A stretch of DNA of 64,000 nucleotides, from positions 27,182 to 91,181 of the forward strand of contig JBHEML010000001.1 in the NCBI GenBank assembly GCA_046262615.1, given 5' to 3'. The stretch's first letter is position 1; each line of letters begins with the position of its first letter. This DNA comes from Candidatus Limnocylindria bacterium (lineage in GTDB: Bacteria; Chloroflexota; Limnocylindria; P2-11E). The position numbers were made by a program, and so were the translations under genes. Under the pieces are notes generated by a model. The model ran no database searches. It was given only the letters and a program-made list of their open reading frames with translations, and was not told the DNA's origin. This document shows positions 1 to 64,000 of this stretch, in pieces.

Positions 1-221
1 AGCTCCTGGGCGCCGTGCGCGAGGAGGGCGAGACTCCCTCGACCTCCTATGTGTACATGTGCGACGTCCATCGCCTTCCGTGGGGCTACGCGGTCCCCGA
101 GGCCGACGACGGTGTCAGCGAGCTCGCGGTCTTCGGCGCGCTCCCGGCACAGGTCGCCTCGCCGTGGAGCGAGGTCCTGCTCGAGACGGCACAGCACGCG
201 AGGCGCTCGGGTCTCCGCTAG
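1..221 (+). CDS. 3' end of a CDS entering from upstream, function unknown
   Basis: Frame 3 is open from the window edge to TAG at 219-221 (track ORF 15..221 is its tail). Third positions are G/C-rich. No motif I can name with confidence. Confidence 0.35.
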   Translation, partial: LLGAVREEGETPSTSYVYMCDVHRLPWGYAVPEADDGVSELAVFGALPAQVASPWSEVLLETAQHARRSGLR

Positions 222-944
222 CTACGGCCGAAACGCGATCGCGAGTAGGCGCGCCAGCGCGGGTCCCGAGAGCCCATCGCCGAGGAAGTCGTCACCCACG
301 CGCACCTCGAAGTGCAGGTGCGGTCCGCCCTCCGGGAGACCTGAGCTGCCGACCGCGCCGATCTGCGTTCCCGCGGCGACCCGCGCCCCGACGACGAGCG
401 GCGCGACCGCCGACAGGTGCGCGTACCGCGTGACGATCCCGCCGCCGTGGTCGATCCACACCTGCCGCCCGCGGATCAGGTCGAGCGTGCGCGAGGGCGT
501 GTAGCCGAGGCCCGTCGCCGCGGCCAGTGCGGCCTCCCGCGTGGGGGCGTCCCAGTCGGTGAATTGCGAATCGACGCGGACGACCGTCCCAGCGGCCGCG
601 GCGAGCACCGGCGTCGCCAGAGCCGCGGGGAAGTCGATGCCCTCGTGGATCCCGGCGCGGTACTCGCGCGGGGAATTGGGCAGGAGCTCCTCCGCCTCGG
701 GAACGCCGATCCCTGCGAGCGGGACCACGAGGCCATGGACCTCGTGTACATGGGTGGGAGCGCGGTCCGCAGCGGGCAGGCGTCCAGCCGCCGCGGCCGC
801 GTCGTAGACGCCGGCCATGCCGGGGATCGGTGTCGCGCGTGGCGCTGGCGGCACGGCGTCGGGCGCGAGGGCGGTCGTGGCTGTGGCCATGCTCGCTGCG
901 GCTGCCAGCGCAACGCCGCCGAAGACGGAGACGAGCAGGCGCAT
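222..944 (-). CDS. M23 family metallopeptidase (peptidoglycan endopeptidase-like), secreted
   Basis: 240 aa with an N-terminal hydrophobic signal (MRLLVSVFGGVALAAAAS). HEGIDF (HxxxD) and HLHFEV (HxH) M23 zinc motifs. Confidence 0.8.
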   Translation of the reverse strand: MRLLVSVFGGVALAAAASMATATTALAPDAVPPAPRATPIPGMAGVYDAAAAAGRLPAADRAPTHVHEVHGLVVPLAGIGVPEAEELLPNSPREYRAGIHEGIDFPAALATPVLAAAAGTVVRVDSQFTDWDAPTREAALAAATGLGYTPSRTLDLIRGRQVWIDHGGGIVTRYAHLSAVAPLVVGARVAAGTQIGAVGSSGLPEGGPHLHFEVRVGDDFLGDGLSGPALARLLAIAFRP

Positions 945-969
945 GTAAACTGAACGCTAGCGCACGGCA

Positions 970-1002
970 CCTTTAATGACCGGCCCTGAGAGGCCGGAAA
1001 GG
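970..1002 (+). promoter_or_regulatory. PyrR-binding-loop-like RNA hairpin overlapping the pyrR Shine-Dalgarno
   Basis: CCTTT-AATGA-CCGGCC-CTGAGA-GGCCGG-AAAGG. Inner 6-bp stem 980-985/992-997 and outer 5-bp stem 970-974/998-1002. The loop/stem sequence CCUGAGAGG resembles the conserved CCAGAGAGG PyrR box. The 3' arm GGAAAGGG is the SD for ATG 1004. Confidence 0.55.
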
Positions 1003-1003
1003 G

Positions 1004-1549
1004 ATGCGAATGACCACGCTGCTCGGGCCGGACGACGTCCGGCGGGCGATGAGCCGTATCGCGCACGAGATCGTCGAGCGCGACCGCGACCTCTCCATCC
1101 TGGCCCTCGTCGGTATCCGCGCGCGCGGCGACGTCCTCGCGGCGCGCCTCCGGACCCTCATCCGGCAGAGCGAGGATCGCGAGGTTCCGCTCGGCGCTCT
1201 CGACATCACGCTCTACCGCGACGACCTGACGCGCGTCGGATACGCACCCATCGTGCGCGCCTCCGACCTGGGCTTCTCCATCGACGACCGCATCGTCGTG
1301 CTCGTCGACGACGTGCTCTTCACCGGGCGCACCATTCGCGCGGCCATGGACGCGCTCGTCGACTACGGACGTCCCCGCGCGATCCGCCTTGCCGTCCTCG
1401 TCGATCGCGGACACCGCGAGCTGCCCATCCGCGCCGACTTCGTCGGGAAGAACATCCCCACCGCCGCGACGGACGACGTGCGGGTCCTGCTCGACGAGGT
1501 GGACGGCGAGGACGGTGTGAGACTCATGCAGGCGGGTGTGCCCGCATGA
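1004..1549 (+). CDS. pyrR: Bifunctional pyrimidine operon regulator / uracil phosphoribosyltransferase PyrR
   Basis: 181 aa with the PRTase motif VLVDDVLFTGRTIRAA and a typical PyrR N-terminus. It heads a pyr operon. The stop overlaps the pyrB ATG (ATGA). Confidence 0.92.
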   Translation: MRMTTLLGPDDVRRAMSRIAHEIVERDRDLSILALVGIRARGDVLAARLRTLIRQSEDREVPLGALDITLYRDDLTRVGYAPIVRASDLGFSIDDRIVVLVDDVLFTGRTIRAAMDALVDYGRPRAIRLAVLVDRGHRELPIRADFVGKNIPTAATDDVRVLLDEVDGEDGVRLMQAGVPA

Positions 1550-2502
1550 GTGCCGCGTGGCGCCGCCGGCACGTGCTCGCGACGGACGATTGGTCGCGCG
1601 ACGAGATCGAGCTCGTGCTCGATCAGACGGACGCGATGCTCGAAGTGCTCTCGCGGCCGATCCGCCGCGCGCCGGCATTGCGCGGGAGGACCGTGATCCT
1701 GTTCTTCGCGGAAGCGTCCACGCGCACGCGCGTCTCCTTCGAGCTCGCCGCGAAGGCGCTTTCGGCCGACGTGGTGAACGTCAGCTCGTCCGGCTCCTCC
1801 GTCGAGAAGGGCGAGTCGCTGCTCGACACGGTGCGGACCCTGGGAGCGCTCGGTGGGGACATCGTCGTCATGAGGCACGCGGCATCGGGCGCGCCGTACT
1901 TCGTGGCGCGGCGCTGCTCGGCGGCGGTCATCAACGCAGGCGACGGGTGGCACGCGCATCCGACCCAGGGCCTGCTCGACGCGTACACGCTCCGCACGGC
2001 GATCGGCGACCTCGCCGGAAAGCGTGTGGTCGTGGTCGGCGATGTGCTCCACAGCCGCGTCGCTCGGTCGGATATCGACACGCTGGTGCCGCTCGGCGCG
2101 CGCATCACCCTGTCCGGCCCGCCGACGCTCATGCCGACCGCATGGCGCTGCGGTGCGCCTCCGAGCGGCACCACCTACGAGCCCGACCTCGACCGAGCGC
2201 TCGATGGCGCGGACGCGGTCATCGCCCTGCGCCTCCAGCGCGAGCGCCAGCAGGCGGGCCTGCTGCCCTCGCTGCGCGAGTACGCGCGAACGTGGGGGTT
2301 GTCGCAGGCGCGCGTCGCGCGCATGCGCCTCGGCGCGCCGGTCCTACATCCCGGGCCGATGAACGAAGGCGTGGAGATCGATCCCGCCGTCGCGCACGGT
2401 TCGCGCTCCCTTATCGAGCGGCAGGTGACGAACGGCGTCGCGGTGCGCATGGCGCTGCTGTATCTGCTCTCGGGCGAGCATCGTGCCGAGGCCGCCGCGT
2501 GA
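1546..2502 (+). CDS. pyrB: Aspartate carbamoyltransferase catalytic subunit
   Basis: Internal ATG (codon 191 of track ORF 976..2502) gives 318 aa. Motifs FFEASTRTR, HPTQ and LHPGP are ATCase signatures. Confidence 0.92.
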   Translation: MSAAWRRRHVLATDDWSRDEIELVLDQTDAMLEVLSRPIRRAPALRGRTVILFFAEASTRTRVSFELAAKALSADVVNVSSSGSSVEKGESLLDTVRTLGALGGDIVVMRHAASGAPYFVARRCSAAVINAGDGWHAHPTQGLLDAYTLRTAIGDLAGKRVVVVGDVLHSRVARSDIDTLVPLGARITLSGPPTLMPTAWRCGAPPSGTTYEPDLDRALDGADAVIALRLQRERQQAGLLPSLREYARTWGLSQARVARMRLGAPVLHPGPMNEGVEIDPAVAHGSRSLIERQVTNGVAVRMALLYLLSGEHRAEAAA

Positions 2503-3818
2503 TCGTCGAGGGGTGCCGGCGAATCGACCCGGAACGCGGCACGAGCGAGAAAGCCCGCGTGCGCATCGGCGGCGGGAACGAGCGCATCGACGGCGGGGGG
2601 CTGATCGTCGCGCCGGGATTCATAGATCTGCACGCGCATCTGCGCGAGCCCGGCTTCGAGGACTCGGAGACCATCGCGACCGGCGCGCGTGCCGCGCTGC
2701 GAGGCGGGTTCACGACGGTCTGCGCGATGCCGAACACCGAGCCGCCCATCGATTCGCCGGGCCTGGTGGCAGAGCTCCTGGCGCGCGGCGCCACGGCACG
2801 CGCAGCGCGGGTGCTGCCGATCGCGGCTGTCACCCGCGGCCGGCGCGGCCGTGAACTGGCCGATCTGGTCGAGCTGGCCGCGGCCGGGGCGGTCGCGTTC
2901 TCCGACGACGGCGCGGCGGTCGATGACGCCATGCTGTTCCGCAGCGCGCTCGAGTACGCGCACGCCGCTCGGCGCCCTGTGAGCGAGCACGCGCAGGACA
3001 CCGCGCTCTCCGGCCGCGGCGTCATGCACGAGGGCCGGGTATCGGCGGCACTTGGCCTGCCCGGGTTGCCCGCGGCCGCGGAAGAGGTCGCGGTCGCGCG
3101 CGACCTCTCGCTGGCGCGCGAGACCGGCGGACGGCTGCACCTCGCGCACCTGTCGACCGCCGGTGCGGTCGAGCTCGTGCGTCGCGCGAAGGCCGACGGC
3201 GTGCGCGTCACGGCAGAGGTCACCCCGCACCACCTCGCTCTCACCGACACGTGGGTCGCGGGAGACCGGGCGTTCGCTTGGGAAACGCGACACGCGGATG
3301 GTGACGGCGGCGCCGTTCGCGGCGACCCCTACGACAGCGCGACGAAGGTGAACCCGCCGTTGCGGACGGAGGCCGACGTGCGCGCGTGCTGGGCGGGGCT
3401 CGCCGACGGCACGATCGACGCGATCGCGACGGACCACGCTCCGCACGCGTCGGTGCGCAAGGACGTCGAATTCCAGGAGGCCGCGTTCGGCATCTCGTCG
3501 ATAGAGACGGCGCTTCCGCTCCTGCTTGCCGGCGTCGCGGCGGGTTGGGGGGAGCTCGAGAAGATCATCGCCGCACTTACCGTCGGTCCCGCGCGCGTGC
3601 TCGGACACCCGCTGGACACCGACGACGTCGTGGTGATCGACCTGGGCCTCGAATGGAAGGCCACGGCCGAGGCGCTGACCTCGCGGGGAAAGAACACCCC
3701 GCTTCTCGGGCGAACGCTCCGAGGGCGCGTCGTCGCCGCGGCGGTCGGTGGCGAGGTGCGGTACGACGCGCTCAGCGCGCGGAGGGAACGTGGCCAGGCG
3801 ACGGTCGGCGCTCGCTGA
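2499..3818 (+). CDS. pyrC: Dihydroorotase
   Basis: GTG at 2499 overlaps the pyrB stop (GTGA). 439 aa with PGFIDLHAHLREPG and DHAPH amidohydrolase motifs. Confidence 0.9.
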   Translation: MIVEGCRRIDPERGTSEKARVRIGGGNERIDGGGLIVAPGFIDLHAHLREPGFEDSETIATGARAALRGGFTTVCAMPNTEPPIDSPGLVAELLARGATARAARVLPIAAVTRGRRGRELADLVELAAAGAVAFSDDGAAVDDAMLFRSALEYAHAARRPVSEHAQDTALSGRGVMHEGRVSAALGLPGLPAAAEEVAVARDLSLARETGGRLHLAHLSTAGAVELVRRAKADGVRVTAEVTPHHLALTDTWVAGDRAFAWETRHADGDGGAVRGDPYDSATKVNPPLRTEADVRACWAGLADGTIDAIATDHAPHASVRKDVEFQEAAFGISSIETALPLLLAGVAAGWGELEKIIAALTVGPARVLGHPLDTDDVVVIDLGLEWKATAEALTSRGKNTPLLGRTLRGRVVAAAVGGEVRYDALSARRERGQATVGAR

Positions 3819-3897
3819 AGTTGGCGGGCGGCACGCCAGACGCGATTGCCCGCGCGCCGCGTTCTCCGGGCAAATGCATCTTTATGCGCCAGAAATG

Positions 3898-3903
3898 TAT
3901 AGT
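3898..3903 (+). promoter_or_regulatory. Candidate -10 box (TATAGT) for an internal carA promoter
   Basis: TATAGT lies 9 nt upstream of the carA ATG (3913), inside a conspicuously AT-richer 40-bp island (aaatgcatctttatgcgccagaaatgtatagttatgc). Confidence 0.3.
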
Positions 3904-3912
3904 TATGCACCG

Positions 3913-5043
3913 ATGAGCAGGGCCGGCGTACTGGCGCTCGAGGATGGGTCGACGTGGTGGGGTGAGGGCTTCGGCGACGCCACGAACGCCGCGGGAGAGG
4001 TCGTCTTCAACACCGCGATGACCGGCTACCAGGAGATCTCCTCGGACGCCTCGTACAACGGACAGATGGTCGTTCTCACGTACCCGCTCATCGGCAACTA
4101 CGGGACCTTCGAGCGGGCCGCCGAGTCCCGGCGTCCGTGGGTGGAGGCGCTGGTCGTGCGCGAGATCGACACGACGTGTCGCGAGGGAACGATCGACCTG
4201 GACGTGTACCTGCGCGGGCACGGTGTTCCGGGCCTGGCGGGCATCGACACGCGCGCCCTGGTGCGCCGCCTGCGATCCGCCGGCACGCTTCGCGGCGCGC
4301 TCGTCCAGGTGCCGTCGGACCTCGCGCTGGACCAGGACGTGGCGCGACGGGCGGTGGAGACGGCGCGGACCACGCCCGCGCTCGCGACCCGCCCGCTCGT
4401 GGTCGAGGCATCGGGCATGGAGCGCGAGGTCGGCGAGGGTCCGAAGGTCGCGCTGCTCGACACGGGGGTGAAGGAGAACCAGGTCCGCTGCCTCGTGCAG
4501 CGCGGCGCGACGGTGAGGGTCTTTCCCGCCACCGCGAGCGCAGGTGACGTGCTTTCGTGGTCGCCAGACGGGGTTGTGCTGACCAACGGGCCTGGCGATC
4601 CCGCGGCCACCTCCGACGTCGCGACGAACGTGCGCCTTCTGCTCGAGGCCGCGTTCGAGCGGGGGACCGCCGATCCGCTGCCGATCCTGGGGATCTGCCT
4701 CGGGCACCAGTTGCTCGCGCGCGCCATCGGCGCGACGACGTCGCGCCTGCGGTTCGGGCACCACGGCGGCAACCATCCCGTGCAGGACACGCGCACGGGC
4801 CACGTCGCCATCACCAGCCAGAACCACGAATTCCAGGTCGACGAAGAGACCCTCGATCCCGGCAGCGGCTTCATCGTGAGCTCGCGCAACCTGAACGACC
4901 GCTCCGTGGAGGGGCTCGCGCACCGGACCCTGCCGATCCGCACGTACCAGTACCACCCCGAGGGTGCCCCCGGGCCGCGCGACAACGAGCCCGTGTTCAC
5001 TGCTTTCATGGACGACGTGCGCGACGCCGTGGCGCGCCGGTGA
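3913..5043 (+). CDS. carA: Carbamoyl-phosphate synthase small (glutaminase) subunit
   Basis: ATG at codon 56 of track ORF 3748..5043 gives 376 aa. N-terminus [15 protein letters not shown]. Glutamine amidotransferase motifs GICLGHQLL and HHGGNHPV. Confidence 0.92.
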
Positions 5044-5143
5044 TCGCGGGGAACGCCGCGTCGAGCGACCGGCCCGTCGGCATTTTCATCCCCACGCCTG
5101 CGCGGATGACCGTCGCGTTCGACGGCCGCGCGGTGTCGCGCCC

Positions 5144-8100
5144 ATGAAGGTGCTCATCATCGGATCAGGGCCGATCCTCATCGGGCAGGCCGCGGAGTTC
5201 GATTACGCGGGGACGCAGGCGTGCCGCGCGCTGCGCGAAGAGGGCATCGAGACCGTCCTGATCAACTCGAACCCGGCGACGATCATGACCGACCCCGGAG
5301 TCGCCGACACGACGTACATCGAGCCGCTGACCGTCGAGGTGATCGAGCGGATCATCGAGGCCGAGCGGCCGGACGGATTGCTGGCGACGCTCGGTGGCCA
5401 GACCGGCCTCAATCTCGCGGTCGCGCTCGCGGAGGCAGGGGTCCTCGAGCGCCATGGCGTCCGCGTCCTCGGGACCCCGCTCGCCGCCATCCGGCAGGCG
5501 GAGGACCGGGAGGCGTTCAAGCAGCTGCTCCTGGACATCGGCGAGCCGGTGCCCGATTCGGTGACGGCGCTCAGCGTCGACGAGGCGCTCGCGTTCGCCG
5601 CCGAAAACGGCTATCCGCTCGTCGTCCGGCCCGCGTACACGCTCGGGGGCACCGGCGGCGGTTTCGCCGCGAGCGAAGCCGAGCTGCGGGAGCGCGTCGC
5701 GCGCGGCATCGCCGCTTCGCCGATCGGGCAGGTGCTCGTCGAGCGATCTCTGCTCGGATGGAAGGAGCTCGAGTACGAGGTCATGCGCGACGCGGCGGAC
5801 ACATGCATCACCGTCTGCAACATGGAGAACATCGATCCGATGGGCGTGCACACGGGCGACTCGATCGTCGTCGCGCCGTCGCAGACGCTCACCGACAAGG
5901 AATATCAGGTGCTGCGATCGTCCGCGCTGCGGATCATCCGGGCGCTGCGTATCGAGGGCGGATGCAACGTCCAGTTCGCCGTCGATCCGGACCGCGCGCC
6001 GTCGAACGACCCCGAGGCGACGATGCCGTACTACGTGATCGAGGTGAACCCGCGGGTCTCGCGCTCATCGGCCCTCGCCTCGAAGGTCACGGGATATCCG
6101 ATCGCGCGCGTGGCGGCGAAGATCGCGATCGGCAGGAAGCTCCACGAGATCCCGAACGCCGTGACCAAACGCACGACGGCGGCGTTCGAGCCCGCGCTGG
6201 ACTACGTCGTCGTCAAGATCCCGCGCTGGCCCTTCGACAAATTCCCGGGGGCCGACCGCAGTCTCGGGACGCAGATGAAGGCGACCGGCGAGGTCATGGC
6301 GATCGACCGCACGTTCGAAGGAGCGCTCCTGAAGGCGATGCGCTCGCTCGAGATCAAGGGACAAGGGCTCCTCTGGGAGCACCCGGGCTGGCTCGACGTC
6401 AACGACCCCGCCGAGTTCCTCGCCCGCGTCGTCGCCGGACCCGCGACCGACGACCGGCTCTGGCGGCTGCTCGCGGCGCTGCGGCGCGGCGTGCCGATCG
6501 CGCACCTCCACGCGGCGACGGGCGTCGACGCGTGGTTCCTGCGGAAGATGGCGGGCATCGTGCGCTTCGCGGAGGACGAGCTCCAGGGGAGGACACCGAC
6601 CCCGGCCCTCCTGCGCCGGGCGAAGCGCATGGGCTACTCCGACGCGGACATCGCCACGCTGATCGGGATCCTCCCCGCGGATGTGCGCAGGCTGCGCGCC
6701 CAGTGGGGGATCCGGCCCGTGTACAAGATGGTCGACACGTGCGCTGCCGAGTTCGAGGCCGTGACTCCGTACTTCTACTCGACCTACGAGCAGGAGAACG
6801 AGGCGCTCCCGCTCCCGGGGCCGAAGGCGTTGATCCTCGGGTCCGGTCCGATCCGAATCGGGCAGGGGATCGAGTTCGACTGCTGCTGCGTGCAGGGCTC
6901 GGAGGCGCTGCGCGCGCGCGGCGTCGCTCCGATCATGGTGAACAGCAATCCCGAGACGGTGTCGACCGACTTCGATGCGTCCGCGCGGCTGTACTTCGAC
7001 CCGCTGGACGAGGAGTCGATAGCGGCGATCGCGGCGAACGAAGCCACGGACGAGTCCACCGCCGCGACCGGGGCGAACGACGCCCAACAGGAGTCGCAGG
7101 AGTCGCTACCCATCCCGGTGTTGGTGCAGTTCGGCGGACAGACTGCGCTGAACCTGGCCGACCGCATCGACGCCATCGGCGGGCGCATCGCTGGAACGTC
7201 CGCGGACGCGATCGGCCTCGCGGAGGACCGCCGCCGCTTCCACGAGTTCGCCGACGCGCTCGGCATCCCGCAACCGCCGGGTGGCACAGCGGAGTCGCTC
7301 GACGAGGCGGCCGCGATCGCGGACGCGGTGGGTTATCCGGTCCTCGTCCGCCCGTCGTACGTCCTCGGCGGCCGCGGGATGGAGATCGCGTACGGGCGCG
7401 ACGATCTGGAGCGCTATTTCCACCACGCGCTCGACGCCGGCACCGGCCGCGTGCTCGTGGACAAGTACCTGCGCGGGCGCGAGGTCGAGATCGATGCGGT
7501 GAGCGACGGTTCCGACACGCTGATCGCCGGGATCATGGAGCACATCGAACGCGCGGGCGTGCACTCCGGCGACTCGTACGCGGTGTACCCGGCGCAGAGC
7601 CTTCTCCCCGCGGAGCGCGAGGAGATCGTCGCGCTCACGCGCCGCATCGCCGAGGCGCTGCCGGTCAAGGGGCTGCTGAACGTTCAGTTCATCATTGACG
7701 ACGAGCGCGTATGGGTCCTCGAGGTGAACCCGCGCGCGAGCCGGACCGTGCCGTTCCTCACGAAGGTCACGGGCGTTCCTCTCGCGGACCTCGCGGTCGC
7801 GATCTCGCTGGGCCGCACGCTCGCGAGCGAGGGCTACGCGCGCGACGACGGCCTCTGGCCCGCCAGCCCCGATCTCGTCGCGCTGAAAGCCCCGGTGTTC
7901 TCGATGGCCAAGCTGCTCGACGTCGATACCTACCTCGGTCCCGAGATGAAGAGCACCGGGGAGGTCATGGGGATCGACCGGACGTTCGCCCCGGCGCTGT
8001 GGAAGTCGCTGCTCGCGTCGAGCCTCGCGCCCGCGCCCAGCGGAAGCGTCATCGTCACCGTCGCGGACAAGGACAAGCCCGAGGCGGTCCCGATCATCGA

Positions 8101-8455
8101 GGGCTTTCACTGGCTGGGATACGAGCTCGTGGCGACCGCAGGGACTGCGACGCTCGTGCGGTCGCTGGGCCTGCCGGTGACCGAGGTGAGCAAGATCGGC
8201 GAAGGCGACGGCACGATCCTCTCGGTGATCCGCTCGGGCCGGTGCGCCGCGGTCGTGAACACGCCGACGCACGGCAGGACGGTCGACCGCGACGGCTTTC
8301 TGATCAGGCGCGCGGCGGTCGAGGCCCGTGTCCCGTGCCTCACCTCGCTCGACACCGCGCTCGCGGTCGTGGCCGGCCTGCGCGCGAGCTCGAGCTCGTA
8401 CGCCGTGGCGCCCCTGACCGAGTACCGCCTCCCTTCCGTCGTTGCGGCCGACTAG
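5144..8455 (+). CDS. carB: Carbamoyl-phosphate synthase large subunit
   Basis: ATG at codon 61 of track ORF 4964..8455 gives 1103 aa. Starts [25 protein letters not shown], has duplicated ATP-grasp halves and an MGS-like C-terminus. Confidence 0.95.
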
Positions 8456-9644
8456 CGCAGCCGCGCCGGCCCTCCCCGGCGCGTTCGTCACCTCCGCGTC
8501 GCTCCTCGGCGACACGTTCCTGTACACGGTCCTGCCGGTGAGCGCGGCGCGCCTGGGGATGGCGCCGCTGCTCGTCGGCGTCGTGCTCTCGATCAACCGA
8601 TGGGTCCGGCTGCTGACGAACCCGCTGGCGGGGCGGCTGTACGCGCGGCTGCCCGCGGGAGCCCTGCTTGCGGTGGCCCTGCCGCTCGCCGCGGTGTCGA
8701 CGGCGCTCTACGCGGAGCCGACGTGGGTCGTTGTGCTCCTGGCGGGAAGGCTGCTCTGGGGTCTGTGCTTTTCCCTGCTGCGCCTCGGGTCGTACCTCGC
8801 GGCCGTCGACGACACGTCCGAGCGCGCGGGACGGAGGCTCGGCGAGATCCGGGGCGTCTTCGGCGTCGGCTACCTCGCCGGCGCGCTCTACGCGCCCTTC
8901 GCGCTCGAGGCGTTCGGATGGCGCGTCGCGTGCCTGGTCGCGGCGGGCCTGACCTTCGTCGGCGGGATCGTGCCCGCCGCGCTCGTCGCGCGCTGGCGCC
9001 GCGGCGTCTCGTTCGTCGAAGAGGGGACAGGCAGAGCGTCGGTGTGGGAGCCGCGCCTCGCGCTGTTGTTCGTCATCGGCGCCGCCCAGCTGTGGGTCGC
9101 CGCCGGCATCATCCCAGTCGCCGGAGGCATCCGGATCGCGGAACTGTTCCCGACCGGTGGCGCGATCGCCGGATTGTCCGTCGTTCCCACGTTCATCGCC
9201 GCTGCTTTCGTCCTGACGCAGCGCGTCGCGCAGGTCGTATGGCAACCGTTCGCGGGCCGTCTCGCGGATCGGGCGCTCGATGTCACCTTCGCGGTCTCGA
9301 CGGTGATCGCCGTCGCCTCAGTGCTCGTGCTGCTGTTCCCGATCGACGCGACGATGTTCGTGCTCGCGGGCCTGGTCACGAACTTCGCAGGGCTGCTTGG
9401 CGCGATCGGTGTCGAGCTCGCGGTCGCGCGCCGCTCGACCTCCGCGGACCGGCCGCGCGTGCTCGCGGCGTTCCACACCTGGCAGGACGGCGGGGCCGCC
9501 GTCGGCGCGCTCGCGGGAGGCGCGCTCGTCGGCGCGTTCGGCACGATCTCCGCGATCGCGGCCGGCGAGGCGCTGGTCGTGCTCTCGTTCCCGCTCTGGT
9601 GGCTCGCCCGCCGCGCGCACGTCGCCGCGGCGGTGGCGGCGTGA
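8442..9644 (+). CDS. MFS transporter embedded in the pyr operon
   Basis: 400 aa, about 12 hydrophobic helices, MFS-like loop ([11 protein letters not shown]). The TTG start overlaps the carB end by 14 nt and the stop lies 4 nt before pyrK. Confidence 0.7.
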
Positions 9645-9648
9645 CGAC

Positions 9649-10476
9649 GTGATCCTCGAGCGCGGGCGGGTCCAGAGCGCGGCGGATATCGGCGACCTCG
9701 GTGTCCTCGTGTCGGTGCATGCGCCGGGCATCGCGGCCCGCGCGCACCCGGGGCAGTTCGTCCACGTGCGCCCGGGACGCTCGTTCGATCCGCTGCTGCG
9801 GCGGCCCTACTCCTTCTGCCGCATCGACCGACGTTCGGGCGAGGTCGAGCTCATCGTGAAGCCGCTTGGACCGGGCGGGGAATGGATCGCATCGCGGCGG
9901 CCCGGCGATGACCTCGACCTGCTCGGGCCACTCGGCACCGCCTTCGTCGTGCATCGAGCGGGGCGCAACCTCCTGCTTATCGCAGGTGGTACGGGGATCG
10001 CCCCCATGCGCGTGATCGCGGAGCACGAGTCCGCGAGGCGCAACGTCACGCTGCTCATGGGCGGCCGCTCCATCGGATATCTGTGGCCGTCGTCGCGTTT
10101 GCCGGCGGCGGTCGAGTACGTGACGACCACCGACGACGGCTCGTTCGGCACGCGCGGGCGCGTCACGGACGCGGTGGCACCGCTCCTGGCCTGGGCCGAC
10201 CAGGTCCTCGCTTGCGGGCCTTGGCCGATGCTCGCTGCGCTGCGCCGGCTGCGCGACGACGCCGAGCGCGCATCGGCGCTCTTCCCGGGACGTGCCGCGC
10301 TCCTCGACGCCCAGATCGCCGTCGAGCAGCACATGGGCTGCGCGATGGGCGTCTGCCGCGCGTGCGTGATCGTGACCGCCCACGGCAACGCGCGCGTCTG
10401 CCGCGAGGGGCCCGTGTTCGGCCTGGGCGACGTCGCCTTCGAGCAGGGCGAGCCTGCGACCGTGGGGGTCGCGTAG
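9649..10476 (+). CDS. pyrK: Dihydroorotate dehydrogenase (class 1B) electron-transfer subunit
   Basis: GTG at codon 85 of track ORF 9397..10476 gives 275 aa. FNR-like motifs RPYS and IAGGTGIAP, plus a C-terminal Cys cluster (CAMGVCRACV) for 2Fe-2S. Confidence 0.85.
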   Translation: MILERGRVQSAADIGDLGVLVSVHAPGIAARAHPGQFVHVRPGRSFDPLLRRPYSFCRIDRRSGEVELIVKPLGPGGEWIASRRPGDDLDLLGPLGTAFVVHRAGRNLLLIAGGTGIAPMRVIAEHESARRNVTLLMGGRSIGYLWPSSRLPAAVEYVTTTDDGSFGTRGRVTDAVAPLLAWADQVLACGPWPMLAALRRLRDDAERASALFPGRAALLDAQIAVEQHMGCAMGVCRACVIVTAHGNARVCREGPVFGLGDVAFEQGEPATVGVA

Positions 10477-10479
10477 AGG

Positions 10480-11754
10480 ATGCCGTGGCGTCGGGTCGGG
10501 CGCAGGGTCGAGCGGCCGATCAACGTGAGCCGGTCGATGGAGGAGTCGCTCGAGGAGGCCGCTGAGGGAGAGGGCGAGGAGGATCTCGTAGACCTCGCGG
10601 ACGTCGACGGCGCGACCATCGCCGAGGCCGCGACCGGCGAGCCGGAGACGCCTGAAGGCTCTTCGGACCTCGCGGCCAAGCTGCGCGACGCGGTCTCGGG
10701 GATGGACCTGGCGGACGATGCGCCGTCGATTCCGCGCGGACGCACGCGGCCGACGACAGCCGCGACGGTGGGGCACGTCCAGGAGACGGTCGCGCCGGGA
10801 ACGCCCGTCGACGACAAGGCCGCGTCGCATCCTGAATCGAACGTCGACCTCTCCGTCGAAGCGGCGCGCGGCCTCGTGCTGAAGAACCCCGTGCTGACAG
10901 CATCGGGCACGTTCGGGCAGGGGACCGAGTACGCGGAGCTGATGGACGTCGCGCGCCTCGGCGCGATCGTGAACAAGGGCACGACCCCGACCGCGCGTCC
11001 CGGGAACCCGCAGTACCGCATCGCGGAGACGCCGTCGGGCATCCTCAACTCGATCGGCCTTGAGAATCCCGGCGCGGCGGCCGTCGCGAAAAAGTACGCC
11101 AAGGCGTGGGCCGCGCTCGGCGTGCCCGTCATCGTGAACGTCGCGGGATACAGCGTCGAGGACTACGTCGCGGTGGTCGCGGAGCTCGACGGGACGCCGT
11201 CGGTCGTCGCGTTCGAGCTGAACGTCTCCTGTCCGAACGTGAAGGGTGGGATGCTGTTCGGCTCCGATCCCGAGCTCGCCGCCGAGGTGACGCGCGCGGT
11301 GAAGGCCCAGACCGACCTCCCCGTGATCGTGAAGCTCACGCCGAACGCGCCCGACGTCGTCGGCGTCGCGCGCGCGGTCGAGGACGCCGGCGCCGATGCG
11401 ATCACAGCGATCAACACCGTCCTCGGCATGCGAATCGACACGCGGCGGAGGCGTCCGGTCCTTGGCAGCGGCAGCGGTGGGCTTTCGGGGCCGGCGATCC
11501 GCCCCATCGCGGTCCACATCACGTACCAGGTCGCGCAGGCCGTGAGCATCCCCGTCATCGGCGCCGGCGGGGTCACGAGCGCGGCGGACGCGCTCGAATT
11601 CATGATGGCCGGCGCGTCGGCGGTCCAGGTCGGGACCGCGACCTTCGCCGACCCGCTCGCGCCGATCGGTGTCGTCGAGGGGCTCGCGGCGTTCGTGCGG
11701 GCCGAGGGGCTCGGCTCGATCCGCGAGATCGTCGGCACCGCGCTGCCACGCTGA
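10480..11754 (+). CDS. pyrD: Dihydroorotate dehydrogenase catalytic subunit (class 1B) with an acidic N-terminal extension
   Basis: The conserved PyrD core starts near 10843 (VDLSVEAARGLVLKNPVLTASGTFG ... NSIGLENPG ... GGLSGPAIRP). The same frame stays open with G/C-rich third positions back to ATG 10480 (about 120 extra Glu/Asp/Ala-rich residues). The true start is uncertain. Confidence 0.85.
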   Translation: MPWRRVGRRVERPINVSRSMEESLEEAAEGEGEEDLVDLADVDGATIAEAATGEPETPEGSSDLAAKLRDAVSGMDLADDAPSIPRGRTRPTTAATVGHVQETVAPGTPVDDKAASHPESNVDLSVEAARGLVLKNPVLTASGTFGQGTEYAELMDVARLGAIVNKGTTPTARPGNPQYRIAETPSGILNSIGLENPGAAAVAKKYAKAWAALGVPVIVNVAGYSVEDYVAVVAELDGTPSVVAFELNVSCPNVKGGMLFGSDPELAAEVTRAVKAQTDLPVIVKLTPNAPDVVGVARAVEDAGADAITAINTVLGMRIDTRRRRPVLGSGSGGLSGPAIRPIAVHITYQVAQAVSIPVIGAGGVTSAADALEFMMAGASAVQVGTATFADPLAPIGVVEGLAAFVRAEGLGSIREIVGTALPR

Positions 11755-11806
11755 GGCGGTCCTCACCCGGGCGTCCCGCCGCCTTGTGTCGTCTACCATC
11801 ATCGAC

Positions 11807-12427
11807 ATGCGTACTCTTGTGGGACGCCGTGTGGTCGAGGTGGACGTCGGCTAGGTCCGCCGGCTAGCGGCCCATCATGCCCGCGTCGTCGTCGACGTGG
11901 GCGCAGGCGACGGCTCCGCGACCATCCGAGCCGCGAGGAGCGATCCGAGCGGCCTTGCTATCGCGCTCGACGCGAGTACGGACGCGCTCCGCGGCGGCTC
12001 ACGCGTCGCCCTCCGCCAGCATCTGACGAACACGCTGTTCGCTGTCTGCGCGATCGAGCAGTTGCCCGTCGGTCTCGACCGCATAGCCGACCTCGTCATG
12101 GTCAACTTTCCGTGGGGCTCGCTTCTGCGCGGCATCGTCTGCGCCGATGACGCGGTCATGCGGCCTCTCGGTACGCTCGCGAAGGCGGGCGCCGAGATCC
12201 GCGTCCTTCTGTCCATCGAGGCCCGCGACAGGGTGGCGTGGGTCCCAACAGTCGACCCCGCCCTCCTAGCTCGCAACGCCGCCGGATACCGCTGTGCCGG
12301 GCTCGCCATGGTGGCGTGTCGCGCCGCCAACGAAGCCGAACTCCGCGCGTCGGGTTCATCCTGGGCCAGGCGCCTGGGCGCTGGCAGATCGCGGACCGCC
12401 ACCGCGCTGACGCTTCGCCGCGAATAG
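11807..12427 (+). pseudogene. KamB/NpmA-family 16S rRNA (adenine1408-N1) methyltransferase with an in-frame TAG at codon 16
   Basis: Track ORFs 11669..11854 (ends MRTLVGRRVVEVDVG*) and 11897..12427 share one frame. Joined they read MRTLVGRRVVEVDVG*VRRLAAHHARVVVDVGAGDG...FPWGSLLRG...SSWARRLGAGR. In my recollection this is colinear with KamB (MRRVVGKRVQEF...VVLDVGTGDG...MPWGSLLRG...TSWTRRL). Confidence 0.7.
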
Positions 12428-12446
12428 CGCAGCAGGATCGGCGTCG

Positions 12447-12908
12447 CTATCCGAGGTCCATCGCCGTCCCTCCCCACGAAGCGGGGTCGACGTCGGCGAT
12501 CGACTGCGAGAAGGTCCAGACGTGGCCACCGATGTCCACGGCGCTGTATTGCCGCTCGCCGTAGGGGTGGTCGGCGAGTTCGCGAATGATCCGCGCGCCG
12601 TGATCGACCGCTTGCGCGTGGTGAGCCGTTGCATCTTCCACGCGGACGTGGACGGAATGCGTCGTGAATTCGCCGTGCGACGTCTGGGCCGACGCCGTGC
12701 CGGGTCCGTTCGCCGGCGCACTTCGCTCCGTGACGATGACCGCGCCGTCGCCGAAGACGAGCTGCACGCGATGGTGTCCGATGCGAAGACGCTCGCGGAA
12801 GCCGAAGGCCTCGCAGAGCCACTCGCTGGCCTCGGCCACGTCGGCGTACGTGAGCACCGGGATCACCGTCGCGGTCGGCGACGAGCGATTTGGGATCATG
12901 TCCGCCAC
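12447..12908 (-). CDS. VOC (glyoxalase/bleomycin-resistance/dioxygenase) family protein
   Basis: 153 aa with a paired beta-alpha-beta-beta-beta pattern (VIPVLTYADVAEASEWLCEAFGF ... HVRVEDATAHHAQAVDHGARI ... PYGERQYSAVDIGGHVWTF). Confidence 0.7.
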   Translation of the reverse strand: MADMIPNRSSPTATVIPVLTYADVAEASEWLCEAFGFRERLRIGHHRVQLVFGDGAVIVTERSAPANGPGTASAQTSHGEFTTHSVHVRVEDATAHHAQAVDHGARIIRELADHPYGERQYSAVDIGGHVWTFSQSIADVDPASWGGTAMDLG

Positions 12909-12950
12909 CGGTCGTGTGAAATCACGCCTGGGCCGTGGCCGACCGTACGC

Positions 12951-13907
12951 TCACGGACCGGCCTGCTCGCGCCGCAGCACCAGTCCGATGCGCCCGTAGG
13001 TTGCGTGCGGGTCCGTGTACACGACGCGCCGGGAGTCGCTCTCCGATCGGCGTGCCGCCTCCCAGAGCCGGTTCTCCGCCTCGAAGCCGACCTCCGAGAG
13101 TTGCGGGAACCGCGCGAGAAGCCGGGCGCCCATCTCGTGGACGAGGTGCTGGATCGAGCGCGAGTTGAACTCGTGGAACGTGCATTCAACGTGGTCACGC
13201 ACCTGCTCCGAGGCGACGTACCGCGCCAGATCGAATCCCGTCGCATCGGCCGGGTCGGCATAGCGCCAGCGCACGTCGAGGTGGATGTAGAGCGGCCGAT
13301 CGACCGTCTCCGGCAGCGTCGTGTACTCGTCGCGCACGAAGCGTGTGAACGAGCTACCCGTGACCTTGATCAACTGCAGATCCTCACGCCCGCTGCGCAG
13401 GTCGGAGATCGCCGCCGCGGTGGCCGCGGCCGGGTTCGCTCGGGCCTCGCGTCGCGCGACGCGGAGCTCGGCCACACCCGCGTCTGCGCGCTCCCGCTCG
13501 AACAGCACGCCGCTGCGTGCCGGTCGGCCGTCCTCCAGTGCCGCCGCCGCTGCGAACGGCCGCTCACGCGCGCGGAGCCGCAGCGTGCTCATCTGCGGGT
13601 AGGTCACCAGGAAGCGCTCGCCGAGAAAGGCGAGGAATCCCTCGAGCGTCGCTCCCTCGTACTCGAGCGCCATCGCGTACAAGAAGTTCTTCATCGTGTC
13701 CGTGGCGACGACGTTCGAGTTGTCTCCCTCGGTGTACGCGGGGAGGAAGTTGTCGCCGTAAACGTCAACGTCGACCTCGGCCGCGAACAGCACGTTGTCG
13801 CGGCCGGCGAAGTCGGATTCCGGGATCCGCGCGATCCCGCGCAGGGGCGAGGCGTACGTGCGGTAGAAAGTGACCTGCGCCTTTCCGTAGTCGATCGTCG
13901 CGCTCAT
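12951..13907 (-). CDS. uox: Urate oxidase (factor-independent urate hydroxylase)
   Basis: 318 aa. YGKAQV near the N-terminus, the uricase signature VVATDTMKN, and tandem T-fold halves. Confidence 0.88.
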   Translation of the reverse strand: MSATIDYGKAQVTFYRTYASPLRGIARIPESDFAGRDNVLFAAEVDVDVYGDNFLPAYTEGDNSNVVATDTMKNFLYAMALEYEGATLEGFLAFLGERFLVTYPQMSTLRLRARERPFAAAAALEDGRPARSGVLFERERADAGVAELRVARREARANPAAATAAAISDLRSGREDLQLIKVTGSSFTRFVRDEYTTLPETVDRPLYIHLDVRWRYADPADATGFDLARYVASEQVRDHVECTFHEFNSRSIQHLVHEMGARLLARFPQLSEVGFEAENRLWEAARRSESDSRRVVYTDPHATYGRIGLVLRREQAGP

Positions 13908-13947
13908 CCGCAGGTCCTCGCCCGACCGCGGAAAGGCGGCGGACGGC

Positions 13948-14391
13948 TCATCGCGGCTGCTCGAGCCGGTCCCGGGCGATCGCGAGGAACTCGTCGATCC
14001 CGGTCTGCAGCTCCCGTTCGCGGTCGCGCCTCAGACGCTCCCGCATCTCGGCAAGCACCTCGCCGCGCCTTCGCCCCGCGACGAAGACGACGCAGCGGAA
14101 GCCGAAGCGTCGCTCGTAGGCGTCGTTGACCTGGGCGAGCTCGCGCGCCGTCGCCTGGTCGACATCCGCACCTTGCTCGGTGGCTGACCGCACCGACAGC
14201 ACGTCGCGCGGCGCGCCGATGCGCGGATGCGCGTTGAGGACGGCGACGCGCTGCACGTCGGTCATCCCAGCGATGAGCTCGCGTGCGCGCGCTATGGCCG
14301 CCTCGGTCGATGGGAACGGCGCGTCGACGACCAGCCGGTCCGCGAGGAATGGCGCGCGCTCGAACGCCTCAGCGACCGCGGTAGCTGACAC
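13948..14391 (-). CDS. uraD: 2-oxo-4-hydroxy-4-carboxy-5-ureidoimidazoline (OHCU) decarboxylase
   Basis: The C-terminal part of track ORF 13948..14568 has LNAHPRIGAP ... YERRFGFRCVVFVAGR, typical of UraD. I chose GTG 14391; this start is uncertain and overlaps the uraH end. Confidence 0.75.
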   Translation of the reverse strand: MSATAVAEAFERAPFLADRLVVDAPFPSTEAAIARARELIAGMTDVQRVAVLNAHPRIGAPRDVLSVRSATEQGADVDQATARELAQVNDAYERRFGFRCVVFVAGRRRGEVLAEMRERLRRDRERELQTGIDEFLAIARDRLEQPR

Positions 14392-14683
14392 AGCTGAAGG
14401 GCGATACGAGCAGCGGCACGTGCGAATGTCCGGAGGGAAGGTCGATGTCCAGCGAGACCCGCACGAGGAAGGATGGGCGTGCGGCGAAGTAGGTCCCGGT
14501 CTCAAAGACGAGCCGATAGCGGCCTGGCGCCAGCTCGGCGCCGAGCGACGCGATGCGGCCATCGGCATCTGTCGTGGATGCGCCGACCATCGCGCCGTCT
14601 TGATACAGCTCGACCGTCGCGCCTACGGCGGGCGCGCCGGTGGTCACGTCCAGCACGTGCGTCGAGAGCGTCGAATCCGTCAT
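14369..14683 (-). CDS. uraH: 5-hydroxyisourate hydrolase (transthyretin-like)
   Basis: 104 aa. Starts LSTHVLDVTTGAPA, contains HVPLLVSPF and ends with a YRGR tail (canonical YRGS). Confidence 0.88.
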   Translation of the reverse strand: MTDSTLSTHVLDVTTGAPAVGATVELYQDGAMVGASTTDADGRIASLGAELAPGRYRLVFETGTYFAARPSFLVRVSLDIDLPSGHSHVPLLVSPFSCVSYRGR

Positions 14684-14691
14684 GGCGCGGC

Positions 14692-14698
14692 TATCCTA
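14692..14698. promoter_or_regulatory. Overlapping divergent -10 boxes (TATCCT on + / TAGGAT on -) in a 23-bp intergenic region
   Basis: The uraH ATG (14683, minus) and the DUF3830 ATG (14707, plus) are only 23 bp apart. TATCCT (14692-14697) and its partner TAGGAT (complement of 14693-14698) each sit 9 nt from their start codon. Confidence 0.4.
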
Positions 14699-14706
14699 GC
14701 CACCGC

Positions 14707-15120
14707 ATGCGCCACATACGGATCACCGCGGGACCGTTCCAGCTCCTCGCGCGGCTCGAGGAAGCCGCCGCGCCACGCACGTGCGCGGCCGTGCGCGCGA
14801 TGCTGCCGCTGCGCAAGAAGCTGCTGCATTGCAGGTGGACCGGTGAGTCGACGTGGGTGCCCATGGGAGACGAGCGGGTGCCGATCGAACCGGAGAACCA
14901 CACGAGCCACCTCTACCCCGGACAGGTGCTGCTCTACCCCGGCGGGTTCTCGGAGGGCGAGTTCCTCCTCCCGTACGGCGGCGCGCTGTTCGCGAGCCGG
15001 GTCGGGCAGCTCGCGGCGAACCACTTCGCGACGGTCATCGAAGGCGCCGAGCACCTGGCCGAAGTGGGCCGCCTGACGCTCTGGGAGGGCGCGCAGGACT
15101 TCGCCATCGAGGACACGTAG
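14707..15120 (+). CDS. DUF3830-like (cyclophilin-like fold) protein, upstream partner of allantoinase
   Basis: 137 aa from the ATG at codon 79 of track ORF 14473..15120 (MRHIRITAGPFQLLARLEE...). The stop lies 2 nt before the allantoinase GTG. The family name comes from memory of similar allantoinase-adjacent proteins. Confidence 0.55.
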   Translation: MRHIRITAGPFQLLARLEEAAAPRTCAAVRAMLPLRKKLLHCRWTGESTWVPMGDERVPIEPENHTSHLYPGQVLLYPGGFSEGEFLLPYGGALFASRVGQLAANHFATVIEGAEHLAEVGRLTLWEGAQDFAIEDT

Positions 15121-15122
15121 CC

Positions 15123-16484
15123 GTGAGGGCCGCGGAGCTGGCCGTCCGCGGCGGCGTCCTGGTACTACCCGAAGGCGAACGTCACGCGGATCTCCTGATC
15201 GACCGCGGCGCGTTCGTCGCGATCGTGGACCCCGGTGAAGGCGAAAGCGCGAACGAGATCGACGCATCGGCCCTCCTGGTGCTTCCGGGAATGGTCGATG
15301 CCCACGTGCACTTCAACGATCCCGGCCGGGCCGACTGGGAAGGATGGGAAGCAGGGTCACGCGGCGCGGCGGCCGGCGGCGTGACGACCGTGGTGGACAT
15401 GCCGCTCAACTCGCTGCCACCGACGACGACCGCAGCTTCGCTCGACGCGAAGGTCGCCGCCGCATCCCGCGCGTCCCTCGTCGACTTCGCGTTGTGGGGC
15501 GGCCTCGTGTCCGCCGACCCAGCGCCGCTCCGCGCGCTGCACGAGCGCGGGGTCGTGGGCTTCAAGGCCTTCATGAGCGACAGCGGCGTCGGGGAGTTCC
15601 CCGCGCTCGCCGACGATGCGCTCGCCGACGCGCTGCGCGCGGCGGCGTCGGTCGGGGCGCTCGTCGCGGTGCACGCCGAGGATCAGACGATGACGCGCGA
15701 TGGCCGTGAGCGTCTGCGCGCCGACGGCCGGCGTGATCCTGGCGCGTGGTCCGCCTCGCGACCGGTCGAGGCCGAGGTCCGCGCGATCGAGCGCCTCGGA
15801 GCCGCGGCGCGTCGAGGCGGCGGCCGCGTCCACGTCGTGCACGCGAGCTGCGCGGCCGCGGTCGATGCCGTCGTCCGCGAGGGCGAGCGCGGGGCCGACA
15901 TGACCGTCGAGACGTGCCCGCACTACCTCGTGTTCGACGACGCGGACCTGCGGCGCGTCGGTCCGGCCCTGAAATGCGCTCCGCCGCTGCGCGACGCGCC
16001 GGCCAGGGAGGTGCTCTGGCAACGGCTCGGGGACGGCGCCATCGATCTCGTCGCCTCGGACCACTCACCCTGCGCAGCCGAGCTCAAACGCCGCGGTGAC
16101 GACGACATCTGGCTCGCCTGGGGCGGCATCGCGGGCATTCAGTCGACGCTTCCCGCGTTGCTGACCGAGGGCGTGCACCGCCGAAGCCTCTCTCTTTCGG
16201 CGCTCGCGCGGATCTCCGCCGAGAGCCCGGCGCGGCGCTGCGGTCTGGCCGACAAGGGAGCGATCCGCGTCGGCGCCGACGCCGACCTCGCGATCGTCGA
16301 CCCCGAGCGCGACTGGACCCTCGCCGAGGACGACGTGCAGAGCCGCGCGAGACTGAGCCCCTACGTCGGACGGCGCTTTCGCGGCGCGGTGGTGCGAACG
16401 TTGGTGCGCGGACGCGTCGTCTGGGACGAGGGCGCGTTCCCGGCACCGCCCGGGTGGGGACGGTTCGTGCGCCGGGGCGGGTGA
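15123..16484 (+). CDS. allB: Allantoinase
   Basis: GTG at codon 91 of track ORF 14853..16484 gives 453 aa. Cyclic amidohydrolase motifs VDAHVHFNDPGRADWEGWEAGSRGAAAGGVTTVVDMPLNS and SDHSPC. Confidence 0.85.
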   Translation: MRAAELAVRGGVLVLPEGERHADLLIDRGAFVAIVDPGEGESANEIDASALLVLPGMVDAHVHFNDPGRADWEGWEAGSRGAAAGGVTTVVDMPLNSLPPTTTAASLDAKVAAASRASLVDFALWGGLVSADPAPLRALHERGVVGFKAFMSDSGVGEFPALADDALADALRAAASVGALVAVHAEDQTMTRDGRERLRADGRRDPGAWSASRPVEAEVRAIERLGAAARRGGGRVHVVHASCAAAVDAVVREGERGADMTVETCPHYLVFDDADLRRVGPALKCAPPLRDAPAREVLWQRLGDGAIDLVASDHSPCAAELKRRGDDDIWLAWGGIAGIQSTLPALLTEGVHRRSLSLSALARISAESPARRCGLADKGAIRVGADADLAIVDPERDWTLAEDDVQSRARLSPYVGRRFRGAVVRTLVRGRVVWDEGAFPAPPGWGRFVRRGG

Positions 16485-16665
16485 CGCTGGTGCGGGCCCC
16501 TGGCGCACCTCGCCTGGTGATACGGCGCGCTCGGCAGACCGCGGCTGGGTCCGGTCTGGCGATCGCGCCAACCTGCCGGTCCGGGATCTCGGCCGGATCC
16601 GCGCCCCGGATCGGGACCGCGTGCGATCGTGGCATCGCCTTGCGCCCGGGCGAACCCGCGCGAGC

Positions 16666-17985
16666 ATGCGCACGGTGAGGCTGCTCATCCGCGGCGGGAC
16701 CGTCCTGACGATGGTCGCCGGCGACGGGCCGCTCGATGGCGACGTCGCGGTCGAGGACACGCGGATCGCCGCGGTCGGACCGTCGCAGGGCGCGTTCGAC
16801 GAGATCGTCGACGCGACGGGCTGCTACGTGCTGCCGGGGCTCGTGCAGACGCACGTGCACCTCGTCCAGACGCTGTTCCGCGGGCTGGCCGAGGATCTGC
16901 CGCTGCTGCGGTGGCTTCGCGAGCGCATCTGGCCGCTCGAGGTCGCGCACGACGAACGCTCGCTGCGCGCCAGCGCGCGCATGGGGTTGCTCGAGCTCCT
17001 GGGCACGGGCACGACCACGGTGCTGGACATGGGAACGACGCACGGCGGCGACGTCGTGGCGGAGGAGCTCGTCTCATCGGGCATCCGCGCGCGTTTCGGC
17101 CAGGCGATGATGGATACCGGCGACGGTGCGCCGCCGGCGCTCCTCAGGACGACGCGCGAGTCGCTCGACGCGTGCGCCGGGCTGCGGGAGCGCTGGGATG
17201 GCGCCGGCGAGGGTCGCATCGGCTACGCGTATGCGCCGCGTTTCGCGCTGTCCTGCACGCCTGATCTCCTCGAAGCGGTCGCCGGCCGCGCCGGGAGCGA
17301 AGGCGCGCTCGTGCACACGCACAGCAACGAGCACCCCGAGGAGCGTGCCGCGATCATCGCCGCGACCGGGCGGCCACCACTTCTGCACCTCGCCGACCTG
17401 GGCCTCCTCAGCGAGCGTGCGGTCATCGCGCATGGCGTCCACGTCGACGCGGACGAGCTCCGGGCGCTGGCGTCGCACGGTGCGGCGGTCGCCCACTGCC
17501 CCTCGTCGAACCTGAAGCTCGGCTCCGGGATCGCGGACGTCGTACGGCTGCGCGGGGAGGGGCTCCGAGTCGGGATCGGCGCCGACGGCGCCGCGTGCAA
17601 CAACCGCCTGGACGCCTTCGAGGAGGCCCGGCTCGCGGCGCTGCTCGCGCGGTCGCTCCACGGCGCGGCCGCGCTCACGGCGCAGGATGCGCTCGGCCTC
17701 GCCACGCGCGAAGGTGCGAGGGCGCTGGGACTTGGCGCCGAGATCGGCACGCTCGAGGTCGGCAAGAGCGCGGACGTCATCGTCCTCGACTCGCGCGCTC
17801 TCGATCCCGGCGGCGATCCGGCCACGCGGATCGTCTTCGGCGGCGGATCGCGCGCGGTGCGCGACGTGATCGTCGATGGCCGCGTCCTCGTGCGCGACGG
17901 CGTGTCCACGCAGTGGGATGCGGCCGAGGTTCGCGCGAGCGCGCGCGAGGCGCGGGCCGAACTGATCGCGCGCGCGGACATCTAG
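16666..17985 (+). CDS. Amidohydrolase of the guanine deaminase / MtaD / SsnA-like aminohydrolase group
   Basis: 439 aa with GLVQTHVHLVQTLFRGLAEDLPLLRWL, HTHSNEH and GADGAACNN motifs. The purine-catabolic context suggests a purine-base deaminase; the exact substrate is not resolvable. Confidence 0.75.
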   Translation: MRTVRLLIRGGTVLTMVAGDGPLDGDVAVEDTRIAAVGPSQGAFDEIVDATGCYVLPGLVQTHVHLVQTLFRGLAEDLPLLRWLRERIWPLEVAHDERSLRASARMGLLELLGTGTTTVLDMGTTHGGDVVAEELVSSGIRARFGQAMMDTGDGAPPALLRTTRESLDACAGLRERWDGAGEGRIGYAYAPRFALSCTPDLLEAVAGRAGSEGALVHTHSNEHPEERAAIIAATGRPPLLHLADLGLLSERAVIAHGVHVDADELRALASHGAAVAHCPSSNLKLGSGIADVVRLRGEGLRVGIGADGAACNNRLDAFEEARLAALLARSLHGAAALTAQDALGLATREGARALGLGAEIGTLEVGKSADVIVLDSRALDPGGDPATRIVFGGGSRAVRDVIVDGRVLVRDGVSTQWDAAEVRASAREARAELIARADI

Positions 17986-18149
17986 CGGCATCGCGGCCGG
18001 CGCGGGGCCGAGCGCCATCCGGCCGGCGCGGCTCGTCGTCGGCGTCGATGCGGACGCCCTCGTTGGCGCGTGCGGAGCGTGTGTCACTTCCCCGACCGTG
18101 CCGGTCGCGCCTCGCGCATCGAGAGGCGTCGCGATGGCGGCGCGCGACC

Positions 18150-18155
18150 TAGAGT
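18150..18155 (+). promoter_or_regulatory. Candidate -10 box (TAGAGT) for leaderless xanthine dehydrogenase operon mRNA
   Basis: TAGAGT is followed by 6 nt and then the GTG start at 18162. No SD is possible in between. Confidence 0.4.
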
Positions 18156-18161
18156 AGGCAG

Positions 18162-19010
18162 GTGCGCGTGGAGATCGCGCGAGACCTCGACGACGCGCTC
18201 GCGCTCGCGGCCGATCTTCCGGAGGCGGAGCTGATCGCGGGCGGGACGGACCTCATGGTGGAGATCAACTTCGGCCGGAAGCGACCCGAGGCCGTCCTCG
18301 CCATCGACCGTATCGCAGAGTTGCGCGAGACCTCGCGCAACGGCAGGGTGCGGATGGGCGCGGGCGTGACGTACACAGCGATGCTCCAGGGAGATCACGG
18401 CTCGCGAGCGATCTGGGAGGCAGCGCGCACCGTCGGCTCGCCGCAGATCCGCAACGCGGGCACGCTCGGCGGCAATCTCGGCACCGCCTCGCCGGCGGGC
18501 GACCTCCTGCCGGTCCTCGCCGCGCTCGACGCGACGGTCCTGCTCCGCTCGGCGCGCTCGGAGCGCCGCGTCAGCTTCGGCGACTTCATGACCGGGCCCA
18601 AGCGCAGCGTGCGGCGGCCCGGCGAGGTGATCGTCGGCGCGGAGTGGGACGACACCGGACCGGCGCAGACCTTCATGAAGGTCGGGACGCGGAACGCCAT
18701 GGTCATCTCCGTCGCCGGACTCGCGCTGGTCCTCGACCGCGCACGGCGACGGGTCGGCGTCGGGCTCGGATCGTGCGGGCCGACGATCCTGCGTGCGCCC
18801 GAAGCCGAGCGGTTCGCTGGGGGGCTCTTCGACGAGGCCGGATGGGAGCGCGCGACCGCGCCCGGTGAAGCCGCGCGCCGCGAGTTCGGCGCGCTCGTGG
18901 CCGCGGCCGCGCGGCCGATCGACGACGTGCGTGGGACCGCGGCGTACCGCAGACACGTGCTCGCCGTGATGGCCGGACGCGCGCTGGACCGCGTCGGAGC
19001 GATGGCGTGA
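18162..19010 (+). CDS. Xanthine dehydrogenase family FAD-binding subunit (CoxM/XdhB-like)
   Basis: 282 aa with AGGTDLMVEINFG and GTLGGNLGTASPAGD (FAD-binding PCMH-type domain) and a C-terminal CO-dehydrogenase flavoprotein-like end. Confidence 0.85.
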   Translation: MRVEIARDLDDALALAADLPEAELIAGGTDLMVEINFGRKRPEAVLAIDRIAELRETSRNGRVRMGAGVTYTAMLQGDHGSRAIWEAARTVGSPQIRNAGTLGGNLGTASPAGDLLPVLAALDATVLLRSARSERRVSFGDFMTGPKRSVRRPGEVIVGAEWDDTGPAQTFMKVGTRNAMVISVAGLALVLDRARRRVGVGLGSCGPTILRAPEAERFAGGLFDEAGWERATAPGEAARREFGALVAAAARPIDDVRGTAAYRRHVLAVMAGRALDRVGAMA

Positions 19011-19477
19011 ACGAGATCCGCCTGGTGGTGAACGGGGTCGAGCGTCGGACCGAGGCGCGCGATGGCGAGTCGCTCATGACGGTGCTACGCGAGCGCCTCG
19101 CGCTCCCGGGCAGCAAGAACGCGTGCGAGCAGGGGGAGTGCGGGTCGTGCTCGGTGCTTCTCGACGACGCGCTGGTGTGCTCGTGCCTGGTGCTTGCCGC
19201 GGCGGCACACGGACGCGACGTGCGCACGGTCGAATCGCTCGGGTCCGCGGGCGACCTGCACCCGGTGCAGCGCGCGTTCGTCGAGGCCGGCGCGGTCCAG
19301 TGCGGCTTCTGCACGCCCGGCCTCGTCGTCGCGACGGTAGCGCTGCTCCGCGACAACCCCGAGCCGACCGATATCGAGATCCGCGAGGCGCTCTCCGGTA
19401 ACCTCTGCCGCTGCACCGGTTACGGCACGATCCTCGAGGCCGTCCACCGGGCCGCGCGCGAGATGTACGCCGGGTGA
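19007..19477 (+). CDS. Xanthine dehydrogenase family (2Fe-2S)-binding small subunit
   Basis: 156 aa with CEQGECGSCSV and CGFCTPG...CRCTGY cysteine clusters. 4-nt overlaps with both neighbours. Confidence 0.9.
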   Translation: MNEIRLVVNGVERRTEARDGESLMTVLRERLALPGSKNACEQGECGSCSVLLDDALVCSCLVLAAAAHGRDVRTVESLGSAGDLHPVQRAFVEAGAVQCGFCTPGLVVATVALLRDNPEPTDIEIREALSGNLCRCTGYGTILEAVHRAAREMYAG

Positions 19478-21771
19478 CGTCGACCCTATCCACGCCCACC
19501 CGCGTGCGTGGCGTCGTGGGCGAATCCACGCCTCGTCCCGACGGCGTGCCGAAGGTGAAGGGCGAGTTCGAGTACGCGAGCGACCTCTGGCGGGACGACA
19601 TGCTGCACGGCGCGACGCTGCGCAGCCCGCATCCGCACGCGCGCATCCTCGGCATCGAGACGAGCCAGGCATTGAACATCGCGGGCGTCCACGCCGTGTT
19701 GACCGCCGCGGACGTGCCAGCCGGAGCGCGCTTCGGTCTCATGAGGCGCGACCAGCCTCCGCTCGCCACTGACCGCGTCCGCTTCGCAGGTGAGGCGGTC
19801 GCGATCGTCGCGGCGGACGACATCGATCGCGCGCGCGAGGCGCTGCGCGCCATCCGCGTCGAGTACGAGCCGCTGCCTGCCGTCACCGACCCGATCGCCG
19901 CGCTCTCGCCGGAGGCGGTGCGCGTGCACGACGGCGAGAACGTGATCGACGAGGTGCAGGTCCTCCACGGCGACGCGCGCGCGGTCGCTCCGGTCGTCGT
20001 CACCGGCGAGTACGAGGTCGGGATGCAGGACCAGGCCGCCCTGGGTCCTGAGGCCGGCCTCGCCGTCCCCGACGTCGATGGCGGCGTGACGCTCCACGTC
20101 GCGACGCAGTGGCTGCACGAGGACCTTGGGCAGATCGCGCCGTGTATCGGTCTGCCGATGGAGAAGGTGCGGCTCGTCCTCGCGGGGGTGGGCGGCGCGT
20201 TCGGTGCGCGCGAGGACGTGACGCTCCAGATACACGCCTGTCTTCTCGCGCTGCGCACGGGCCGCGCGGTGCGTATGACCTACGGCCGCGAGGAGTCGTT
20301 CTACGGGCACGTGCACAGGCATCCGGCGCGCCTCTTCTACGAGCACGGCGCGCGGCCCGACGGGACCCTCGTGTACGTTCGCGCGACGATCGTCCTCGAC
20401 GGCGGCGCGTACGCCTCGTCGAGCCCAGCCGTCGTCGCGAACGCGGGCTGCTTCGCCGCTGGCCCCTATCGCGTGGAGAACGCGCTCGTGCGCTGCGTTG
20501 GCGCGTACACGAACAACCCGCCGACCGGAGCGATGCGCGGCTTCGGCGCGGTGCAGAGCTGCTTCGCGTACGAGGCGCAGATGGACAGGCTCGCGGCCGC
20601 GTGCGGGATCGACCCGGTCGCGATCCGCGCGCGCAACGGACTCGTCGAGGGCGACCGCGTCATCACCGACCAGCCGCTGATCGGCTCCGCGCCGGTCGCG
20701 GAGCTCGTCGAGCGCATCTCCGCCGCGCCACTGCCCCCGGAGCGTTCGTCGGACCCGCTCGAGCTCCCCGGTGGAGCGGGCAACCTCACCCATGGGGAGG
20801 ACATCGTGCGTGGCGTCGGCTACGCAGTCGGCTTCAAGAACGTCTGCTACTCGCAGGGCTTCGACGACTTCGCCACGGCGCGCGTCCGCGTGCTGCGTGA
20901 CGAGGGTGGGCCACTGGTGCGCGTCCATACGGCCGCGGCAGAGGTCGGCCAGGGGCTCGTCACCATCTGTCAGCAGATCGCGCGGACGGAGCTCGGCATC
21001 GAGCGGGTCCAGCTCGACCGCGCGGACACGTCCATCGGCTCTGCCGGATCGAGCTCGGCGTCGCGTCAGACGTGGATGACCGGCGGCGCGGTCCAGGCGG
21101 CGTGCCGCGAGGCCCGGGCCGAACTGGAGGCCCGCGCCGTGGGGCATGGCGGCACGCTCCGGACCGTCGAGATTCAGGACCTGCTGGAGGCGCCCGTCGA
21201 TCGAACGGTGACCCACCGTCACCGCCCGACCGAGGAGCGAACGACCTATATGCAGGACCATGGCCACGTTGCTTTCCTGCTCGCCGGCCACCGGGCCGTG
21301 GTCGACGTCGACACCGGCACGGGCCTCGTGAAGGTGGTGCAGGTCGCAACGGCGCAGGACGTCGGCAAGGCGATCAACCCGCTCGCCGTGATCGGTCAGA
21401 TCGAAGGGGGCATCGCGCAGGGCCTGGGCCTCGCCGTGATGGAGGAGCTGGTCGTCCGCGACGGGCTGGTCCGCAACGCTTCATTCACGGACTACCTGCT
21501 CCCGACGATCCTCGACATGCCGCCCGTGCTCGCCGACCTGGTCGAGCACCCGCATCCAGACGCGCCCTATGGCGCGAAGGGGGTCGGCGAGCCGCCGGCG
21601 ATCTCGAGCACTCCGGCGATCGTGGCCGCGATCCGGTCGGCGACCGGCCGCGAGCTTTCGCGCGTCCCCGTCCGCCCGGACGATATCTTGGGACTCTCCG
21701 ATGGCGGACCGTCCGCCGCGGCCTGGCGGATCGTTCCCGGAGAAGATCCACGAAAGGCGGTGCCCGCATGA
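19474..21771 (+). CDS. Xanthine dehydrogenase family molybdopterin-binding large subunit
   Basis: 765 aa with an aldehyde oxidase/xanthine dehydrogenase a/b hammerhead and MoCo-binding regions (GGAFGARE, AMRGFG, GVGEPP). Confidence 0.9.
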   Translation: MTSTLSTPTRVRGVVGESTPRPDGVPKVKGEFEYASDLWRDDMLHGATLRSPHPHARILGIETSQALNIAGVHAVLTAADVPAGARFGLMRRDQPPLATDRVRFAGEAVAIVAADDIDRAREALRAIRVEYEPLPAVTDPIAALSPEAVRVHDGENVIDEVQVLHGDARAVAPVVVTGEYEVGMQDQAALGPEAGLAVPDVDGGVTLHVATQWLHEDLGQIAPCIGLPMEKVRLVLAGVGGAFGAREDVTLQIHACLLALRTGRAVRMTYGREESFYGHVHRHPARLFYEHGARPDGTLVYVRATIVLDGGAYASSSPAVVANAGCFAAGPYRVENALVRCVGAYTNNPPTGAMRGFGAVQSCFAYEAQMDRLAAACGIDPVAIRARNGLVEGDRVITDQPLIGSAPVAELVERISAAPLPPERSSDPLELPGGAGNLTHGEDIVRGVGYAVGFKNVCYSQGFDDFATARVRVLRDEGGPLVRVHTAAAEVGQGLVTICQQIARTELGIERVQLDRADTSIGSAGSSSASRQTWMTGGAVQAACREARAELEARAVGHGGTLRTVEIQDLLEAPVDRTVTHRHRPTEERTTYMQDHGHVAFLLAGHRAVVDVDTGTGLVKVVQVATAQDVGKAINPLAVIGQIEGGIAQGLGLAVMEELVVRDGLVRNASFTDYLLPTILDMPPVLADLVEHPHPDAPYGAKGVGEPPAISSTPAIVAAIRSATGRELSRVPVRPDDILGLSDGGPSAAAWRIVPGEDPRKAVPA

Positions 21772-22295
21772 CCGACGATCACGCCGCGCCCATCTCTCCT
21801 CGGCACCTGGCGGACCTCCTCGTGTCCTCGAGCGCCCTCGTCCAAGCGGAATTGCAGGCCCTGGGGCCCGATGCCGGATGGCATCCGGCTCCGGGCGAGT
21901 GGTGCGCCCGCGAGATCGTGGGCCACCTCATCGAGGCGGAGAAGCGCGGATTCGCGGGCCGCATCCGCTCGTTCATCGAGCAGGACCACCCGAGCGTGGT
22001 CGCCTGGGACCAGCTCGAGGTCGCGCGCTCACGGGCGGACTGCGAGCGCGACACGGAGAGCCTCTGGTCCGAGCTCGCCGCGCTGCGGCTCGAGAGCGTG
22101 ATGCTCGTGAGGTCGCTTGGGACCGCGGAGCTCGCGCGCTCGGGCGTGCATTCGAAGGTCGGCGAGCTCACCGTCGGCGACATCGCGCACGAGTGGGTGC
22201 ACCACGACCGCAACCATGCCAAGCAGCTGCTCGCCATCGCGCAGGAGCGCGCCTGGCCGCACATGGGGAACGCGCAGAAGTTCCAGGGGGAGTGA
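21768..22295 (+). CDS. DinB-family (four-helix-bundle metalloenzyme-like) protein
   Basis: 175 aa. ATG overlaps the xdh stop (ATGA) and the stop overlaps the add GTG (GTGA). His-containing motifs REIVGHLIEAE and HEWVHHDRNH are typical of DinB/YfiT-like proteins. Confidence 0.65.
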   Translation: MTDDHAAPISPRHLADLLVSSSALVQAELQALGPDAGWHPAPGEWCAREIVGHLIEAEKRGFAGRIRSFIEQDHPSVVAWDQLEVARSRADCERDTESLWSELAALRLESVMLVRSLGTAELARSGVHSKVGELTVGDIAHEWVHHDRNHAKQLLAIAQERAWPHMGNAQKFQGE

Positions 22296-23401
22296 GCGCG
22301 CTCTCGGCCGCGACGCTCCGCGCCGCGCCGAAGGTGCTGCTCCACGACCACCTCGACGGCGGCCTCCGTCCCGCGACCGTGGTCGAGCTCGCGCGCGACG
22401 CCGGTTACCCGAGCCTGCCGACGTACGACCCGGGCGAGCTCGGGCGCTGGTTCCACGCAAGCGCGGCCACAGGGTCGCTGCCGCTGTACCTGCGAGGCTT
22501 TGCGCACACCACCGCCGTCATGCAGACCCCTGGGGCGCTCGAGCGGATCGCCTACGAGACAGGAGAGGACCTCGCACTCGATGGCGTCGTGTACGCCGAG
22601 GTGCGATATGCCCCGGTCTTCTCTACCGCCCGCGGGCTGAACCTCGAGCAGGTGGTGGATGCGGTTTCGCGCGGCTTCGCGCGCGCCGAACGCGACCATC
22701 GCATCACGCTGCGGCAGATCGTGTGCGCCATGCGCGACCGCACGGATTCGCTCGAGATGGCGGAGCTCGCGGTGGCGTACCGGGACCGCGGCGTCGTCGG
22801 CTTCGACATCGCCGGCGAGGAGGCCGGGCACCCGCCGAAGGCGCACCTCGAGGCGTTCCAGTTCTGCCGGCGGGAGAACTTCTCGATCACGATCCACGCC
22901 GGCGAAGCGTTCGGCCCCGCGTCGATCTGGCAGGCGCTCCAGTACTGCGGCGCTCACCGGATCGGCCACGGCGTGCGGCTGGTCGAAGACATGGCGATCG
23001 CCGGAGGCGAGGTCGTCAAGCTGGGCCAGCTCGCAGCGTACATCCGCGACAAGCGCATCCCGCTCGAGGTGTGCCCGTCGAGCAACGTCGACACGGGCGC
23101 GGTACCGAGCCTCGACGAGCATCCCATCCGGCACTTCATCGCGCAGAAGTTTCGCGTGACCGTGAACACCGACAACCGCCTCATGTCCGGGGTCACCCTG
23201 TCGGAGGAGTTCCACCGCCTCTCGGGTGTCGTCCCGCTCACGCTGGCCGACGTCGAGCGGCTTTCCATCAACGCGATGAAGAGCGCCTTCCTCCCGTACG
23301 AGGAGCGCGTCGCGGTCATCTACGACAGGATCAAGCCCGGCTTCGCGAAGCTTCGCGGGGAGCCCGCCCTTGCGGGCTACCCGCTACCCGCCGCCACCTG
23401 A
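22292..23401 (+). CDS. add: Adenosine deaminase
   Basis: GTG at 22292 gives 369 aa. Motifs PKVLLHDHLDGGLRP, HAGE, LGATRIGHG-like HRIGHG, and VTVNTDN. Confidence 0.9.
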   Translation: MSALSAATLRAAPKVLLHDHLDGGLRPATVVELARDAGYPSLPTYDPGELGRWFHASAATGSLPLYLRGFAHTTAVMQTPGALERIAYETGEDLALDGVVYAEVRYAPVFSTARGLNLEQVVDAVSRGFARAERDHRITLRQIVCAMRDRTDSLEMAELAVAYRDRGVVGFDIAGEEAGHPPKAHLEAFQFCRRENFSITIHAGEAFGPASIWQALQYCGAHRIGHGVRLVEDMAIAGGEVVKLGQLAAYIRDKRIPLEVCPSSNVDTGAVPSLDEHPIRHFIAQKFRVTVNTDNRLMSGVTLSEEFHRLSGVVPLTLADVERLSINAMKSAFLPYEERVAVIYDRIKPGFAKLRGEPALAGYPLPAAT

Positions 23402-23425
23402 CGGCGGACCGTCGCGCGCGCGCCG

Positions 23426-24439
23426 TCAGCGGCGCATCCACAGCAGGTCGCCGAAGAAGAAGTCCTGGCCCGTCGCCGACGTCTTGATCGTGCCGTCCGC
23501 GAGCGAAAGCACGAAGAAGGCTCCCGTGCCCACGTACGCGATCTGCGTCCCGTCGGGCGACCACGCCGGCACGACGTCGTCGCCGCTCTGGCCCACCGAG
23601 CGGAGCGCCGCGCCGTCGAGGGGGGCGACAAAGATCTCCGAAGGGATCCCAAGGTGCGCGTTCTTGGCGAGCGCGCGGGGACCGCGCGCCGCGTACGTTC
23701 CGGTGGTGATCGCGGCGTTGTGGCCAGCGGCGCAGAACGCGACGGTGTCGCCCTTCGGCGAGAACCGCGGCGTTTGCAGGTAATAGAAGGTGTCCTTCCC
23801 GTGGAGGAACGGTCGCGCGTTCGCGCCATCGACGTCGGCGCGCCACAGGCCGTCGCCCTGGCTATTGACGATGTGCACGTACACGATCGTCCGCCCGTCC
23901 GGCGACAGGTCGAGGTCGGCCGCGTCCCGGATCACGACCGTCCGTTCGCCGGTGCGCAGGTCGAGGCGCTCGATCGTGTCGTCGTTGCCCTTGTACTGCC
24001 CGCCGGTGATCACGGCCGCGCGTCGGTGGAAGTACAGGAGGTTCCCCGTCGGGTCGAAGCGCGGGCTGTCGTAGAAGACGTTGTCCCCGTCGTGCTCGAG
24101 GACCTGGCGCAGTCCCGTCCCGTCGAGGTTCACGAGGAAGAGGTCGGAGCCGAAGCCCTTCGTCTTGCTCGGCTGCTGCGTCAAGGAGAACGCCAGCGCG
24201 CTGCGGCCGGGATCGAGGCTCGGCCCCTGCGGCGCGCTCTGCGCGGGAAGGTCGGTGATCCGGCCGAGCACGCGCGCGTCGGCGTCGAGCGCGAGGAGTC
24301 CCGACGGATTAACGAGGAGGTAGGTCGCCGCGCGACCAACGGCGTTCCCCTGTGGCGGCGGGGGAGCCGCGCTGCTGCTACACCCCGCGATCGCGATAGC
24401 TGCCGCCAGCGCCAGGGCGAAGGTCCTCGCCGCCGTTAC
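23426..24439 (-). CDS. TolB-like beta-propeller (PD40 repeat) lipoprotein; start codon non-canonical or unresolved
   Basis: Track ORF 23426..24271 (GTG) has repeated SPDG/PD40-like blades. The same frame continues upstream, stop-free, through TAARTFALALAAAIAIAGCSSS (signal peptide plus lipobox, Cys codon 24382-24380). There is no in-frame ATG/GTG/TTG there; GTA 24439 overlaps the upstream TAA. Confidence 0.6.
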   Translation of the reverse strand, partial: VTAARTFALALAAAIAIAGCSSSAAPPPPQGNAVGRAATYLLVNPSGLLALDADARVLGRITDLPAQSAPQGPSLDPGRSALAFSLTQQPSKTKGFGSDLFLVNLDGTGLRQVLEHDGDNVFYDSPRFDPTGNLLYFHRRAAVITGGQYKGNDDTIERLDLRTGERTVVIRDAADLDLSPDGRTIVYVHIVNSQGDGLWRADVDGANARPFLHGKDTFYYLQTPRFSPKGDTVAFCAAGHNAAITTGTYAARGPRALAKNAHLGIPSEIFVAPLDGAALRSVGQSGDDVVPAWSPDGTQIAYVGTGAFFVLSLADGTIKTSATGQDFFFGDLLWMRR

Positions 24440-25110
24440 CCCGCGCGGGTAGCGCCCAGGAAGCGCCGGACGTTGCGGACGGCCGCGTCGTGGTCACCGC
24501 TCTCGAGCAGCTCAGCGGGCACGAGCGGCTCGCCGATCCCAAATCCCACCACGCCTGCCGCGAGGTAGGCGGGGATGTCGTCGTACGCGATGTTCCCCGT
24601 CGCCACGAGCGGCAGATGCGGCAGCGCGCGGCGCACATTGCGCACGTACTCGGGGCCGCCGACGGGGCCGATCGGATAGATCTTGATGAAGTCGGCGCCG
24701 AGGTTCGCTGCCGCGAGCATCTCCGTCGGCGTCAGCGTGCCCGGCATGGCGAGGGCGTCCCGCGCGTGCGCGGCCACGATCATCTCCGGCACGAGCGTCG
24801 GTCCGACGAGGAAGCGCGCCCCCGCCGAGAGCGCGTCCTCGGCCTGGCTTCCGGACAGCACGGTGCCCGCGCCGACGATCGCGCCACGCGACGCGAAGTC
24901 CTCGTCCATCGCCAGCGTCTCGATCGCGGCGTACGCCTCGGGGACCGTGAGCGTGATCTCGATCATGCGCACGCCTCCGGCCGCAGCAGCACGGCCGGCG
25001 CGGAGGGCGAGCTCGGCGGTCGGCGTGCGGACGACGCACACGAGACGGTCCTCGGCGAAGATCCGCAGCAGCTCGCGCCGGCCCGTGAGCGGACGCTGGG
25101 CGATGGTCAT
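24436..25110 (-). CDS. eda: KHG/KDPG aldolase family protein
   Basis: 224 aa from the internal ATG of track ORF 24436..25677. Motifs VRMIEITLTVP, GAGTVL, PGTLTPTE and FIKIYP follow the Eda pattern. Confidence 0.75.
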   Translation of the reverse strand: MTIAQRPLTGRRELLRIFAEDRLVCVVRTPTAELALRAGRAAAAGGVRMIEITLTVPEAYAAIETLAMDEDFASRGAIVGAGTVLSGSQAEDALSAGARFLVGPTLVPEMIVAAHARDALAMPGTLTPTEMLAAANLGADFIKIYPIGPVGGPEYVRNVRRALPHLPLVATGNIAYDDIPAYLAAGVVGFGIGEPLVPAELLESGDHDAAVRNVRRFLGATRAG

Positions 25111-25263
25111 GCGCAAGATGCTATGCGCTGCCGGCCCGGGATCGGGCGTGGTCCGCCCCTGCTTCCGGGCCAGGACTTCCGCATGGCAGTGTGCGGGCCT
25201 TCGCTGGTCGGCGGCGAGCCCAGCCCCCCGGGTACTGAGAAGCCGGCCTGCATCATGTGATCC

Positions 25264-25797
25264 GTGGACGACCTCGTGTTCTGGGTCCTCGCCCGCGCGC
25301 TGGGACTGACGTCGTTCGCGGCGCTGTCGCTCTCGGTCCTCAGCGGGGTCGCGCTGCGCACGTCGGTGCTCGACTTCCTCGCGCGCAACCGCGCGCTGCG
25401 CGCGCTCCACGACTTCACGACGCCGCTGTGGCTGCCCCTCGGGGCGGCGCACGTCGTCACGCTGCTCTTCGACGCGACGGCGAGGATCGGCCCGGCCGAC
25501 GTCGTCCTGCCCTTCCGCGTCGGCTACGGGGCGGTGGCGATCGGCCTCGGCACGGTCAGCCTCGACATCCTGGTCGTCGTCGTCGTCACGAGCTGGCTCA
25601 AGCGCCGCATGGACCAGGCGCTGTGGCGCTGGATCCACCGTACGAGCTACGTCGCCTTCGCGGCGCTGTTCATGCACGCGGTGCTGTCCGGGACCGACTT
25701 CGATTCGCCGGTCGTGTCAGCCATCAGCTGGTCGATGGCCGCGGGCATCGCCGTCCTATCGCTCTCGCGGATCGTCTGGGGGCGGCTGCCCGCGTAG
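25264..25797 (+). CDS. Ferric-reductase-like transmembrane (YedZ/MsrQ-type heme b) membrane protein
   Basis: 177 aa with 5-6 hydrophobic helices and conserved His residues (LHDFTT, IHRTSY, MHAV). No partner MsrP is present in the window. Confidence 0.5.
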   Translation: MDDLVFWVLARALGLTSFAALSLSVLSGVALRTSVLDFLARNRALRALHDFTTPLWLPLGAAHVVTLLFDATARIGPADVVLPFRVGYGAVAIGLGTVSLDILVVVVVTSWLKRRMDQALWRWIHRTSYVAFAALFMHAVLSGTDFDSPVVSAISWSMAAGIAVLSLSRIVWGRLPA

Positions 25798-25992
25798 CGC
25801 GCCCTCGGCTGCTCTTTGGGCCCGTTCTGACGGCGGTTGCACTGCTCGGGGACCTCGGGGGCCAACTCGGGGGTGAGCTCTACAGAATCGCCAATGTTCA
25901 CGGGCTGAGCTATAGAGCTTGGCGCGACGCATCGCGCACCGCTCCCTCGTCAAGTATCCGCGGGTGGCTCGCTGACCTCGCGCGCGTTCGGA

Positions 25993-26631
25993 TCAGCGCT
26001 CGATCAGAAACACGCGCGCCGGTGACCCGTCCCCGTTCTCGACCTTGATCGCGCCGCACACCAGCTCGTACTCGCCGGGCGAGACCGCGGCCAGGTCGAG
26101 CCCCTCGATGATCACGATGTCCTTCTCGAGCAGCGCCACGTGGACCGGGTGCGCGCGGGCGCCTGTCCCGAACGGCTCGATGGACAGGTAGTCGACGCCG
26201 ACCAGCTTCATGCCCCGCCGCGCGCACCACTGCGCGCCCGAGGGGTCGAGCGCGATGAAGTCCTCCTGGAACCGGGCGCCGCTCGCCCACAGAGCGCTGT
26301 TGCGCGTCTTGAACAGCACCCGCTCCGTCGACTCCGGGATGGCCGCGCTGTCGAGCCATCCGGCCGAGATGTGCGTGTCGCCCTCGTACGCGACCACGCG
26401 GCACGGGCCCACCAGCGCATCGACGGGCAGCTTGTCGGAGGTGTTCCCGCCGTCGATGAAGTGGCTCGGCGGATCGACGTGCGTGCCCGTGTGGTTGCCG
26501 AACGACAGCAGCGACACGTTCGCGCCGTCCCCCTTCGCGAGGCGCCGCAGCGGCTCGATCTTCGGGCCCGGCTCGTTCTTCCACGTCGCCATGTCGGGGC
26601 GGATGACGAGTGAAACGTCGTGGACCTTCAT
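25993..26631 (-). CDS. Cyclase family protein (kynurenine formamidase-like)
   Basis: 212 aa from the internal ATG of track ORF 25993..27363. Contains HTGTHVDPPSHF (HxGTHxDxPxH cyclase motif). Confidence 0.8.
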   Translation of the reverse strand: MKVHDVSLVIRPDMATWKNEPGPKIEPLRRLAKGDGANVSLLSFGNHTGTHVDPPSHFIDGGNTSDKLPVDALVGPCRVVAYEGDTHISAGWLDSAAIPESTERVLFKTRNSALWASGARFQEDFIALDPSGAQWCARRGMKLVGVDYLSIEPFGTGARAHPVHVALLEKDIVIIEGLDLAAVSPGEYELVCGAIKVENGDGSPARVFLIER

Positions 26632-26664
26632 CGGTGCAGCGCAAGATACTCTGCCCGGGTGGCG

Positions 26665-27264
26665 ATGGAGCCTGCGGAGGTCGAGGCGATCTTCCGCGAG
26701 TCGGGAGCGCTGACGGATGGCCACTTCACGCTTTCCTCGGGGGCGCACTCGCCGCGCTACCTCGAGAAGTTCCAGGTGCTGCAGTGGCCCGCGCGCACCG
26801 AGCGCCTCTGCGCCGCGATCGCGGCCGCCGTCCGGCCGCTCGGCGTGCGGACGGTCGCCGGGCCGACGACCGGCGGCATCATCCTCGCGCACGAGGTCGC
26901 CCGTCAGATGGGGCTTCGGGCCGTCTACGCCGAGCGCGCCGACGACGGACGCGGCCGCGTCTTCCGGCGCGGCTTCCACCTGGAGCGCGAAGAGGCGGTG
27001 CTGGTGGTCGACGACATCCTGACCACCGGCGGTTCGGTGAAGGAAACGATCGAGGCGGTTCGCGCCGAAGGCGCGCGCGTGACGGGCGCGGCCGTCCTCG
27101 TCGACAGATCCGGTTCGGAGTCGCGCCTGGGCGACGTCCCGCTGGTCGCGCTCTGGCGGCTGGCGATCCCGTCCCACGCGCCCGAGAGCTGTCCGCAGTG
27201 CGCGGCGGGCGTCCCGCTCACCAAGCCTGGCACCACTCCTGCTCGGCGCCCAGGGCATGAATGA
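26665..27264 (+). CDS. pyrE: Orotate phosphoribosyltransferase
   Basis: 199 aa with GHFTLSSGAHSPRY and the PRPP motif VLVVDDILTTGGS. Confidence 0.88.
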   Translation: MEPAEVEAIFRESGALTDGHFTLSSGAHSPRYLEKFQVLQWPARTERLCAAIAAAVRPLGVRTVAGPTTGGIILAHEVARQMGLRAVYAERADDGRGRVFRRGFHLEREEAVLVVDDILTTGGSVKETIEAVRAEGARVTGAAVLVDRSGSESRLGDVPLVALWRLAIPSHAPESCPQCAAGVPLTKPGTTPARRPGHE

Positions 27265-27607
27265 TCTGATGAAACTCGTCCGCTCGGCCTTCTGGCTCTC
27301 GCTCTTCGCCGCCGTGTACCAGGAGCTACGCAAGCCGGCGCCGCAGCGCAGCTGGCACGGCAAGGTCCTCGGCGTAGTGCCCTATGACTTTCGCGTTCCC
27401 ACGCTCGACCGGCTGAAGTCGACTTACTGGGCGCCGGACAGCCCGCATGTCTTCACCGACCGCGTCCTCGGCGTCGGCTGGGGCGTGAACATCCCCGTCG
27501 CCTTCCGGAAGCTGAACGAGGCAGCGACGCAGTACGCGTCGGCCAGCCGCAGCGTGCGGGAAGAGATAGGCAAGCGCATGCCCGGCTCGGACCGGCCCGA
27601 CCGCTAG
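27257..27607 (+). CDS. Small membrane-associated hypothetical protein
   Basis: 116 aa with one N-terminal helix ([11 protein letters not shown]) and a GVGWGVN motif reminiscent of DUF5808-type domains (from memory). Overlaps the pyrE end by 8 nt. Confidence 0.45.
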
Positions 27608-27665
27608 ACCCGCGCGACGCGCCGCGTCCGGGCCCGAGCGCCGCGGAGTCGTATCCTCCCCCGAA

Positions 27666-28631
27666 GTGCCCGACCGGCCAACAGTCGTGGTCACGCGTCC
27701 CGTCCCCGATGAGGCGCTCGCGCTTCTGCGCCCCCGCGCACAGCTCGTGGTCGGGCCCGACGAGCCGCCGCTCCCCACGGCCGACGAGGTCGCGGGACTC
27801 GTGCGCGACGCTGACATCGTCTTCACGCTGCCCGCCAACCCGCTGGACGCCGCCGCGATCGCGGGCGCCCGCCGCGTTCGGATGATCGCGACCATGGGGA
27901 CCGGCTTCGACAACATCGACGTCGCCGCGGCCAAGGCGCGCGGCATCCCGGTGACGTACGCGCCCGGCATCCTGGATGAGACGACCGCCGACGGCGCGTT
28001 CGCCCTGATGCTCGCCGCGGCGCGACGCCTGGGCGAGGCCGAGCGCTACCTTCGCGCAGGCAAGTACCGCGGCTGGACCCCCTTCCTATTCCTCGGCCAG
28101 GACATCCACCACGCGACGCTCGGCATCGTCGGCATGGGACGGATCGGAAGGGCGGTCGCGCGGCGCGCCACCGGCTTCGCGATGTCGATCCTCTACACCG
28201 ACGCGCGGCGGAACGAGGACGCCGAGCGCGAGTTCGGCGCAATGTACGTCACGATGGACGAGCTGCTCGGACGCGCGGACTTCGTGTCGCTACACGTGCC
28301 GCTCTTGCCGGAGACGCGCCACCTGATCGACGCCGCGGCGCTGCGCAAGATGAAGCCGACCGCGATCCTCGTGAACACCTCGCGCGGTCCGGTCGTCGAC
28401 GAGCCCGCGCTCGCGCAGGCGCTGCGCGATAAGGTGATCGCCGGTGCCGGGCTCGATGTCTTCGAGCACGAGCCAGACGTCGACCCGAGCCTGATCGGTC
28501 TCGAGAACGTCGTGCTGCTGCCGCACATCGCGTCGGCCTCGGAGGGCACGCGCAAGCGCATGGCGCTGCGCGCCGCGGAGAACATCGTGGCCTTCCTCGA
28601 TGGCCGCTCGCTCCTCGACCCCGTCCCCTAA
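27666..28631 (+). CDS. D-2-hydroxyacid dehydrogenase (glyoxylate/hydroxypyruvate reductase-like)
   Basis: 321 aa with the NAD-binding motif [15 protein letters not shown], plus [19 protein letters not shown] and PHIASAS. Confidence 0.85.
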
Positions 28632-28634
28632 GGG

Positions 28635-29285
28635 TTGCCGCTGCCGCACGGGACCGTGACCCTGCGGAGCGACGACGAGACGCTTCGCGCCGATCTGTAC
28701 GGCGACCTCCCGGCGCGCCGTGCGGCCGTGCTCTGTCACGGCCAGAACTGGGATGCGTCCGGCTGGCGCGACATCGCCCCGCGGCTGGTCGCGCGGGGCG
28801 TCCCCGCGCTCGCCGTGAACCTGCGCGGCTACGACGGCTCCACCGGCGCCACCGGCGAGTTCGCGCCTCCGGCGCCATGGTCGCCCGTGGCCGACCTGCG
28901 TGCGGCGAAGGAGCACCTGCGCGCGCACGGCGCCTCGGAGATCGCGCTCGTCGGCTGCTCGATGGGCGGCCACGCGGTGCTCGCGTCGAGCTTCGAGCGG
29001 GACGCCGAGTGCGTGGTGTCGGTGTCCGCGCCGGTGGTAGGCGTGTCCGACGAGCTGAGCGGCCGCGTTGCCGGACGCACGCTGTACCTCTGCGCCAGCG
29101 ACGACAGCAGCGGCGCCACTCCGCACGTCCTGCGCAGCTTCGCCGCGCTGCGCGTTCCGAAGACGCTGCTCATGTTCGGAGGCAGCGAGCACTCGCGCGG
29201 CATGTTCGCCGCCCCTTACGGCGAGGATGCGCTCGAAGCGCTGATCGACTTCGTCGCGAAGGGGATCGACATCGAGCCGGAATAG
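28635..29285 (+). CDS. Alpha/beta hydrolase (dienelactone-hydrolase-like)
   Basis: 216 aa, TTG start. Nucleophile elbow GCSMGG and a late His (GGSEHS). Confidence 0.7.
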   Translation: MPLPHGTVTLRSDDETLRADLYGDLPARRAAVLCHGQNWDASGWRDIAPRLVARGVPALAVNLRGYDGSTGATGEFAPPAPWSPVADLRAAKEHLRAHGASEIALVGCSMGGHAVLASSFERDAECVVSVSAPVVGVSDELSGRVAGRTLYLCASDDSSGATPHVLRSFAALRVPKTLLMFGGSEHSRGMFAAPYGEDALEALIDFVAKGIDIEPE

Positions 29286-29298
29286 AATTTGACCGCTC

Positions 29299-29370
29299 GG
29301 GCCACTAGCTCAACGGCAGAGCAGGGGCCTTTTAAGCCCTTGGTTCCGGGTTCGAATCCCGGGTGGCTCA
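29299..29370 (+). tRNA. tRNA-Lys (anticodon UUU)
   Basis: GGGCCAC/GTGGCTC acceptor stem, D arm TAGCTCAACGGCAGAGC, anticodon stem-loop GGGGC-CTTTTAA-GCCCT, T arm CCGGGTTCGAATCCCGG, discriminator A. CCA is not encoded. Confidence 0.9.
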
Positions 29371-29377
29371 CCGAAGG

Positions 29378-29658
29378 ATGGAACCGATGAAGGTCTTCGA
29401 CGGCGTGCGCACGCTGCTCGCGGTCCGCCATCGATGATGCTGGTGGCCTGGGGCTACCGCGTCGGCTCGAACTCGGTCGGCTTCGGCGGCCTCGAGGGCG
29501 TGAGGCCGCTGCTTCGGATACCCGAAGACATCGACGTCGTCGCGATCGTCCCGCTCGGCCACCCGGCCGTGGCGACACGGCGCGGGAAGAAGAACCGCAG
29601 GCCCCTGGCCGAGGTCGCGCACCTCGAGCGCTACGGAGCGCCTTTCCCTTCGGACTGA
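29378..29658 (+). pseudogene. Nitroreductase-family remnant with an internal deletion
   Basis: ATG 29378 encodes MEPMKVFDGVRTLLAVRHR*, a nitroreductase N-terminus. Two bases before that stop, track ORF 29434..29658 starts in another frame and encodes only a C-terminal nitroreductase piece (IPEDIDVVAIVPLGHPA...KKNRRPLAEVAHLERY). About 100 residues of the core are missing. Confidence 0.6.
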
Positions 29659-29733
29659 CCGGTGCGGTCCAGCTCCGGTCCCGATCCTCCCGACGGGCGA
29701 CCCAGGTCGCGCCCGGCGCCACGCGGCCGAGGG

Positions 29734-30894
29734 CTACAGGTGCGCGCGCACCGTGACCGCGCCGATGGCCAAGGTCGGTTCGAGCCCGAGGAACTCGCCG
29801 AGGCGTGCCGCTTCCGCCTCCAGCTCGCGCCGCTGATCGGGGCGCAGCGGAACGAACGGATCGACGCGGACCTCGAGACGCTTTCCCGCGGCGGCGTGCC
29901 GCTCCCAGACGCCTGCGACGGTCCCGTCGACGAGCACGACCGGGGCCTGTCCCGTGCCGCCCGCCGAACGCGCCGCGAACTCGCCTACGAGGGCGCTTCG
30001 AGGGTGAAAACCGCGGAGGTAGCAGTCGAAGTGCGGCAGGAGGCGCACGGAGCCGTTCAGTGCTGGGGCTCCCTCGCTCACGTCGGCGGCGAGGGCGAGA
30101 CATCGGTAGCCTTCGACATCGACGGTGACCAGCTCGCCGCCGAGCGCATTCGCCACGTCCCGCGCGATGCCAGGGTTGATCGCGAACCACTGCGCGAAGT
30201 CGCGGTACGTCGCGGGGCCGTACGTGCGGACAAAGCGGCGGAACACTTCGGCGAGCGCCACCGGGGTGTCGATCTCCCGCCAGCCGCGGAGCCACTGGTG
30301 CGGCAGCGCGTACGTGACCTGGGTTCCCTCGTTCGGCCCGAAGCACAGCAGCCCCGCGCGAGCCGCGTAGCCGAGGCCCACGCGCCACACCGGCCACGCG
30401 CCACCGAAGGCAGAGACCCTGCGTTCGCGGCCCCAGGATCCCGCGCGCCTGACCACCTCGTCCTCCAGCGCCCGAAGCGTGAGCCGGCGGCCATCGAGCG
30501 CCTGCGCGATCGCATCGACGACCATGTCGACCTTCCGCTGGTCCAGCCCCAGCGCGGCCAGCCGGTCTTCCTCGTTGCCACGTCGTCCGCTCGCCTTGTG
30601 CGAGGCGACCCAGAGCGGTAGCTCATCGGAGGACAGCAGGTGGACCGTGCCGCGGACGCCGTACGCCTTCACCAGCGTGCGCTCGGTCCACAGCGCCGCC
30701 GCCACGTCCTCTCGCTTGACCCACACGCGCGTCCCGATCGACACCTCCGCGGCCGACATCACCTGCGCGTGGATGCCGCATACGTCGCGAACGACATCGA
30801 CCAGGCGTCCTCGCGGAGCACGCTCGAGCAGCGCGTGCCGCTCAAGCCGGCGCGCGCGCACATCCGCCCATGTGAGCCGCGTCGCTTCCGTCAC
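29734..30894 (-). CDS. Winged-helix DNA glycosylase-like protein (AlkZ/YcaQ, DUF1006 family)
   Basis: 386 aa. WADVRARRLERHAL...CGIHAQV...LVKAYGVRGTVHL matches my memory of the YcaQ/AlkZ family N-terminus. Confidence 0.65.
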   Translation of the reverse strand: MTEATRLTWADVRARRLERHALLERAPRGRLVDVVRDVCGIHAQVMSAAEVSIGTRVWVKREDVAAALWTERTLVKAYGVRGTVHLLSSDELPLWVASHKASGRRGNEEDRLAALGLDQRKVDMVVDAIAQALDGRRLTLRALEDEVVRRAGSWGRERRVSAFGGAWPVWRVGLGYAARAGLLCFGPNEGTQVTYALPHQWLRGWREIDTPVALAEVFRRFVRTYGPATYRDFAQWFAINPGIARDVANALGGELVTVDVEGYRCLALAADVSEGAPALNGSVRLLPHFDCYLRGFHPRSALVGEFAARSAGGTGQAPVVLVDGTVAGVWERHAAAGKRLEVRVDPFVPLRPDQRRELEAEAARLGEFLGLEPTLAIGAVTVRAHL

Positions 30895-31136
30895 GACGGG
30901 CCATTCTCCCGCGGGGCCTCCACATGAGAGCCGCGCGCGGGGCCGGCGCGTCCGCTCGTGCCGTGCGTAATGAGTGCAGCAAGCGCTGTATCGTCAGATC
31001 GCTCGGGATCGCAGACAGTGGACTGCGCCTATGCTCGTCCCGCGGACGGCGCGCCCCTCGGGAGCGGTGGTCATCTTGACACCGGACGCGCGTTGCGCGA
31101 AAACACACGGCGACCCAAGCGAGGGATCTCGACCGT

Positions 31137-31160
31137 CTTTCCGGCGACGATCCCGGAAAG
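31137..31160 (+). promoter_or_regulatory. Perfect 8-bp inverted repeat (CTTTCCGG-N8-CCGGAAAG) covering the SD of the sugar-binding protein gene
   Basis: Arms at 31137-31144 and 31153-31160. The right arm plus the next G forms GGAAAGG, the only SD-like element upstream of ATG 31170. Confidence 0.4.
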
Positions 31161-31169
31161 GTGCGTTCG

Positions 31170-32438
31170 ATGCGTCTGCCTCACGTCACCATGTCGTTCG
31201 CGTTCGTGTGTGCCCTCATCCTGGGCGCGTGCGCGGGCACCCCCGCCGCCACCACGGCTTCTTCGCAGCCCGCGGCCAACGAACAGGACATCACAGGCGA
31301 CCTCCGCGCGGCGAACTGGGGAGGGAACCCGACAGAGAACTCCCTCGTCAAGAAGTACATCGACGACTTCATGAAGAAGTACCCGAAGATCAAGGTCACG
31401 CAGGAGCAGATCCCCGACCAGTTCGAGGACAAGATCAAGACCGAGATGACCGCCGGCAGCGAGCCGGACGCCATGTACGTGAGCACCAAGCTCATGAACT
31501 TCGCGGCGCCCGCGGGACGGCTGCTCGAGCTCGGTCCGTTGATGGCGAAGTGGGGCGTGTCGCGCGACGAGTTCGTGCCGAGCCTCGTCGCGCCGTGGGA
31601 GTACAAGGGCAAGCTCTACGGGCTTCCGAAGGACTTCGGCGACCTCGCGATCTTCTACAACAAGAAGATGTTCGCGGCGGCCGGCCTGCAGCCACCGAAG
31701 ACGTGGGACGACGTGAAGGCGGCCGCCAAGACGCTCACCAAGGGTGAGGTCAAGGGCATCAGCCTCCCAGACGACAGCGCCCGCTGGAACGCGTTCCTGT
31801 TCGCGTGGGGCGGGAAGGTCCTGAGCGACGACGGGACGAAGGCGGTCTTCAACGACAAGGCCGCGATCGATTCGGCCACCTTCTACTCGTCCTTCCAGAC
31901 GCAGGACAAGTCGTCCGACCTTCCGAAGAACCTGGGCGCGACGTGGCCTGGCGACGCGTTCGGCAAGGAGAAAGCCGCCATGGCGATCGAGGGCGGCTGG
32001 CTCATCCCCTACATGAAGGACACCTATCCGTCCGTCGAGTACGGGGCAGTCGCGCTGCCGCCGGGGCCGGCGAAGCAGGCATCGCTGCTCTTCACGAACG
32101 CGTGGGGCTGCGCCGCCAAGACGAAGAACGCTGACGCCTGCATGCTGTTCGTGAAGTACATGACCGGCAAAGACGTCCAGAAGCAGGTTCTCGAGAGCGG
32201 GTTCGCTCTACCTTCGCGCAAGGACCTCGCCAACGATCCGTTCTTCAGCAGCCACGCGAACGAGAAGACTCTGTTCGACAGCGCCACCTTCGCGGTCCCG
32301 TGGACGTTCGGGCCGCATGAGGCCAAGATCCAGGACGCCATGAACAATGCCCTCGGCGCGATCCTCCTCGGCAAGTCGTCGGTGAAGGATGCGCTCGACA
32401 AGGCGGTCCAGGAGGCGAACACCGCACTGACGCAATAG
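31170..32438 (+). CDS. ABC transporter extracellular sugar-binding lipoprotein (family 1 SBP)
   Basis: Track ORF starts at GTG 31161; ATG 31170 has better SD spacing. Signal peptide plus lipobox (FVCALILGACAG) and a typical carbohydrate SBP body. Confidence 0.85.
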   Translation: MRLPHVTMSFAFVCALILGACAGTPAATTASSQPAANEQDITGDLRAANWGGNPTENSLVKKYIDDFMKKYPKIKVTQEQIPDQFEDKIKTEMTAGSEPDAMYVSTKLMNFAAPAGRLLELGPLMAKWGVSRDEFVPSLVAPWEYKGKLYGLPKDFGDLAIFYNKKMFAAAGLQPPKTWDDVKAAAKTLTKGEVKGISLPDDSARWNAFLFAWGGKVLSDDGTKAVFNDKAAIDSATFYSSFQTQDKSSDLPKNLGATWPGDAFGKEKAAMAIEGGWLIPYMKDTYPSVEYGAVALPPGPAKQASLLFTNAWGCAAKTKNADACMLFVKYMTGKDVQKQVLESGFALPSRKDLANDPFFSSHANEKTLFDSATFAVPWTFGPHEAKIQDAMNNALGAILLGKSSVKDALDKAVQEANTALTQ

Positions 32439-32457
32439 CGCGAAGGGGGAGACGAAG

Positions 32458-33369
32458 ATGGCGGTCATCGCTCAGCGAGCCCCCGCGAGGCGAAGCGGGA
32501 TCCAGTCCTCGCAGATGCGGGCGGGCCTCATCTTCGTTTCCCCCTACCTCTTGTACTTCCTGATCTTCCAGGTGGGGGCGCTGGCGTTCGCCTTCTGGTT
32601 CAGCCTCCAGCGCTACGACCTGCTGGCCCTGGACAACCCGTTCGTGGGCCTGCGCAATTACGAGCGACTCCCACTCAACGAGGACTTCCGGAAGGCGCTG
32701 TCGAATACGGCTGCCTACGCGATCGTCGTCACGATCCTCCAAACGATCTTCGCCCTGATCATGGCGGTCCTGCTCGACGCCAAGATCAAGGGTCAGTCCT
32801 TCTTCCGTTCCGCCTGGTACACGCCGTCGATCGCCTCCACCGTGGTGATCTCGATGATCTTCCTCTGGATCTACCACCCCACGGGCCTGCTGAACTCGCT
32901 ACTCGGACTGGTGGGGATCCAGGGCGACAACTGGCTCCAAGACACCCGCACCGCGCTCCCCGCGATCATGGGCCTCAATATCTGGACGACCGCCCCGACG
33001 TTCATGGTGGTTTTCCTCGCCGGGTTGCAGGAGATCCCCAAGGAGATCTACGAGGCCGCTCAGGTCGACGGCGCGGGGGGCGTCCGCCGCTTCTTCTCGA
33101 TGACGATCCCGCTCCTGCGGCCGATCATCTTCCTGGTGGTCGCGCTCGGGATCATCGGCACGTTCCAGGTCTTCGACCAGGTCTCGATCATGACCCAGGG
33201 CGGTCCACTGAAGGCGACGCTGACCGTCGCCTACCTCATCTACCAGAACGTGTTCCGCGACGAGGGCCAGGTCGGAGTCGCGTGCGCGATGGCGTTCACG
33301 CTCGGGATCATGATCTATATCCTGACGATCCTTTCGCGTCGTTTTCTCGACGCGAAGATCGAGTACTGA
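32458..33369 (+). CDS. Carbohydrate ABC transporter permease (MalF/UgpA-like)
   Basis: 303 aa, 6 TM helices, EAA loop (YEAAQVDGAGGVRRFFSMTIPLL). Confidence 0.88.
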   Translation: MAVIAQRAPARRSGIQSSQMRAGLIFVSPYLLYFLIFQVGALAFAFWFSLQRYDLLALDNPFVGLRNYERLPLNEDFRKALSNTAAYAIVVTILQTIFALIMAVLLDAKIKGQSFFRSAWYTPSIASTVVISMIFLWIYHPTGLLNSLLGLVGIQGDNWLQDTRTALPAIMGLNIWTTAPTFMVVFLAGLQEIPKEIYEAAQVDGAGGVRRFFSMTIPLLRPIIFLVVALGIIGTFQVFDQVSIMTQGGPLKATLTVAYLIYQNVFRDEGQVGVACAMAFTLGIMIYILTILSRRFLDAKIEY

Positions 33370-33371
33370 GC

Positions 33372-34241
33372 GTGGCTACCGCAGCGATCGCCCGCCCGGC
33401 CGCGGCCGACACGACCGAACGCGTCGAGCGGACGCAGGCGGTCTTCCGCTACATCCTCTACATCGTCGTCACCCTCTTCCTCTTCGTGCCGTTCGTCATG
33501 ACGCTTCTGTCGTCGTTCAAGACCTCGGCCGAGGTGATCGCGTACCCGCCGACCATCTTGCCGAACGTCTGGCACCCCGAGAACTACGCGCAGGTCTTTT
33601 CTGCGAACACCGGCTTCCTGCGTCAGGTCATCAACGGCTTCGTCGTCACGCTGCTGCTCGTGGCGATGAACCTTTTCTTCTGCTCGCTGGTCGCCTACGC
33701 CTTCGCCCGCCTCAAGTTCCCTGGCCGTGACGTGCTGTTCGCGATCATGCTCGGAACGATGGTCATACCGGGATGGGTGACGATGGTCCCGAAGTACATC
33801 CTCATTCAGAACCTCGGCCTCATCAACACGTTCGGCGCGCTGCTCACGCAGTACTACGTGACTCCGTTCGGGATCTTCCTGATGGCGCAGTTCTTCAAGA
33901 GCATCCCCAAGGAGCTCGAGGAGGCGGCGCTGATGGACGGCCTCGGCTGGTTCGGCATCTTCCGGCGGATCATCCTGCCGCTCGCGCGGCCCGCGCTGCT
34001 CACGCTCGGGATCCTCGCGTTCAAGGATCACTGGAACAACTACTTCGATTGGCTCATTTACATGCAGACGCCCGACCAGTTCAACATCCAGCTGGGACTC
34101 GCGGCTTTCAGGGGCGTTTACCAGAACCAGTGGGATCTCATCATGGCGGGGTCGGTCATCGCCATCCTGCCGATCCTCATCGTCTACGCGTTCGGGCAGC
34201 GGTACTTCGTCCGGGGGATCGCGACCACCGGCGGCAAGTAG
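33372..34241 (+). CDS. Carbohydrate ABC transporter permease (MalG/UgpE-like)
   Basis: GTG at codon 31 of track ORF 33282..34241 gives 289 aa. EAA loop (EEAALMDGLGWFGIFRRIILPLARP). Confidence 0.85.
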   Translation: MATAAIARPAAADTTERVERTQAVFRYILYIVVTLFLFVPFVMTLLSSFKTSAEVIAYPPTILPNVWHPENYAQVFSANTGFLRQVINGFVVTLLLVAMNLFFCSLVAYAFARLKFPGRDVLFAIMLGTMVIPGWVTMVPKYILIQNLGLINTFGALLTQYYVTPFGIFLMAQFFKSIPKELEEAALMDGLGWFGIFRRIILPLARPALLTLGILAFKDHWNNYFDWLIYMQTPDQFNIQLGLAAFRGVYQNQWDLIMAGSVIAILPILIVYAFGQRYFVRGIATTGGK

Positions 34242-34253
34242 CCGGGGACGCGA

Positions 34254-34286
34254 AACACCCCGCCGGCCGGATGCCGACGGGGTGTT
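34254..34286. terminator. Putative bidirectional terminator hairpin between convergent genes
   Basis: 9-bp stem AACACCCCG (34254-34262) / CGGGGTGTT (34278-34286) with a 15-nt loop. It lies between the permease stop (34241) and the SRPBCC stop (34308). There is no clear U-tract. Confidence 0.35.
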
Positions 34287-34307
34287 CGTGAGGTCGCTGA
34301 CCGGCCG

Positions 34308-34793
34308 CTACCGCGCGCTGGTCTCCCGGTCGGATGCCACCTGGCCCTCTTCGATGCGCCCGCGCCACGCCCCCGTGGGCGTGCGGCGCTCCTCGATGAA
34401 CTTCTTGAACCGGTCGAGGTCGCCCTGCACCTGGCGATCGGCGACGCCGAGCTTGCTGCCGACACCCTCGAGGGCGTCGCGTGGCTCGAACTCCATCTTC
34501 AGCGTGACGCGCGTTCCCTGGGCGTCGGGAGCGAACACGACGCGGCCGGACTGCTTGACTCCGACCTTGCTCTGCCAGGCGATGACCTGGTCCGGGATCT
34601 GTTCGACGATCTCGGCGTCGAACTCCGCCTTCTTCCCGCCGACGTCCGTGACCCAGTGCAGGCGCTTGTCGCCCTGCTGGCGGACCTCCTTCACTCCATC
34701 CATGAACTGCGGGAAGTCCTCGAACTGGGTCCACTGGTCGTACACGGCACCGAGCGGAACGTCCACCGTGACGTGCTTTTCGATGGTCTCCAT
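34308..34793 (-). CDS. SRPBCC (START/polyketide cyclase-like) family protein
   Basis: 161 aa. METIEKHVTVDVPLGAVYDQWTQFEDFPQFM is a typical SRPBCC N-terminus. GGAGA SD 9-10 nt upstream. Confidence 0.7.
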   Translation of the reverse strand: METIEKHVTVDVPLGAVYDQWTQFEDFPQFMDGVKEVRQQGDKRLHWVTDVGGKKAEFDAEIVEQIPDQVIAWQSKVGVKQSGRVVFAPDAQGTRVTLKMEFEPRDALEGVGSKLGVADRQVQGDLDRFKKFIEERRTPTGAWRGRIEEGQVASDRETSAR

Positions 34794-34873
34794 AAGTGCT
34801 TTTCTCCTATCGCGTTCTTCGCTCTAGCGGGGTGCACGCGGGGTGCCATGCTGAGCTGTCGCCGCGTGCCGGC

Positions 34874-34893
34874 GGGCACATCCGGGCACATCC
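34874..34893. repeat. Tandem 10-bp direct repeat GGGCACATCC x2 (plus partial GGGC)
   Basis: Read directly in the divergent SRPBCC/M20 intergenic region: gcGGGCACATCCGGGCACATCCGGGCgcc. Confidence 0.6.
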
Positions 34894-34928
34894 GGGCGCC
34901 GGCCGCGCGCCTGGGGTAGCGTGCGTGC

Positions 34929-36272
34929 GTGGACCCCTCTGTCGCCGCGCGGCTGCGGGAGCGCGTGCGCTCACTGATGCCGGATGTCGAGCGGGACCTC
35001 GAGCGGTTGATCCGCATCCCATCCATCAGCCATGCGGGCTATGACCCGGCCGAGGTCCGGCACTCCGCGGAGGCGACCGCCGAGTTGTTCGTCGCCGCGG
35101 GCGCGCAGACCGAGCTGCTGGAGGTGCAGGGCGCGCCGCCTGCGGTGCGCGCGCACGTGGCGGGACCGCCCGGCGCGCCCACCGTCCTGCTGTACGCGCA
35201 CCACGACGTGCAGCCGACAGGACCGCTTTCGCTCTGGCACACGGAACCGTTCACGCCCGAGCGGCGCGACGGAAGGCTCTTCGGCCGCGGATCGTCGGAC
35301 GACAAGTGCGGCGTCGTCACGCACGCGGCGGTGATCCGCGCGTGGGAGGGGCGGCCCCCGGTCGGGATCACGGTCTTCGTCGAGGGCGAGGAGGAGGCGG
35401 GATCGCCGCACCTCGCCGCGTTCCTGGAGCGCCACGGCGACCGGCTTCGGGCCGACGCCGTCATCCTCGCCGACTCCGGGAACTGGCGCGTCGGCGAGCC
35501 AGCGCTGACGACGTCGCTACGCGGCGTCGTGGCCTGCGTCGTCGAAGTGCGCACGCTCGACCATGCCGTCCACAGCGGCGAATACGGCGGCCCGGTGCCG
35601 GACGCGCTCATGGTCCTCGCGCGGACGCTCGCGGCACTGCACGATGCCCGGGGCAACGTTGCAGTGGCGGGCCTTGCGACCGGCTCCGCCGACGCCCTCG
35701 ACCTCACGGAGGACGAGCTGCGCGGCTGGGTGGGCATGCGTCCGGGGGTGGAGCTCACCGGCGACGGCGGTCTCACTGAACGCCTCTGGACCAAACCCGC
35801 GATATCGATCCTCGGGATCGACGCGCCGAGCGTGCGTGAGTCGCCGAACCAGCTGGTGCCCTCTGCGCGCGCGAAGGTGAGCATGCGGATCCCGCCCGGC
35901 CAGGACGCGGCCGCGGCGCGGGAGGCGCTTCACGCGCATGTGCGCTCGAGCGTCCCGTGGGGTGCGGAGGTGCGCATCGAGGATCTGGGCGCGGGCGAGC
36001 CTTTCCGCGTTCGCGCCGAGGGTCCTGCGTTCGACGCGATGCGCCACGCCTTCGCCGAGGCGTGGGGCACGCCTTCGCGCGACATCGGCATCGGCGGATC
36101 GATCCCGTTCGTCTTTGCCTTCGCGAAGGCGTTCCCGGATGCGGCTCTTCTGCTCACCGGAGCGGGGGACCCGAGCTCGAACGCGCATTCGGAAGATGAG
36201 AGCGTGGACCTCGCCGAGCTCGAGCGCGCCTGCCTTGCGGAGGCGCTGTTCCTGGGGTACCTCGCCGCTTAG
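34929..36272 (+). CDS. M20 family metallopeptidase (dipeptidase/desuccinylase-like)
   Basis: 447 aa, GTG start preceded by TAGCGT plus 6 nt. Motifs LLYAHHDVQP and GRGSSDDKCG, and EGEEEAGS metal ligands. Confidence 0.85.
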   Translation: MDPSVAARLRERVRSLMPDVERDLERLIRIPSISHAGYDPAEVRHSAEATAELFVAAGAQTELLEVQGAPPAVRAHVAGPPGAPTVLLYAHHDVQPTGPLSLWHTEPFTPERRDGRLFGRGSSDDKCGVVTHAAVIRAWEGRPPVGITVFVEGEEEAGSPHLAAFLERHGDRLRADAVILADSGNWRVGEPALTTSLRGVVACVVEVRTLDHAVHSGEYGGPVPDALMVLARTLAALHDARGNVAVAGLATGSADALDLTEDELRGWVGMRPGVELTGDGGLTERLWTKPAISILGIDAPSVRESPNQLVPSARAKVSMRIPPGQDAAAAREALHAHVRSSVPWGAEVRIEDLGAGEPFRVRAEGPAFDAMRHAFAEAWGTPSRDIGIGGSIPFVFAFAKAFPDAALLLTGAGDPSSNAHSEDESVDLAELERACLAEALFLGYLAA

Positions 36273-36413
36273 GGACCCAAGGAGTCTGGCCCGGGATCCC
36301 CGTCGGTGGGAGGCCGTGCGAGTGCGTCCTCCACCGCGTACGTCATGCCGCGTGCGTACATCCAAGGCAGACCGCTCGGGTTCCGAAGGAGGCCGGCGGC
36401 CCCCCGTCACCTC

Positions 36414-36848
36414 TCAGAGACCAGTGACGTCGGTCTCGTCCACCACCTCGAGCACGCCGGGCACGCGAGCCGCGACCTCGGCGGCGTTGTCGCTGTCGAC
36501 CATGTCGCTGACCTCGCCGCGCAGGTGCGCGACGCCGTCGATCACCTCGATCTCGATCGCGAGGTCGGTCGTGGCCGCGTCGCGGCGCAGCTCGCGGCGG
36601 ATCGCGTCCTCGAGCGCCGAGTCGGACGGCCCGTGGGTCTCCGACGGCGCGACCGCCGCCTCGTCCATGGACGTCGAGCCAAATCCACCAAGCACCTGCG
36701 CATCGCCGTGATCGTCCGTCGTCACGACGGGGTCGGTCGGCGGAAAGTAGGTCTCCGCATCCTCCGGTGCCGCGGCGGGATCCGTGTCGGTGGGCTCCAT
36801 GAACGGCTCCTCGGAGCGCGTGTCGCGGTCGCGAGGGTCGTCCATCAT
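36414..36848 (-). CDS. BON domain-containing protein
   Basis: 144 aa from the internal ATG of track ORF 36414..37115. An acidic disordered N-half is followed by a BON pattern (LEDAIRRELRRDAATTDLAIEIEVIDGVAHLRGEVSD...VPGVLEVVDE). Confidence 0.65.
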   Translation of the reverse strand: MMDDPRDRDTRSEEPFMEPTDTDPAAAPEDAETYFPPTDPVVTTDDHGDAQVLGGFGSTSMDEAAVAPSETHGPSDSALEDAIRRELRRDAATTDLAIEIEVIDGVAHLRGEVSDMVDSDNAAEVAARVPGVLEVVDETDVTGL

Positions 36849-36972
36849 CGCCGCGCGCCGTCGCAAGCCGCGTACCAGCGCGCGTGCATCGGTCCGGCGC
36901 CCACGGCAGGCTCTGGCCGCATGACCTGGCGGCCGATCGCCGCGGCCCCTGGGAACATCGGCCCGCCGCCGA

Positions 36973-37749
36973 TCAAGAGAGCTTTTCCCCGCGCTCCGCC
37001 GGCCCAGCCGGTGCGCCGGACGCCGCGGCGGGTCCGGTCCTGGGCAGCTCGATCCGCTCCCGCTCGCCGGGCGCACCAAAGACGTAGCGGTAGGAAAGGC
37101 CCGCGAGCCCGGCACCGATCAGGGGTCCGACCCAGTAGACGTACCAGCTGCTCGCGATGAACTGCGCCGCGACGGCCGGGCCGAACCAGCGGGCGGGGTT
37201 CATAGCGCCACCGGTGAGCGGGCCGCCGACCAGCATGTCCGCCGCGTACGCGAGCCCGACCCCGAACCCCGCGATGCGCGGCGCGCTGGGCGCCACCGCG
37301 GTCCCGAACACCGCCCAGAGCAGGAACACCGTGAGGATCGTTTCGACGAGGATCGCCGTACCCTGGCCGAGGGCGGCAGCCACCGTCGGCGTGCCAAGGT
37401 GCGTCGCGTCAGCAGCGGCCGGCGCGAAGTCGAACAAGAGCTTCAGCGAATGACCGGCGGCCAGCGCACCGACGAGCTGCGCCGCCCAGTACGTCGGCAG
37501 GCGCTCCCACCGGTGCTTTCCCGCGACAGCGAGGCCGAACGTGACGGCGGGGTTGAAGTGGCCGCCTGAGATCGCGCCGAAGGCCGACACCGCGACGGAG
37601 AGCGCGAGGCCATGCGCGAGCGCTACCGGAAAGAGGCCCGTCGAAGCGGACCCCGCGACGACCTGCGCCACGATCGCGCCCGCCCCGATGACGAGGAACA
37701 TGAAGGTACCGGCAGCTTCAGCGATCAGCGCACGCGCGTGCTCGGCCAC
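36973..37749 (-). CDS. Aquaporin / MIP family channel
   Basis: 258 aa, six TM helices, two NPA boxes (GGHFNPAVT and GGAMNPARW). Confidence 0.9.
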   Translation of the reverse strand: MAEHARALIAEAAGTFMFLVIGAGAIVAQVVAGSASTGLFPVALAHGLALSVAVSAFGAISGGHFNPAVTFGLAVAGKHRWERLPTYWAAQLVGALAAGHSLKLLFDFAPAAADATHLGTPTVAAALGQGTAILVETILTVFLLWAVFGTAVAPSAPRIAGFGVGLAYAADMLVGGPLTGGAMNPARWFGPAVAAQFIASSWYVYWVGPLIGAGLAGLSYRYVFGAPGERERIELPRTGPAAASGAPAGPAERGEKLS

Positions 37750-37766
37750 GCGTCCCCTCCAACAGC

Positions 37767-38309
37767 ATGTCCCCGGAGTCCTGCGGCATGCTAGACGCTC
37801 CGATATCCTCGGCCATCGTGGCGGATTTCAAGCCGGTGGAGGCGAACAAGGCGCGGATCCTGATGGTGAAGACCGCTCCTCCGGACACCAGGCGCGAGGA
37901 CGCCAACGCTGAGTGGATCGAGGTCCGGGTCGAGCTGAGCGCGGACGTAGCCAACTGGCGCGTGCAGCGGTTGCGTGCGCTGTGGAAGAACGACATCGCG
38001 AGGCCCGTCGAGTCGGAATGGCTTTACACGTGGGGCTCGCCGGCGTTCGTCCGCGCCGGCGAGGTCTTCCGCGTTCACTCGGGGTCGCGCATGCACGCGG
38101 CGCTCCACCCCCTCGCCGACGACCTGGCGCCCGGGCGGAAGCACGTGTACGTCGTGGGCCCCGAGGGGGCCGCGCGCCTTCACCTCGAGCGCGGGGACTA
38201 CGTGCGCCTAATCGACGCCTTCGGGACGGTGATCGACGAGGTCGTCGTGTGGCCCGCGGACCCGACGCCCGCACAGAAGGTACCGGCGGAGCGGGCCGCG
38301 CCGGGTTAG
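37767..38309 (+). CDS. Lamin-tail-domain-like hypothetical protein
   Basis: 180 aa. DANAEWIEVRV...WRV...FVRAGEVFRVHSG resembles the LTD pattern (NEfVEL..N..vdLsGW...l.pG..v.v.sG). The start could instead be ATG 37788. Confidence 0.4.
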   Translation: MSPESCGMLDAPISSAIVADFKPVEANKARILMVKTAPPDTRREDANAEWIEVRVELSADVANWRVQRLRALWKNDIARPVESEWLYTWGSPAFVRAGEVFRVHSGSRMHAALHPLADDLAPGRKHVYVVGPEGAARLHLERGDYVRLIDAFGTVIDEVVVWPADPTPAQKVPAERAAPG

Positions 38310-38463
38310 CCCGCGCCACGCAGGCCAGGCGCAGGAAAGGAGCGTCGCGGTGCCCGGGAGCGCGCTTCCCTCTCGGCGCGGCCACCGGGACGTACGCTCC
38401 GCGGCGATGCTGGCGCGGCCGATCAGCTCCCGACGAGTCAGGTGAGACCGCGGCCGATCGGGG

Positions 38464-39582
38464 TCAGACGGTGCCCGGCCGCAGCTCCCTGGTGTCGTCG
38501 GCGAGCCGGCGGATCTGGTCCTCGAGCACCGTGACCCCGATGCCCGGACCACGCGGGACAGCCATGGTGCCGTCCGGCGCCACGGTGAACGGCTCAGCGA
38601 CGATCTCGGTATCGAAGTAGCGCGCGGACGCGGACACGTCGCCGGGCAGCGTGAAGTTCGGGAGCGAGGACAGGTGCACGTTGTGCGCCCGCCCGATCCC
38701 CATCTCGAGCATCCCGCCGCACCACACCGGTGTGCCCGCTCGCGCGCACACATCGTGGACACGCTTCGCGTTGGTCAGCCCACCGACCCTTCCCGCCTTG
38801 ATGTTGATGATGCGCGTCGCGCCGAGCTGGATCGCCTTCCGCGCGTCGTCGCCCGAATGGATCGATTCGTCGAGGCAGATCGGGGTCGCGATCTCCCGCT
38901 GGAGCGCGGCGTGGTCGACGATGTCGTCGAACGCGAGCGGCTGCTCGATCATCATCGGCTTGAACTCGTCGATGTGCTTGAACAGCGGCGCGTCCGCCAG
39001 CGCGTATGCGGAGTTCGCGTCGAGCATGAACCGCAGCTCAGGGAACCGCTCGCGGATCGCGCGCGCGACGTCTCCATCCCACCCTGGCTTGATCTTCACC
39101 TTCACGCGCCGGTAGCCGCTCGCGAGCTCGCGCTCGATGACCTCGAGCAGCTCCGCGATCGAAGGTTGGATCCCGATGGCGACCCCGCACTCGATCCGCT
39201 CGCGCGTCCCGCCGAGGAGGCGGCCGAGCGCGACGCCGTCGCGCTTCGCGAAGAGATCCCAGACCGCCATCTCGATCGTCGCCTTCGCCATCCGGTGCTC
39301 CCGTACCCACGCCAGCTCGCGGTCGACGTCGTCGGGCCGTTCGAGGCGGGCGCGGAGGAGGTGCGGGAGCAGGATCCGCTCGAGCGCGTACCACACCGTC
39401 CATGGCGTCTCCGCGGAGTACCAGGGCTGCTCCGGCGCGACGCTCTCGCCCCATCCGACGGCACCCTCGCTCTCGACCCGGGCGATGACGCGGGTCTGGT
39501 GCGTCTCCCTCGACCCGCTGGTCTCGTACGCCCGTTTGAGCGGGAGCCGCAGGTGGAACAGCTCGACGCGCTCGATCCTCAC
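38464..39582 (-). CDS. Enolase-superfamily o-succinylbenzoate synthase / N-succinylamino acid racemase (OSBS/NSAR)
   Basis: 372 aa with the MR/MLE-type pattern (KVKIKPGWD, MLDANSAY, IEQPL, LDES, NIKAGRVGG). The GTG start overlaps the stop of the upstream GNAT gene (GTGA). Confidence 0.82.
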   Translation of the reverse strand: MRIERVELFHLRLPLKRAYETSGSRETHQTRVIARVESEGAVGWGESVAPEQPWYSAETPWTVWYALERILLPHLLRARLERPDDVDRELAWVREHRMAKATIEMAVWDLFAKRDGVALGRLLGGTRERIECGVAIGIQPSIAELLEVIERELASGYRRVKVKIKPGWDGDVARAIRERFPELRFMLDANSAYALADAPLFKHIDEFKPMMIEQPLAFDDIVDHAALQREIATPICLDESIHSGDDARKAIQLGATRIINIKAGRVGGLTNAKRVHDVCARAGTPVWCGGMLEMGIGRAHNVHLSSLPNFTLPGDVSASARYFDTEIVAEPFTVAPDGTMAVPRGPGIGVTVLEDQIRRLADDTRELRPGTV

Positions 39583-40463
39583 GGCAGGCTCAGCTCGTCG
39601 GCTTCAGCGGCGCTCGCGTGCCCGGGCGCGACCTCCGCGGCCTCGCGCCGCGGCTGCGGCACGAGCAGGTACGCCCCCCGGCCGTCGGCCGCGCGGAGGA
39701 ACTCGACCGCGGCGTAGCCGCCCGCGAACGCCGACTCGAACGCGGAGCGCGTCGCCCGGCGCCAGGCGAGAGCGAGCTCTGGATCCCGCGCCTTGAGCGC
39801 CTGGAAGTCGCGCGGGATCTCCATCAGCAGGTGCGACTCGGCTCCCGAGGCGGGGCCCTCGGCGGGCCGTCCCTCATCCGCGCGCAGCACGTAGCCGATC
39901 TCCTCACGCTCGGCGTCCTCGAGCGACGCCGGGGCGTCCTCTCCGCGCAGCCGGCGATAGGTCCGCTCCGCGCCGATCGGCCACTCGACGTAGAGCCGGT
40001 CCGACGGCAGTCCCGCGTTGAGTCTGTCCGGCATCGCGCCGTAGAAGTCGCGGTGGTACTCGCGTGCGTATGTCCCGAGCTTCGCGAAGTTGAAACGCGC
40101 GTTCAGCGCCTCGAGCGGGTCCATCGTCCAGGCCATCACCTCGATCCCCTGATCCAGGCAGTGGTCGCGCTGCGCCTCCTTTAGCGCGACGGCGAGCCCC
40201 GAGCCGCGATGAGGGGCGCGGATGGCCAGCATGTGCGAGTGATGCCGGAAGTGGTAGTCGTAGATCCCAAGAAGCCCGAAGACGAATCCAGCCGGCGCCG
40301 GGTCGCCGTCCATGTGGCCGGTGGCGACGAAGCCGCCGTTGTGGATCACCGCGAGCAGGAGTTGTGGAGGCACGACGACGTCACCGCCCCAGACCTCCTC
40401 CTGGATCGGTACGGTGCTCGCACACGCGGCGATGTCGCGGGCGACCTCGACGCGGATACCCAT
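39579..40463 (-). CDS. GNAT-superfamily acyltransferase (COG3375-like), partner of NSAR
   Basis: 294 aa. HSHMLAIRAPHRGSGLAVALKEAQRDHCL is a GNAT core-like segment. Translationally coupled to the NSAR gene. Confidence 0.6.
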   Translation of the reverse strand: MGIRVEVARDIAACASTVPIQEEVWGGDVVVPPQLLLAVIHNGGFVATGHMDGDPAPAGFVFGLLGIYDYHFRHHSHMLAIRAPHRGSGLAVALKEAQRDHCLDQGIEVMAWTMDPLEALNARFNFAKLGTYAREYHRDFYGAMPDRLNAGLPSDRLYVEWPIGAERTYRRLRGEDAPASLEDAEREEIGYVLRADEGRPAEGPASGAESHLLMEIPRDFQALKARDPELALAWRRATRSAFESAFAGGYAAVEFLRAADGRGAYLLVPQPRREAAEVAPGHASAAEADELSLP

Positions 40464-40526
40464 GAGTCCGACAGCGTATCGGCTCGCCTTTGCCCGGCGC
40501 GGCGGGTACCGCTAGCATCCCGCCCG

Positions 40527-40973
40527 ATGGCCGATCCGAACATCGAGTTCCTCCGGCGCGTCCGGCTCTTCGAGAAGGTGGACGACCGCTCGCTGCGGGC
40601 GATCTCCAACGCCGCGGTGGAGCAGACCTACGACGCTGGCCACGACATCCTGCGCGAGGGCGACACCGGGGTGGGCGCGTTCATCATCCGGTCGGGAAAG
40701 GTCGACGTCATCCGCGACAACAACGGCCATCCCGAGAAGATCCACGAGATGGGTCCAGGCGAGGTCTTCGGCGAGATGGCGCTGCTCGACGAGTTCCCGC
40801 GTTCGGTCACCATCCGCGCCGTCGAACCGACCACCTGTCTCGGCATCATGCGCTGGCACTTCCGCGGGATCCTCGACAGCCACCCGAGGATCGCGCTGGC
40901 GCTCCTCCCCGTCCTCACCAAGCGCCTGCGCGAAGCCGAGGCCCACACGCACGAGGCGCTCGCGACCCACTAG
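40527..40973 (+). CDS. Stand-alone cyclic-nucleotide-binding domain protein
   Basis: 148 aa from the ATG at codon 107 of track ORF 40209..40973. CAP-effector pattern (LFEKVDDRSL...GDTGVGAFIIRSGKV...GPGEVFGEMALLD..PRSVTIRA). No HTH follows. TAGCAT lies 8 nt upstream of the ATG. Confidence 0.8.
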   Translation: MADPNIEFLRRVRLFEKVDDRSLRAISNAAVEQTYDAGHDILREGDTGVGAFIIRSGKVDVIRDNNGHPEKIHEMGPGEVFGEMALLDEFPRSVTIRAVEPTTCLGIMRWHFRGILDSHPRIALALLPVLTKRLREAEAHTHEALATH

Positions 40974-40998
40974 CGGAGGCACCCACGATCGTTCGCGC

Positions 40999-41907
40999 AT
41001 GCACGGCCGTCGCTTGACGCGACTGGTCGAGTGCGTACCCAACGTCAGCGAGGGGCGGAACGCCGTCGTCATCGACCGCCTCGCCTCAGCGATCTCCGCC
41101 CTGCCCGGAGTGCGGCTCCTCGACCGCACGAGCGATGTCGACCACAACCGCTCGGTCTTCACCTTCGCGGGAGACCTCGGCGAGGTCGAAGCGGCGGCGC
41201 ACGCCCTCATCGACGCGGCGATCCGCGAGATCGACATGCGCGGCCACGCAGGGGCGCACCCTCGCCTGGGAGCGGTCGACGTCGTGCCCTTCGTCCCGCT
41301 CGCCGGCGCGACGATGCAGGACTGCGTGGAGCTCGCGCACCGCGTGGGCGAGTCGATCGCGCTCCGGCACGGGATCCCCGTCTACTTCTACGCCAGGGCG
41401 GCTCGGCGTCCGGAGCGCGTCCGGCTGCCCGACATCCGGAAGCCGCAATACGAGGGTCTCGCGGCCCTCATGGCGACGACGCACGCGCCCGACGCCGGCC
41501 CGGCCAGGCTCCACCCGACCGCGGGAGCGATCGTCGTCGGCGCCCGGCCGCCGCTCATCGCGTTCAACATCGAGCTCGACACGGCCGAGGTCGCGGTCGC
41601 GAAACGGATCGCCAGGCAGATCCGCGAATCCTCCGGCGGCCTGCCCGCGGTGCAGGCGCTCGGGCTCGAGCTCACCGATCCCCCGCGCGCCCAGGTCTCG
41701 ATGAACCTCCTCGACCACACCGTGACCTCGCTCGCGACGGTTTGGCGGGAGGTCGAGACCATGGCGAACGCCGCCGGTGTCGCGGTGCTTCGGGGCGAGC
41801 TCATCGGCCTCCTGCCGCTCGACGCCGCGCTCGACGTCACGGCGCGCGCGTTGCGGTTAGAGGGCTTCGCGCGCGACCGCATCATCGAGACGCGGCTCCT
41901 GGAGTGA
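40999..41907 (+). CDS. Glutamate formimidoyltransferase
   Basis: 302 aa. LVECVPNVSEGRN at the N-terminus is the formiminotransferase signature. The stop overlaps the hutI GTG. Confidence 0.85.
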   Translation: MHGRRLTRLVECVPNVSEGRNAVVIDRLASAISALPGVRLLDRTSDVDHNRSVFTFAGDLGEVEAAAHALIDAAIREIDMRGHAGAHPRLGAVDVVPFVPLAGATMQDCVELAHRVGESIALRHGIPVYFYARAARRPERVRLPDIRKPQYEGLAALMATTHAPDAGPARLHPTAGAIVVGARPPLIAFNIELDTAEVAVAKRIARQIRESSGGLPAVQALGLELTDPPRAQVSMNLLDHTVTSLATVWREVETMANAAGVAVLRGELIGLLPLDAALDVTARALRLEGFARDRIIETRLLE

Positions 41908-43172
41908 CTGCGGCCGACCTCCTCGTGCGCGGCGCGCGCCTGCTCACCTGCGCGCCGCTCCGGGCCGAGCGCCCGCGGACCGGACCGGCCGCCGGCGACG
42001 TGGGCGCGGTCGACGACGGGTGGGTCGCCGCGCGCGGGGATGAGATCGTGGCGACCGGCCACGGCGGCAGCTGGGAGAGGGTGGAACTCGGTCCAGGCAC
42101 GGTCGAGCGCCAGGCCGGAGGCCGCGTCGTGATGCCGGGCTTCGTCGATCCGCACACGCACCTCTGTTACGCCGGAGACCGCTGGGACGAATTCGTCGCC
42201 CGCCGCAGCGGCACCGATTACCTCGCCATGCTCGAGGCCGGCGGTGGCATTCACTCGACCGTCCGCGCCACGAGCGACGCCGACGACGCGACGCTCATGG
42301 CGCTGATGCGTCGCCGGCTGCGCGATGTGGTGGCGCTCGGGACAACGACGATCGAGGTGAAAAGCGGGTACGGACTGCACGCCGCAGAGGAGCTTCGCCA
42401 GCTCCGGCTGATCGCGCGGCTGCGGAGCGAATCGGCGATCGACGTCGCGGTGACGTTCCTCGCCGCCCACGCGCTGCCCGCGAGCCGCACCGGCGACCGC
42501 ACCGGCTACCTTCGCGACGCCGAGGAGGCGCTCGACACGGTCGCCCGCGAGCGGCTGGCGGAGGCGGTCGACGCGTTCGTCGACGAGGCGCTGTTCTCGA
42601 CCGAGGAGGTGCGGCCGCTCGCCGCAGCGGCGAAGAAGGCGCGGCTCGCGCTGACGCTGCACGCGGACCAGTTCGGCGACACCGGGGCGGCCGCATTCGC
42701 CGCGCGCCAGGGAGCCCGTTCGGCCGACCACCTCGCACACGTCTCGGCCGATGGGCTGCACGCCCTCGCGCGCGCGGGGCGCACCGTCGCGGTGCTTCTG
42801 CCCGGCAGCGCGTTCTTCACTCACTACGATCCACCCGACGGCCGCCGGTTCATCGGCGCGCGGGTGCCGGTCGCGCTCGGTACGGACCACAACCCTGGCA
42901 CCTCGCCCGTGGTCGGGATGCCCGCCGCGATCGTGCTGGGCGTGAACCTCTGCGGCCTGACCCCGCACGAGGCGATCGTCGCGGCGACCATCAATGCGGC
43001 GCATGCGCTCGGCCGCGGGACGCGGACGGGCGCGATCGTCGAGGGCCGGCGCGCGGACCTCGTGATGCTCGAGACCGACGACGAGCGCGACCTCGCGTAC
43101 GAGCTCGGCGCGCCGCTGGTACGCGAGGTCTATGCGGCGGGAAAGCGCGTCGCCGCCGTTCCCGAGCGCTGA
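41904..43172 (+). CDS. hutI: Imidazolonepropionase
   Basis: GTG 41904 in the frame of track ORF 41031..43172 gives 422 aa. Motifs PGFVDPHTHLCYAGDR, GGGIHSTV, HADQF and GTDHNPGT. Confidence 0.88.
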   Translation: MTAADLLVRGARLLTCAPLRAERPRTGPAAGDVGAVDDGWVAARGDEIVATGHGGSWERVELGPGTVERQAGGRVVMPGFVDPHTHLCYAGDRWDEFVARRSGTDYLAMLEAGGGIHSTVRATSDADDATLMALMRRRLRDVVALGTTTIEVKSGYGLHAAEELRQLRLIARLRSESAIDVAVTFLAAHALPASRTGDRTGYLRDAEEALDTVARERLAEAVDAFVDEALFSTEEVRPLAAAAKKARLALTLHADQFGDTGAAAFAARQGARSADHLAHVSADGLHALARAGRTVAVLLPGSAFFTHYDPPDGRRFIGARVPVALGTDHNPGTSPVVGMPAAIVLGVNLCGLTPHEAIVAATINAAHALGRGTRTGAIVEGRRADLVMLETDDERDLAYELGAPLVREVYAAGKRVAAVPER

Positions 43173-43217
43173 GGCGGCCGGCGCGGCGGACAGGCTCGGC
43201 CTGCGCCCGCCCTGGGG

Positions 43218-43745
43218 TCAGTCCACCGCGGTGGCCTCGCCTGTGGTCGCGTGCGCAGACTCGCGAAGGCGGCCTGTCTCGAGCTCGTAGATGAAACCGG
43301 TGACAGGGATGCCACGCGGGAGGAACGGCGAGGCAGCCAGCGTCGCCACCTGCGCCGTCAGGTTCTCCTCGAGGTCGCGGAATGGGGAGAGCCGCAGCTC
43401 GCTCGTGTCCGCGCCGGTCTTCTCGGCGACCAGCCTACGGACCGGCTCCTCTTCGAAGGTGAGCATCCCGCAGCCGGTGTGTTCGATGATCGCGAACTCG
43501 TTCGTACCGAGCAGGTGCGCCGAGATCACAAAGCTGCGGATGGCATCCTCCGTCACCAGGCCGCCGGCGTTCCTGATGATGTGCGCGTCGCCCGTGGCAA
43601 GACCGGCGGCATCCTCGACCGTGATCCGTGCGTCCATGCATGCGAGGATGGCCCAGCCGCGCGCCGGCGGCGGGGCGAGGCCGCTGCGGTCGAAGAAGCC
43701 GCGGTAGCGGTCGTTGTGCGCGCGAATGTGGTCGACCAGGCTCAT
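43218..43745 (-). CDS. Beta-class carbonic anhydrase
   Basis: 175 aa from the internal ATG of track ORF 43218..43883. Zinc ligand motifs ACMDAR and HTGCGM. Confidence 0.85.
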   Translation of the reverse strand: MSLVDHIRAHNDRYRGFFDRSGLAPPPARGWAILACMDARITVEDAAGLATGDAHIIRNAGGLVTEDAIRSFVISAHLLGTNEFAIIEHTGCGMLTFEEEPVRRLVAEKTGADTSELRLSPFRDLEENLTAQVATLAASPFLPRGIPVTGFIYELETGRLRESAHATTGEATAVD

Positions 43746-43897
43746 TGGCCATCTCCCATGTCCGGTGTGCCCGACGCGAATCGTCGCGTCGGTCAGGGCG
43801 GTCGCCGGGGCGAGCCGCGTGCCTGCCCTCGCGTGGATATCGTCATGCCGAGACCCGTGAACGACAAGGGCGACCAGGACCACGTAAAGATGGCCGT

Positions 43898-45298
43898 ATG
43901 GTCCGGCCGATCGATGAAGTGGTCGCGGGGCCGCAGGACACCGACGGAGCAGCGCTGATGGACATCCCCCCGACGCGGTACGCGAAGAGCGGCGGCCTGT
44001 ACATCGGCTACCAGGCGTTCGGGCACGGTCCGCCCGATGTCGCCATCTTCGACCAGTGGTACAGCAACGTCGACCTTCAGTGGCAGCTGAAGCCGCTCGC
44101 GCGGTTCATCGAGCGCACCGCCTCCTTCAGCAGGCTGATCACGCTGGACAAGCGGGGCACGGGGATCTCCGACCCCGTGTCCCTGCGTGACCTGCCGACC
44201 CTCGAGGAGTGGATGGATGACATTCGCGCGGTCTTCGACGCCGTTGGCTGCGACCGGGTCGCGCTTCTCTCCGGGGCGGGTTCGTCGTACACCGCCCTGC
44301 TATTCGCCGCGACGTATCCCGAGCGGACGTCGGCATTGATCCTCATCGACGGCTATGCCCGGGTGACGCGGACCGACGATTATCCGATCGGCCGCACGCT
44401 CGAGGAGAGCGTCGCGCAGATCGAGAGTCTTCGCGAATCGTGGGGCACGGGCGTCCTGCTCGACGTCATGGCGCCGGCGGTCGCTCGAGATCCCGAGATC
44501 AGGCGCAGCTACGCGCTGTACGAGCGGCAGTCCGCCAGCCCGAGCACCGCGGCGGCCATGCTGCGGGTCCTCTACGAGAGCGACGTCCGGCACATCCTGC
44601 CGGCGATCCGGGTCCCCACGCTGGTGCTGACGCACGCCGATGCCTCCCGGATCGAGCCCGCGCACGGACGCTACGTCGCGCAGCACATCGCCGGAGCGCG
44701 GTACGTCGAGCTGCCCGGCACCAGCAACTTCGCGTGGGCCGGCGACCAGGAGGCGGTCATCGCCGAGGTGCAGGAGTTCCTCACCGGTGTCCGCCCGGCA
44801 CCACCGGAGGACCGCGTGCTGGCGACGGTGCTCTTCACCGACATCGTCGGCTCGACCGAGCGCGCGGCCCAGCTGGGCGACCGGCGCTGGCGCGAGCTCG
44901 TCCAGGCGCACGAGGCGGTCGTCCGCGTCCAGCTCGAGCGCCACCGCGGGCGCGAGATCCGGACCGAGGGCGACGGCTTCCTCGCGACCTTCGACGGTCC
45001 CGCGCGCGCGGTGCGCTGCGCCCTCGCCGCGCGCGAGGCGCTGCGCCCCCTCGGGATCGAGATCCGAGCGGGGCTGCACACCGGAGAGATCGAGCTCATG
45101 GGTCCGAAGGACATCGGCGGGATCGCGGTCCACATCGGCGCGCGCGTCGCCGCTCTCGCCCAAGTCGGCGAGGTCCTCGTCTCGAGCACCGTCAAGGACC
45201 TGGTCGTCGGCTCGGGGATCGCCTTCGAGGACCGTGGCGCGCACGCGCTGAAGGGTGTGCCGGGCACCTGGCAGCTCTATGCCGCGGCGGGAGGCTGA
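43898..45298 (+). CDS. Alpha/beta-hydrolase domain fused to class III adenylate/guanylate cyclase (LipJ-like architecture)
   Basis: ATG at codon 91 of track ORF 43628..45298 (an alternative is ATG 43958). The N-half is an alpha/beta hydrolase fold. The C-half has FTDIVGSTERAA...GDGFLATFDGP...RAGLHTGE cyclase motifs. Confidence 0.82.
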   Translation: MVRPIDEVVAGPQDTDGAALMDIPPTRYAKSGGLYIGYQAFGHGPPDVAIFDQWYSNVDLQWQLKPLARFIERTASFSRLITLDKRGTGISDPVSLRDLPTLEEWMDDIRAVFDAVGCDRVALLSGAGSSYTALLFAATYPERTSALILIDGYARVTRTDDYPIGRTLEESVAQIESLRESWGTGVLLDVMAPAVARDPEIRRSYALYERQSASPSTAAAMLRVLYESDVRHILPAIRVPTLVLTHADASRIEPAHGRYVAQHIAGARYVELPGTSNFAWAGDQEAVIAEVQEFLTGVRPAPPEDRVLATVLFTDIVGSTERAAQLGDRRWRELVQAHEAVVRVQLERHRGREIRTEGDGFLATFDGPARAVRCALAAREALRPLGIEIRAGLHTGEIELMGPKDIGGIAVHIGARVAALAQVGEVLVSSTVKDLVVGSGIAFEDRGAHALKGVPGTWQLYAAAGG

Positions 45299-45405
45299 GG
45301 GCCGGCCGGCAGCGCGATGGGGACACACGACCCGGCACCGATCGCGATGCAGAGCGCCGCAGGGCAGGTGCGAGCGTAGGATTCGCGTACGGCGTGCACG
45401 GCCTA

Positions 45406-45954
45406 ATGAAGGGGGCGCGACCGGCATTGGCAAGCGAACCACGCATCGGCATCTACCCGGGCTCGTTCGATCCGCCCACGAACGGTCACGTCGACATCGT
45501 CCAGCGCGCTGTACAGCTGTTCGACAAGGTGGTCGTCGGCGTCGGCGTGAACCTGTCGAAGAAGACCGTGTTCAGCTCGGGCGAGCGGATCGAGCTCATG
45601 CGCGAGGCCTGCGCGGACCTCCCGAACGTCGAGGTGCGCGGGTTCGACGGACTCCAGGTCGAGTTCGCTCGCGACTGCGGCGCGCGCTTTGTGATCCGGG
45701 GGATCCGCGCGCTGTCGGACTTCGAGTTCGAGTTCGAGATGGCCAACATGAATCACCGCCTTGCGCCGGAGATCGAGATGGTCTTCCTCATGACGGCGCC
45801 GGAATACCTGTTCCTCTCGGCATCGCGCGTGAAGGAGCTTGTCGCATTCGGCGCCCCGGTCGACACGCTCGTCCCCGCGAACGTCGCGCGGCGCCTGACC
45901 GCGCACGCCGAGAAGGGCAAGCTGCGCACTGGTGCGACCGAGCCGAGCGACTGA
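45406..45954 (+). CDS. coaD: Phosphopantetheine adenylyltransferase
   Basis: 182 aa. YPGSFDPPTNGHVDI (the T/HxGH motif), RGIRALSDFEFEFEMANMN and ISSSRVKE-like SASRVKE. Confidence 0.9.
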   Translation: MKGARPALASEPRIGIYPGSFDPPTNGHVDIVQRAVQLFDKVVVGVGVNLSKKTVFSSGERIELMREACADLPNVEVRGFDGLQVEFARDCGARFVIRGIRALSDFEFEFEMANMNHRLAPEIEMVFLMTAPEYLFLSASRVKELVAFGAPVDTLVPANVARRLTAHAEKGKLRTGATEPSD

Positions 45955-46724
45955 TGTCCCTGCTCCTCGCGATCGACGTGGGTAACACCAACGTCGTGCT
46001 CGGCGCGTATCGAGGCAGCGAGCTCATCGCGACGTGGCGGACTTCGACGGTGCACGACCGGACCGAGGACGAGCTTGCGGTCACGATCGACGCCCTGCTC
46101 GCGAACGAGGACCTCGCGCTCGAGGACATGGAGATGGTCCTCGGCAGCGTCGTGCCGCCGCTGACCGTCGCGTTCCGGAGACTCGCAGAGAGGTACCTCG
46201 AGCACGAGCCGCTCGTGATCGGTCCGGGCGTGAAGACCGGCGTCCGGCTGCGCGTCGACAATCCCGCGGAGGTGGGCGCGGACCGCATCGCGAACACCCT
46301 CGCGACGCACCGCCGCTACGGCGGTCCGGCGATCGTCGCGGACTTCGGGACCTCCACCAACTTCGACGTCGTGAGCGCCGAGGGGGACTTTCTCGGCGGC
46401 GCCTTCGCTCCCGGCCTCGAGGTCTCGGCCGACGCGCTGTTCGGACGCGCCTCGCGCCTCTTCAGCGTCGGCCTGACCGCGCCGAAGGACGCGATCGGGA
46501 AGAACACCGCGGATTGCCTGCGCAGCGGGCTCGTGTACGGCTACGTCGGCCTCGTCGAAGGGCTTGTCCAGCGGCTCGCCGCCGAGCTCGCCCCCGCGAC
46601 GCCGCGCGTCATCGGCACCGGCGGTCTCGCGTCGACGATCGCGCCTCTCACCGCGTGCATCGAGCGCGTCGACGACGACATCACCCTCGACGGCCTGCGT
46701 CTGCTGTGGGAGCTGAACACCTGA
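45954..46724 (+). CDS. coaX: Type III pantothenate kinase
   Basis: 256 aa. LLAIDVGNTN, VDNPAEVGADRIAN and ADFGTSTNFD. The ATG shares one base with the coaD TGA (TGATG). Confidence 0.9.
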   Translation: MSLLLAIDVGNTNVVLGAYRGSELIATWRTSTVHDRTEDELAVTIDALLANEDLALEDMEMVLGSVVPPLTVAFRRLAERYLEHEPLVIGPGVKTGVRLRVDNPAEVGADRIANTLATHRRYGGPAIVADFGTSTNFDVVSAEGDFLGGAFAPGLEVSADALFGRASRLFSVGLTAPKDAIGKNTADCLRSGLVYGYVGLVEGLVQRLAAELAPATPRVIGTGGLASTIAPLTACIERVDDDITLDGLRLLWELNT

Positions 46725-46806
46725 GCGTGCGCGTGAGACGCGCGCGCGATCGCCACGATCCACCGGCTCGCCGCCGTCGAAGGGGCAACGTCCGCGGAGT
46801 TCGCCC

Positions 46807-48015
46807 CTGAGCGTCCTCGACGGCCGCTTCGTCGTCCTCGGCGTCACCGGTTCGGTCGCGGCGTACAAGACGATCGAGCTGGCCCGCCGGATGACGCAGG
46901 CCGGTGCGGCGGTGCAGGTGATCATGAGCCGGGGCGCGAGCGAGTTCGTGCAGCCGCTGACGTTCCAGGCGCTCACGTACCGTCCGGTCGCCATCGAGAT
47001 GTTCGGATCCCAGGAGGATCGCGCCGCGGGACACGTCGCCATGGGTGCGCGGGCCGACGTCGTCGTCGTGGCGCCGGCGACGGCGAACGTGCTCGCGCGC
47101 CTCGCTGCCGGGTTCGCGGACGACCTGATCGCGACGACCGTGCTCGCGACCGCGGCCCCGGTGATCGTCGCGCCGGCGATGGAGACGCACATGTGGGCGA
47201 ACCCCGCGACGCGCGACAACGTCGCGCGACTTCGGGCGCGCGGGATCGGCATCGTCGAACCCGAGCCGGGAGAGCTCGCGTCGGGAACGAGCGGAGAGGG
47301 CCGCCTCGCCTCGCTCGAGCGCATCTGGGCCGCGGTCGAGGACGCCGTTTCCGGTGGTCGCGCGCTCGCCGGTCGCCAGGTCGTGGTGACGGCCGGCCCG
47401 ACGGTCGAGCCGATCGACCCGGTGCGGGTCCTCACCAACCGCTCGAGCGGCAAGATGGGCTACGCCGTCGCGGCCGCGGCGCGTCGCGCGGGGGCCGACG
47501 TCACGCTGGTGAGCGGTCCGACCGCCCTGACGCCGCCCATGGGGGCGCGGCTGGTACGCGTCGAGACGGCGGACCAGATGCGCGACGCGGTGCTTACCTG
47601 CCTGGGGACGGCGGACGCCGTCGTCATGGCCGCCGCGGTCGCCGATTACCGCCCCGCCGAGGCGCGCGCGCTGAAGCTCAAGAAGCGCGACACAGGGGCG
47701 GAGTTCACCCTGACGATGGTGGAGAACGCGGACGTCCTGCGCGCCATCGTCGCGGACCGGCGGCCGGGGACGGTCGTCGTCGGCTTCAAGGCTGAGACCG
47801 GCGACGCCGCCGCGGAGGCCGAGCGCCTGCTCCGCGACAAGGGCGTCGACCTCGTCGTCGCGAACGACGTGAGCGAGGCGGGGTCCGAGTTCGGCTCCGA
47901 TACCGACCGCGTCTCGTTCGTGACGCGCGATGGCGTCGAACGGCTCGACCTCATGCCGAAGTCCGCCGTGGCGGAGCGCCTGATCGGGAGGATCGCGCAG
48001 CTGCTCGCTCGCTGA
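46807..48015 (+). CDS. coaBC: Bifunctional phosphopantothenoylcysteine decarboxylase / phosphopantothenate-cysteine ligase; inferred CTG start
   Basis: Track ORF 46891..48015 begins at MTQAG, but the flavoprotein N-terminal motif (L)SVLDGRFVVLGVTGSVAAYK lies in-frame upstream. The only start-like codon is CTG 46807, with GGAG 7 nt upstream. This gives 402 aa, the normal CoaBC size. Confidence 0.8.
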   Translation: MSVLDGRFVVLGVTGSVAAYKTIELARRMTQAGAAVQVIMSRGASEFVQPLTFQALTYRPVAIEMFGSQEDRAAGHVAMGARADVVVVAPATANVLARLAAGFADDLIATTVLATAAPVIVAPAMETHMWANPATRDNVARLRARGIGIVEPEPGELASGTSGEGRLASLERIWAAVEDAVSGGRALAGRQVVVTAGPTVEPIDPVRVLTNRSSGKMGYAVAAAARRAGADVTLVSGPTALTPPMGARLVRVETADQMRDAVLTCLGTADAVVMAAAVADYRPAEARALKLKKRDTGAEFTLTMVENADVLRAIVADRRPGTVVVGFKAETGDAAAEAERLLRDKGVDLVVANDVSEAGSEFGSDTDRVSFVTRDGVERLDLMPKSAVAERLIGRIAQLLAR

Positions 48016-48096
48016 TCCGCGAGACCCGCGTGCTCCGTCCGCCGCAACGGGTATGCGCGAGTCCTCGTCGGTCGCCGCGGCTATCGTGCGCCGCCT

Positions 48097-48765
48097 ATGG
48101 CGCTCGAGTGGCTCACCTTCGATTGCTACGGGACGCTCATCGACTGGGAGGGAGGCGTCTTCGCGGCGCTCGCGCCACTCCTGCCGCCGGGCGTGGAGCG
48201 AGACGACCTCGGGCGCCGCTACATCTCCGCGGAGGCCGCGATCGAGGCGGAAGCCTACCTCCCGTACCGCGACGTGCTCGACCGCGCCGGCCGCGCCGTG
48301 CTGCTGGACCTCGGGCGCGCGCTCCGCCCGGACGAGCCGAATCCGCTGCCTGACTCCGTCCCGGCATGGGCGCCGTTCCCCGAGGTGCCGATGGCGCTGA
48401 AGCAGTTGCGCGAACGCGGCCTGCGCCTCGCGGTCCTGTCCAACGTGGACCGTGATCTGATCGCGCCCTCGATCGCGCGGCTCGGCGTGACGCCCGACCT
48501 GGTCGTCACCGCGGAGGATTGCCGTAGCTACAAACCCGCGGAGGGCCACTGGCGGCGCTTCGAGCGCGAGTCCGGCGCGGGACCCGAGACGGCGATCCAC
48601 GTCGCCGCGAGCCAGTACCACGACATCGCCCCCGCGACCGCCCTCGGCTATCGCACCGTGTTCGTCAACCGTCACGCCGAGCTGATCGGCGACGTGGAGC
48701 CCGCCGCCCAGATCCCGGACCTCGCATCGCTGCCGGAGGCCATCGCCCGACTCTCGACGGGCTGA
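48097..48765 (+). CDS. HAD-superfamily hydrolase (haloacid dehalogenase type II-like)
   Basis: 222 aa with motif I FDCYGTLIDWE, plus LSNVD and a K...D late motif. Confidence 0.75.
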   Translation: MALEWLTFDCYGTLIDWEGGVFAALAPLLPPGVERDDLGRRYISAEAAIEAEAYLPYRDVLDRAGRAVLLDLGRALRPDEPNPLPDSVPAWAPFPEVPMALKQLRERGLRLAVLSNVDRDLIAPSIARLGVTPDLVVTAEDCRSYKPAEGHWRRFERESGAGPETAIHVAASQYHDIAPATALGYRTVFVNRHAELIGDVEPAAQIPDLASLPEAIARLSTG

Positions 48766-49977
48766 ATGCGGGCCGCGGGGGTCTTCGAGCCGCTACGCCA
48801 CCGCGACTTCCGGCTGCTGTGGGTTGGGCAGACGGTGTCGATGCTTGGCACCTTCGTCGACCTCGTCGCGCTGCCCTTTCAGATCCTCGCGCTCGGGGGA
48901 ACGCCTGTGCAGCTGGGCATCGTCGGCGCCTGCTTCGCTGCGACGCAGGTGCTTTTCCTGCTGTTCGGCGGCGCGGTCGTCGATCGCCTTCCGCGGCGCG
49001 CGGTCATCCTCGCCAGCGACTTCGCCAGCGCCTGCGTCGCGGGGGCCGTCGCCGCCCTGGGGTTCTCGGGGCGGCTGACGATCGAGCACCTCTACGTCGC
49101 CTCGGCGCTCTTCGGCATCACCTCGTCGTTCTTCATCCCGGCGATGGGCGCGATCATCCCCGAGCTCGTTCCGCCGGACATCCTGCTCGCCGGCAACGCG
49201 CTGCGCGGCTTCTCGCGCCAGGCAGCGCGGGTGACCGGCCCGGTCCTCGGTGGTGTGCTCGTCGCGTCGGCCGGTCCGCCGACGGCGTTCCTCGTGGACG
49301 CGCTCACGTTCCTGTTCAGTTTCGGCGCTCTGTTCCTCGCGAGTCCCCCTCACGCACCTCACGCCGCGGCGCGGACCCACATCCTGCGTGAGGTCGGTCA
49401 GGGGCTGCGCTTCACGTTCTCCCTCTCCTGGCTCTGGATCACGATCTTCGGGTTCGCGCTGGTGAATGCGGCCATCGTCGGGCCGCTCGTCGTTGGCCTG
49501 CCGGTCCTCGTGCGGGACGTCCTGAGGGGCGACGCGAGCACGTTCGGGGCGATCAACGCTGCGGTCGGCGTGGGCGAGATCGTGGCCACGCTGCTCGTCG
49601 CGCGGTTGCCGAGGGGTCGCAGCGGGACCCTCATGTACCTCTTTGTCGCGGTGAGCGGGGCCGCGATCGCGGCTATCGGGGTCGTTGCCGCCTTGCCCGT
49701 CATCCTGCTGCTCGCCGCCGCGTTCGGGATGACCATCGTCTGGTTCAGCGTCCTGTGGGAGACATCGCTCCAGCGGCACGTGCCGCGGGACCTGCTCGGG
49801 CGCGTCACCAGCGTCGACTACTTCGGCGGCACCCTGCTCGGCCCCGTCGCTCCGCCACTCTTCGGCATCGTCATCGAGCGCGTCGGTACCGCACCGGCGT
49901 TCGTCGTGAGCGGCGTCGCCGTCGTCGCGTTCTCGCTGGCGGGTCTGCTCGTACCCTCCGTGCGGCGGCTCGAGTGA
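48766..49977 (+). CDS. MFS transporter (EntS/MFS_3-like)
   Basis: 403 aa with 12 predicted helices. N-terminus FRLLWVGQTVSMLGT and GAVVDRLPRR. The ATG directly follows the HAD gene stop. Confidence 0.8.
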   Translation: MRAAGVFEPLRHRDFRLLWVGQTVSMLGTFVDLVALPFQILALGGTPVQLGIVGACFAATQVLFLLFGGAVVDRLPRRAVILASDFASACVAGAVAALGFSGRLTIEHLYVASALFGITSSFFIPAMGAIIPELVPPDILLAGNALRGFSRQAARVTGPVLGGVLVASAGPPTAFLVDALTFLFSFGALFLASPPHAPHAAARTHILREVGQGLRFTFSLSWLWITIFGFALVNAAIVGPLVVGLPVLVRDVLRGDASTFGAINAAVGVGEIVATLLVARLPRGRSGTLMYLFVAVSGAAIAAIGVVAALPVILLLAAAFGMTIVWFSVLWETSLQRHVPRDLLGRVTSVDYFGGTLLGPVAPPLFGIVIERVGTAPAFVVSGVAVVAFSLAGLLVPSVRRLE

Positions 49978-50053
49978 TGCCGACCCGTGGCCCGGTCCAC
50001 GCGATCCGCCGGCTCGATGAGCGCGGCCGCGCGCGCTCGTATCCTGCGTTCCG

Positions 50054-50398
50054 ATGAGCGCATCGGACGGCTGCATCTTCTGCAGCATCGCCTCGGGGGA
50101 AGCGACCGCGGACCGGGTCGCCGAGGACGACCGCGTCGTCGCGTTCAAGGACGCGCACCCGCGCGGCCCGCTGCACGTCCTCGTGATCCCGCGCGAGCAC
50201 ATCACCTCGCTCGCCGACACCGACGACGAGCCGCTGATCGGCCACCTCTTCGCGACGGCAGCTCGCATCGCCAAGGACGCGGGCTACGCCGAGCGCGGTT
50301 TCCGCGTGTTCGCGAACGCGGGCGCGGATGGCGGCCAGCTCGTTCCTCACCTGCACGTGCACGTCGTCGCCGGGCGCCGCCTCGGTGACCCGGCATGA
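50054..50398 (+). CDS. HIT (histidine triad) family protein
   Basis: 114 aa with CIFCSI and the HLHVHVV triad. Confidence 0.88.
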   Translation: MSASDGCIFCSIASGEATADRVAEDDRVVAFKDAHPRGPLHVLVIPREHITSLADTDDEPLIGHLFATAARIAKDAGYAERGFRVFANAGADGGQLVPHLHVHVVAGRRLGDPA

Positions 50399-51291
50399 CG
50401 CTGCAGCTCTCGCTGATCGTCACGCCGACCCGCGGGTACACCTACGACGACCTGCGCGCGATCGCGCACGCGGTCGAGGACGCCGGTATGTCCACGCTCT
50501 GGATCGCGGATCACTTCTTTGGCGGCGAGGGCTTTCCCGACCGCAACTGCCTCGAGGCGTGGACTCTGATCGCCGCGCTCGCGCGAGACACCACGCGCCT
50601 GCGGCTGGGCACCATGGTCACCGCGCAGTCGTACCGGAACCCCGCGCTCCTGGCGAAGACCGTCGCATCGGTCGACCACATCTCCGGTGGACGCATCGAA
50701 TTCGGCGTCGGAGCAGGCTGGAAGGAGAATGAGTACCGCGCGTACGGGTACGACTTCCCGCGCGCGGGCGTGCGCGTCGACCAGCTGAGAGAGACGCTCG
50801 AGATCTGCCGGCGCATGTGGGCCGAGGAGCGCGCGACCTACCGCGGCCGGCACTACCGGATCGTGGATGCCGTGTGCGCCCCGAAGCCAGCCCAGCGGCC
50901 GCATCCGCCGATCACGATCGGCGGCGGCAAGCCGCGCGTCATGCGTCTCGCCGCGCGTTACGCCGACGCGTTCAACCTGGACCACCGCGGCGGCACGCCG
51001 ACGCCCGACGACTGGCAGGACGCGCGCCAGGCGCTCGCGGAGGCGTGCAGGGAGGTGGGCCGCGACCCGGGAGCGCTACGCCTGTCGCACTGGAACGAGG
51101 CCGAGATCGGAACGCCGGAAGCATCGGGGGAAGCCGCCGGGAAGCTTTCTGGCGGCCCTGACGCGCTCCTCGCCGCGCTCGGCGGGTACGCGGCGGCCGG
51201 CGTCGCCGAGGTCCAGCTTTCGCTGCCGTACGGGCGCGAGCTCGAGATGGTCCGCATCCTCGCCAGCGACGTCGTACCTCGCCTGTCCTGA
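50395..51291 (+). CDS. LLM-class (luciferase-like) F420-dependent oxidoreductase
   Basis: 298 aa with LWIADHF, LGTMVTAQSYRNPALLAK and GRIEFGVGAGW. ATGA overlap with the HIT gene. Confidence 0.8.
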   Translation: MTLQLSLIVTPTRGYTYDDLRAIAHAVEDAGMSTLWIADHFFGGEGFPDRNCLEAWTLIAALARDTTRLRLGTMVTAQSYRNPALLAKTVASVDHISGGRIEFGVGAGWKENEYRAYGYDFPRAGVRVDQLRETLEICRRMWAEERATYRGRHYRIVDAVCAPKPAQRPHPPITIGGGKPRVMRLAARYADAFNLDHRGGTPTPDDWQDARQALAEACREVGRDPGALRLSHWNEAEIGTPEASGEAAGKLSGGPDALLAALGGYAAAGVAEVQLSLPYGRELEMVRILASDVVPRLS

Positions 51292-51292
51292 C

Positions 51293-53104
51293 TCAGGCGA
51301 GCCTTGCTCGCGCCTCCACGTACGCCGGTACGGTGATCATCGGCTGGCGCTCGATCGCGGCGATGTCCTGCAGCTCGAGGTGGAACTGGCCTCCGTCATC
51401 GTCCGAGATGAGCTTCATCGTCGCGTTCGCGTCCTCCAGGAGACGCTCGCCGCGGGCCTCGCCGACGCGCCGTAGCGCGACCTGCAGGATCTCGAAGCTC
51501 ATCTTCGACAGCGCGTAGAGGCTCTGGTTGCGATGGATCCGCTGCTTCATGTCGACCTGCGCGATGGCGGACAGCCCGGCGCGCTGGAGGATGTCGATGA
51601 GGAGCCCTGTCTCCACTCCATAGCCTGTGAAGAACGGCAGCTGCTCGAGCAACGAACGGCGGCCGCCCTGCTCGCCAGAGAGCGGCTGCACCATCCCCGA
51701 CAGTTCGGGAAAGAAGAGGTTGAGGATGGGCCGCGCCGACAGCTCGGTCACCCTGCCGCCTCCGGTCGCCTGGAGTTCACCTCCGAGGTGCAGGGGCCGG
51801 CGGTAGAAGGCCTTCACGAAGGCGATCTCCGGTCGCATCAGGAGCGGCCCGAGGATGCCGTACACGAACTTCGGATGGATGTTGGAGATGTCGGTGTCGA
51901 TCCAGATGACGATGTCTCCGGTGAGCACGTGGAGGCTCTTCCACAGCGCCTCGCCCTTCCCGCGGTGCGCACCCATCTCGGGGAGCACCTCCTGGTGCAC
52001 GAAGACCGGCACGCCCTCGGCCCTGCCGATCTCGCGCGTGCGGTCGTCCGAGCCTGAATCGATGATCACCAGCTCGTCGATGATCGGGAAGCGCTCGACG
52101 AGCCGCGAGCGTACGGCCCGGACGACTCGGCCGATCGTCGCCTCCTCGTTGAGCGTGGGAAGGCCGACCGAGATGCGGAGCCGCTGCCGCGTCTTCGCGT
52201 CGAACAGGCGCCGCAGGTCGGCGAACTCGCTGCTGGCGAACGTGTTCTCGACGAACCACTTGTCGACGATCTCGCCGATGGCGCGGCTCCGCTCGGCGCG
52301 GTCCAGGGGAAGGTCCGTGCGCGGCAGGAAGATGCTCGACGCGACCGGCGTCTTGGTCCGCACCACGATCGCCGGACGCCCGCTGCGGATGACGCTCTGC
52401 CCGACCGGTCCGAGCGGGTCGGGGGAGCCCTCGCGACCGGTCGCGCCGATGACGATCGCGTCGTGCGCGGAGAGCTCGTCCGCGATGACCGCCACGGGCT
52501 CGCCCGCCCGGCTCGCAACCTGGTCGATGCGCGCGTCGAACGCCGGTCCGCCGAGCGCCCCGTACAACGCGCCGCGCCAGCGGTCGTCGCCCGCCCCGGC
52601 CATGACGTGCAGCAGGGTCACGCGGCCGCTGCGGCGGCGGGCCAAGGCCAGCGCGACGCGCACCGCGAGCTGGGCGTAGCGGCCGCCCCGGACCGGGACC
52701 AGCAGATGGCGCGCGCGCGCGAAGCTGCCCTTGACGATCGCCACGTCGCACGGCGGGTCGCGCAGGATCTCGTCGATCGAGATGCCGAACAGCTCCGATC
52801 CCGAGCGCCGCCAACCGACGATGAGCAGATCCGGGCGCTCCTTCTTCACCGCTTCGACGATCGCCTGCCAGCCGCGGCGCGCCACGGTCACGAGGACCCG
52901 CACGCTTCCCGCCGCGCCCGCCGAGCGGACCATCGCGTCCAGCGCACGCCGCCGGGCGCGGGCTTCGGTCTGCGCCGACGCGAGGGGCGCGTCCTCTCCG
53001 ACGACGATCACCGATGCCAGCAGCACGTCGTCGGCGACCGCGATCGCCACTTCGATAAGCCCGCGGTCGCGCGTGGGGTCGTCGAACGCGATGAGCGCCC
53101 TCAT
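51293..53104 (-). CDS. gpgS: Tandem universal-stress-protein (USP) domains fused to a GT81 glucosyl-3-phosphoglycerate synthase-like glycosyltransferase
   Basis: Track ORF 51293..53116; ATG 53104 forms an ATGA overlap with the GT4 stop. Residues 1 to about 270 are two USP-like alpha/beta units (LLIVGWRR...CDVAIVKG; VIGATGRE...PAIVVRT). The C-terminal region has VGLPTLNEEATIG, IIDSGSDDRT, WIDTDI and QPLSGEQGG, as in GpgS/MpgS. Confidence 0.75.
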   Translation of the reverse strand: MRALIAFDDPTRDRGLIEVAIAVADDVLLASVIVVGEDAPLASAQTEARARRRALDAMVRSAGAAGSVRVLVTVARRGWQAIVEAVKKERPDLLIVGWRRSGSELFGISIDEILRDPPCDVAIVKGSFARARHLLVPVRGGRYAQLAVRVALALARRRSGRVTLLHVMAGAGDDRWRGALYGALGGPAFDARIDQVASRAGEPVAVIADELSAHDAIVIGATGREGSPDPLGPVGQSVIRSGRPAIVVRTKTPVASSIFLPRTDLPLDRAERSRAIGEIVDKWFVENTFASSEFADLRRLFDAKTRQRLRISVGLPTLNEEATIGRVVRAVRSRLVERFPIIDELVIIDSGSDDRTREIGRAEGVPVFVHQEVLPEMGAHRGKGEALWKSLHVLTGDIVIWIDTDISNIHPKFVYGILGPLLMRPEIAFVKAFYRRPLHLGGELQATGGGRVTELSARPILNLFFPELSGMVQPLSGEQGGRRSLLEQLPFFTGYGVETGLLIDILQRAGLSAIAQVDMKQRIHRNQSLYALSKMSFEILQVALRRVGEARGERLLEDANATMKLISDDDGGQFHLELQDIAAIERQPMITVPAYVEARARLA

Positions 53105-54417
53105 CGGGCCTTCCACCGCGCCAGGCGCTCGTCATGGCCGGGTGGATCCGCGCGCCGCGTGCGGCCAGTGGCCCGGCGCTGGCCGGCCGGCGTCCTTGCG
53201 GGGGACCGCGGGTCGGCAAGGATCAGCGGCAGTGCCAACTCCGCGAGCACGCGGGGCCAGGCGTGCGCGCGGGCGCGCATCCTGAGGCGAGCCGCGCGGT
53301 CCCCGTCCATCCGGCGCAGCGTCGCGGCAGCGATGGCGGCGCCATCCGCGTCGGGCGCGACGTACGTGACGTCGTCGCCCCCGATCGCCCGCAGCGCCGG
53401 GATGTCACTGCAGACCACCGGCAGCCGGTGGAGTCCCGCCTCGAGCAGCGGGATCCCGAAACCCTCGCTCGCGCTGGGCAGGACGAGCGCATCGGCCAGC
53501 GCGTAGAGGTCCGCGACGACGCGGTACGTCGCGCGGATGCCGAGGGCGTGCAGGAGGTGGACGCCTTCGGTCGCCAGCGCCCGCAGCTCCGACGCGTAGC
53601 GCTCGTTCGTCGCGTTGTGCGCCCCCGGCGTGCCGGTCACGACCAGCGCGGCGCGGGGCCAGCGTTTCCGAACCAGCGGGAGCGCGGCGATCGCGGCCTC
53701 GACGCGCTTGCGCCGCGTGAGCCTGGCGGGAAGCAGGAGCAGGGGGCTCGCGTCGAAGAGCCCGAGGCGCGCGGCGAGGCGCGCGCCCGCGGGCGAGAGT
53801 CCGAGCGTGGCGGCGATATCGATCCCGTTAGGCACGACCGCGATCGCAGAGCGCCGGACGCCCAGCGCATCGGCCAGCTGCCGCCTGCGCTCGTCGGACA
53901 CCGCCACATAGCGCACCCCGGCGACCGCGCGTGACAGGCGGTCCCACGGGTCGCCCGAATGGCGCTGCGCGGCGTACTGCGGGTCTGCCCAGGCGATGTC
54001 GTGCGTCCATGCGATGAAGCGCCCGGGGTGCTCGCGAGCGAGCCGCTCGAGCGCCGCGGTCAGCGCGGGATTTTTGTGCATCGTGAACGCGTTGTGCACC
54101 ACGACCCGGTCGGTCCTCGCGACGTGCGGACGGAGTTGACTATAGATGTCGTCCGCGAGTCGGCCGTGATCCTCGCCGATCTTTCCCCGCGCGAGGGACG
54201 CGAAGTCGCGCAGCACCCGCGCGTTCTTCGAGTCGATCTCCGCGATGCGCACCAGCTGCACCCCGGAAGGTGACGCACGGCCGCGTCCGGCGATGATCGA
54301 AACGCGCACGCCCGCGTCGCGCAGTGCCGCCGCGTGCACGCCCATCACCTGCTCGACGCCGCCGAGGACCGCGGGGGACGTGTAGTGGAGGAGGGCGACG
54401 CGCGGGGCGCGAGACAG
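53101..54417 (-). CDS. GT4 family glycosyltransferase; inferred CTG start
   Basis: Track ORF 53101..54348 starts inside the fold. The in-frame upstream sequence reads (L)SRAPRVALLHYTSPAVLGGVEQVMGVH, the canonical GT4 N-terminus. The only start-like codon is CTG 54417, 1 nt after the upstream TGA. C-terminal motif SASEGFGIPLLEAG (EX7E). Confidence 0.8.
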   Translation of the reverse strand: MSRAPRVALLHYTSPAVLGGVEQVMGVHAAALRDAGVRVSIIAGRGRASPSGVQLVRIAEIDSKNARVLRDFASLARGKIGEDHGRLADDIYSQLRPHVARTDRVVVHNAFTMHKNPALTAALERLAREHPGRFIAWTHDIAWADPQYAAQRHSGDPWDRLSRAVAGVRYVAVSDERRRQLADALGVRRSAIAVVPNGIDIAATLGLSPAGARLAARLGLFDASPLLLLPARLTRRKRVEAAIAALPLVRKRWPRAALVVTGTPGAHNATNERYASELRALATEGVHLLHALGIRATYRVVADLYALADALVLPSASEGFGIPLLEAGLHRLPVVCSDIPALRAIGGDDVTYVAPDADGAAIAAATLRRMDGDRAARLRMRARAHAWPRVLAELALPLILADPRSPARTPAGQRRATGRTRRADPPGHDERLARWKAR

Positions 54418-54418
54418 C

Positions 54419-56527
54419 TCAGGCCACCGCCGGCTCGCGCACCATCGCGACGCGGCCCCTGCCGCCTCTGATCCTCATCCCGCGGCGTGTGCGCTTCGCC
54501 GTGAACGCGACCCGCGCCTCATGCACGCGCAGGTCCCGCACCGCCACGTGGTCGAGCCACGAGGGCAGGACCGGGTCCGCGCAGAGGCGCTCGTGCTCGA
54601 GGTCCGGCTCCAGACCAAGGAGCACGCGGAGGCAGAGAAAGACCACCCCCGCGGACCAAGCCTGCGGGATGCACGACACGAGGTAATCGGCCGGCCGCGA
54701 GGAAAAACGCAGGTCGCGAGCGAAGCCGCAGAACAACTCTGGCAGCCGCGCGTCGGGGAATCGGCGCCCAGCCTCGAGCAGCGCGTCGACGATCGTGTTC
54801 GCCTCCTGGCGGAAGCCGTACCGCGCGAACCCGTGCGCGACGAGCGAGCTGTCGTGCGGCCACACGGAGCCGTTGTGATAGCTCATCGGGTTGTACGTCG
54901 GATACCTGCTCGACAGGGTGCGGACGCCCCAGCCGGTGAACATGTCGGGGGCCATCAAGCGGTCGGCGAGGGCGCGCGCCTTCTCCTCCGGCACTATGCC
55001 GCACCAGAGCGCGTGTCCGGCGTTGCTCGTCACCGCGGGCACCTGGCGCTTGGAGCCGTCGAGCGCCTGGGCATAGCAGCGCTCCTCGGGCATCCAGAAG
55101 TCGCGGTCGAAGCGATCGCGCAGCTCGCGCGCCTGGTCGCGGAGGCGCCGCGCCCGTTCAGTGTCGCCATTCAGCGCGTACAGATCCGCGAGCCCGCTTT
55201 TCGCGGCGTAGACGTACGCCTGCACCTCGACGAGCGCCGCCGGTAGCGAAGATTGGGTGCCGTCCCGGTCGGACAGCGAATCCCACGAGTCCTTCCATCC
55301 CTGGTTGCGAAGCTCCGATCGGCGCCCGCCGTACTCGACGTAGCCGTCGCGGTCGAGGTCGCCGTACGTGTCGCACCACTCCAGCGCGCGTTCGGCTGCG
55401 GGGAGGAGCTCCCGCCAGAGCGCCCGGTCCGCGGTCCATTTCACGGTCTCCGCGAACACGAGCGCGAAGAGCGGGGTGGCGTCGACCGCGCCGTAGAACG
55501 GCCGGTGCGGTGTCTCGCCGAGGCGCGCGAGCTCGCCGCGGCGCAGCTCGTGAAAGATCTTGCCGGGCTCCTCCTCGGTGAACGCGTCGGAGCGCGTCCC
55601 CTGGTGCTTCGCCAGGAGGCGCAGCGTCCCTCGGGCCAGGTCCGGGTTCCACGCGAGCGTCTGGTACGCGGCGATGAGGCCGTCGCGCCCGAACGGGACC
55701 GCGTACCAGGGGATACCAGCGGTCGGGTACGGCCCGGTCTCCTCGAACTCGATGAGCGCGCGGAGGTCGAGCGCGCTGCGGTTGATCAGCTGCTCGTCGA
55801 GGCTCTCGATGCCGGTGCGGTACTCCGCGCACGACCGCAGGAATCGCCGGTACGAAGAGTTCAGCGCGTCGAGCGCCTCGTCGAACCCGCGCGGCGAGGA
55901 GGCCTCGCCGGTGCCGTCCTCTCTCGGGATGATCGACAGCTCGAGGCGCAGCACGCCCTGAGGCGGAAGCGTGCGCTCCACGAGGACGGTCCGGTCGGTC
56001 ACGCGGTCGGGCGCCGGCGACACGGCGATGTCCGTCGTGCGCCGCACCTCGTCGCGTCCGAGGCGCTCGAATACGAGCCCTGACGGTGTCGCGCGGAGCA
56101 CCGTCTCGGGCTCGACGTGGGCCTTTCCGCGGTAGCCGCGCACGGTGAACATGTCGCGAAAGCTCGCGTCGAACTCCAGCTCTACGCGCAGCTCCACCGG
56201 CTGCGTGTTGCAGTTGAGGATCCCGATCCGCTCGCGCCAGCCGTCGGCGAGGAAACGCGTTCGCCGCACGGACAGCGATTGCGCCGCGAGGGTCTCGCCC
56301 CCCGGCAGTGGCGCCGCCGCGTTCACGAGCTGGAACGTGCCGACGTAGTTCTGCTCGGTGTTGTTCGACAGCAGCAGTGGCGCGGCGCCGTTGATCCGCA
56401 GCGCGAATCCCGACAGGAACTGGGTGTCGTGGTAGTAGAGCCCGAGCGCGCTGTGGCCGCCGAGCGGAAGGCCTCCGTCGTCGTCCGATACGAGGACGAG
56501 CGCATCCTCCTTCAGCGCGACGGTCAC
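54419..56527 (-). CDS. Amylo-alpha-1,6-glucosidase / GDE-type glycoside hydrolase (GDE_N_bis plus GDE_C-like)
   Basis: GTG 56527 overlaps the upstream stop (GTGA) and gives 702 aa. Motifs GLYYHDTQFLS, GIPWYAVPFGRDG, FYGAVDATPLF, NQGWKDSWDS and YHNGSVWPHD indicate an (alpha/alpha)6 barrel hydrolase. Confidence 0.8.
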   Translation of the reverse strand: MTVALKEDALVLVSDDDGGLPLGGHSALGLYYHDTQFLSGFALRINGAAPLLLSNNTEQNYVGTFQLVNAAAPLPGGETLAAQSLSVRRTRFLADGWRERIGILNCNTQPVELRVELEFDASFRDMFTVRGYRGKAHVEPETVLRATPSGLVFERLGRDEVRRTTDIAVSPAPDRVTDRTVLVERTLPPQGVLRLELSIIPREDGTGEASSPRGFDEALDALNSSYRRFLRSCAEYRTGIESLDEQLINRSALDLRALIEFEETGPYPTAGIPWYAVPFGRDGLIAAYQTLAWNPDLARGTLRLLAKHQGTRSDAFTEEEPGKIFHELRRGELARLGETPHRPFYGAVDATPLFALVFAETVKWTADRALWRELLPAAERALEWCDTYGDLDRDGYVEYGGRRSELRNQGWKDSWDSLSDRDGTQSSLPAALVEVQAYVYAAKSGLADLYALNGDTERARRLRDQARELRDRFDRDFWMPEERCYAQALDGSKRQVPAVTSNAGHALWCGIVPEEKARALADRLMAPDMFTGWGVRTLSSRYPTYNPMSYHNGSVWPHDSSLVAHGFARYGFRQEANTIVDALLEAGRRFPDARLPELFCGFARDLRFSSRPADYLVSCIPQAWSAGVVFLCLRVLLGLEPDLEHERLCADPVLPSWLDHVAVRDLRVHEARVAFTAKRTRRGMRIRGGRGRVAMVREPAVA

Positions 56528-57738
56528 CGGTCCCACCCCGCGCGCAGATAGGACTTCTCGTCCTCGAACGCGCGTGCCTGCGCTTCCACCGCGCGCTCCG
56601 CCCCGGCGGTGTCGGCGCCGGCGACCTCGGCGATGAAGGCTTCGACGCGCGCGAAATAGAGCGGCACCAGCGAGGCGACGTAGGCGCCGGTGCGTTCGGG
56701 CGACCGGCGGCACGCGAGCAGCGCGTCGTAGACCACGCGCGCCCACCCCGCGCGCCAGCGTTCGGGAGCCACCGCGCCGCCCGCGGCCTCGTGGACGAGC
56801 GCGAGCTGGTCCGCTGCGAGCATCTCCTTCCACGCGTCGCCCTGGTCCGTCGCACCAGCGAGGAAATTGCGCCGCAGCGTGGCCGCGCTGGCGTTCACCG
56901 GCTCGGGCTCGACCGCCGCGGCCTCGCCCAGGACCTCGGCCGGCCGCGAGCCTTCCACGCCGCCCCACGCCGCGGCGTTGCGCACAGCGAGGCGGATCGC
57001 GGTCCCGACGACCTGCGCGAACATGGGCGCGAGGTCTGCGCCCGGGTCCTTCGGATCGTGGATCTTCGCCCCGAGGAACGCCTGCGCGACCCGTTCGCCG
57101 CGCACGAGCGCGGTCGTCGTCATGTAGACGTCTATCCCGAATCGCGCGACGTCCGTCTCCCACACCGCGGCCGCATCGCCCGCGGCCCCGCCGCCGAGGA
57201 AGGCGCGCGCGAGATCGCCCGAGAACCCGAACTCGCCGCCGATCGGCTGGCGCACGCGCAGGCCGTAGAGCGCCCGCGTCAGCGGGTATGCGATGGAGTT
57301 GGTGATCGTCCCATCGTGCTTGTGTCGCGCGTACAGCGGAGCCACGTACGTCGCGCGGCCGTCGACCACCGGGCCGAGCAGGCGCGCGATCCATTCCGGC
57401 GTGATGCTGCGCAGGTCGCTGTCGACGACCGCGCACGCGCGCGCGCCCAGTCGCTCTGCGGCTTCAAAGATCGCGCGGAACGCGGAGCCCTTGCCCGGGA
57501 TCCCGCGGTAAGCGCCGCTGACGACGGGTACGTCCCCCGCGCCGGCGCGCACCCGATCCGGGGTGCCGTCGCTCGAGCCGCCGTCCGCGTTGACGATGGC
57601 GCTCCGCGCATCGGGGAACGCCTCGCGCAGGCCGCGCGCTACCGAGCGCGCGACGTGCTCGACGGTGGACGCGTTGTTGTAACTCGGGATGCCGACGAGG
57701 AGATCGGCGCCGCCGATCCGCGCGACGCCGTCCCGCAT
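56524..57738 (-). CDS. GT-A fold glycosyltransferase (GT2-like, distantly GT78/GT81-like) with a helical C-terminal domain
   Basis: ATG at codon 89 of track ORF 56524..58002 gives 404 aa. Motifs LVGIPSYNNASTVEHV, NADGGSSDGT, VVDSDL (DxD) and RQPIGGEFGF. GTG 57822 is an alternative start. Confidence 0.7.
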   Translation of the reverse strand: MRDGVARIGGADLLVGIPSYNNASTVEHVARSVARGLREAFPDARSAIVNADGGSSDGTPDRVRAGAGDVPVVSGAYRGIPGKGSAFRAIFEAAERLGARACAVVDSDLRSITPEWIARLLGPVVDGRATYVAPLYARHKHDGTITNSIAYPLTRALYGLRVRQPIGGEFGFSGDLARAFLGGGAAGDAAAVWETDVARFGIDVYMTTTALVRGERVAQAFLGAKIHDPKDPGADLAPMFAQVVGTAIRLAVRNAAAWGGVEGSRPAEVLGEAAAVEPEPVNASAATLRRNFLAGATDQGDAWKEMLAADQLALVHEAAGGAVAPERWRAGWARVVYDALLACRRSPERTGAYVASLVPLYFARVEAFIAEVAGADTAGAERAVEAQARAFEDEKSYLRAGWDR

Positions 57739-57811
57739 GCGCTCGTCCAGTCCGGTGGCCCCTTCCCCGGCGCGCGCATCGGCGGGCGATGCCGGATGCG
57801 CCACTTCGGCG

Positions 57812-58471
57812 ATGATAGCCACGGTGCTCGACGCGCTCGACGCGATCGTGATCCCCTTCCTTGAGTCGCTGTACTCCGCGCTCGGGTACGCGGGCGTCGC
57901 GCTGGCCATGACGATCGAGAGCGCGGCGATCCCGGTCCCGAGCGAGGTCATCCTTCCCTTCGCCGGTTGGGTCGTCTCGCGCGGACTCGTCGAGCCGCTC
58001 ACCGGCGCGCCGTGGACTTACGCCGGTGCCGTCGCCGCCGGTCTGGTCGGCAACACGGCGGGATCGCTCATCGCGTACGCCGTGGGCGCCTATGGCGGGC
58101 GCCCCTTCCTCGAGAGATTCGGCAGGTACGTGCTCATCAGCGGCCACGACCTCGACCTCGCGGACCGCTGGTTCGGGCGCTACGGCGATGCGACCGTGTT
58201 CTTCTCTCGGATGCTGCCCGTCGTGCGCACCTTCATCAGCCTTCCGGCAGGCATCGCGCACATGCCGCTCTGGCGCTTCCTGGTCTTCTCCGTCCTCGGG
58301 GCCCTGCCGTGGATCATGCTGCTCGTCTGGGGCGGCGTCGTGCTGGGCGACCACTGGCTCGACCTCAAGCGCTCCCTCAAGGGCCTCGACTACATCGTCG
58401 TGGCGGTCGTCGTCCTCCTCGTCGGGCTCTTCGTCTACCGCCACGTCCGGCGGTCCCCGGCGCGCCGCTAG
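57812..58471 (+). CDS. DedA family membrane protein
   Basis: ATG at codon 42 of track ORF 57689..58471 gives 219 aa. Motifs AMTIESAAIPVPSEVILPFAG, GRPFLERFGRY, FFSRMLPVVRTFISLPAG. Confidence 0.85.
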   Translation: MIATVLDALDAIVIPFLESLYSALGYAGVALAMTIESAAIPVPSEVILPFAGWVVSRGLVEPLTGAPWTYAGAVAAGLVGNTAGSLIAYAVGAYGGRPFLERFGRYVLISGHDLDLADRWFGRYGDATVFFSRMLPVVRTFISLPAGIAHMPLWRFLVFSVLGALPWIMLLVWGGVVLGDHWLDLKRSLKGLDYIVVAVVVLLVGLFVYRHVRRSPARR

Positions 58472-58522
58472 TGGGTCGCGTCGGCGAGCACCGGCCGCGG
58501 AACACCGCCGTGCGCGGCTAAA

Positions 58523-61492
58523 GTGGACGCCCTGCGCGACGCGCTCGGCGCGTTCGATACGCAGCTGTACCTCGCGATCACGACCTCGCGCAACGCCGTC
58601 ACGGCGGCGATCGCGACGCTCCTCGTATTGGCGAACGCCTTCGGGCTCATGTGGTGGGTCTTCGGGCTCGGCGCGATGCGCGGCCGGGGCCTCGGACGGC
58701 GCGGGGCGTGGATCCTCCTGACCGTCTTCCTCGGCACCGTCGACGGCTGGTTCACCGCCGAGATACTGAAGTTCGTCTTCCGCCGCGTGCGTCCCTTCCT
58801 CGCGATCCCCGGCGTGGCGGAACCCCTCATACCGGGTCCGCAGTCGTACTCGTTCCCCTCGGGAGATGCCGCGCTCGCCTTCGGCGCCGCCGTCGCGCTC
58901 GGGAGCGTTCTCCCGCGGCTGCGTATCCCCGCCGTGCTCCTTGCGACAGCGGTCGCGCTGTCGCGCGTCGGCGTGGGGGTCCACTACCCCTTCGATGTCG
59001 TTGGGGGCGCGGCTCTGGGCGTCGCGTCCGGGGTCCTCGCCCCGCGCGGGGTACAGATCATCCGCCGACAGCTGCGCTGGCGTGCCTTCGTCGTGGCGCA
59101 CACCCACTGGGACCGCGAGTGGTACGAGCGCTTCGAGGGGTACCGCGCGCGCCTGGTCCCGATGGTCGCGGGCCTCCTCGACATCCTCGAGCGCGACCCC
59201 TCGTTCCGCTCGTTCACCTTCGACGGGCAGACGATCGCGATCGAGGACCACCTCGCCGTCCGCCCGGGCGATCGACCGCGCGTCGAAGCCCAGGTCGGAT
59301 CGGATCGGCTGTTCATCGGCCCCTGGTACGTCCTCGCGGACCTGTTGCTGGTCTCGGGGGAGTCGCTCCTGCGGAACTTCGAGGAGGGCCTGCGAGTGGC
59401 GGCGACATTCGGGCGGGCGATGCGCGTCGCCTACGTCGCAGACCCGTTCGGCCACCCCGCGCAGATGCCCCAGGTCCTTCGGGGCTTCGGGTACACGAGC
59501 TACGTGTTCGCGCGCGGGGTGGGAGACGAGGGGGAGGAGCTTGGGAGCGAGTTCTGGTGGGAATCGCCCTCCGGCGACCGCGTCCTCGCATCGCACCAGG
59601 TCGCGCACTACGCGAACGCCCGGCCGCTGGTGGGCCCGGTCGACGAGACCCCAACGGTGCTGCGCGCCCGCGTCGCGCGCGTGCTGCCTCGCATCCTCGA
59701 CCGGACCGCCCCGTACGCGAGTGGCGACGCGCTCCTGTTCATGGTCGGGGATGACCACGTCGAGACGTACCCCCGGCTGCCGGACGCGGTCGAAGCGATC
59801 CGCGCGGTCGCGCCGCGCGTCGACGCGCGGATCGCGTCGCTCGAGGAGTTCGTCGCCGCGCTGCCCGCGCCGCGAGGGACCTTCGCCGGAGAGATGGTCT
59901 CCGGAAAGTACCGCCCGATCCTTCGCGGCGTGAACTCGACGCGCGTCTGGATCAAGCAGGAGAACGCACGATGCGAGCGGCTCCTGATCGAACGGTGCGA
60001 GCCGCTCGATGCCTTCGCCGGCGGCTCGGCGCGCGAGGCGATCCGCGGCCTCTGGCGCACCCTGCTCGAGAACCAGCCCCACGACTCGATCTGCGGGTGC
60101 TCGATCGACGCTGTCCACGACCTCGACATGGCGCCTCGCTTCAGGCGCGTCATCGAGGAGGGACGGCAGCTTGTGGATGCGCTCGCCGTGCGGCTCGATG
60201 GCGGTGCCGACGCTGTGGCGTGGAGTGCGCTGCCGTGGGAGCGCGACGCCGTCCTCGACCAGGGCGGCGTCCCGACCGCGGTCCACTGCGCGGCTCTGGG
60301 TACCGCGCCGGCGCGTCGGGCACCGGTGCGCCCCCCCGGCTCGCCGGAAGAGGGGGTGATCGAGAACGAGGCGCTGCGCGTCGAGGTCGGGACGGACGGC
60401 AGCTTCCACGTGGTCGACCGCGCCACGGGTGTGCGCTCCGGCCCTCACAACATCCTGCTCGACGAGGGCGATCGCGGCGACGAGTACACGTACTCGTACG
60501 CCGGTCCGACGGTGGGGTCGCGCGGCATCGCCGGCCGGCGCGCGACGGTCGTGTCTGGGGACCGCGCCGCGGTCACGGTCGAGCTCACGCTGCCGCTGCC
60601 CTTCTCGCTGCGGGAGGATCGCCTGGCGCGGACCGCCGAGACCGTCGCCTGCCCCATCCGCGCGGTCGTGTCGCTGGACGCGGGCGCCGCTCGTGTCGAT
60701 GTGGCGCTCCACGTGGACAACCGCGCCCGCGACCACCGGCTGCGCGTGCTATGCGAGACCGGTGGACGGGGCGTCACCCACCTCGCCGGGGCGGCGTTCG
60801 CGTGGCTCGAGCGCCCGAACCGCGTGCCGCGCAAGCCCGGCTGGGTCGAGCCTCCGACCGAGACGCGCGCGCTGCACGACATCGTGGCTGTCGAACGCTC
60901 GGGGAACTGGTTCGCCGTGGGGGTCGATGGCCTCCGCGAATACGCCATCCTCCACGACGGCAACACCATCGCGGTCACGCTCCTGCGAGCGGTCGGGTGG
61001 CTTTCCCGCAGCGACCTGCGGGAGAGAAAGGGCGGAGCCGGCCCCGAGCTCGAGACGCCGTCCGCCCAGTGTCCGGGCGAGCGCGAGTACCGATACTCAG
61101 TGGTGCCCCGCAGCCGGTCGCTCGCCCAGGCGGAGCGCCGCATCCGGGAATGGCTGTCGCCGCCGTGGGTCGGGCAGGGCAGTGGCGTGGCGCGCTCGTT
61201 CCTCGACATCGGCGACTCTCCGCTGAGGCTCTCGTCCGTCAGGTCGGCCGCGGACGGCCGCGTAGCGGTTCGCATGGTCAACCCCGGTGCCGAGGCCGCG
61301 TCCGCCGTCCTGCGTTTCGCGAGCGCGGCGACCGAGGCAGCCGTCGTGGATCTGCGTGAAGGCGACACCGGCCTCGGCCGCACCGGGCTCGATGTCATCC
61401 GCACGGCGGCACCGGCGGAGGTCGTTGGGGGCGCGCTCGCGGTGCGCCTGGAGCCGTACGAGATCGGCACCTGGCTCGTGCGCCTCGAGTGA
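58523..61492 (+). CDS. Fusion protein: N-terminal membrane PAP2 (acid/lipid phosphatase) domain plus GH38 alpha-mannosidase
   Basis: 989 aa, GTG start. Residues 1 to about 205 have 5-6 TM helices with KFVFRRVRP (KX6RP), PSGD (normally PSGH) and SRVGVGVHYPFD (SRX5HX3D). From residue about 215 it reads VVAHTHWDREW...GPWYVLAD...DPFGHPAQMPQ, the GH38 N-terminal catalytic domain, followed by the central and C-terminal beta domains. Confidence 0.8.
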   Translation: MDALRDALGAFDTQLYLAITTSRNAVTAAIATLLVLANAFGLMWWVFGLGAMRGRGLGRRGAWILLTVFLGTVDGWFTAEILKFVFRRVRPFLAIPGVAEPLIPGPQSYSFPSGDAALAFGAAVALGSVLPRLRIPAVLLATAVALSRVGVGVHYPFDVVGGAALGVASGVLAPRGVQIIRRQLRWRAFVVAHTHWDREWYERFEGYRARLVPMVAGLLDILERDPSFRSFTFDGQTIAIEDHLAVRPGDRPRVEAQVGSDRLFIGPWYVLADLLLVSGESLLRNFEEGLRVAATFGRAMRVAYVADPFGHPAQMPQVLRGFGYTSYVFARGVGDEGEELGSEFWWESPSGDRVLASHQVAHYANARPLVGPVDETPTVLRARVARVLPRILDRTAPYASGDALLFMVGDDHVETYPRLPDAVEAIRAVAPRVDARIASLEEFVAALPAPRGTFAGEMVSGKYRPILRGVNSTRVWIKQENARCERLLIERCEPLDAFAGGSAREAIRGLWRTLLENQPHDSICGCSIDAVHDLDMAPRFRRVIEEGRQLVDALAVRLDGGADAVAWSALPWERDAVLDQGGVPTAVHCAALGTAPARRAPVRPPGSPEEGVIENEALRVEVGTDGSFHVVDRATGVRSGPHNILLDEGDRGDEYTYSYAGPTVGSRGIAGRRATVVSGDRAAVTVELTLPLPFSLREDRLARTAETVACPIRAVVSLDAGAARVDVALHVDNRARDHRLRVLCETGGRGVTHLAGAAFAWLERPNRVPRKPGWVEPPTETRALHDIVAVERSGNWFAVGVDGLREYAILHDGNTIAVTLLRAVGWLSRSDLRERKGGAGPELETPSAQCPGEREYRYSVVPRSRSLAQAERRIREWLSPPWVGQGSGVARSFLDIGDSPLRLSSVRSAADGRVAVRMVNPGAEAASAVLRFASAATEAAVVDLREGDTGLGRTGLDVIRTAAPAEVVGGALAVRLEPYEIGTWLVRLE

Positions 61493-61500
61493 GGAGCGCG

Positions 61501-61588
61501 CCGCACCAACGGACGACACGCCGCGCACCAACGGACGACAGTGGGCGCACCAACGGACGACAGCCCGCGCACATTGGGGGGACAGACG
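61501..61588. repeat. 22-bp-period tandem direct repeats (3 near-perfect copies plus 1 degenerate)
   Basis: 61501 ccGCACCAACGGACGACAcgcc / 61523 gcGCACCAACGGACGACAgtgg / 61545 gcGCACCAACGGACGACAgccc / 61567 gcGCACattGGggGACAgacg. The 16-nt core is identical in copies 1-3. They lie in the intergenic region after the PAP2-GH38 stop. Confidence 0.85.
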
Positions 61589-61605
61589 CGACACGCACGA
61601 ATGGC

Positions 61606-61611
61606 TACGTT
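61606..61611 (+). promoter_or_regulatory. Candidate -10 box (TACGTT) for leaderless mRNA of the secreted protein gene
   Basis: TACGTT is followed by 8 nt and then ATG 61620. The tandem repeats end where a -35 element would be. Confidence 0.35.
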
Positions 61612-61619
61612 CCGGCGCG

Positions 61620-62153
61620 ATGTCACGTCCGGTCCGGGTCCTACTCGTCGCCCTCGCTGCCGCGCTCCTGCTCTCGGCGTCGGATCCCGCCGCCGCGGAC
61701 GACGGTTGGCGGTTCCGCCGTACGACGCCGCGGGCCGCGCTGCTCCTCGAGGCCGATGGTTACGAGATCGGGGTCCCGGGCGGCCGGGCGTGGGGCATCG
61801 AGAGCGGCCTTCGCCCGCTGACGGGCACATCCCGGGTCGTCTTCGAGATCGCCGTCGATGATCCGGCGGTCCGCGAGGCGTTCCTGCGCGTCGCGTACTA
61901 CGACCGCGAGACCGGCCGGCCGCGGCAGATGGCGATCGCTGACTCCGCGGTCGTGCGCGTCGGCGAGGACCGGGTCGTCTCGGTCACCCTGGAGCCGCCC
62001 ACCGGCGCCATCGCCTACCGGGTGCGGGTGCTCGCTCGGCTGTCACCGGGCGCCCGCGCATCCGCCTCGGACGCCATTCGCGTAAGCGGTGCCGACGCTC
62101 TCTGGACGCTCGGACCGCGACCGTACACGCGGCTCCGCCCGGATGGCCCGTGA
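61620..62153 (+). CDS. Secreted hypothetical protein
   Basis: ATG at codon 112 of track ORF 61287..62153 gives 177 aa. Signal peptide MSRPVRVLLVALAAALLLSASDPAAA, then a beta-rich body with no motif I recognise. Confidence 0.6.
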   Translation: MSRPVRVLLVALAAALLLSASDPAAADDGWRFRRTTPRAALLLEADGYEIGVPGGRAWGIESGLRPLTGTSRVVFEIAVDDPAVREAFLRVAYYDRETGRPRQMAIADSAVVRVGEDRVVSVTLEPPTGAIAYRVRVLARLSPGARASASDAIRVSGADALWTLGPRPYTRLRPDGP

Positions 62154-62186
62154 CATACTGGCCAGACTTTCAGTTGAGCCAGGGAG

Positions 62187-63278
62187 GTGACGCCGATGGC
62201 GACGGTGACCTTCGACCACGTATCCAAGCGATTCGGTGAGTTCACGGCGGTGAACGACCTGTCGCTCCAGGTCAGGGACGAGGAATTCCTCGTGCTCGTC
62301 GGTCCGTCAGGCTGTGGCAAGACCACGGCCCTGCGCATGATCGCCGGGCTCGAGGAGCAGACCAGCGGCGATATCCGCATCGGCGACCGGGTCGTCAACG
62401 ACGTCGCCCCGAAGGACCGCGACATCGCCATGGTGTTCCAGAACTACGCCCTGTATCCGCACATGTCGGTGTACGACAACATCGCCTTCGGCCTGAAGCT
62501 GCGCGGCATGCCCAAGAACGAGATCGAGCGCCGCGTGAACGAGGTCGGAGAGATGCTCGGTCTCGCCAAGCTCCTGAAGCGCAAGCCGAAGGAGCTCTCC
62601 GGTGGACAGCGCCAGCGCGTCGCCGTCGGTCGCGCGATCGCCCGCGAGCCCTCCGTCTTCCTGATGGACGAGCCACTCTCCAACCTCGACGCGGCCCTGC
62701 GTATCCAGACGCGCGCCATGCTCCAGAAGCTTCATCAGCGCATCCGGCGCACGACCGTGTACGTCACGCACGACCAGGTCGAGGCCATGACCATGGGCGA
62801 CCGGATCGCCGTCATGAAGGACGGCATCCTCCAGCAGATCGACACCCCAGAGCACCTCCACGAGCAGCCCGGCAACCTGTTCGTCGCGGGGTTCATCGGG
62901 TCGCCGGCCATGAACTTCTTCCCGGCGAAGATCGTCCAGAGCGACGGCACCGCGGTCGCCGACGCTGGCTTCTTCCGCTCGCCTCTGGTGAAGGACGCGG
63001 CGAAGCAGGCCGTCGGCAAGGACGTGATCGTCGGCGTGAGGCCTGAGGACATCGAGGCGAACGTCGGGCTCAACGGCAAGGTGCCGGTCGACGCCCAGGT
63101 GGATGTCGTGGAGTTCCTCGGCAACGAGTTCCAGCTGCACCTGAACGCCGGCGGGCAGACCTTCGTCGCTCGCGTGCCGGCCGACGTGAAGACCCAGCCC
63201 GGAGAGGCGATCCGCGTCGGATTCGACACGCGCAAGCTGCACGTGTTCGACAAGACGTCGGAGGCCGCCCTGCAGTGA
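62187..63278 (+). CDS. Carbohydrate ABC transporter ATP-binding protein (MalK/UgpC/MsiK-like)
   Basis: 363 aa with Walker A GPSGCGKTT, signature LSGGQRQRV, Walker B FLMDEPLSNLD and a MalK-type C-terminal TOBE-like regulatory domain. Confidence 0.92.
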   Translation: MTPMATVTFDHVSKRFGEFTAVNDLSLQVRDEEFLVLVGPSGCGKTTALRMIAGLEEQTSGDIRIGDRVVNDVAPKDRDIAMVFQNYALYPHMSVYDNIAFGLKLRGMPKNEIERRVNEVGEMLGLAKLLKRKPKELSGGQRQRVAVGRAIAREPSVFLMDEPLSNLDAALRIQTRAMLQKLHQRIRRTTVYVTHDQVEAMTMGDRIAVMKDGILQQIDTPEHLHEQPGNLFVAGFIGSPAMNFFPAKIVQSDGTAVADAGFFRSPLVKDAAKQAVGKDVIVGVRPEDIEANVGLNGKVPVDAQVDVVEFLGNEFQLHLNAGGQTFVARVPADVKTQPGEAIRVGFDTRKLHVFDKTSEAALQ

Positions 63279-64000
63279 GCCTGCGCGGCACGCTCGAGCA
63301 CTTCCCGCTCGAGACCATCGTGCAGCTCCTCGCCTCGACGAGCAAGACCGGCCAGCTCGAGGTGCGCCCCGACAGCGCGGATGGACTCGGCGGAGCCCTC
63401 GGCTTCGCCGACGGGCGCCTCGTCTCCGCTTCGAGCGGCTCGGACTCCGGCGAGGACGCCCTCGGCGTCGTGTTCTCAGCGGAGCGGGGCGAGTTCGAGT
63501 TCATTCCCTGGCGCGAGGCACCGAGCGAGAACCTGAAGGGCGACCTGAACTCGCTTCTGGACCGCGCCCTCCAGGAGCGCGACAGGATGACGGCCGTCCG
63601 TGAGGTCGTGCCGCGCGACACCATGCGATTCCGCCTGTCGGATCGCGCGGCGCAGAAGGACAACATCACGCTGAACTCGACGCAGTGGCGCGCGCTGCTC
63701 GCCGTGAACGGAGAGCGCGACGTGACGGGTATCGCGGAGACGCTCGGCTCGGGCCGCATGCCCACGCTGCAGCTCCTCGCGGAGCTGCTCCGGGCGGGGA
63801 TGATCGACGGCATTGACCCCGGACCCCAGGCGCCCGCCCCGGCCGCGTCCGCTGGTGCCGCCGAGTCGACCGGTGGCGAGCGACGCGTTTCCCGCCCATC
63901 CGAGCCAGCCTCGGGTGGGACATCCGCCGCGTCGCCCGCCGCCGACGGGTGGTCGGCGCCCTTGGATCCCGGCAGCGACGCACCCGCCGATGCGCGATGG
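63275..64000 (+). CDS. DUF4388 domain-containing protein (runs off the window end)
   Basis: Not in the ORF track because no stop occurs before the window end. GTG 63275 overlaps the ATPase TGA (GTGA). My translation reads SLRGTLEHFPLETIVQLLASTSKTGQLEV...GEFEFIPW, a typical DUF4388 N-terminus, followed by a Pro/Ala-rich tail. Confidence 0.65.
   Translation, partial: MSLRGTLEHFPLETIVQLLASTSKTGQLEVRPDSADGLGGALGFADGRLVSASSGSDSGEDALGVVFSAERGEFEFIPWREAPSENLKGDLNSLLDRALQERDRMTAVREVVPRDTMRFRLSDRAAQKDNITLNSTQWRALLAVNGERDVTGIAETLGSGRMPTLQLLAELLRAGMIDGIDPGPQAPAPAASAGAAESTGGERRVSRPSEPASGGTSAASPAADGWSAPLDPGSDAPADARW

Follow-up and report, generated by a model that had tools for sequence, protein, structure and literature searches.

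A conserved, translationally coupled operon of Candidatus Limnocylindria as a candidate glucosylglycerate-family compatible-solute locus

Analysis of the window (the whole 64,000-nucleotide stretch of DNA examined here) revealed a four-gene, translationally coupled operon and an adjoining divergent block. In the reading that we prefer, and hold with moderate confidence from sequence comparison, together they form a class-wide locus by which Candidatus Limnocylindria (an uncultured Chloroflexota class found in soil and freshwater) would make and recycle a compatible solute of the glucosylglycerate (GG) family. The likeliest product is GG extended to a mannosylglucosylglycerate (MGG)-like diglycosylglycerate, with a GH176 hydrolase and an adjoining GH38 hydrolase acting in its turnover. 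The gene set, including the block for an UptA-like protein, a PAP2-GH38 fusion, a secreted protein and a MalK-type ATPase, is undescribed; nevertheless, a known or near-known solute of the GG/MGG type is likelier than an entirely undescribed glycoside, and it is most likely the arrangement that is new, the enzyme types being already known.

The sequence confirmed the four minus-strand genes A to D (57738 to 51293), with ORFs and junctions as described in the first-pass annotation, which had reported a chain without intergenic space. The GTG start of gene B (56527-56525) is overlapped by the TGA stop of gene A (56526-56524), and the ATG start of gene D (53104-53102) by the TGA stop of gene C (53103-53101), with GGAAGG located upstream of the latter junction. 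The B/C junction (TGA-g-CTG; gene B stop at 54421-54419) contains no canonical start codon. The first ATG, GTG or TTG in the gene C frame is a GTG at 54348, the use of which would cost the GT4 domain its first strand and glycine loop, and the sole start-like codon at the junction is the in-frame CTG at 54417-54415; orthologs of gene C carry GTG or ATG at or beside the gene B stop. In the case of gene A, ATG 57738 is the only canonical start common to the window and its closest relatives. In more distant orthologs, conservation extends over approximately 10 further residues at the N terminus; just upstream of 57738 the window and its 97% relative differ by a 2-nt GC indel, and an in-frame GTG at 57804 makes a protein longer than 404 aa possible.

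The same A-B-C-D order, mostly with 4-nt overlaps, was found in about 55-70 species-level Candidatus Limnocylindria genomes. When one genome per species was counted, the 4-nt overlap was the modal junction for A/B (46/68), B/C (40/57) and C/D (45/55), which is far more than expected by chance; these junctions and their conservation in orthologs show that the co-translated operon is real. Comparison of neighbourhoods confirmed the conservation of the four-gene unit, whose order is the same throughout the Limnocylindria loci with sufficient flank. The limits first proposed (51293-57738) are correct for the operon, but the conserved unit reaches further, to 63278 (Table 1). The flank 3' of gene D is conserved in only 1-6 loci, whereas the opposite side (VTT, PAP2-GH38, 177-aa protein and MalK genes) is conserved in 48-70; the block has therefore been kept by selection and is not merely unrearranged.

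Table 1. Features of the operon and of the adjoining divergent block (positions in the window)
Feature	Position	Strand	Assignment
Gene A	56524..57738	-	Glycosyltransferase, GT-A plus C-terminal helical domain; candidate one-step glycosylglycerate synthase (Ggs/MGS-like); 404 aa from ATG 57738
Gene B	54419..56527	-	GH176 glycoside hydrolase, N-terminal beta-sandwich GDE_N_bis plus (alpha/alpha)6 barrel; 702 aa
Gene C	53101..54417	-	GT4 retaining glycosyltransferase, MggS-like; start uncertain (in-frame CTG 54417)
Gene D	51293..53104	-	Tandem USP (about residues 1-275) plus GT81 glucosyl-3-phosphoglycerate synthase (about 280-592); 603 aa
VTT gene	57812..58471	+	DedA/VTT membrane protein, UptA-like (Pfam VTT_dom); 219 aa from ATG 57812; ORF opens at 57689
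PAP2-GH38 gene	58523..61492	+	Fusion of PAP2 membrane phosphatase domain (about residues 1-185) and cytoplasmic GH38 alpha-mannosidase (about 186-989)
177-aa protein gene	61620..62150	+	Conserved protein; N-terminal signal-peptide-like segment
ABC ATPase gene	62187..63278	+	Orphan MalK/UgpC-type (Pfam ABC_tran, OB_MalK, TOBE_2); end of conserved block

Domain calls were checked by Pfam, NCBIfam and PDB searches. The C-terminal domain of gene D is, to judge by its intact catalytic and acceptor motifs, a bona fide GT81 GpgS, as originally proposed: it scored 370 bits against NF010496 (cutoff 262), and its PDB matches include MpgS/GpgS of R. xylanophilus (2e-68) and mycobacterial GpgS (2e-64). 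Pfam detected Usp (two stretches) and Glycos_transf_2, and a 100% identical protein in a Ca. Limnocylindria MAG carries the NCBI name GpgS. The motifs GKGE, DTD, GGGRVTE, PLSGE, GYGVE and RIHRN align to the GpgS residues described in PMC2581804, where PLSGE was linked to the preference for glucose over mannose. The donor, metal and acceptor residues are thus kept, PLSGE included, and the residues of the set K/DxD/GRVTE/PLSGE/E/RxHRN are all there. The enzyme would convert NDP-glucose and 3-phosphoglycerate into glucosyl-3-phosphoglycerate, a step that the fused nucleotide-binding USP module may couple to the stress state.

For gene A, the GT-A domain with a long helical C-terminal domain was borne out by the AF2 model (pLDDT 88). 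The best PDB folds were those of the full-length mannosylglycerate synthase (MGS) of Rhodothermus (TM 0.62-0.75, helical domain included), followed by GpgS, which matched the GT-A part only. This raises the alternative that gene A encodes MGS and not a glucosylglycerate synthase (Ggs), so that mannosylglycerate (degraded by the MngB-like GH38) and GG (degraded by GH176) would be parallel solutes and the GT4 enzyme optional. In a HMMER alignment with GpgS, PGKG, DSD, QPIGGE and the metal His were matched, and the acceptor loop is T-I-T where GpgS has R-V-T. GpgS is proposed to keep mannose out by a hydrogen-bonded PLSGE-Y network (PMC2581804), whose Ser and Tyr are replaced in gene A by the Gly and Phe of QPIGGEF, and Asp stands at the GpgS Glu232 position, as in MGS; like the mannosylglycerate hydrolase match of the GH38 domain (see below), these substitutions favour MGS. 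The sequence similarity detected in the PDB search is, however, to GT81 GpgS and not to GT78; the GT78 MGS Pfam model gave no match to gene A, and a gene A profile searched against PDB chain sequences failed to recover MGS. Several orthologs bear the JGI name 'glucosylglycerate synthase'. In Thermodesulfobacteriota and other genomes the gene A family lies beside GpgS (NF040724-type), an MscS-like gene and an MPGP-family phosphatase (TIGR02461, 246 bits, above cutoff), and in one genome beside USP-GpgS and GpgP. These names and operon partners favour the glucosyl series. MGS itself is promiscuous, as reportedly found by Flint et al. in 2005, so that the fold leaves the donor unfixed. We therefore regard the MGS alternative as quite improbable, and gene A, given its modelled fold and its relatives, as probably a one-step Ggs. 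Such an enzyme would convert NDP-hexose and D-glycerate directly into glycosylglycerate, and this branch would need no phosphatase.

The GT4 architecture proposed for gene C was confirmed by Pfam (Glyco_transf_4, Glycos_transf_1, Glyco_trans_1_4). Its best NCBIfam models were the MSMEG_0565 glycosyltransferase (63.7 bits) and mannosylglucosylglycerate synthase MggS (NF041101; 58.8 bits, cutoff 640), the latter with a higher score than the models for trehalose, glycogen and sucrose enzymes. By sequence, MggS is the nearest characterised relative, but with a score so far under the family cutoff gene C does not qualify as its ortholog. Three orthologs (64-65%) have the JGI name 'mannosylglucosylglycerate synthase'. 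Gene C may add a further alpha-hexose, with mannose from GDP-mannose as the likeliest choice, to yield the MGG-like diglycosylglycerate. The first-pass annotation knew of no described pathway with this gene set and took two extra transferases as a sign of an oligosaccharide; neither point was supported in that form, since gene A, as a Ggs/MGS-like candidate, and gene C, nearest to MggS, would fit the published Ggs and MggS route without implying an oligosaccharide. The low score of gene C and the lack of a GT78 MGS match for gene A nevertheless count against the GG-family reading.

Gene B had been described as an amylo-alpha-1,6-glucosidase-type hydrolase. Its GDE_N_bis/GDE_C architecture was upheld (Pfam GDE_N_bis 7e-46, MGH1-like_GH 2e-22, GDE_C 4e-11), but the family is GH176, of the alpha-1,2-glucosidase type. 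The PDB match was 7vma (4e-98), that is TgAMY, the founding member of GH176, a family recently shown to include an alpha-1,2-glucosidase, A8F5 of Arthrobacter humicola (bioRxiv 10.64898/2026.07.01.735942). Characterised members act on kojioligosaccharides or, reportedly, maltodextrin, and several large clusters of unknown function are listed (bioRxiv 10.64898/2026.07.01.735942). Residues R281/D282, H326/E327, W411/D413, Y550/H551/W556, E597 and Q622/W624 of gene B match the active-site residues of A8F5; they are invariant in 64 orthologs, and every kojibiose-binding residue is kept. On the basis of the TgAMY match and these residues, a glycogen debranching enzyme was rejected. GG and MGG are alpha-1,2-linked, and gene B, as an inverting alpha-glucosidase with an alpha-1,2-type pocket, would break down the solute by cleaving its Glc-alpha-1,2 linkage.

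Two features of gene B speak against the GG-family reading. Unless it is controlled post-translationally, a hydrolase co-translated with the synthases on either side would set up a futile cycle, and the +1 subsite pair H326/E327, which binds the reducing glucose of kojibiose, is a better fit for a neutral sugar than for the glycerate carboxylate, although the pair is family-wide in GH176 and does not fix specificity. The operon might accordingly serve two functions, with GpgS and the Ggs-like enzyme making GG alone, and GT4 and GH176 independently building and hydrolysing a neutral alpha-glucoside, such as a disaccharide solute of the kojibiose, trehalose or sucrose type. At similarly weak scores, the PDB search placed TreT (trehalose synthase), sucrose-phosphate synthase and maltose-1-phosphate synthase among the neighbours of gene C, which, like its distance from the MggS cutoff, is consistent with such a division. 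We nonetheless judge it unlikely, because MggS is among the top two NCBIfam models of gene C, in other phyla a distantly related GT4 (25% identity) is flanked by a HAD phosphatase on one side and GpgS-Ggs on the other, and in about 55 species the genes are strictly coupled to those for both GG synthases, which favours a single pathway.

The VTT gene and the PAP2-GH38 fusion keep their places in all Limnocylindria loci. The VTT protein, called as 219 aa in the 97% relative, scored 172 bits against UptA (NF052604; cutoff 250). In the fusion (Pfam PAP2 and Glyco_hydro_38N/mid/C), the GH38 domain matched mannosylglycerate hydrolase MngB best among the NCBIfam models (NF007331; 368 bits, cutoff 1138), and its HxHWDREW, DxFG and PHDSICGCS motifs aligned with those of PDB 3lvt/2wyh (1e-72 to 3e-75). 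The PAP2 domain gave weak SepP/UppP-type matches only; its motifs are KX6RP, PSGD and RX5HX3D, with the His to Asp change in PSGD invariant in 71 orthologs. The 177-aa protein had no match in Pfam and was assigned to no family, and its orthologs occupy the same position in 48 loci. The ABC ATPase (467 bits against UgpC, NF008653; cutoff 432) keeps its place upstream of the PAP2-GH38 gene at almost every locus. In the predicted topology the catalytic motifs of PAP2 face outward, and the GH38 domain and all four operon proteins are cytoplasmic, where GH38 may take mannose off the solute in turnover.

The fusion of GH38 to an outward-facing PAP2 domain with an UptA-like flippase partner points towards envelope lipid-carrier metabolism, and thus away from the GG-family reading. 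It recalls the original idea of a GG-primed oligosaccharide or lipoglycan, MGLP-like or envelope-associated, in which the glycerate primer would come from GpgS and Ggs and be lengthened by GT4, with trimming by GH176 and GH38 and with the UptA-like/PAP2 pair serving a polyprenyl-phosphate carrier or membrane-linked product. GpgS does prime MGLP in mycobacteria (PMC2581804, PMC3240985), the transferases are co-translated with hydrolases, and the PAP2 (UppP/SepP-like) and UptA-like genes, as opposed to the other flank, are strictly syntenic with the operon, in a block that also holds the secreted protein and the ABC ATPase. We consider this scheme improbable, however: there is a single extending transferase and no polymerase, Wzx-type flippase or membrane glycosyltransferase, the PAP2 motifs and the cytoplasmic enzymes are predicted on opposite sides of the membrane, and no GH57/GT elongation enzymes, methyltransferases or acyltransferases were found within +-10 kb. 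The absence of MGLP methyl- and acyltransferases and of a glucosyl-3-phosphoglycerate phosphatase (GpgP) of the MPGP or His-phosphatase type, first remarked in the window, extends to +-10 kb around all ortholog loci.

Literature searches found no orthologous cluster with a characterised product, and the comparison is therefore with related systems. Persephonella marina is said to have a ggs-gpgS-gpgP operon-like structure (Fernandes, 2007), with Ggs and GpgS in one operon. As in that bacterium, a Ggs candidate and GpgS are encoded together, giving two potential routes to GG, and the gene A family occurs in a gpgS-gpgP-ggs context in other phyla. In contrast, the Limnocylindria operon lacks GpgP and adds GT4 and GH176, and its GpgS is of the actinobacterial/GT81 NF010496 type with two USP domains, not the Methanococcoides/Persephonella type. 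Both the Fernandes study and the Persephonella GpgS/GpgP enzymes are cited in PMC3240985.

The mycobacterial GG/MGLP system (GpgS Rv1208, GpgP Rv2419c and the GH63 enzyme GgH of M. hassiacum; PMC2581804, PMC3240985, PMC5381378) shares a GT81 GpgS whose catalytic residues are the same and, as candidate GG hydrolase, an (alpha/alpha)6 enzyme of clan GH-G, but the Limnocylindria hydrolase is GH176 and not GH63, and no His-phosphatase GpgP, OctT, methyltransferase or Rv3030-3032-type genes lie near the operon. Gene B resembles TgAMY/A8F5 in its two-domain architecture, catalytic Asp/Glu, fixer Asp and all kojibiose-contacting residues, and differs in its genomic context, a GG operon. The GH38 domain has the metal and nucleophile motifs of E. 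coli MngB and bacterial cytosolic alpha-mannosidases (PDB 2wyh, 3lvt), but is distant from MngB in score and has an N-terminal PAP2 domain with PSGD as second motif and an UptA-like DedA partner.

Petrotoga mobilis has dual MGG pathways, GpgS-MggA-MggB and the non-phosphorylating GgS-MggS (PMC3736172). Its genes do not form one translationally coupled operon with a hydrolase, its MggS is only distantly related to gene C, MggA and MggB were not identified in Limnocylindria, and the Limnocylindria product is a predicted one. Common to both are GpgS, a Ggs-type enzyme and a GT4 mannosyltransferase-like enzyme, and the phosphatase-free nature of the GgS-MggS branch would explain the absence of a phosphatase gene from the Limnocylindria locus.

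The four minus-strand genes of the operon, named A to D in the order of transcription, were recovered by a codon-position GC screen combined with ORF listing in a window of ~72% G+C. Their positions are collected in the table, together with those of the other features discussed here. The three junctions were exactly as described in the first-pass annotation: genes A and B overlap (cgG TGA, with GTG-ACC-GTC opening gene B), B and C meet in the sequence TGA-g-CTG at 54415..54421 (-), and C and D overlap (cgA TGA, with ATG-AGG-GCG opening gene D and GGAAGG preceding it). No riboswitch or other Rfam family was found near the operon, the sole Rfam match in the window being a tRNA-Lys.

Positions of the operon genes and of other features of the window
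Feature	Position	Strand	Recovered by
Gene A	56524..57738	-	codon-position GC screen and ORF listing
Gene B	54419..56527	-	codon-position GC screen and ORF listing
Gene C	53101..~54417	-	codon-position GC screen and ORF listing
Gene D	51293..53104	-	codon-position GC screen and ORF listing
PAP2-GH38 fusion gene	58523..61492	+	
Gene of the 177-aa protein	61620..62150	+	
MalK-type ATPase gene	at 62187	+	
HAD gene	48097..48765		
Sugar-type ABC binding protein and permease genes	31161..33369	+	
tRNA-Lys(UUU)	29299..29372	+	

The operon has its closest relatives in MAGs of Candidatus Limnocylindria. Gene A shares 97% identity with its ortholog in JBBPYG010000003.1, and a protein with 100% identity to gene D, named GpgS by NCBI, comes from a Limnocylindria MAG. 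A scan with one genome per species detected a gene A relative in 429 genomes, and the best 80 of these 429 loci were compared with the window proteins (tblastn). The four-gene unit proposed earlier is kept across genomes. Among these 80 loci, every Limnocylindria/Chloroflexota locus with enough flank (gene A identity 56 to 97%) had the same layout, with (i) a MalK-type ATPase, the 177-aa secreted protein, the PAP2-GH38 fusion and a VTT/DedA protein on one strand, and (ii) A, B, C and USP-GpgS on the other. The modal junction was a 4-nt overlap in each case (A/B, 46/68; B/C, 40/57; C/D, 45/55).

The window genes beyond gene D (F420-type LLM oxidoreductase, HIT, MFS, HAD and CoaBC) were kept in 1-6 loci only, whereas the divergent-block side of the operon was kept in 48-70. 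Conservation thus extends over about 51293..63278 and breaks off sharply at the 3′ end of gene D. The 97% relative has another 3′ flank (L001, 12445..16968), in which genes for two FGGY kinases, a 2-hydroxyacid dehydrogenase and a His-phosphatase-family protein follow the operon. None of these was found near the operon at any other compared locus; the end of the USP-GpgS gene is thus a rearrangement hotspot.

Two of the gene starts deserve comment. There is no ATG, GTG or TTG in the frame of gene C from the upstream stop to 54348. Most orthologs have a GTG or ATG that overlaps the gene B stop or directly adjoins it, and such a canonical start is absent in the window's own sub-lineage and in a few other loci, L074 among them. 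An in-frame CTG directly follows the gene B stop in the window and in the orthologous loci L001/L003 and L004. Since a start at 54348 would remove the conserved RVALLHYTSPAVLGGVE N-terminus (the GT4 models cover the protein from residue 6) and canonical starts are missing, it is plausible that gene C initiates at the CTG, or by coupled re-initiation.

For gene A, 57738 is the sole canonical start common to the window and its two closest relatives; more distant orthologs have ~10 additional conserved N-terminal residues ('ATGLDxRM'). Just upstream, within a run of GCGCGC, the window and its 97% relative differ by a 2-nt GC indel (window 57770..57781 (-); L001 about 5825..5835), which shifts the frame and places the relative's annotated ATG out of frame in the window. 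This may be either a true difference or a MAG assembly error.

Gene D consists of two USP stretches and a GpgS domain that scored 370 bits against the NF010496 equivalog cutoff of 262, in a match spanning positions 5-305 of the 307 in the model. Alignment to Rubrobacter and mycobacterial structures located GKGE, which holds the Lys of the Asp-Lys-Glu network, the DTD metal motif, the GGGRVTE acceptor loop, the PLSGE loop, for which discrimination against mannose has been proposed, GYGVE, and RIHRN with the metal His. All of the M. tuberculosis GpgS features, namely the Asp-x-Asp, the Lys-Asp-Glu network, the metal His and the acceptor loop, were matched; the roles of these residues, including the Val186 main chain and Thr187 of the acceptor loop, have been described (PMC2581804). 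With a score above the cutoff and the acceptor residues present, the C-terminal domain can be assigned to the GT81 GpgS enzymes, as the first-pass annotation had it. Its fusion with USP domains suggests that the committing step is controlled directly by nucleotides or stress, and in the literature searched we found no description of USP-USP-GpgS as the standard GpgS form of a whole class.

Gene A had been described as a GT-A enzyme with a long helical C-terminal domain, and its AF2 model (pLDDT 88; helices 285-403) agrees with this. The best fold match (Foldseek) was the full-length mannosylglycerate (MG) synthase, MGS, of Rhodothermus, including its C-terminal helical domain (TM 0.62-0.75 over about 410 columns; top chains 2y4j, 2y4k, 2bo4 and 2bo7), whereas GpgS structures matched the GT-A half only. 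In sequence, gene A is weakly GpgS-like (50 bits on NF010496; 8e-6 against PDB). An ortholog profile searched against PDB sequences found GpgS and did not reach MGS, which was reached by fold search alone. No match of gene A to PF21969 (Pfam MGS_GT, GT78) was obtained even at E<=1, two of its orthologs reaching 23 bits against the cutoff of 27.

HMMER alignment paired gene A with GpgS at PGKG/PGKG, VVDSDL/FIDSDL, QPIGGEF/QPL(S/G)GEY, LGAKIH/LGVRAH and DGTITN/GGRVTE. T144-I145-T146 pairs with the R-V-T of GpgS, so that the acceptor-loop Arg is replaced by Thr and the Ile/Val-Thr pair is kept. In MGS as in GpgS, this pair binds the carboxylate of glycerate, Ile-Thr being the MGS version (PMC2581804). 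The loss of the Arg would suit glycerate over 3-phosphoglycerate (3-PGA), and is suggestive only.

Several gene A orthologs are labelled 'glucosylglycerate synthase' by JGI, and outside Limnocylindria members of the gene A family occur in three contexts. The first (L077, L078, L079 and L081; Syntrophaceae, Thermodesulfobacteriota) comprises gpgS (NF040724-type, 381 bits), an MPGP-family phosphatase (TIGR02461, 246 bits, above the cutoff), a gene for a small LapA-domain protein, a gene for a 387-aa protein, the gene A homolog and an MscS-like gene. The conserved 387-aa protein (about 8800..9960 in L078) has no Pfam or NCBIfam match. The second (L082, 94..5571; L076, 1982..7399) comprises a HAD phosphatase (315 aa), a 617-aa GT4-like protein weakly similar to mannosylglucosylglycerate (MGG) synthase (MggS), a Methanococcoides-type GpgS and the gene A homolog; this second cluster may represent a complete MGG-type locus of another phylum. 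In the third, gene A and USP-GpgS are followed by an MPGP-family phosphatase.

A gpgS-gpgP-type context is reportedly also that of the one-step glucosylglycerate (GG) synthase of Persephonella. From the ortholog names and the gpgS-gpgP context in other phyla we strongly infer that gene A encodes a one-step GG synthase (Ggs, or GgS). Were it instead an MGS, as the fold match would allow, the cells would hold parallel pools of MG and GG; given the JGI names and a sequence similarity to GpgS rather than to GT78, we regard this as very unlikely.

The GT4 assignment of gene C held, with the expected Pfam models (Glyco_transf_4, Glycos_transf_1 and Glyco_trans_1_4) outlining a retaining GT-B architecture. 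A Pfam GT4-conflict match, considered as the sign of a defence system, was dismissed, as it overlaps the generic GT4 models. The best NCBIfam match was the MSMEG_0565 glycosyltransferase family (63.7 bits), followed by MggS (NF041101) with 58.8 bits, below the equivalog cutoff of 640; MshA, GlgA, BshA and others ranked behind these two. Among the orthologs listed, only three carry the JGI name 'mannosylglucosylglycerate synthase'. Judged by the curated threshold, gene C is no MggS ortholog, although its nearest characterised relative is MggS.

As the first-pass annotation had noted, a phosphatase for glucosyl-3-phosphoglycerate (GPG) is missing: no GpgP-type enzyme, the MPGP type included, was found within +-10 kb in any of the Limnocylindria loci. 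Three kinds of candidate were examined and rejected. The HAD gene of the window is type II haloacid-dehalogenase-like (122 bits; cutoff 125) and syntenic in 6 loci only; the His-phosphatase, 2-hydroxyacid dehydrogenase and FGGY genes beside the operon occur in the 97% relative only; and the PAP2 domain has motifs predicted to face outward, GPG being cytoplasmic, and lipid-carrier phosphatases as its best models. Two routes to MGG have been published, GpgS -> MggA -> MggB and GgS -> MggS, the second of which does not need a phosphatase (PMC3736172). The absence would be explained by this second route.

Also absent from the window and the neighbours of the ortholog loci are the genes that accompany GpgS/GpgP in the MGLP system, for a methyltransferase, an acyl/octanoyltransferase, a GH57 enzyme and an alpha-1,4-GT; for the methyl- and acyltransferases this had been reported before. 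This weighs on the earlier idea of a GG-primed oligosaccharide or lipoglycan, which we consider quite unlikely. A weak point of a GG/MGG pathway is that a hydrolase is co-translated with the synthases.

That hydrolase, gene B, is not of the amylo-alpha-1,6-glucosidase (debranching) type first proposed. Its architecture (GDE_N_bis and a GDE_C/MGH1-like barrel) and its match to PDB 7vma (4e-98, residues 14-641), which is TgAMY, the founding member of GH176, place it in GH176. A July 2026 preprint (bioRxiv 10.64898/2026.07.01.735942) describes A8F5, a GH176 enzyme of Arthrobacter humicola that belongs to clan GH-G, as a specific inverting alpha-1,2-glucosidase; it casts doubt on the alpha-1,6 'debranching' claim and reports several large GH176 clusters of unknown function. 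The A8F5 active-site residues given there (R286/D287, H335/E336, W425/D427, Y565/H566/W571, E611 and Q634/W636) have counterparts in gene B with consistent spacing (R281, D282, H326/E327, D413, Y550/H551/W556, E597 and Q622/W624), as mapped by motif and spacing rather than by structural superposition. D413 sits in QGWKDS, the motif of the preprint's D427N mutagenesis primer, and the active-site residues of gene B, including the catalytic acid Asp, the base Glu and the fixer Asp, are invariant in 64 orthologs. Conservation of all of the A8F5 active-site residues argues that gene B encodes an active-looking alpha-glucosidase, not a glycogen debrancher.

The first well-defined activity of GH176 is recent and concerns kojibiose, which is rare in nature. 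GG and MGG are alpha-1,2-linked and would hence suit a GH176 alpha-1,2-glucosidase, and the position of gene B between transferases of the GG pathway points to alpha-1,2-linked glucosylglycerates as natural substrates. No link of GH176 to a glycosylglycerate pathway was found in the literature searched. Against a GG/MGG substrate, the His-Glu at the +1 subsite fits a sugar better than glycerate. This, and the distance of gene C from characterised MggS, which also counts against the GG/MGG model, would be accommodated if the operon had two separate functions, with GG synthesis alongside a different alpha-glucoside that C would make and B would cleave; we find this quite improbable.

In the divergent block, the VTT protein is UptA-like (172 bits; cutoff 250). 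The PAP2-GH38 fusion protein (989 aa), conserved across the class (orthologs L002-L074), contains a full GH38 alpha-mannosidase with intact metal and nucleophile motifs, which matches streptococcal and enterococcal GH38 structures and has as its best match the MngB mannosylglycerate hydrolase (NF007331), at 368 bits below the cutoff of 1138. The PAP2 domain has KX6RP and RX5HX3D, although motif 2 is PSGD, not PSGH, in 71/71 orthologs, and the motif 3 Ser (SRX5HX3D) is variable among orthologs; matches to undecaprenyl-diphosphatase were weak (SepP, 59 bits; cutoff 250). On account of the Arg-rich loops (52-60, 131-136 and 175-187; positive-inside rule), the PAP2 motifs are predicted to face outward and the GH38 domain to be cytoplasmic. 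In the literature searched no description of a conserved PAP2(PSGD)-GH38 fusion was found, and this unexplained architecture is of interest in itself.

The 177-aa protein, without a Pfam match, has a signal-peptide-like N-terminus, and its gene lies between the PAP2-GH38 and MalK-type ATPase genes in 48 loci. Elsewhere in the window, the tRNA-Lys gene is followed by the lowest-GC stretch (0.63-0.68), which encodes a sugar-type ABC binding protein and permease without an ATPase of their own; the orphan MalK-type ATPase could serve such importers. An AT skew of -0.20 to -0.28 was seen in three 2-kb bins (8001..10000, 48001..50000 and 58001..60000), the last two of them coinciding with membrane-protein genes on the plus strand (MFS and VTT/PAP2).

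The operon, its conservation, its family assignments and its intact active sites are observed; from them we infer the substrate specificities and physiological role. Gene D would act as GpgS, gene A as GgS and gene C as an MggS-like GT4, with the USP domains of gene D as regulatory input; GH176 and GH38 would turn the solute over, with the MngB-like GH38 as the obvious candidate for the removal of mannose. We give roughly even chances to this reading as a whole, that of a GG-family compatible-solute locus under USP input, with GH176/GH38 turnover and most likely an MGG-like diglycosylglycerate as end product.

The GG/MGG model leaves the membrane and lipid-carrier character of the conserved divergent genes unaccounted for. 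In an alternative reading, the eight-gene block would make another glycerate-primed glycoside (for instance kojibiosyl-glycerate, or a membrane/envelope-linked glycosylglycerate handled by the PAP2-GH38/UptA-like pair), with this GH176 clade as its dedicated hydrolase. We think this unlikely; if true, it would provide the first physiological substrate for one large uncharacterised GH176 cluster and give the uncultured Limnocylindria a signature metabolite.

Soils and lakes are rich in Limnocylindria, which to our knowledge have neither cultured representatives nor a known stress physiology. The locus is present in essentially every Limnocylindria genome examined, which predicts that it supplies their main glycosylglycerate-type protectant, and both the natural substrates of GH176 and the stress chemistry of this class become open to direct experiment. 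The literature searched contained no description of a coupled operon with this gene set, nor did any paper in it connect GG with GH176, USP fusions, GH38 or Limnocylindria. The families themselves are known (GT81 GpgS, MGS/Ggs-like GT-A, GT4, GH176, GH38, PAP2 and DedA), and the Persephonella and Petrotoga systems follow the same enzyme logic as the Limnocylindria operon.

Follow-up and report, generated by a model that had tools for sequence, protein, structure and literature searches.

The locus described here raises the question of whether a membrane PAP2 phosphatase domain and a GH38 alpha-mannosidase are truly encoded as one protein and, if so, what the two halves do together. It lies in a 64,000-nucleotide stretch of a Candidatus Limnocylindria genome, hereafter the window, where a DedA gene and the fusion gene face a four-gene minus-strand operon that starts at about 57738:

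51293..53116, minus strand: Usp domains (Pfam Usp in two stretches) fused to glucosyl-3-phosphoglycerate synthase (Usp-GpgS), last operon gene
53101..54348, minus strand: GT4 glycosyltransferase (Pfam Glycos_transf_1 and Glyco_transf_4)
54419..56530, minus strand: GDE_N_bis plus MGH1-like (GH63-like) glycoside hydrolase (Pfam GDE_N_bis 156 bits, MGH1-like_GH 79 bits)
56524..57738, minus strand: "GT2b", soluble GT-A glycosyltransferase, first operon gene (Pfam GT2; resembles GpgS, GgS and MGS)
57812..58471, plus strand: DedA family membrane protein, UptA-like, 219 aa (ATG at 57812, stop at 58471)
58523..61492, plus strand: PAP2::GH38 fusion protein, 989 aa, a single ORF with a GTG start codon

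The ORF call and the Pfam matches of both domains confirmed the single 989-aa frame reported in the first-pass annotation, as well as its layout of a DedA gene followed by the fusion and divergent from the GpgS operon. Residues 1-187 form the PAP2 domain and residues 188-989 a complete GH38 alpha-mannosidase, and the AlphaFold2 model of the whole protein has a pLDDT of 86 and a pTM of 0.84. A frameshift at the junction had been a concern, but PAP2 and GH38 within about 990 aa are common to all 120 best-scoring 90%-identity clusters (63-96% identity), 33 species-representative genomes, mostly of Candidatus Limnocylindria, match the fusion across both domains, and a 39-sequence alignment (A1) shows no variation at the junction residues W186 and H193-Y201. 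Because these observations agree, the frame is a true one rather than a frameshift or sequencing artefact, and PAP2::GH38 is a real conserved gene of soil Chloroflexota. The architecture is common inside one lineage, and our literature search found no published description of it.

The N-terminal half contains the following elements:

58523..59083, plus strand: PAP2 membrane domain, aa 1-187 (N-terminal amphipathic helix and membrane helices; active site predicted to face outward)
58769..58795, plus strand: PAP2 motif C1, KFVFRRVRP, aa 83-91 (K83, R90 and P91 invariant in A1)
58856..58867, plus strand: PAP2 motif C2, PSGD, aa 112-115 (Asp replaces the canonical His; invariant in A1)
58961..58996, plus strand: PAP2 motif C3, SRVGVGVHYPFD, aa 147-158 (R148, H154 and D158 invariant)

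The Pfam PAP2 match covers aa 75-177 (E=1.5e-17, 64 bits against a cut-off of 27.2), and all three motifs named in the first-pass annotation are in place; K83, R90, P91, S113, G114, R148, H154 and D158 are invariant in A1, and the first residue of C3 varies among S, E, A and G. The best PDB match is Aquifex aeolicus LpxE (6EBU) by sequence and Bacillus subtilis YodM/PgpB (5JKI) by fold. Both resemble the domain in size (about 180 aa), in the N-terminal amphipathic helix, in the KX6RP and RX5HX3D motifs and in the seven helices, which span residues 2-21, 25-37, 39-54, 59-86, 114-129, 131-151 and 156-182 in the AlphaFold2 model. However, similarity is low (35 bits to 6EBU, 26% identity to 5JKI), and the last helix here continues into an 800-aa GH38 domain that is predicted to be cytoplasmic. 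The domain is most closely related to lipid phosphatases (LpxE, YodM and the undecaprenyl-diphosphatase models); it falls far under every cut-off of the undecaprenyl-diphosphatase equivalog models (for example, 58.8 against 250), and the weak PDB matches include the soluble PAP2 acid phosphatases 7F17 and 7F18. The change from PSGH to PSGD is real and family-wide, with PSGD in 118 of the 120 fusion-family members (best-scoring clusters) and PSGH in 113 of 149 further best matches to the PAP2 domain. It is not new, however, as PSGD likewise replaces PSGH in the active LpxE of Aquifex, which dephosphorylates both lipid A 1-phosphate and C55-PP, a precedent by which the Asp would not be inactivating. 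In PgpB, the H163A variant retained 27% of its activity on C55-PP and 0.09% on PGP. Judged from its sequence, the PAP2 domain is likely active, on a pyrophosphate lipid.

The C-terminal half is laid out as follows:

59084..61492, plus strand: GH38 alpha-mannosidase domain, aa 188-989 (Pfam GH38N, mid and C; predicted cytoplasmic)
59099..59122, plus strand: metal-binding HTHWDREW, aa 193-200 (in 121 of 121 full-length members)
59441..59455, plus strand: DPFGH, aa 307-311 (in 120 of 121 members; invariant in A1)
59747..59758, plus strand: GDDH, aa 409-412 (D411 and H412 invariant in A1; aligned to 3LVT)
60077..60103, plus strand: PHDSICGCS, aa 519-527 (in 119 of 121 members, including one PHDSVCGCS; H520 and D521 invariant)

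Pfam matches comprise Glyco_hydro_38N (aa 188-449, E=2e-31), Alpha-mann_mid (aa 468-555) and Glyco_hydro_38C (aa 613-826, 23.9 bits, slightly below the cut-off of 25), and by fold 2WYI and 5KBP come closest (TM-score 0.77, normalised to target). H195 and D197 correspond to H13 and D15 of the Streptococcus pyogenes enzyme SpGH38, matched by motif and not by residue-level alignment to 2WYH; D307 corresponds to D125, D411 to D232, and H520 and D521 to H351 and D352. In SpGH38, H13 and D15 bind the metal, D125 is the catalytic nucleophile and a metal ligand, D232 is the general acid/base and H351 is a metal ligand (PMC2815779). With metal ligands, nucleophile and acid/base all kept, the GH38 domain appears to be catalytically intact. 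It is 32% identical over the full length to E. coli MngB, the 2-O-(6-phospho-alpha-mannosyl)-D-glycerate hydrolase, and its substrate may differ from that of MngB, given a score of 368 bits on the MngB family model against a cut-off of 1138. Similarly to MngB, SpGH38 (2WYH) and the Enterococcus faecalis enzyme (5KBP), it has the full-length fold and the catalytic residues; those enzymes, however, are free, soluble and encoded in sugar-uptake operons, whereas here the domain is joined to a membrane domain and placed beside biosynthetic glycosyl-glycerate genes. The closest characterised GH38 enzymes use soluble substrates. Some unfused GH38 relatives adjoin cell-wall genes such as FemAB, SpoIID and LysM.

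In the LpxE PAP2 fold, the last helix has the C3 motif at its N-terminal end, and in the AlphaFold2 model GH38 begins 4 residues past the end of that helix, with helix 156-182 running directly into the GH38 strand 186-193; because of this arrangement, the two catalytic sites must, according to the model, sit on opposite membrane faces. Their absolute orientation is predicted from hydropathy, charge bias and homology. Beyond aa 190, the hydropathy profile of the fusion protein shows no hydrophobic segment. Among 122 family members, loop 52-60, loop 132-135 and linker 176-189 carry on average 4.07, 1.54 and 4.11 K+R and almost no D+E, and the motif-bearing loops contain acidic residues along with about four K/R each, of which two (C1) and one (C3) belong to the catalytic motifs. 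This bias is predicted to place the PAP2 site outside and GH38 in the cytoplasm, and the latter is also indicated by MngB and SpGH38, both of which start at the same HxHWDREW strand, SpGH38 being without a classical signal peptide (PMC2815779). A comparable layout, with PAP2 as the N-terminal membrane domain and a soluble catalytic domain at the C-terminus, is found in PAP2-DAGK_cat/YegS_C fusions among the nearest PAP2 relatives; their partner, however, is a lipid kinase and their C2 motif is PSGH. By analogy, such partners would favour GH38 acting on a lipid.

The adjacent DedA protein matches Pfam VTT_dom (78 bits) and the NCBIfam UptA model (171.9 bits, E=1.6e-50), in the latter case under the equivalog cut-off of 250, and of the YghB residues it keeps E39, R130 and R136 invariant, D51 being replaced by Glu. 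Where a related locus has sufficient upstream sequence, DedA almost always precedes the PAP2 gene, in distant loci too; it overlaps or abuts that gene in the loci L080, L081 and L084, and tblastn gave no match upstream in L007. Published DedA-PAP2 and DUF368-PAP2 fusions or pairs (UptA/PopT with C55-PP phosphatases) likewise tie a COG0586-type DedA to PAP2, and the DedA-PAP2 fusions have been read as a C55-PP phosphatase plus a flippase. In contrast to those fusions, the two genes here are separate, either adjacent or overlapping, and PAP2 bears an extra glycosidase domain that the surveys do not mention. By analogy, the DedA and PAP2 pairing is supported as the published signature of carrier-lipid recycling, in which undecaprenyl-PP would be dephosphorylated and then flipped.

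GpgS is the one product of the divergent operon to exceed a family cut-off, with 370 bits against 262 on the NCBIfam GpgS model. GT2b reaches 50 bits on the same model and has GpgS structures as its best PDB matches; some of its orthologs are JGI-named "glucosylglycerate synthase", and one matches PF21969 MGS_GT at a sub-threshold 23 bits. The GT4 enzyme matches the mannosylglucosylglycerate synthase model weakly (49 bits against a cut-off of 640), with the GDP-mannose-dependent PimB' as its best PDB match, and PDB 7VMA matches the GDE_N_bis/MGH1-like hydrolase at 333 bits. With a bona fide GpgS, an adjoining GT4 gene, a GgS/MGS-like GT-A enzyme and an MGH1-like hydrolase, the operon resembles the Petrotoga mobilis and Rhodopirellula baltica pathways (GpgS, MggA, MggB; GgS, MggS); MggA and MggS are GT4 enzymes, and MggA is a mannosyltransferase acting on glucosyl-3-phosphoglycerate. 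None of the four operon genes encodes an MggB- or GpgP-like phosphatase; with the non-phosphorylating route as a model, the GgS/MGS-like branch would need none. Since the operon genes match glucosyl- and mannosyl-glycerate enzymes, GH38 appeared to be directed at a soluble alpha-mannoside. The mannosylglucosylglycerate pathway paper that was searched makes no mention of GH38, and we found no literature report detecting a glycosyl-glycerate solute in these uncultured bacteria.

The operon is kept beside the fusion in about 30 Limnocylindria loci, and L080, whose fusion is 50% identical, has GT2b and GDE orthologs (52% and 57% identical, respectively) 4.3 kb away. The MalK gene downstream of the fusion is as conserved as the operon, and conserved adjacency within Limnocylindria could be partly inherited gene order. 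In addition, the two halves come apart in one clade: in L081, L082 and L084, PAP2(PSGD) is a separate 177-aa protein with two GH38 remnants behind it, and the related P0124 keeps PAP2(PSGD) and has lost all four GH38 catalytic motifs. This decay clade retains DedA, PAP2(PSGD) and MalK, and in L081, L082 and L084 the syntenic site lacks the GpgS operon. GH38 is thus separable from DedA and PAP2, its co-loss with the operon being seen in this one clade.

The architecture and its conservation, the conserved motifs, the opposite-face geometry, the synteny and the separated halves of the decay clade are directly supported, and upon them we propose, with a probability of about 0.5, a two-gene membrane unit with two activities, in which PAP2 recycles carrier lipid outside together with DedA and GH38 serves the operon inside. 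Outside, the LpxE/YodM-like PAP2 domain would cut the terminal phosphate off a pyrophosphate lipid, most likely the undecaprenyl or polyprenyl diphosphate left after glycan transfer, with His154 as the nucleophile and Asp158 in support; the Asp of PSGD would stand in for the proton-shuttling His or be dispensable with a pyrophosphate leaving group. The UptA-like DedA, presumably co-transcribed with PAP2::GH38, would return the polyprenyl monophosphate to the inner leaflet. Inside, the last PAP2 helix would hold the MngB-like GH38 against the cytoplasmic face, where it would act as the catabolic partner of the GgS-like/GH63-like/GT4/Usp-GpgS operon, most likely on a soluble mannosyl-(glucosyl-)glycerate-type alpha-mannoside made by that operon.

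A rather unlikely alternative is integrated carrier-lipid salvage, in which PAP2 outside, DedA flipping and GH38 inside all serve one polyprenyl carrier cycle, GH38 trimming alpha-mannose at the inner leaflet off glycans that are polyprenyl-PP-linked or otherwise membrane-anchored and so freeing or resetting carrier trapped in dead-end intermediates. The fusion is strictly kept down to 50% identity, and together with the short conserved linker (W186) and the confident inter-domain model (pTM 0.84) it suggests an integrated unit, with a shared pathway possible; the tight coupling to DedA, the C-terminal position that hosts an inner-leaflet lipid enzyme in the PAP2-DAGK_cat/YegS_C relatives and the cell-wall neighbours of some unfused GH38 relatives point the same way. 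However, DedA and PAP2 persist where GH38 is not functional, making GH38 dispensable for the recycling step; near the fusion, no lineage examined has genes for glycan assembly (GT-C enzymes, phosphoglycosyl transferase, flippase or polymerase), the neighbours of the fusion being soluble sugar-metabolism genes; and the substrates of the closest characterised GH38 enzymes are soluble. The first-pass annotation had suggested that mannose is stripped from polyprenyl-phosphate-linked intermediates; its link of DedA and PAP2 to carrier recycling is supported, but a retaining alpha-mannosidase is chemically unlikely to strip polyprenyl-phosphate-mannose, because the mannose there is beta-linked through a phosphate; this lipid is not known to be a GH38 substrate. 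It is possible that GH38 trims alpha-mannose on lipid-PP-linked glycans.

It is distinctly unlikely that PAP2 acts on another lipid (phosphatidylglycerol-phosphate, phosphatidic acid or a lipid-A-like phosphate) or serves mainly as an anchor for GH38, with a DedA role unrelated to polyprenyl phosphate. LpxE and PgpB, like PAP2 enzymes generally, are promiscuous and use several lipids each, the equivalog scores are low, and some DedA proteins, PetA among them, flip phospholipids rather than polyprenyl phosphate (PMC10193950); however, eight invariant catalytic residues are not expected of a pure anchor, loss of the C2 His in PgpB nearly abolishes PGP hydrolysis and spares C55-PP, and DedA is closest to UptA models and keeps residues proposed to bind phosphate and protons. 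Finally, the earlier idea that PAP2 supplies the missing phosphatase for glucosyl- or mannosylglucosyl-3-phosphoglycerate and takes turns with the mannosidase on a single soluble molecule is highly improbable: the operon does have GpgS and GT4 without a phosphatase gene, and soluble PAP2 acid phosphatases for small phosphomonoesters exist, but the active sites lie on opposite faces with PAP2 predicted outside, away from cytoplasmic GpgS and GT4, DedA and PAP2(PSGD) are retained without the operon at the syntenic site, the closest PAP2 relatives are lipid phosphatases, and the known GpgP and MggB are members of other families, their genes often lying elsewhere (PMC3240985).

PAP2::GH38 is therefore an uncharacterised domain architecture made from known parts. 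Under the two-activity reading, with PAP2 working outside and GH38 inside, the fusion itself may reflect a fixed read-through of neighbouring genes by which GH38 became membrane-tethered, or some other coupling.

A conserved gene on the plus strand joins a PAP2 phosphatase domain to a GH38 alpha-mannosidase in one unbroken reading frame of 989 aa, within a region of ~70-75% G+C. Both the open reading frames and the Pfam domains placed a DedA gene 5' of this fusion, as the first-pass annotation had proposed, and the positions of the three PAP2 motifs and four GH38 motifs also agreed with it. The features of the locus and of the fusion protein are as follows.

51293..53116, minus strand: Usp-GpgS fusion, scoring above the GpgS cut-off
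53101..54348, minus strand: GT4 glycosyltransferase
54419..56530, minus strand: GDE_N_bis / MGH1-like hydrolase
56524..57738, minus strand: GT2b, a GpgS-like GT-A glycosyltransferase
57812 (ATG) to 58471 (stop), plus strand: DedA gene, directly 5' of the fusion
58523..61492, plus strand: PAP2::GH38 fusion
Fusion aa 75-177: PAP2 domain (Pfam PF01569), 64 bits against a cut-off of 27.2, E=1.5e-17
Fusion aa 83-91: PAP2 motif C1 (KX6RP), KFVFRRVRP, with K83, R90 and P91 invariant
Fusion aa 147-158: PAP2 motif C3 (SRX5HX3D, containing the nucleophile His), SRVGVGVHYPFD
Fusion aa 188-449: Glyco_hydro_38N, 109.8 bits, E=2e-31
Fusion, middle helical bundle: Alpha-mann_mid, 51.5 bits
Fusion, C-terminal domain: Glyco_hydro_38C, 23.9 bits, slightly below the cut-off of 25
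61620-62153, plus strand: small ~177-aa protein, located between the fusion and MalK, with a signal-like segment at its N-terminus (MSRPVRVLLVALAAALLLSAS)

A frameshift or assembly artefact near the PAP2/GH38 junction, which the first-pass annotation had singled out for checking, can be excluded, because PAP2 and GH38 are combined in ~990 residues in all of the 120 best-scoring 90%-identity clusters (63-96% identity), 33 loci match over both domains in one-genome-per-species data, and the alignment shows no variation at W186 and H193-Y201 of the junction. Limnocylindria (formerly Ellin6529) are uncultured Chloroflexota that are abundant in soil and freshwater. The fusion gene is conserved across this class and in one lineage labelled Dormibacterota, and the named clusters among the best 120 are mostly labelled Candidatus Limnocylindria or Chloroflexota; where databases name the protein, it is a 'phosphatase PAP2 family protein' or a 'membrane-associated phospholipid phosphatase'. 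When the PAP2 domain alone was searched against 1.84 billion 50%-identity representatives, just a few members of the fusion family were recovered, including a distant fusion with 50% overall identity (P0244). Two contigs labelled Bathyarchaeia (L011) and Saccharimonadales (L021) also bear the fusion, at 62-64% identity; the former has the fusion followed by MalK, the latter has the complete gene order typical of Limnocylindria, and both are probably mis-binned. Literature searches combining PAP2 with GH38 or with mannosidase/undecaprenyl found no publication describing the PAP2::GH38 architecture.

The N-terminal domain passed the Pfam gathering cut-off for the PAP2 superfamily. The invariant residues of C3 are R148, H154 and D158, and its Ser is not constant across homologs. 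The C2 motif reads PSGD in place of PSGH in 118 of 120 family members, so that P, S and G are retained and His is replaced by Asp; among 149 further best matches to the PAP2 domain, 113 carry PSGH, and PSGD is restricted to the fusion family. The change noticed in the first-pass annotation is thus present, but it is not new, since the same variant occurs in the active Aquifex LpxE, which among PDB entries is closest to this domain by sequence. In addition, the H163A mutant of E. coli PgpB retains 27% activity on C55-PP and only 0.09% on PGP (PMC7413402). The LpxE precedent indicates that a non-canonical C2 excludes neither PAP2 membership nor activity, and together with the PgpB data it leads us to reject the idea that PSGD is new or abolishes activity, so the PAP2 domain of the fusion is probably active; the variant would suit a pyrophosphate lipid substrate. 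Although the nearest NCBIfam models for the N-terminal part are undecaprenyl-diphosphatases, the equivalog thresholds were missed (58.8 against 250 bits for SepP NF047884, and 29.5 against 229 bits for PRK11837), and by these scores the domain is a relative of undecaprenyl-diphosphate phosphatases, not an equivalog. Among its nearest PSGH-type relatives, four proteins (P0171, P0195, P0225 and P0226) bear a C-terminal DAGK_cat/YegS_C lipid-kinase domain and four others (P0155, P0175, P0203 and P0247) contain two PAP2 stretches each, which are further cases of a PAP2 membrane domain combined with a second catalytic domain.

The function of the DedA / polyprenyl-phosphate flippase family was assigned only in 2022-2023. 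The DedA protein encoded here matched the VTT/DedA domain with 78.1 bits (cut-off 33.9) and covered the UptA model nearly full-length (4-195 of 198), with a score below the equivalog threshold (171.9 against 250 bits, E=1.6e-50). Both the acidic and the arginine pairs at the re-entrant helix tips were found: compared with E. coli YghB, E39, R130 and R136 are invariant and a Glu occupies the D51 position, these four residues having been proposed to bind protons and polyprenyl phosphate (PMC10127716). Published surveys described DedA-PAP2 and DUF368-PAP2 fusions, which were interpreted as a C55-PP phosphatase plus a C55-P flippase. DedA lies 5' of PAP2 in nearly all related loci with sufficient upstream sequence; no DedA match was found upstream of the fusion in one locus (L007). 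The two genes overlap by 4 nt in the locus of a distant fusion (L080) and by 1 nt in L081, and they abut in L084.

The N-terminal catalytic, middle and C-terminal domains of GH38 are all present in the second half of the fusion, and its fold agrees with 2WYI (TM-score 0.77, target-normalised) and 5KBP. The metal ligands His/Asp/Asp/His, the Asp nucleophile and the Asp acid/base are all present and invariant in the 39-sequence family alignment, and H195, D197, D307, D411 and H520 correspond by motif to H13, D15, D125, D232 and H351 of SpGH38. The nearest named NCBIfam family is the mannosylglycerate hydrolase MngB, at 32% identity and well short of the equivalog threshold (NF007331, 368 against 1138 bits). 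The neighborhoods of 44 unfused GH38 relatives (L036-L079) were heterogeneous and gave no consistent substrate signal, with a few recurrent unannotated neighbor clusters and with DUF3048, GT20, PHP, FemAB, SpoIID and LysM in single loci. Cell-wall-related genes (FemAB, SpoIID and a LysM protein) adjoin some of these relatives, which have 35-45% identity (L042 6946-7983, L056 6995-8617 and L036 4937-6073); as each case differs, this may be coincidence.

The AlphaFold2 model of the fusion (pLDDT 86, pTM 0.84) has seven helices in the PAP2 part, like LpxE, and the last of these (156-182) leads straight into strand 186-193, the first of GH38. As C3 lies at the start of this last helix, the PAP2 active site and the GH38 domain must, according to the model, be on opposite faces of the membrane. 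Averaged over 122 family members, the number of K+R is 4.07 in loop 52-60, 1.54 in loop 132-135 and 4.11 in the linker 176-189, with acidic residues nearly absent from all three, whereas the motif-bearing PAP2 loops contain both acidic and basic residues. In addition, MngB and SpGH38 begin at the same strand as the GH38 part of the fusion, and no classical signal peptide is present in SpGH38. From these features we infer an outward-facing PAP2 and a cytoplasmic GH38. The charge bias, the LpxE precedent and the DedA linkage point indirectly to a predicted C55-PP hydrolysis at the outer face.

The DedA and fusion genes are divergent from a GpgS operon, as claimed from the first inspection: the operon starts ~73 bp upstream of the DedA gene, encodes four proteins on the minus strand, and faces a convergent luciferase-like gene at its 3' end. 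The gene order Usp-GpgS, GT4, GDE, GT2b // DedA, fusion, MalK is kept in ~30 Limnocylindria loci. The GpgS protein carries two N-terminal Usp stretches, and the Usp-GpgS fusion (51293-53116, minus strand) is conserved across Limnocylindria loci. In L080, the locus of the distant fusion, orthologs of GT2b (52% identity) and GDE (57%) lie 4.3 kb upstream, and genes for a sugar ABC transporter and an alpha-amylase lie downstream, with a similar arrangement in L033. In this Dormibacterota-like lineage (L080 3702-6985 and L033 1913-5181), the opposite strand carries a dynamin-like GTPase pair immediately upstream of DedA and the fusion, and in L080 this pair separates DedA/fusion from the GT2b-GDE genes.

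The Usp-GpgS protein reached the NCBIfam level for glucosyl-3-phosphoglycerate synthase (370 against 262 bits). The GT4 protein scored 49 against 640 bits for mannosylglucosylglycerate synthase in NCBIfam, which supports general GT4 membership only; in the mannosylglucosylglycerate pathways, both MggA and MggS belong to GT4. Some GT2b orthologs bear the JGI name 'glucosylglycerate synthase', one has a weak match to the mannosylglycerate synthase GT domain, and the GDE-like protein matches the MGH1-like hydrolase domain. The operon-gene matches and the nearest family of GH38 may together be taken as a lead towards glycosyl-glycerate metabolism, and the metabolic link between operon and fusion stays a lead because GpgS alone passes its curated cut-off. 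A phosphatase gene is absent from the four genes of the operon. A HAD hydrolase gene (48097..48765) was considered as the operon phosphatase and found no specific support, as L081 carries this gene at the equivalent position although it lacks the operon. Synteny with L081 and L084 covers PanK, DFP and HAD-hydrolase genes (45255-48765, plus strand), which indicates that a variable slot between conserved flanks holds the GpgS operon, the luciferase-like gene and the MFS gene.

A related clade with a decayed GH38 part revealed that the two halves are separable. One of its proteins (P0124, 868 aa) retains PAP2 with PSGD and has lost all four GH38 catalytic motifs, and in three loci (L081, L082 and L084) a stand-alone PAP2 of 177 aa with PSGD is followed by two GH38-remnant ORFs with 32% and 47% identity to the corresponding parts of the window protein. 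The decay locus has the flanking genes of the window, with PanK, DFP and HAD on the upstream side and MalK plus a small secreted protein on the downstream side, and has pantothenate genes at the position of the GpgS operon. The persistence of DedA and PAP2(PSGD) suggests that they form the stable core; GH38 can be lost, and its loss coincides with the missing operon at the locus in this one related clade. A word-indexed search with the stand-alone PAP2 (P0125) gave 19 matches, a poor gauge of the size of the clade. Two of its contigs (L081 5369-6534 compared with L084 5541-6707) are 96% identical overall, and their GH38-remnant regions, with 1 difference in 753 nt, are too alike for dN/dS to be informative; identity falls to 84-85% for the DedA and PAP2 proteins (dS 0.36-0.50), which suggests that recombination or a mosaic assembly has affected the DedA-PAP2 segment only.

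A 22-nt unit (GCGCACCAACGGACGAC plus a 5-nt spacer) is repeated in tandem at 61501-61566, with three copies that begin 9 nt past the fusion stop codon and precede the following gene. The window contains the 14-nt core three times and no more, the 86 related loci lack it, and the 22-nt spacing would suit a putative repeated protein-binding site. The small protein encoded downstream had no Pfam match; with 52-55% identity in L081 and L083, it is retained even where GH38 has decayed. An Rfam scan of 51000-64000 matched nothing, a sigma-70 promoter scan of the divergent region and the region 3' of the fusion found no promoter-like site, and a terminator scan of the same regions gave one match, inside the DedA coding sequence, which is not considered meaningful.

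We propose, with a probability of about 0.5, that one protein combines two activities: PAP2 would recycle the polyprenyl diphosphate carrier outside, together with DedA, and GH38 would cleave a soluble alpha-mannoside tied to the divergent operon inside the cell. Confidence in the architecture and the opposite-face geometry is much higher than in this reading as a whole; the carrier-lipid role of PAP2/DedA is reasonably likely, and a soluble, operon-linked alpha-mannoside as the GH38 substrate class is tentative, at nearly even odds. New here are the conserved PAP2::GH38 architecture, whose active sites are predicted to lie on opposite faces, and the association of this architecture with an operon of glycosyl-glycerate type, whereas the component families, the DedA-PAP2 linkage and the PSGD variant had been published.

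According to the main rival reading, GH38 would trim lipid-linked mannosides as part of a single salvage machine. The conserved rigid PAP2-GH38 junction and the PAP2-lipid-kinase fusions among the nearest PAP2 relatives favor it, but the decay clade keeps DedA-PAP2 without a functional GH38 and glycan-assembly genes are absent near the fusion, so that we regard it as unlikely. A more novel proposal, which we consider distinctly improbable, is that DedA and PAP2::GH38 form one three-activity machine reclaiming the polyprenyl carrier lipid: PAP2 would dephosphorylate the diphosphate outside, DedA would flip the monophosphate inward, and the membrane-apposed GH38 would strip alpha-mannose from inner-leaflet lipid-linked glycan intermediates, rescuing carrier caught in stalled or surplus intermediates. 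In eukaryotes, a lumenal PAP2 dolichyl-diphosphatase and a cytosolic GH38 that trims free oligosaccharides are separate enzymes, and such a machine, if real, would be a bacterial fusion of these two enzyme families. The first-pass suggestion that PAP2 supplies the operon's missing phosphatase and acts in turn with the mannosidase on one phosphorylated soluble mannoside is very improbable, as an outward PAP2 and a cytoplasmic GH38 would lie on opposite faces.

The fusion would be a clean natural case of one polypeptide with two intact catalytic centers on opposite membrane faces, and it adjoins a candidate polyprenyl-phosphate flippase. If the halves are independent, as in the two-activity reading, they would provide a candidate carrier-lipid recycling pair of phosphatase and flippase for Limnocylindria, a candidate hydrolase for a mannosyl-glycerate-type solute, and a second natural example of a dispensable C2 histidine in PAP2 enzymes; if they cooperate, they would represent a new kind of carrier-lipid salvage system.
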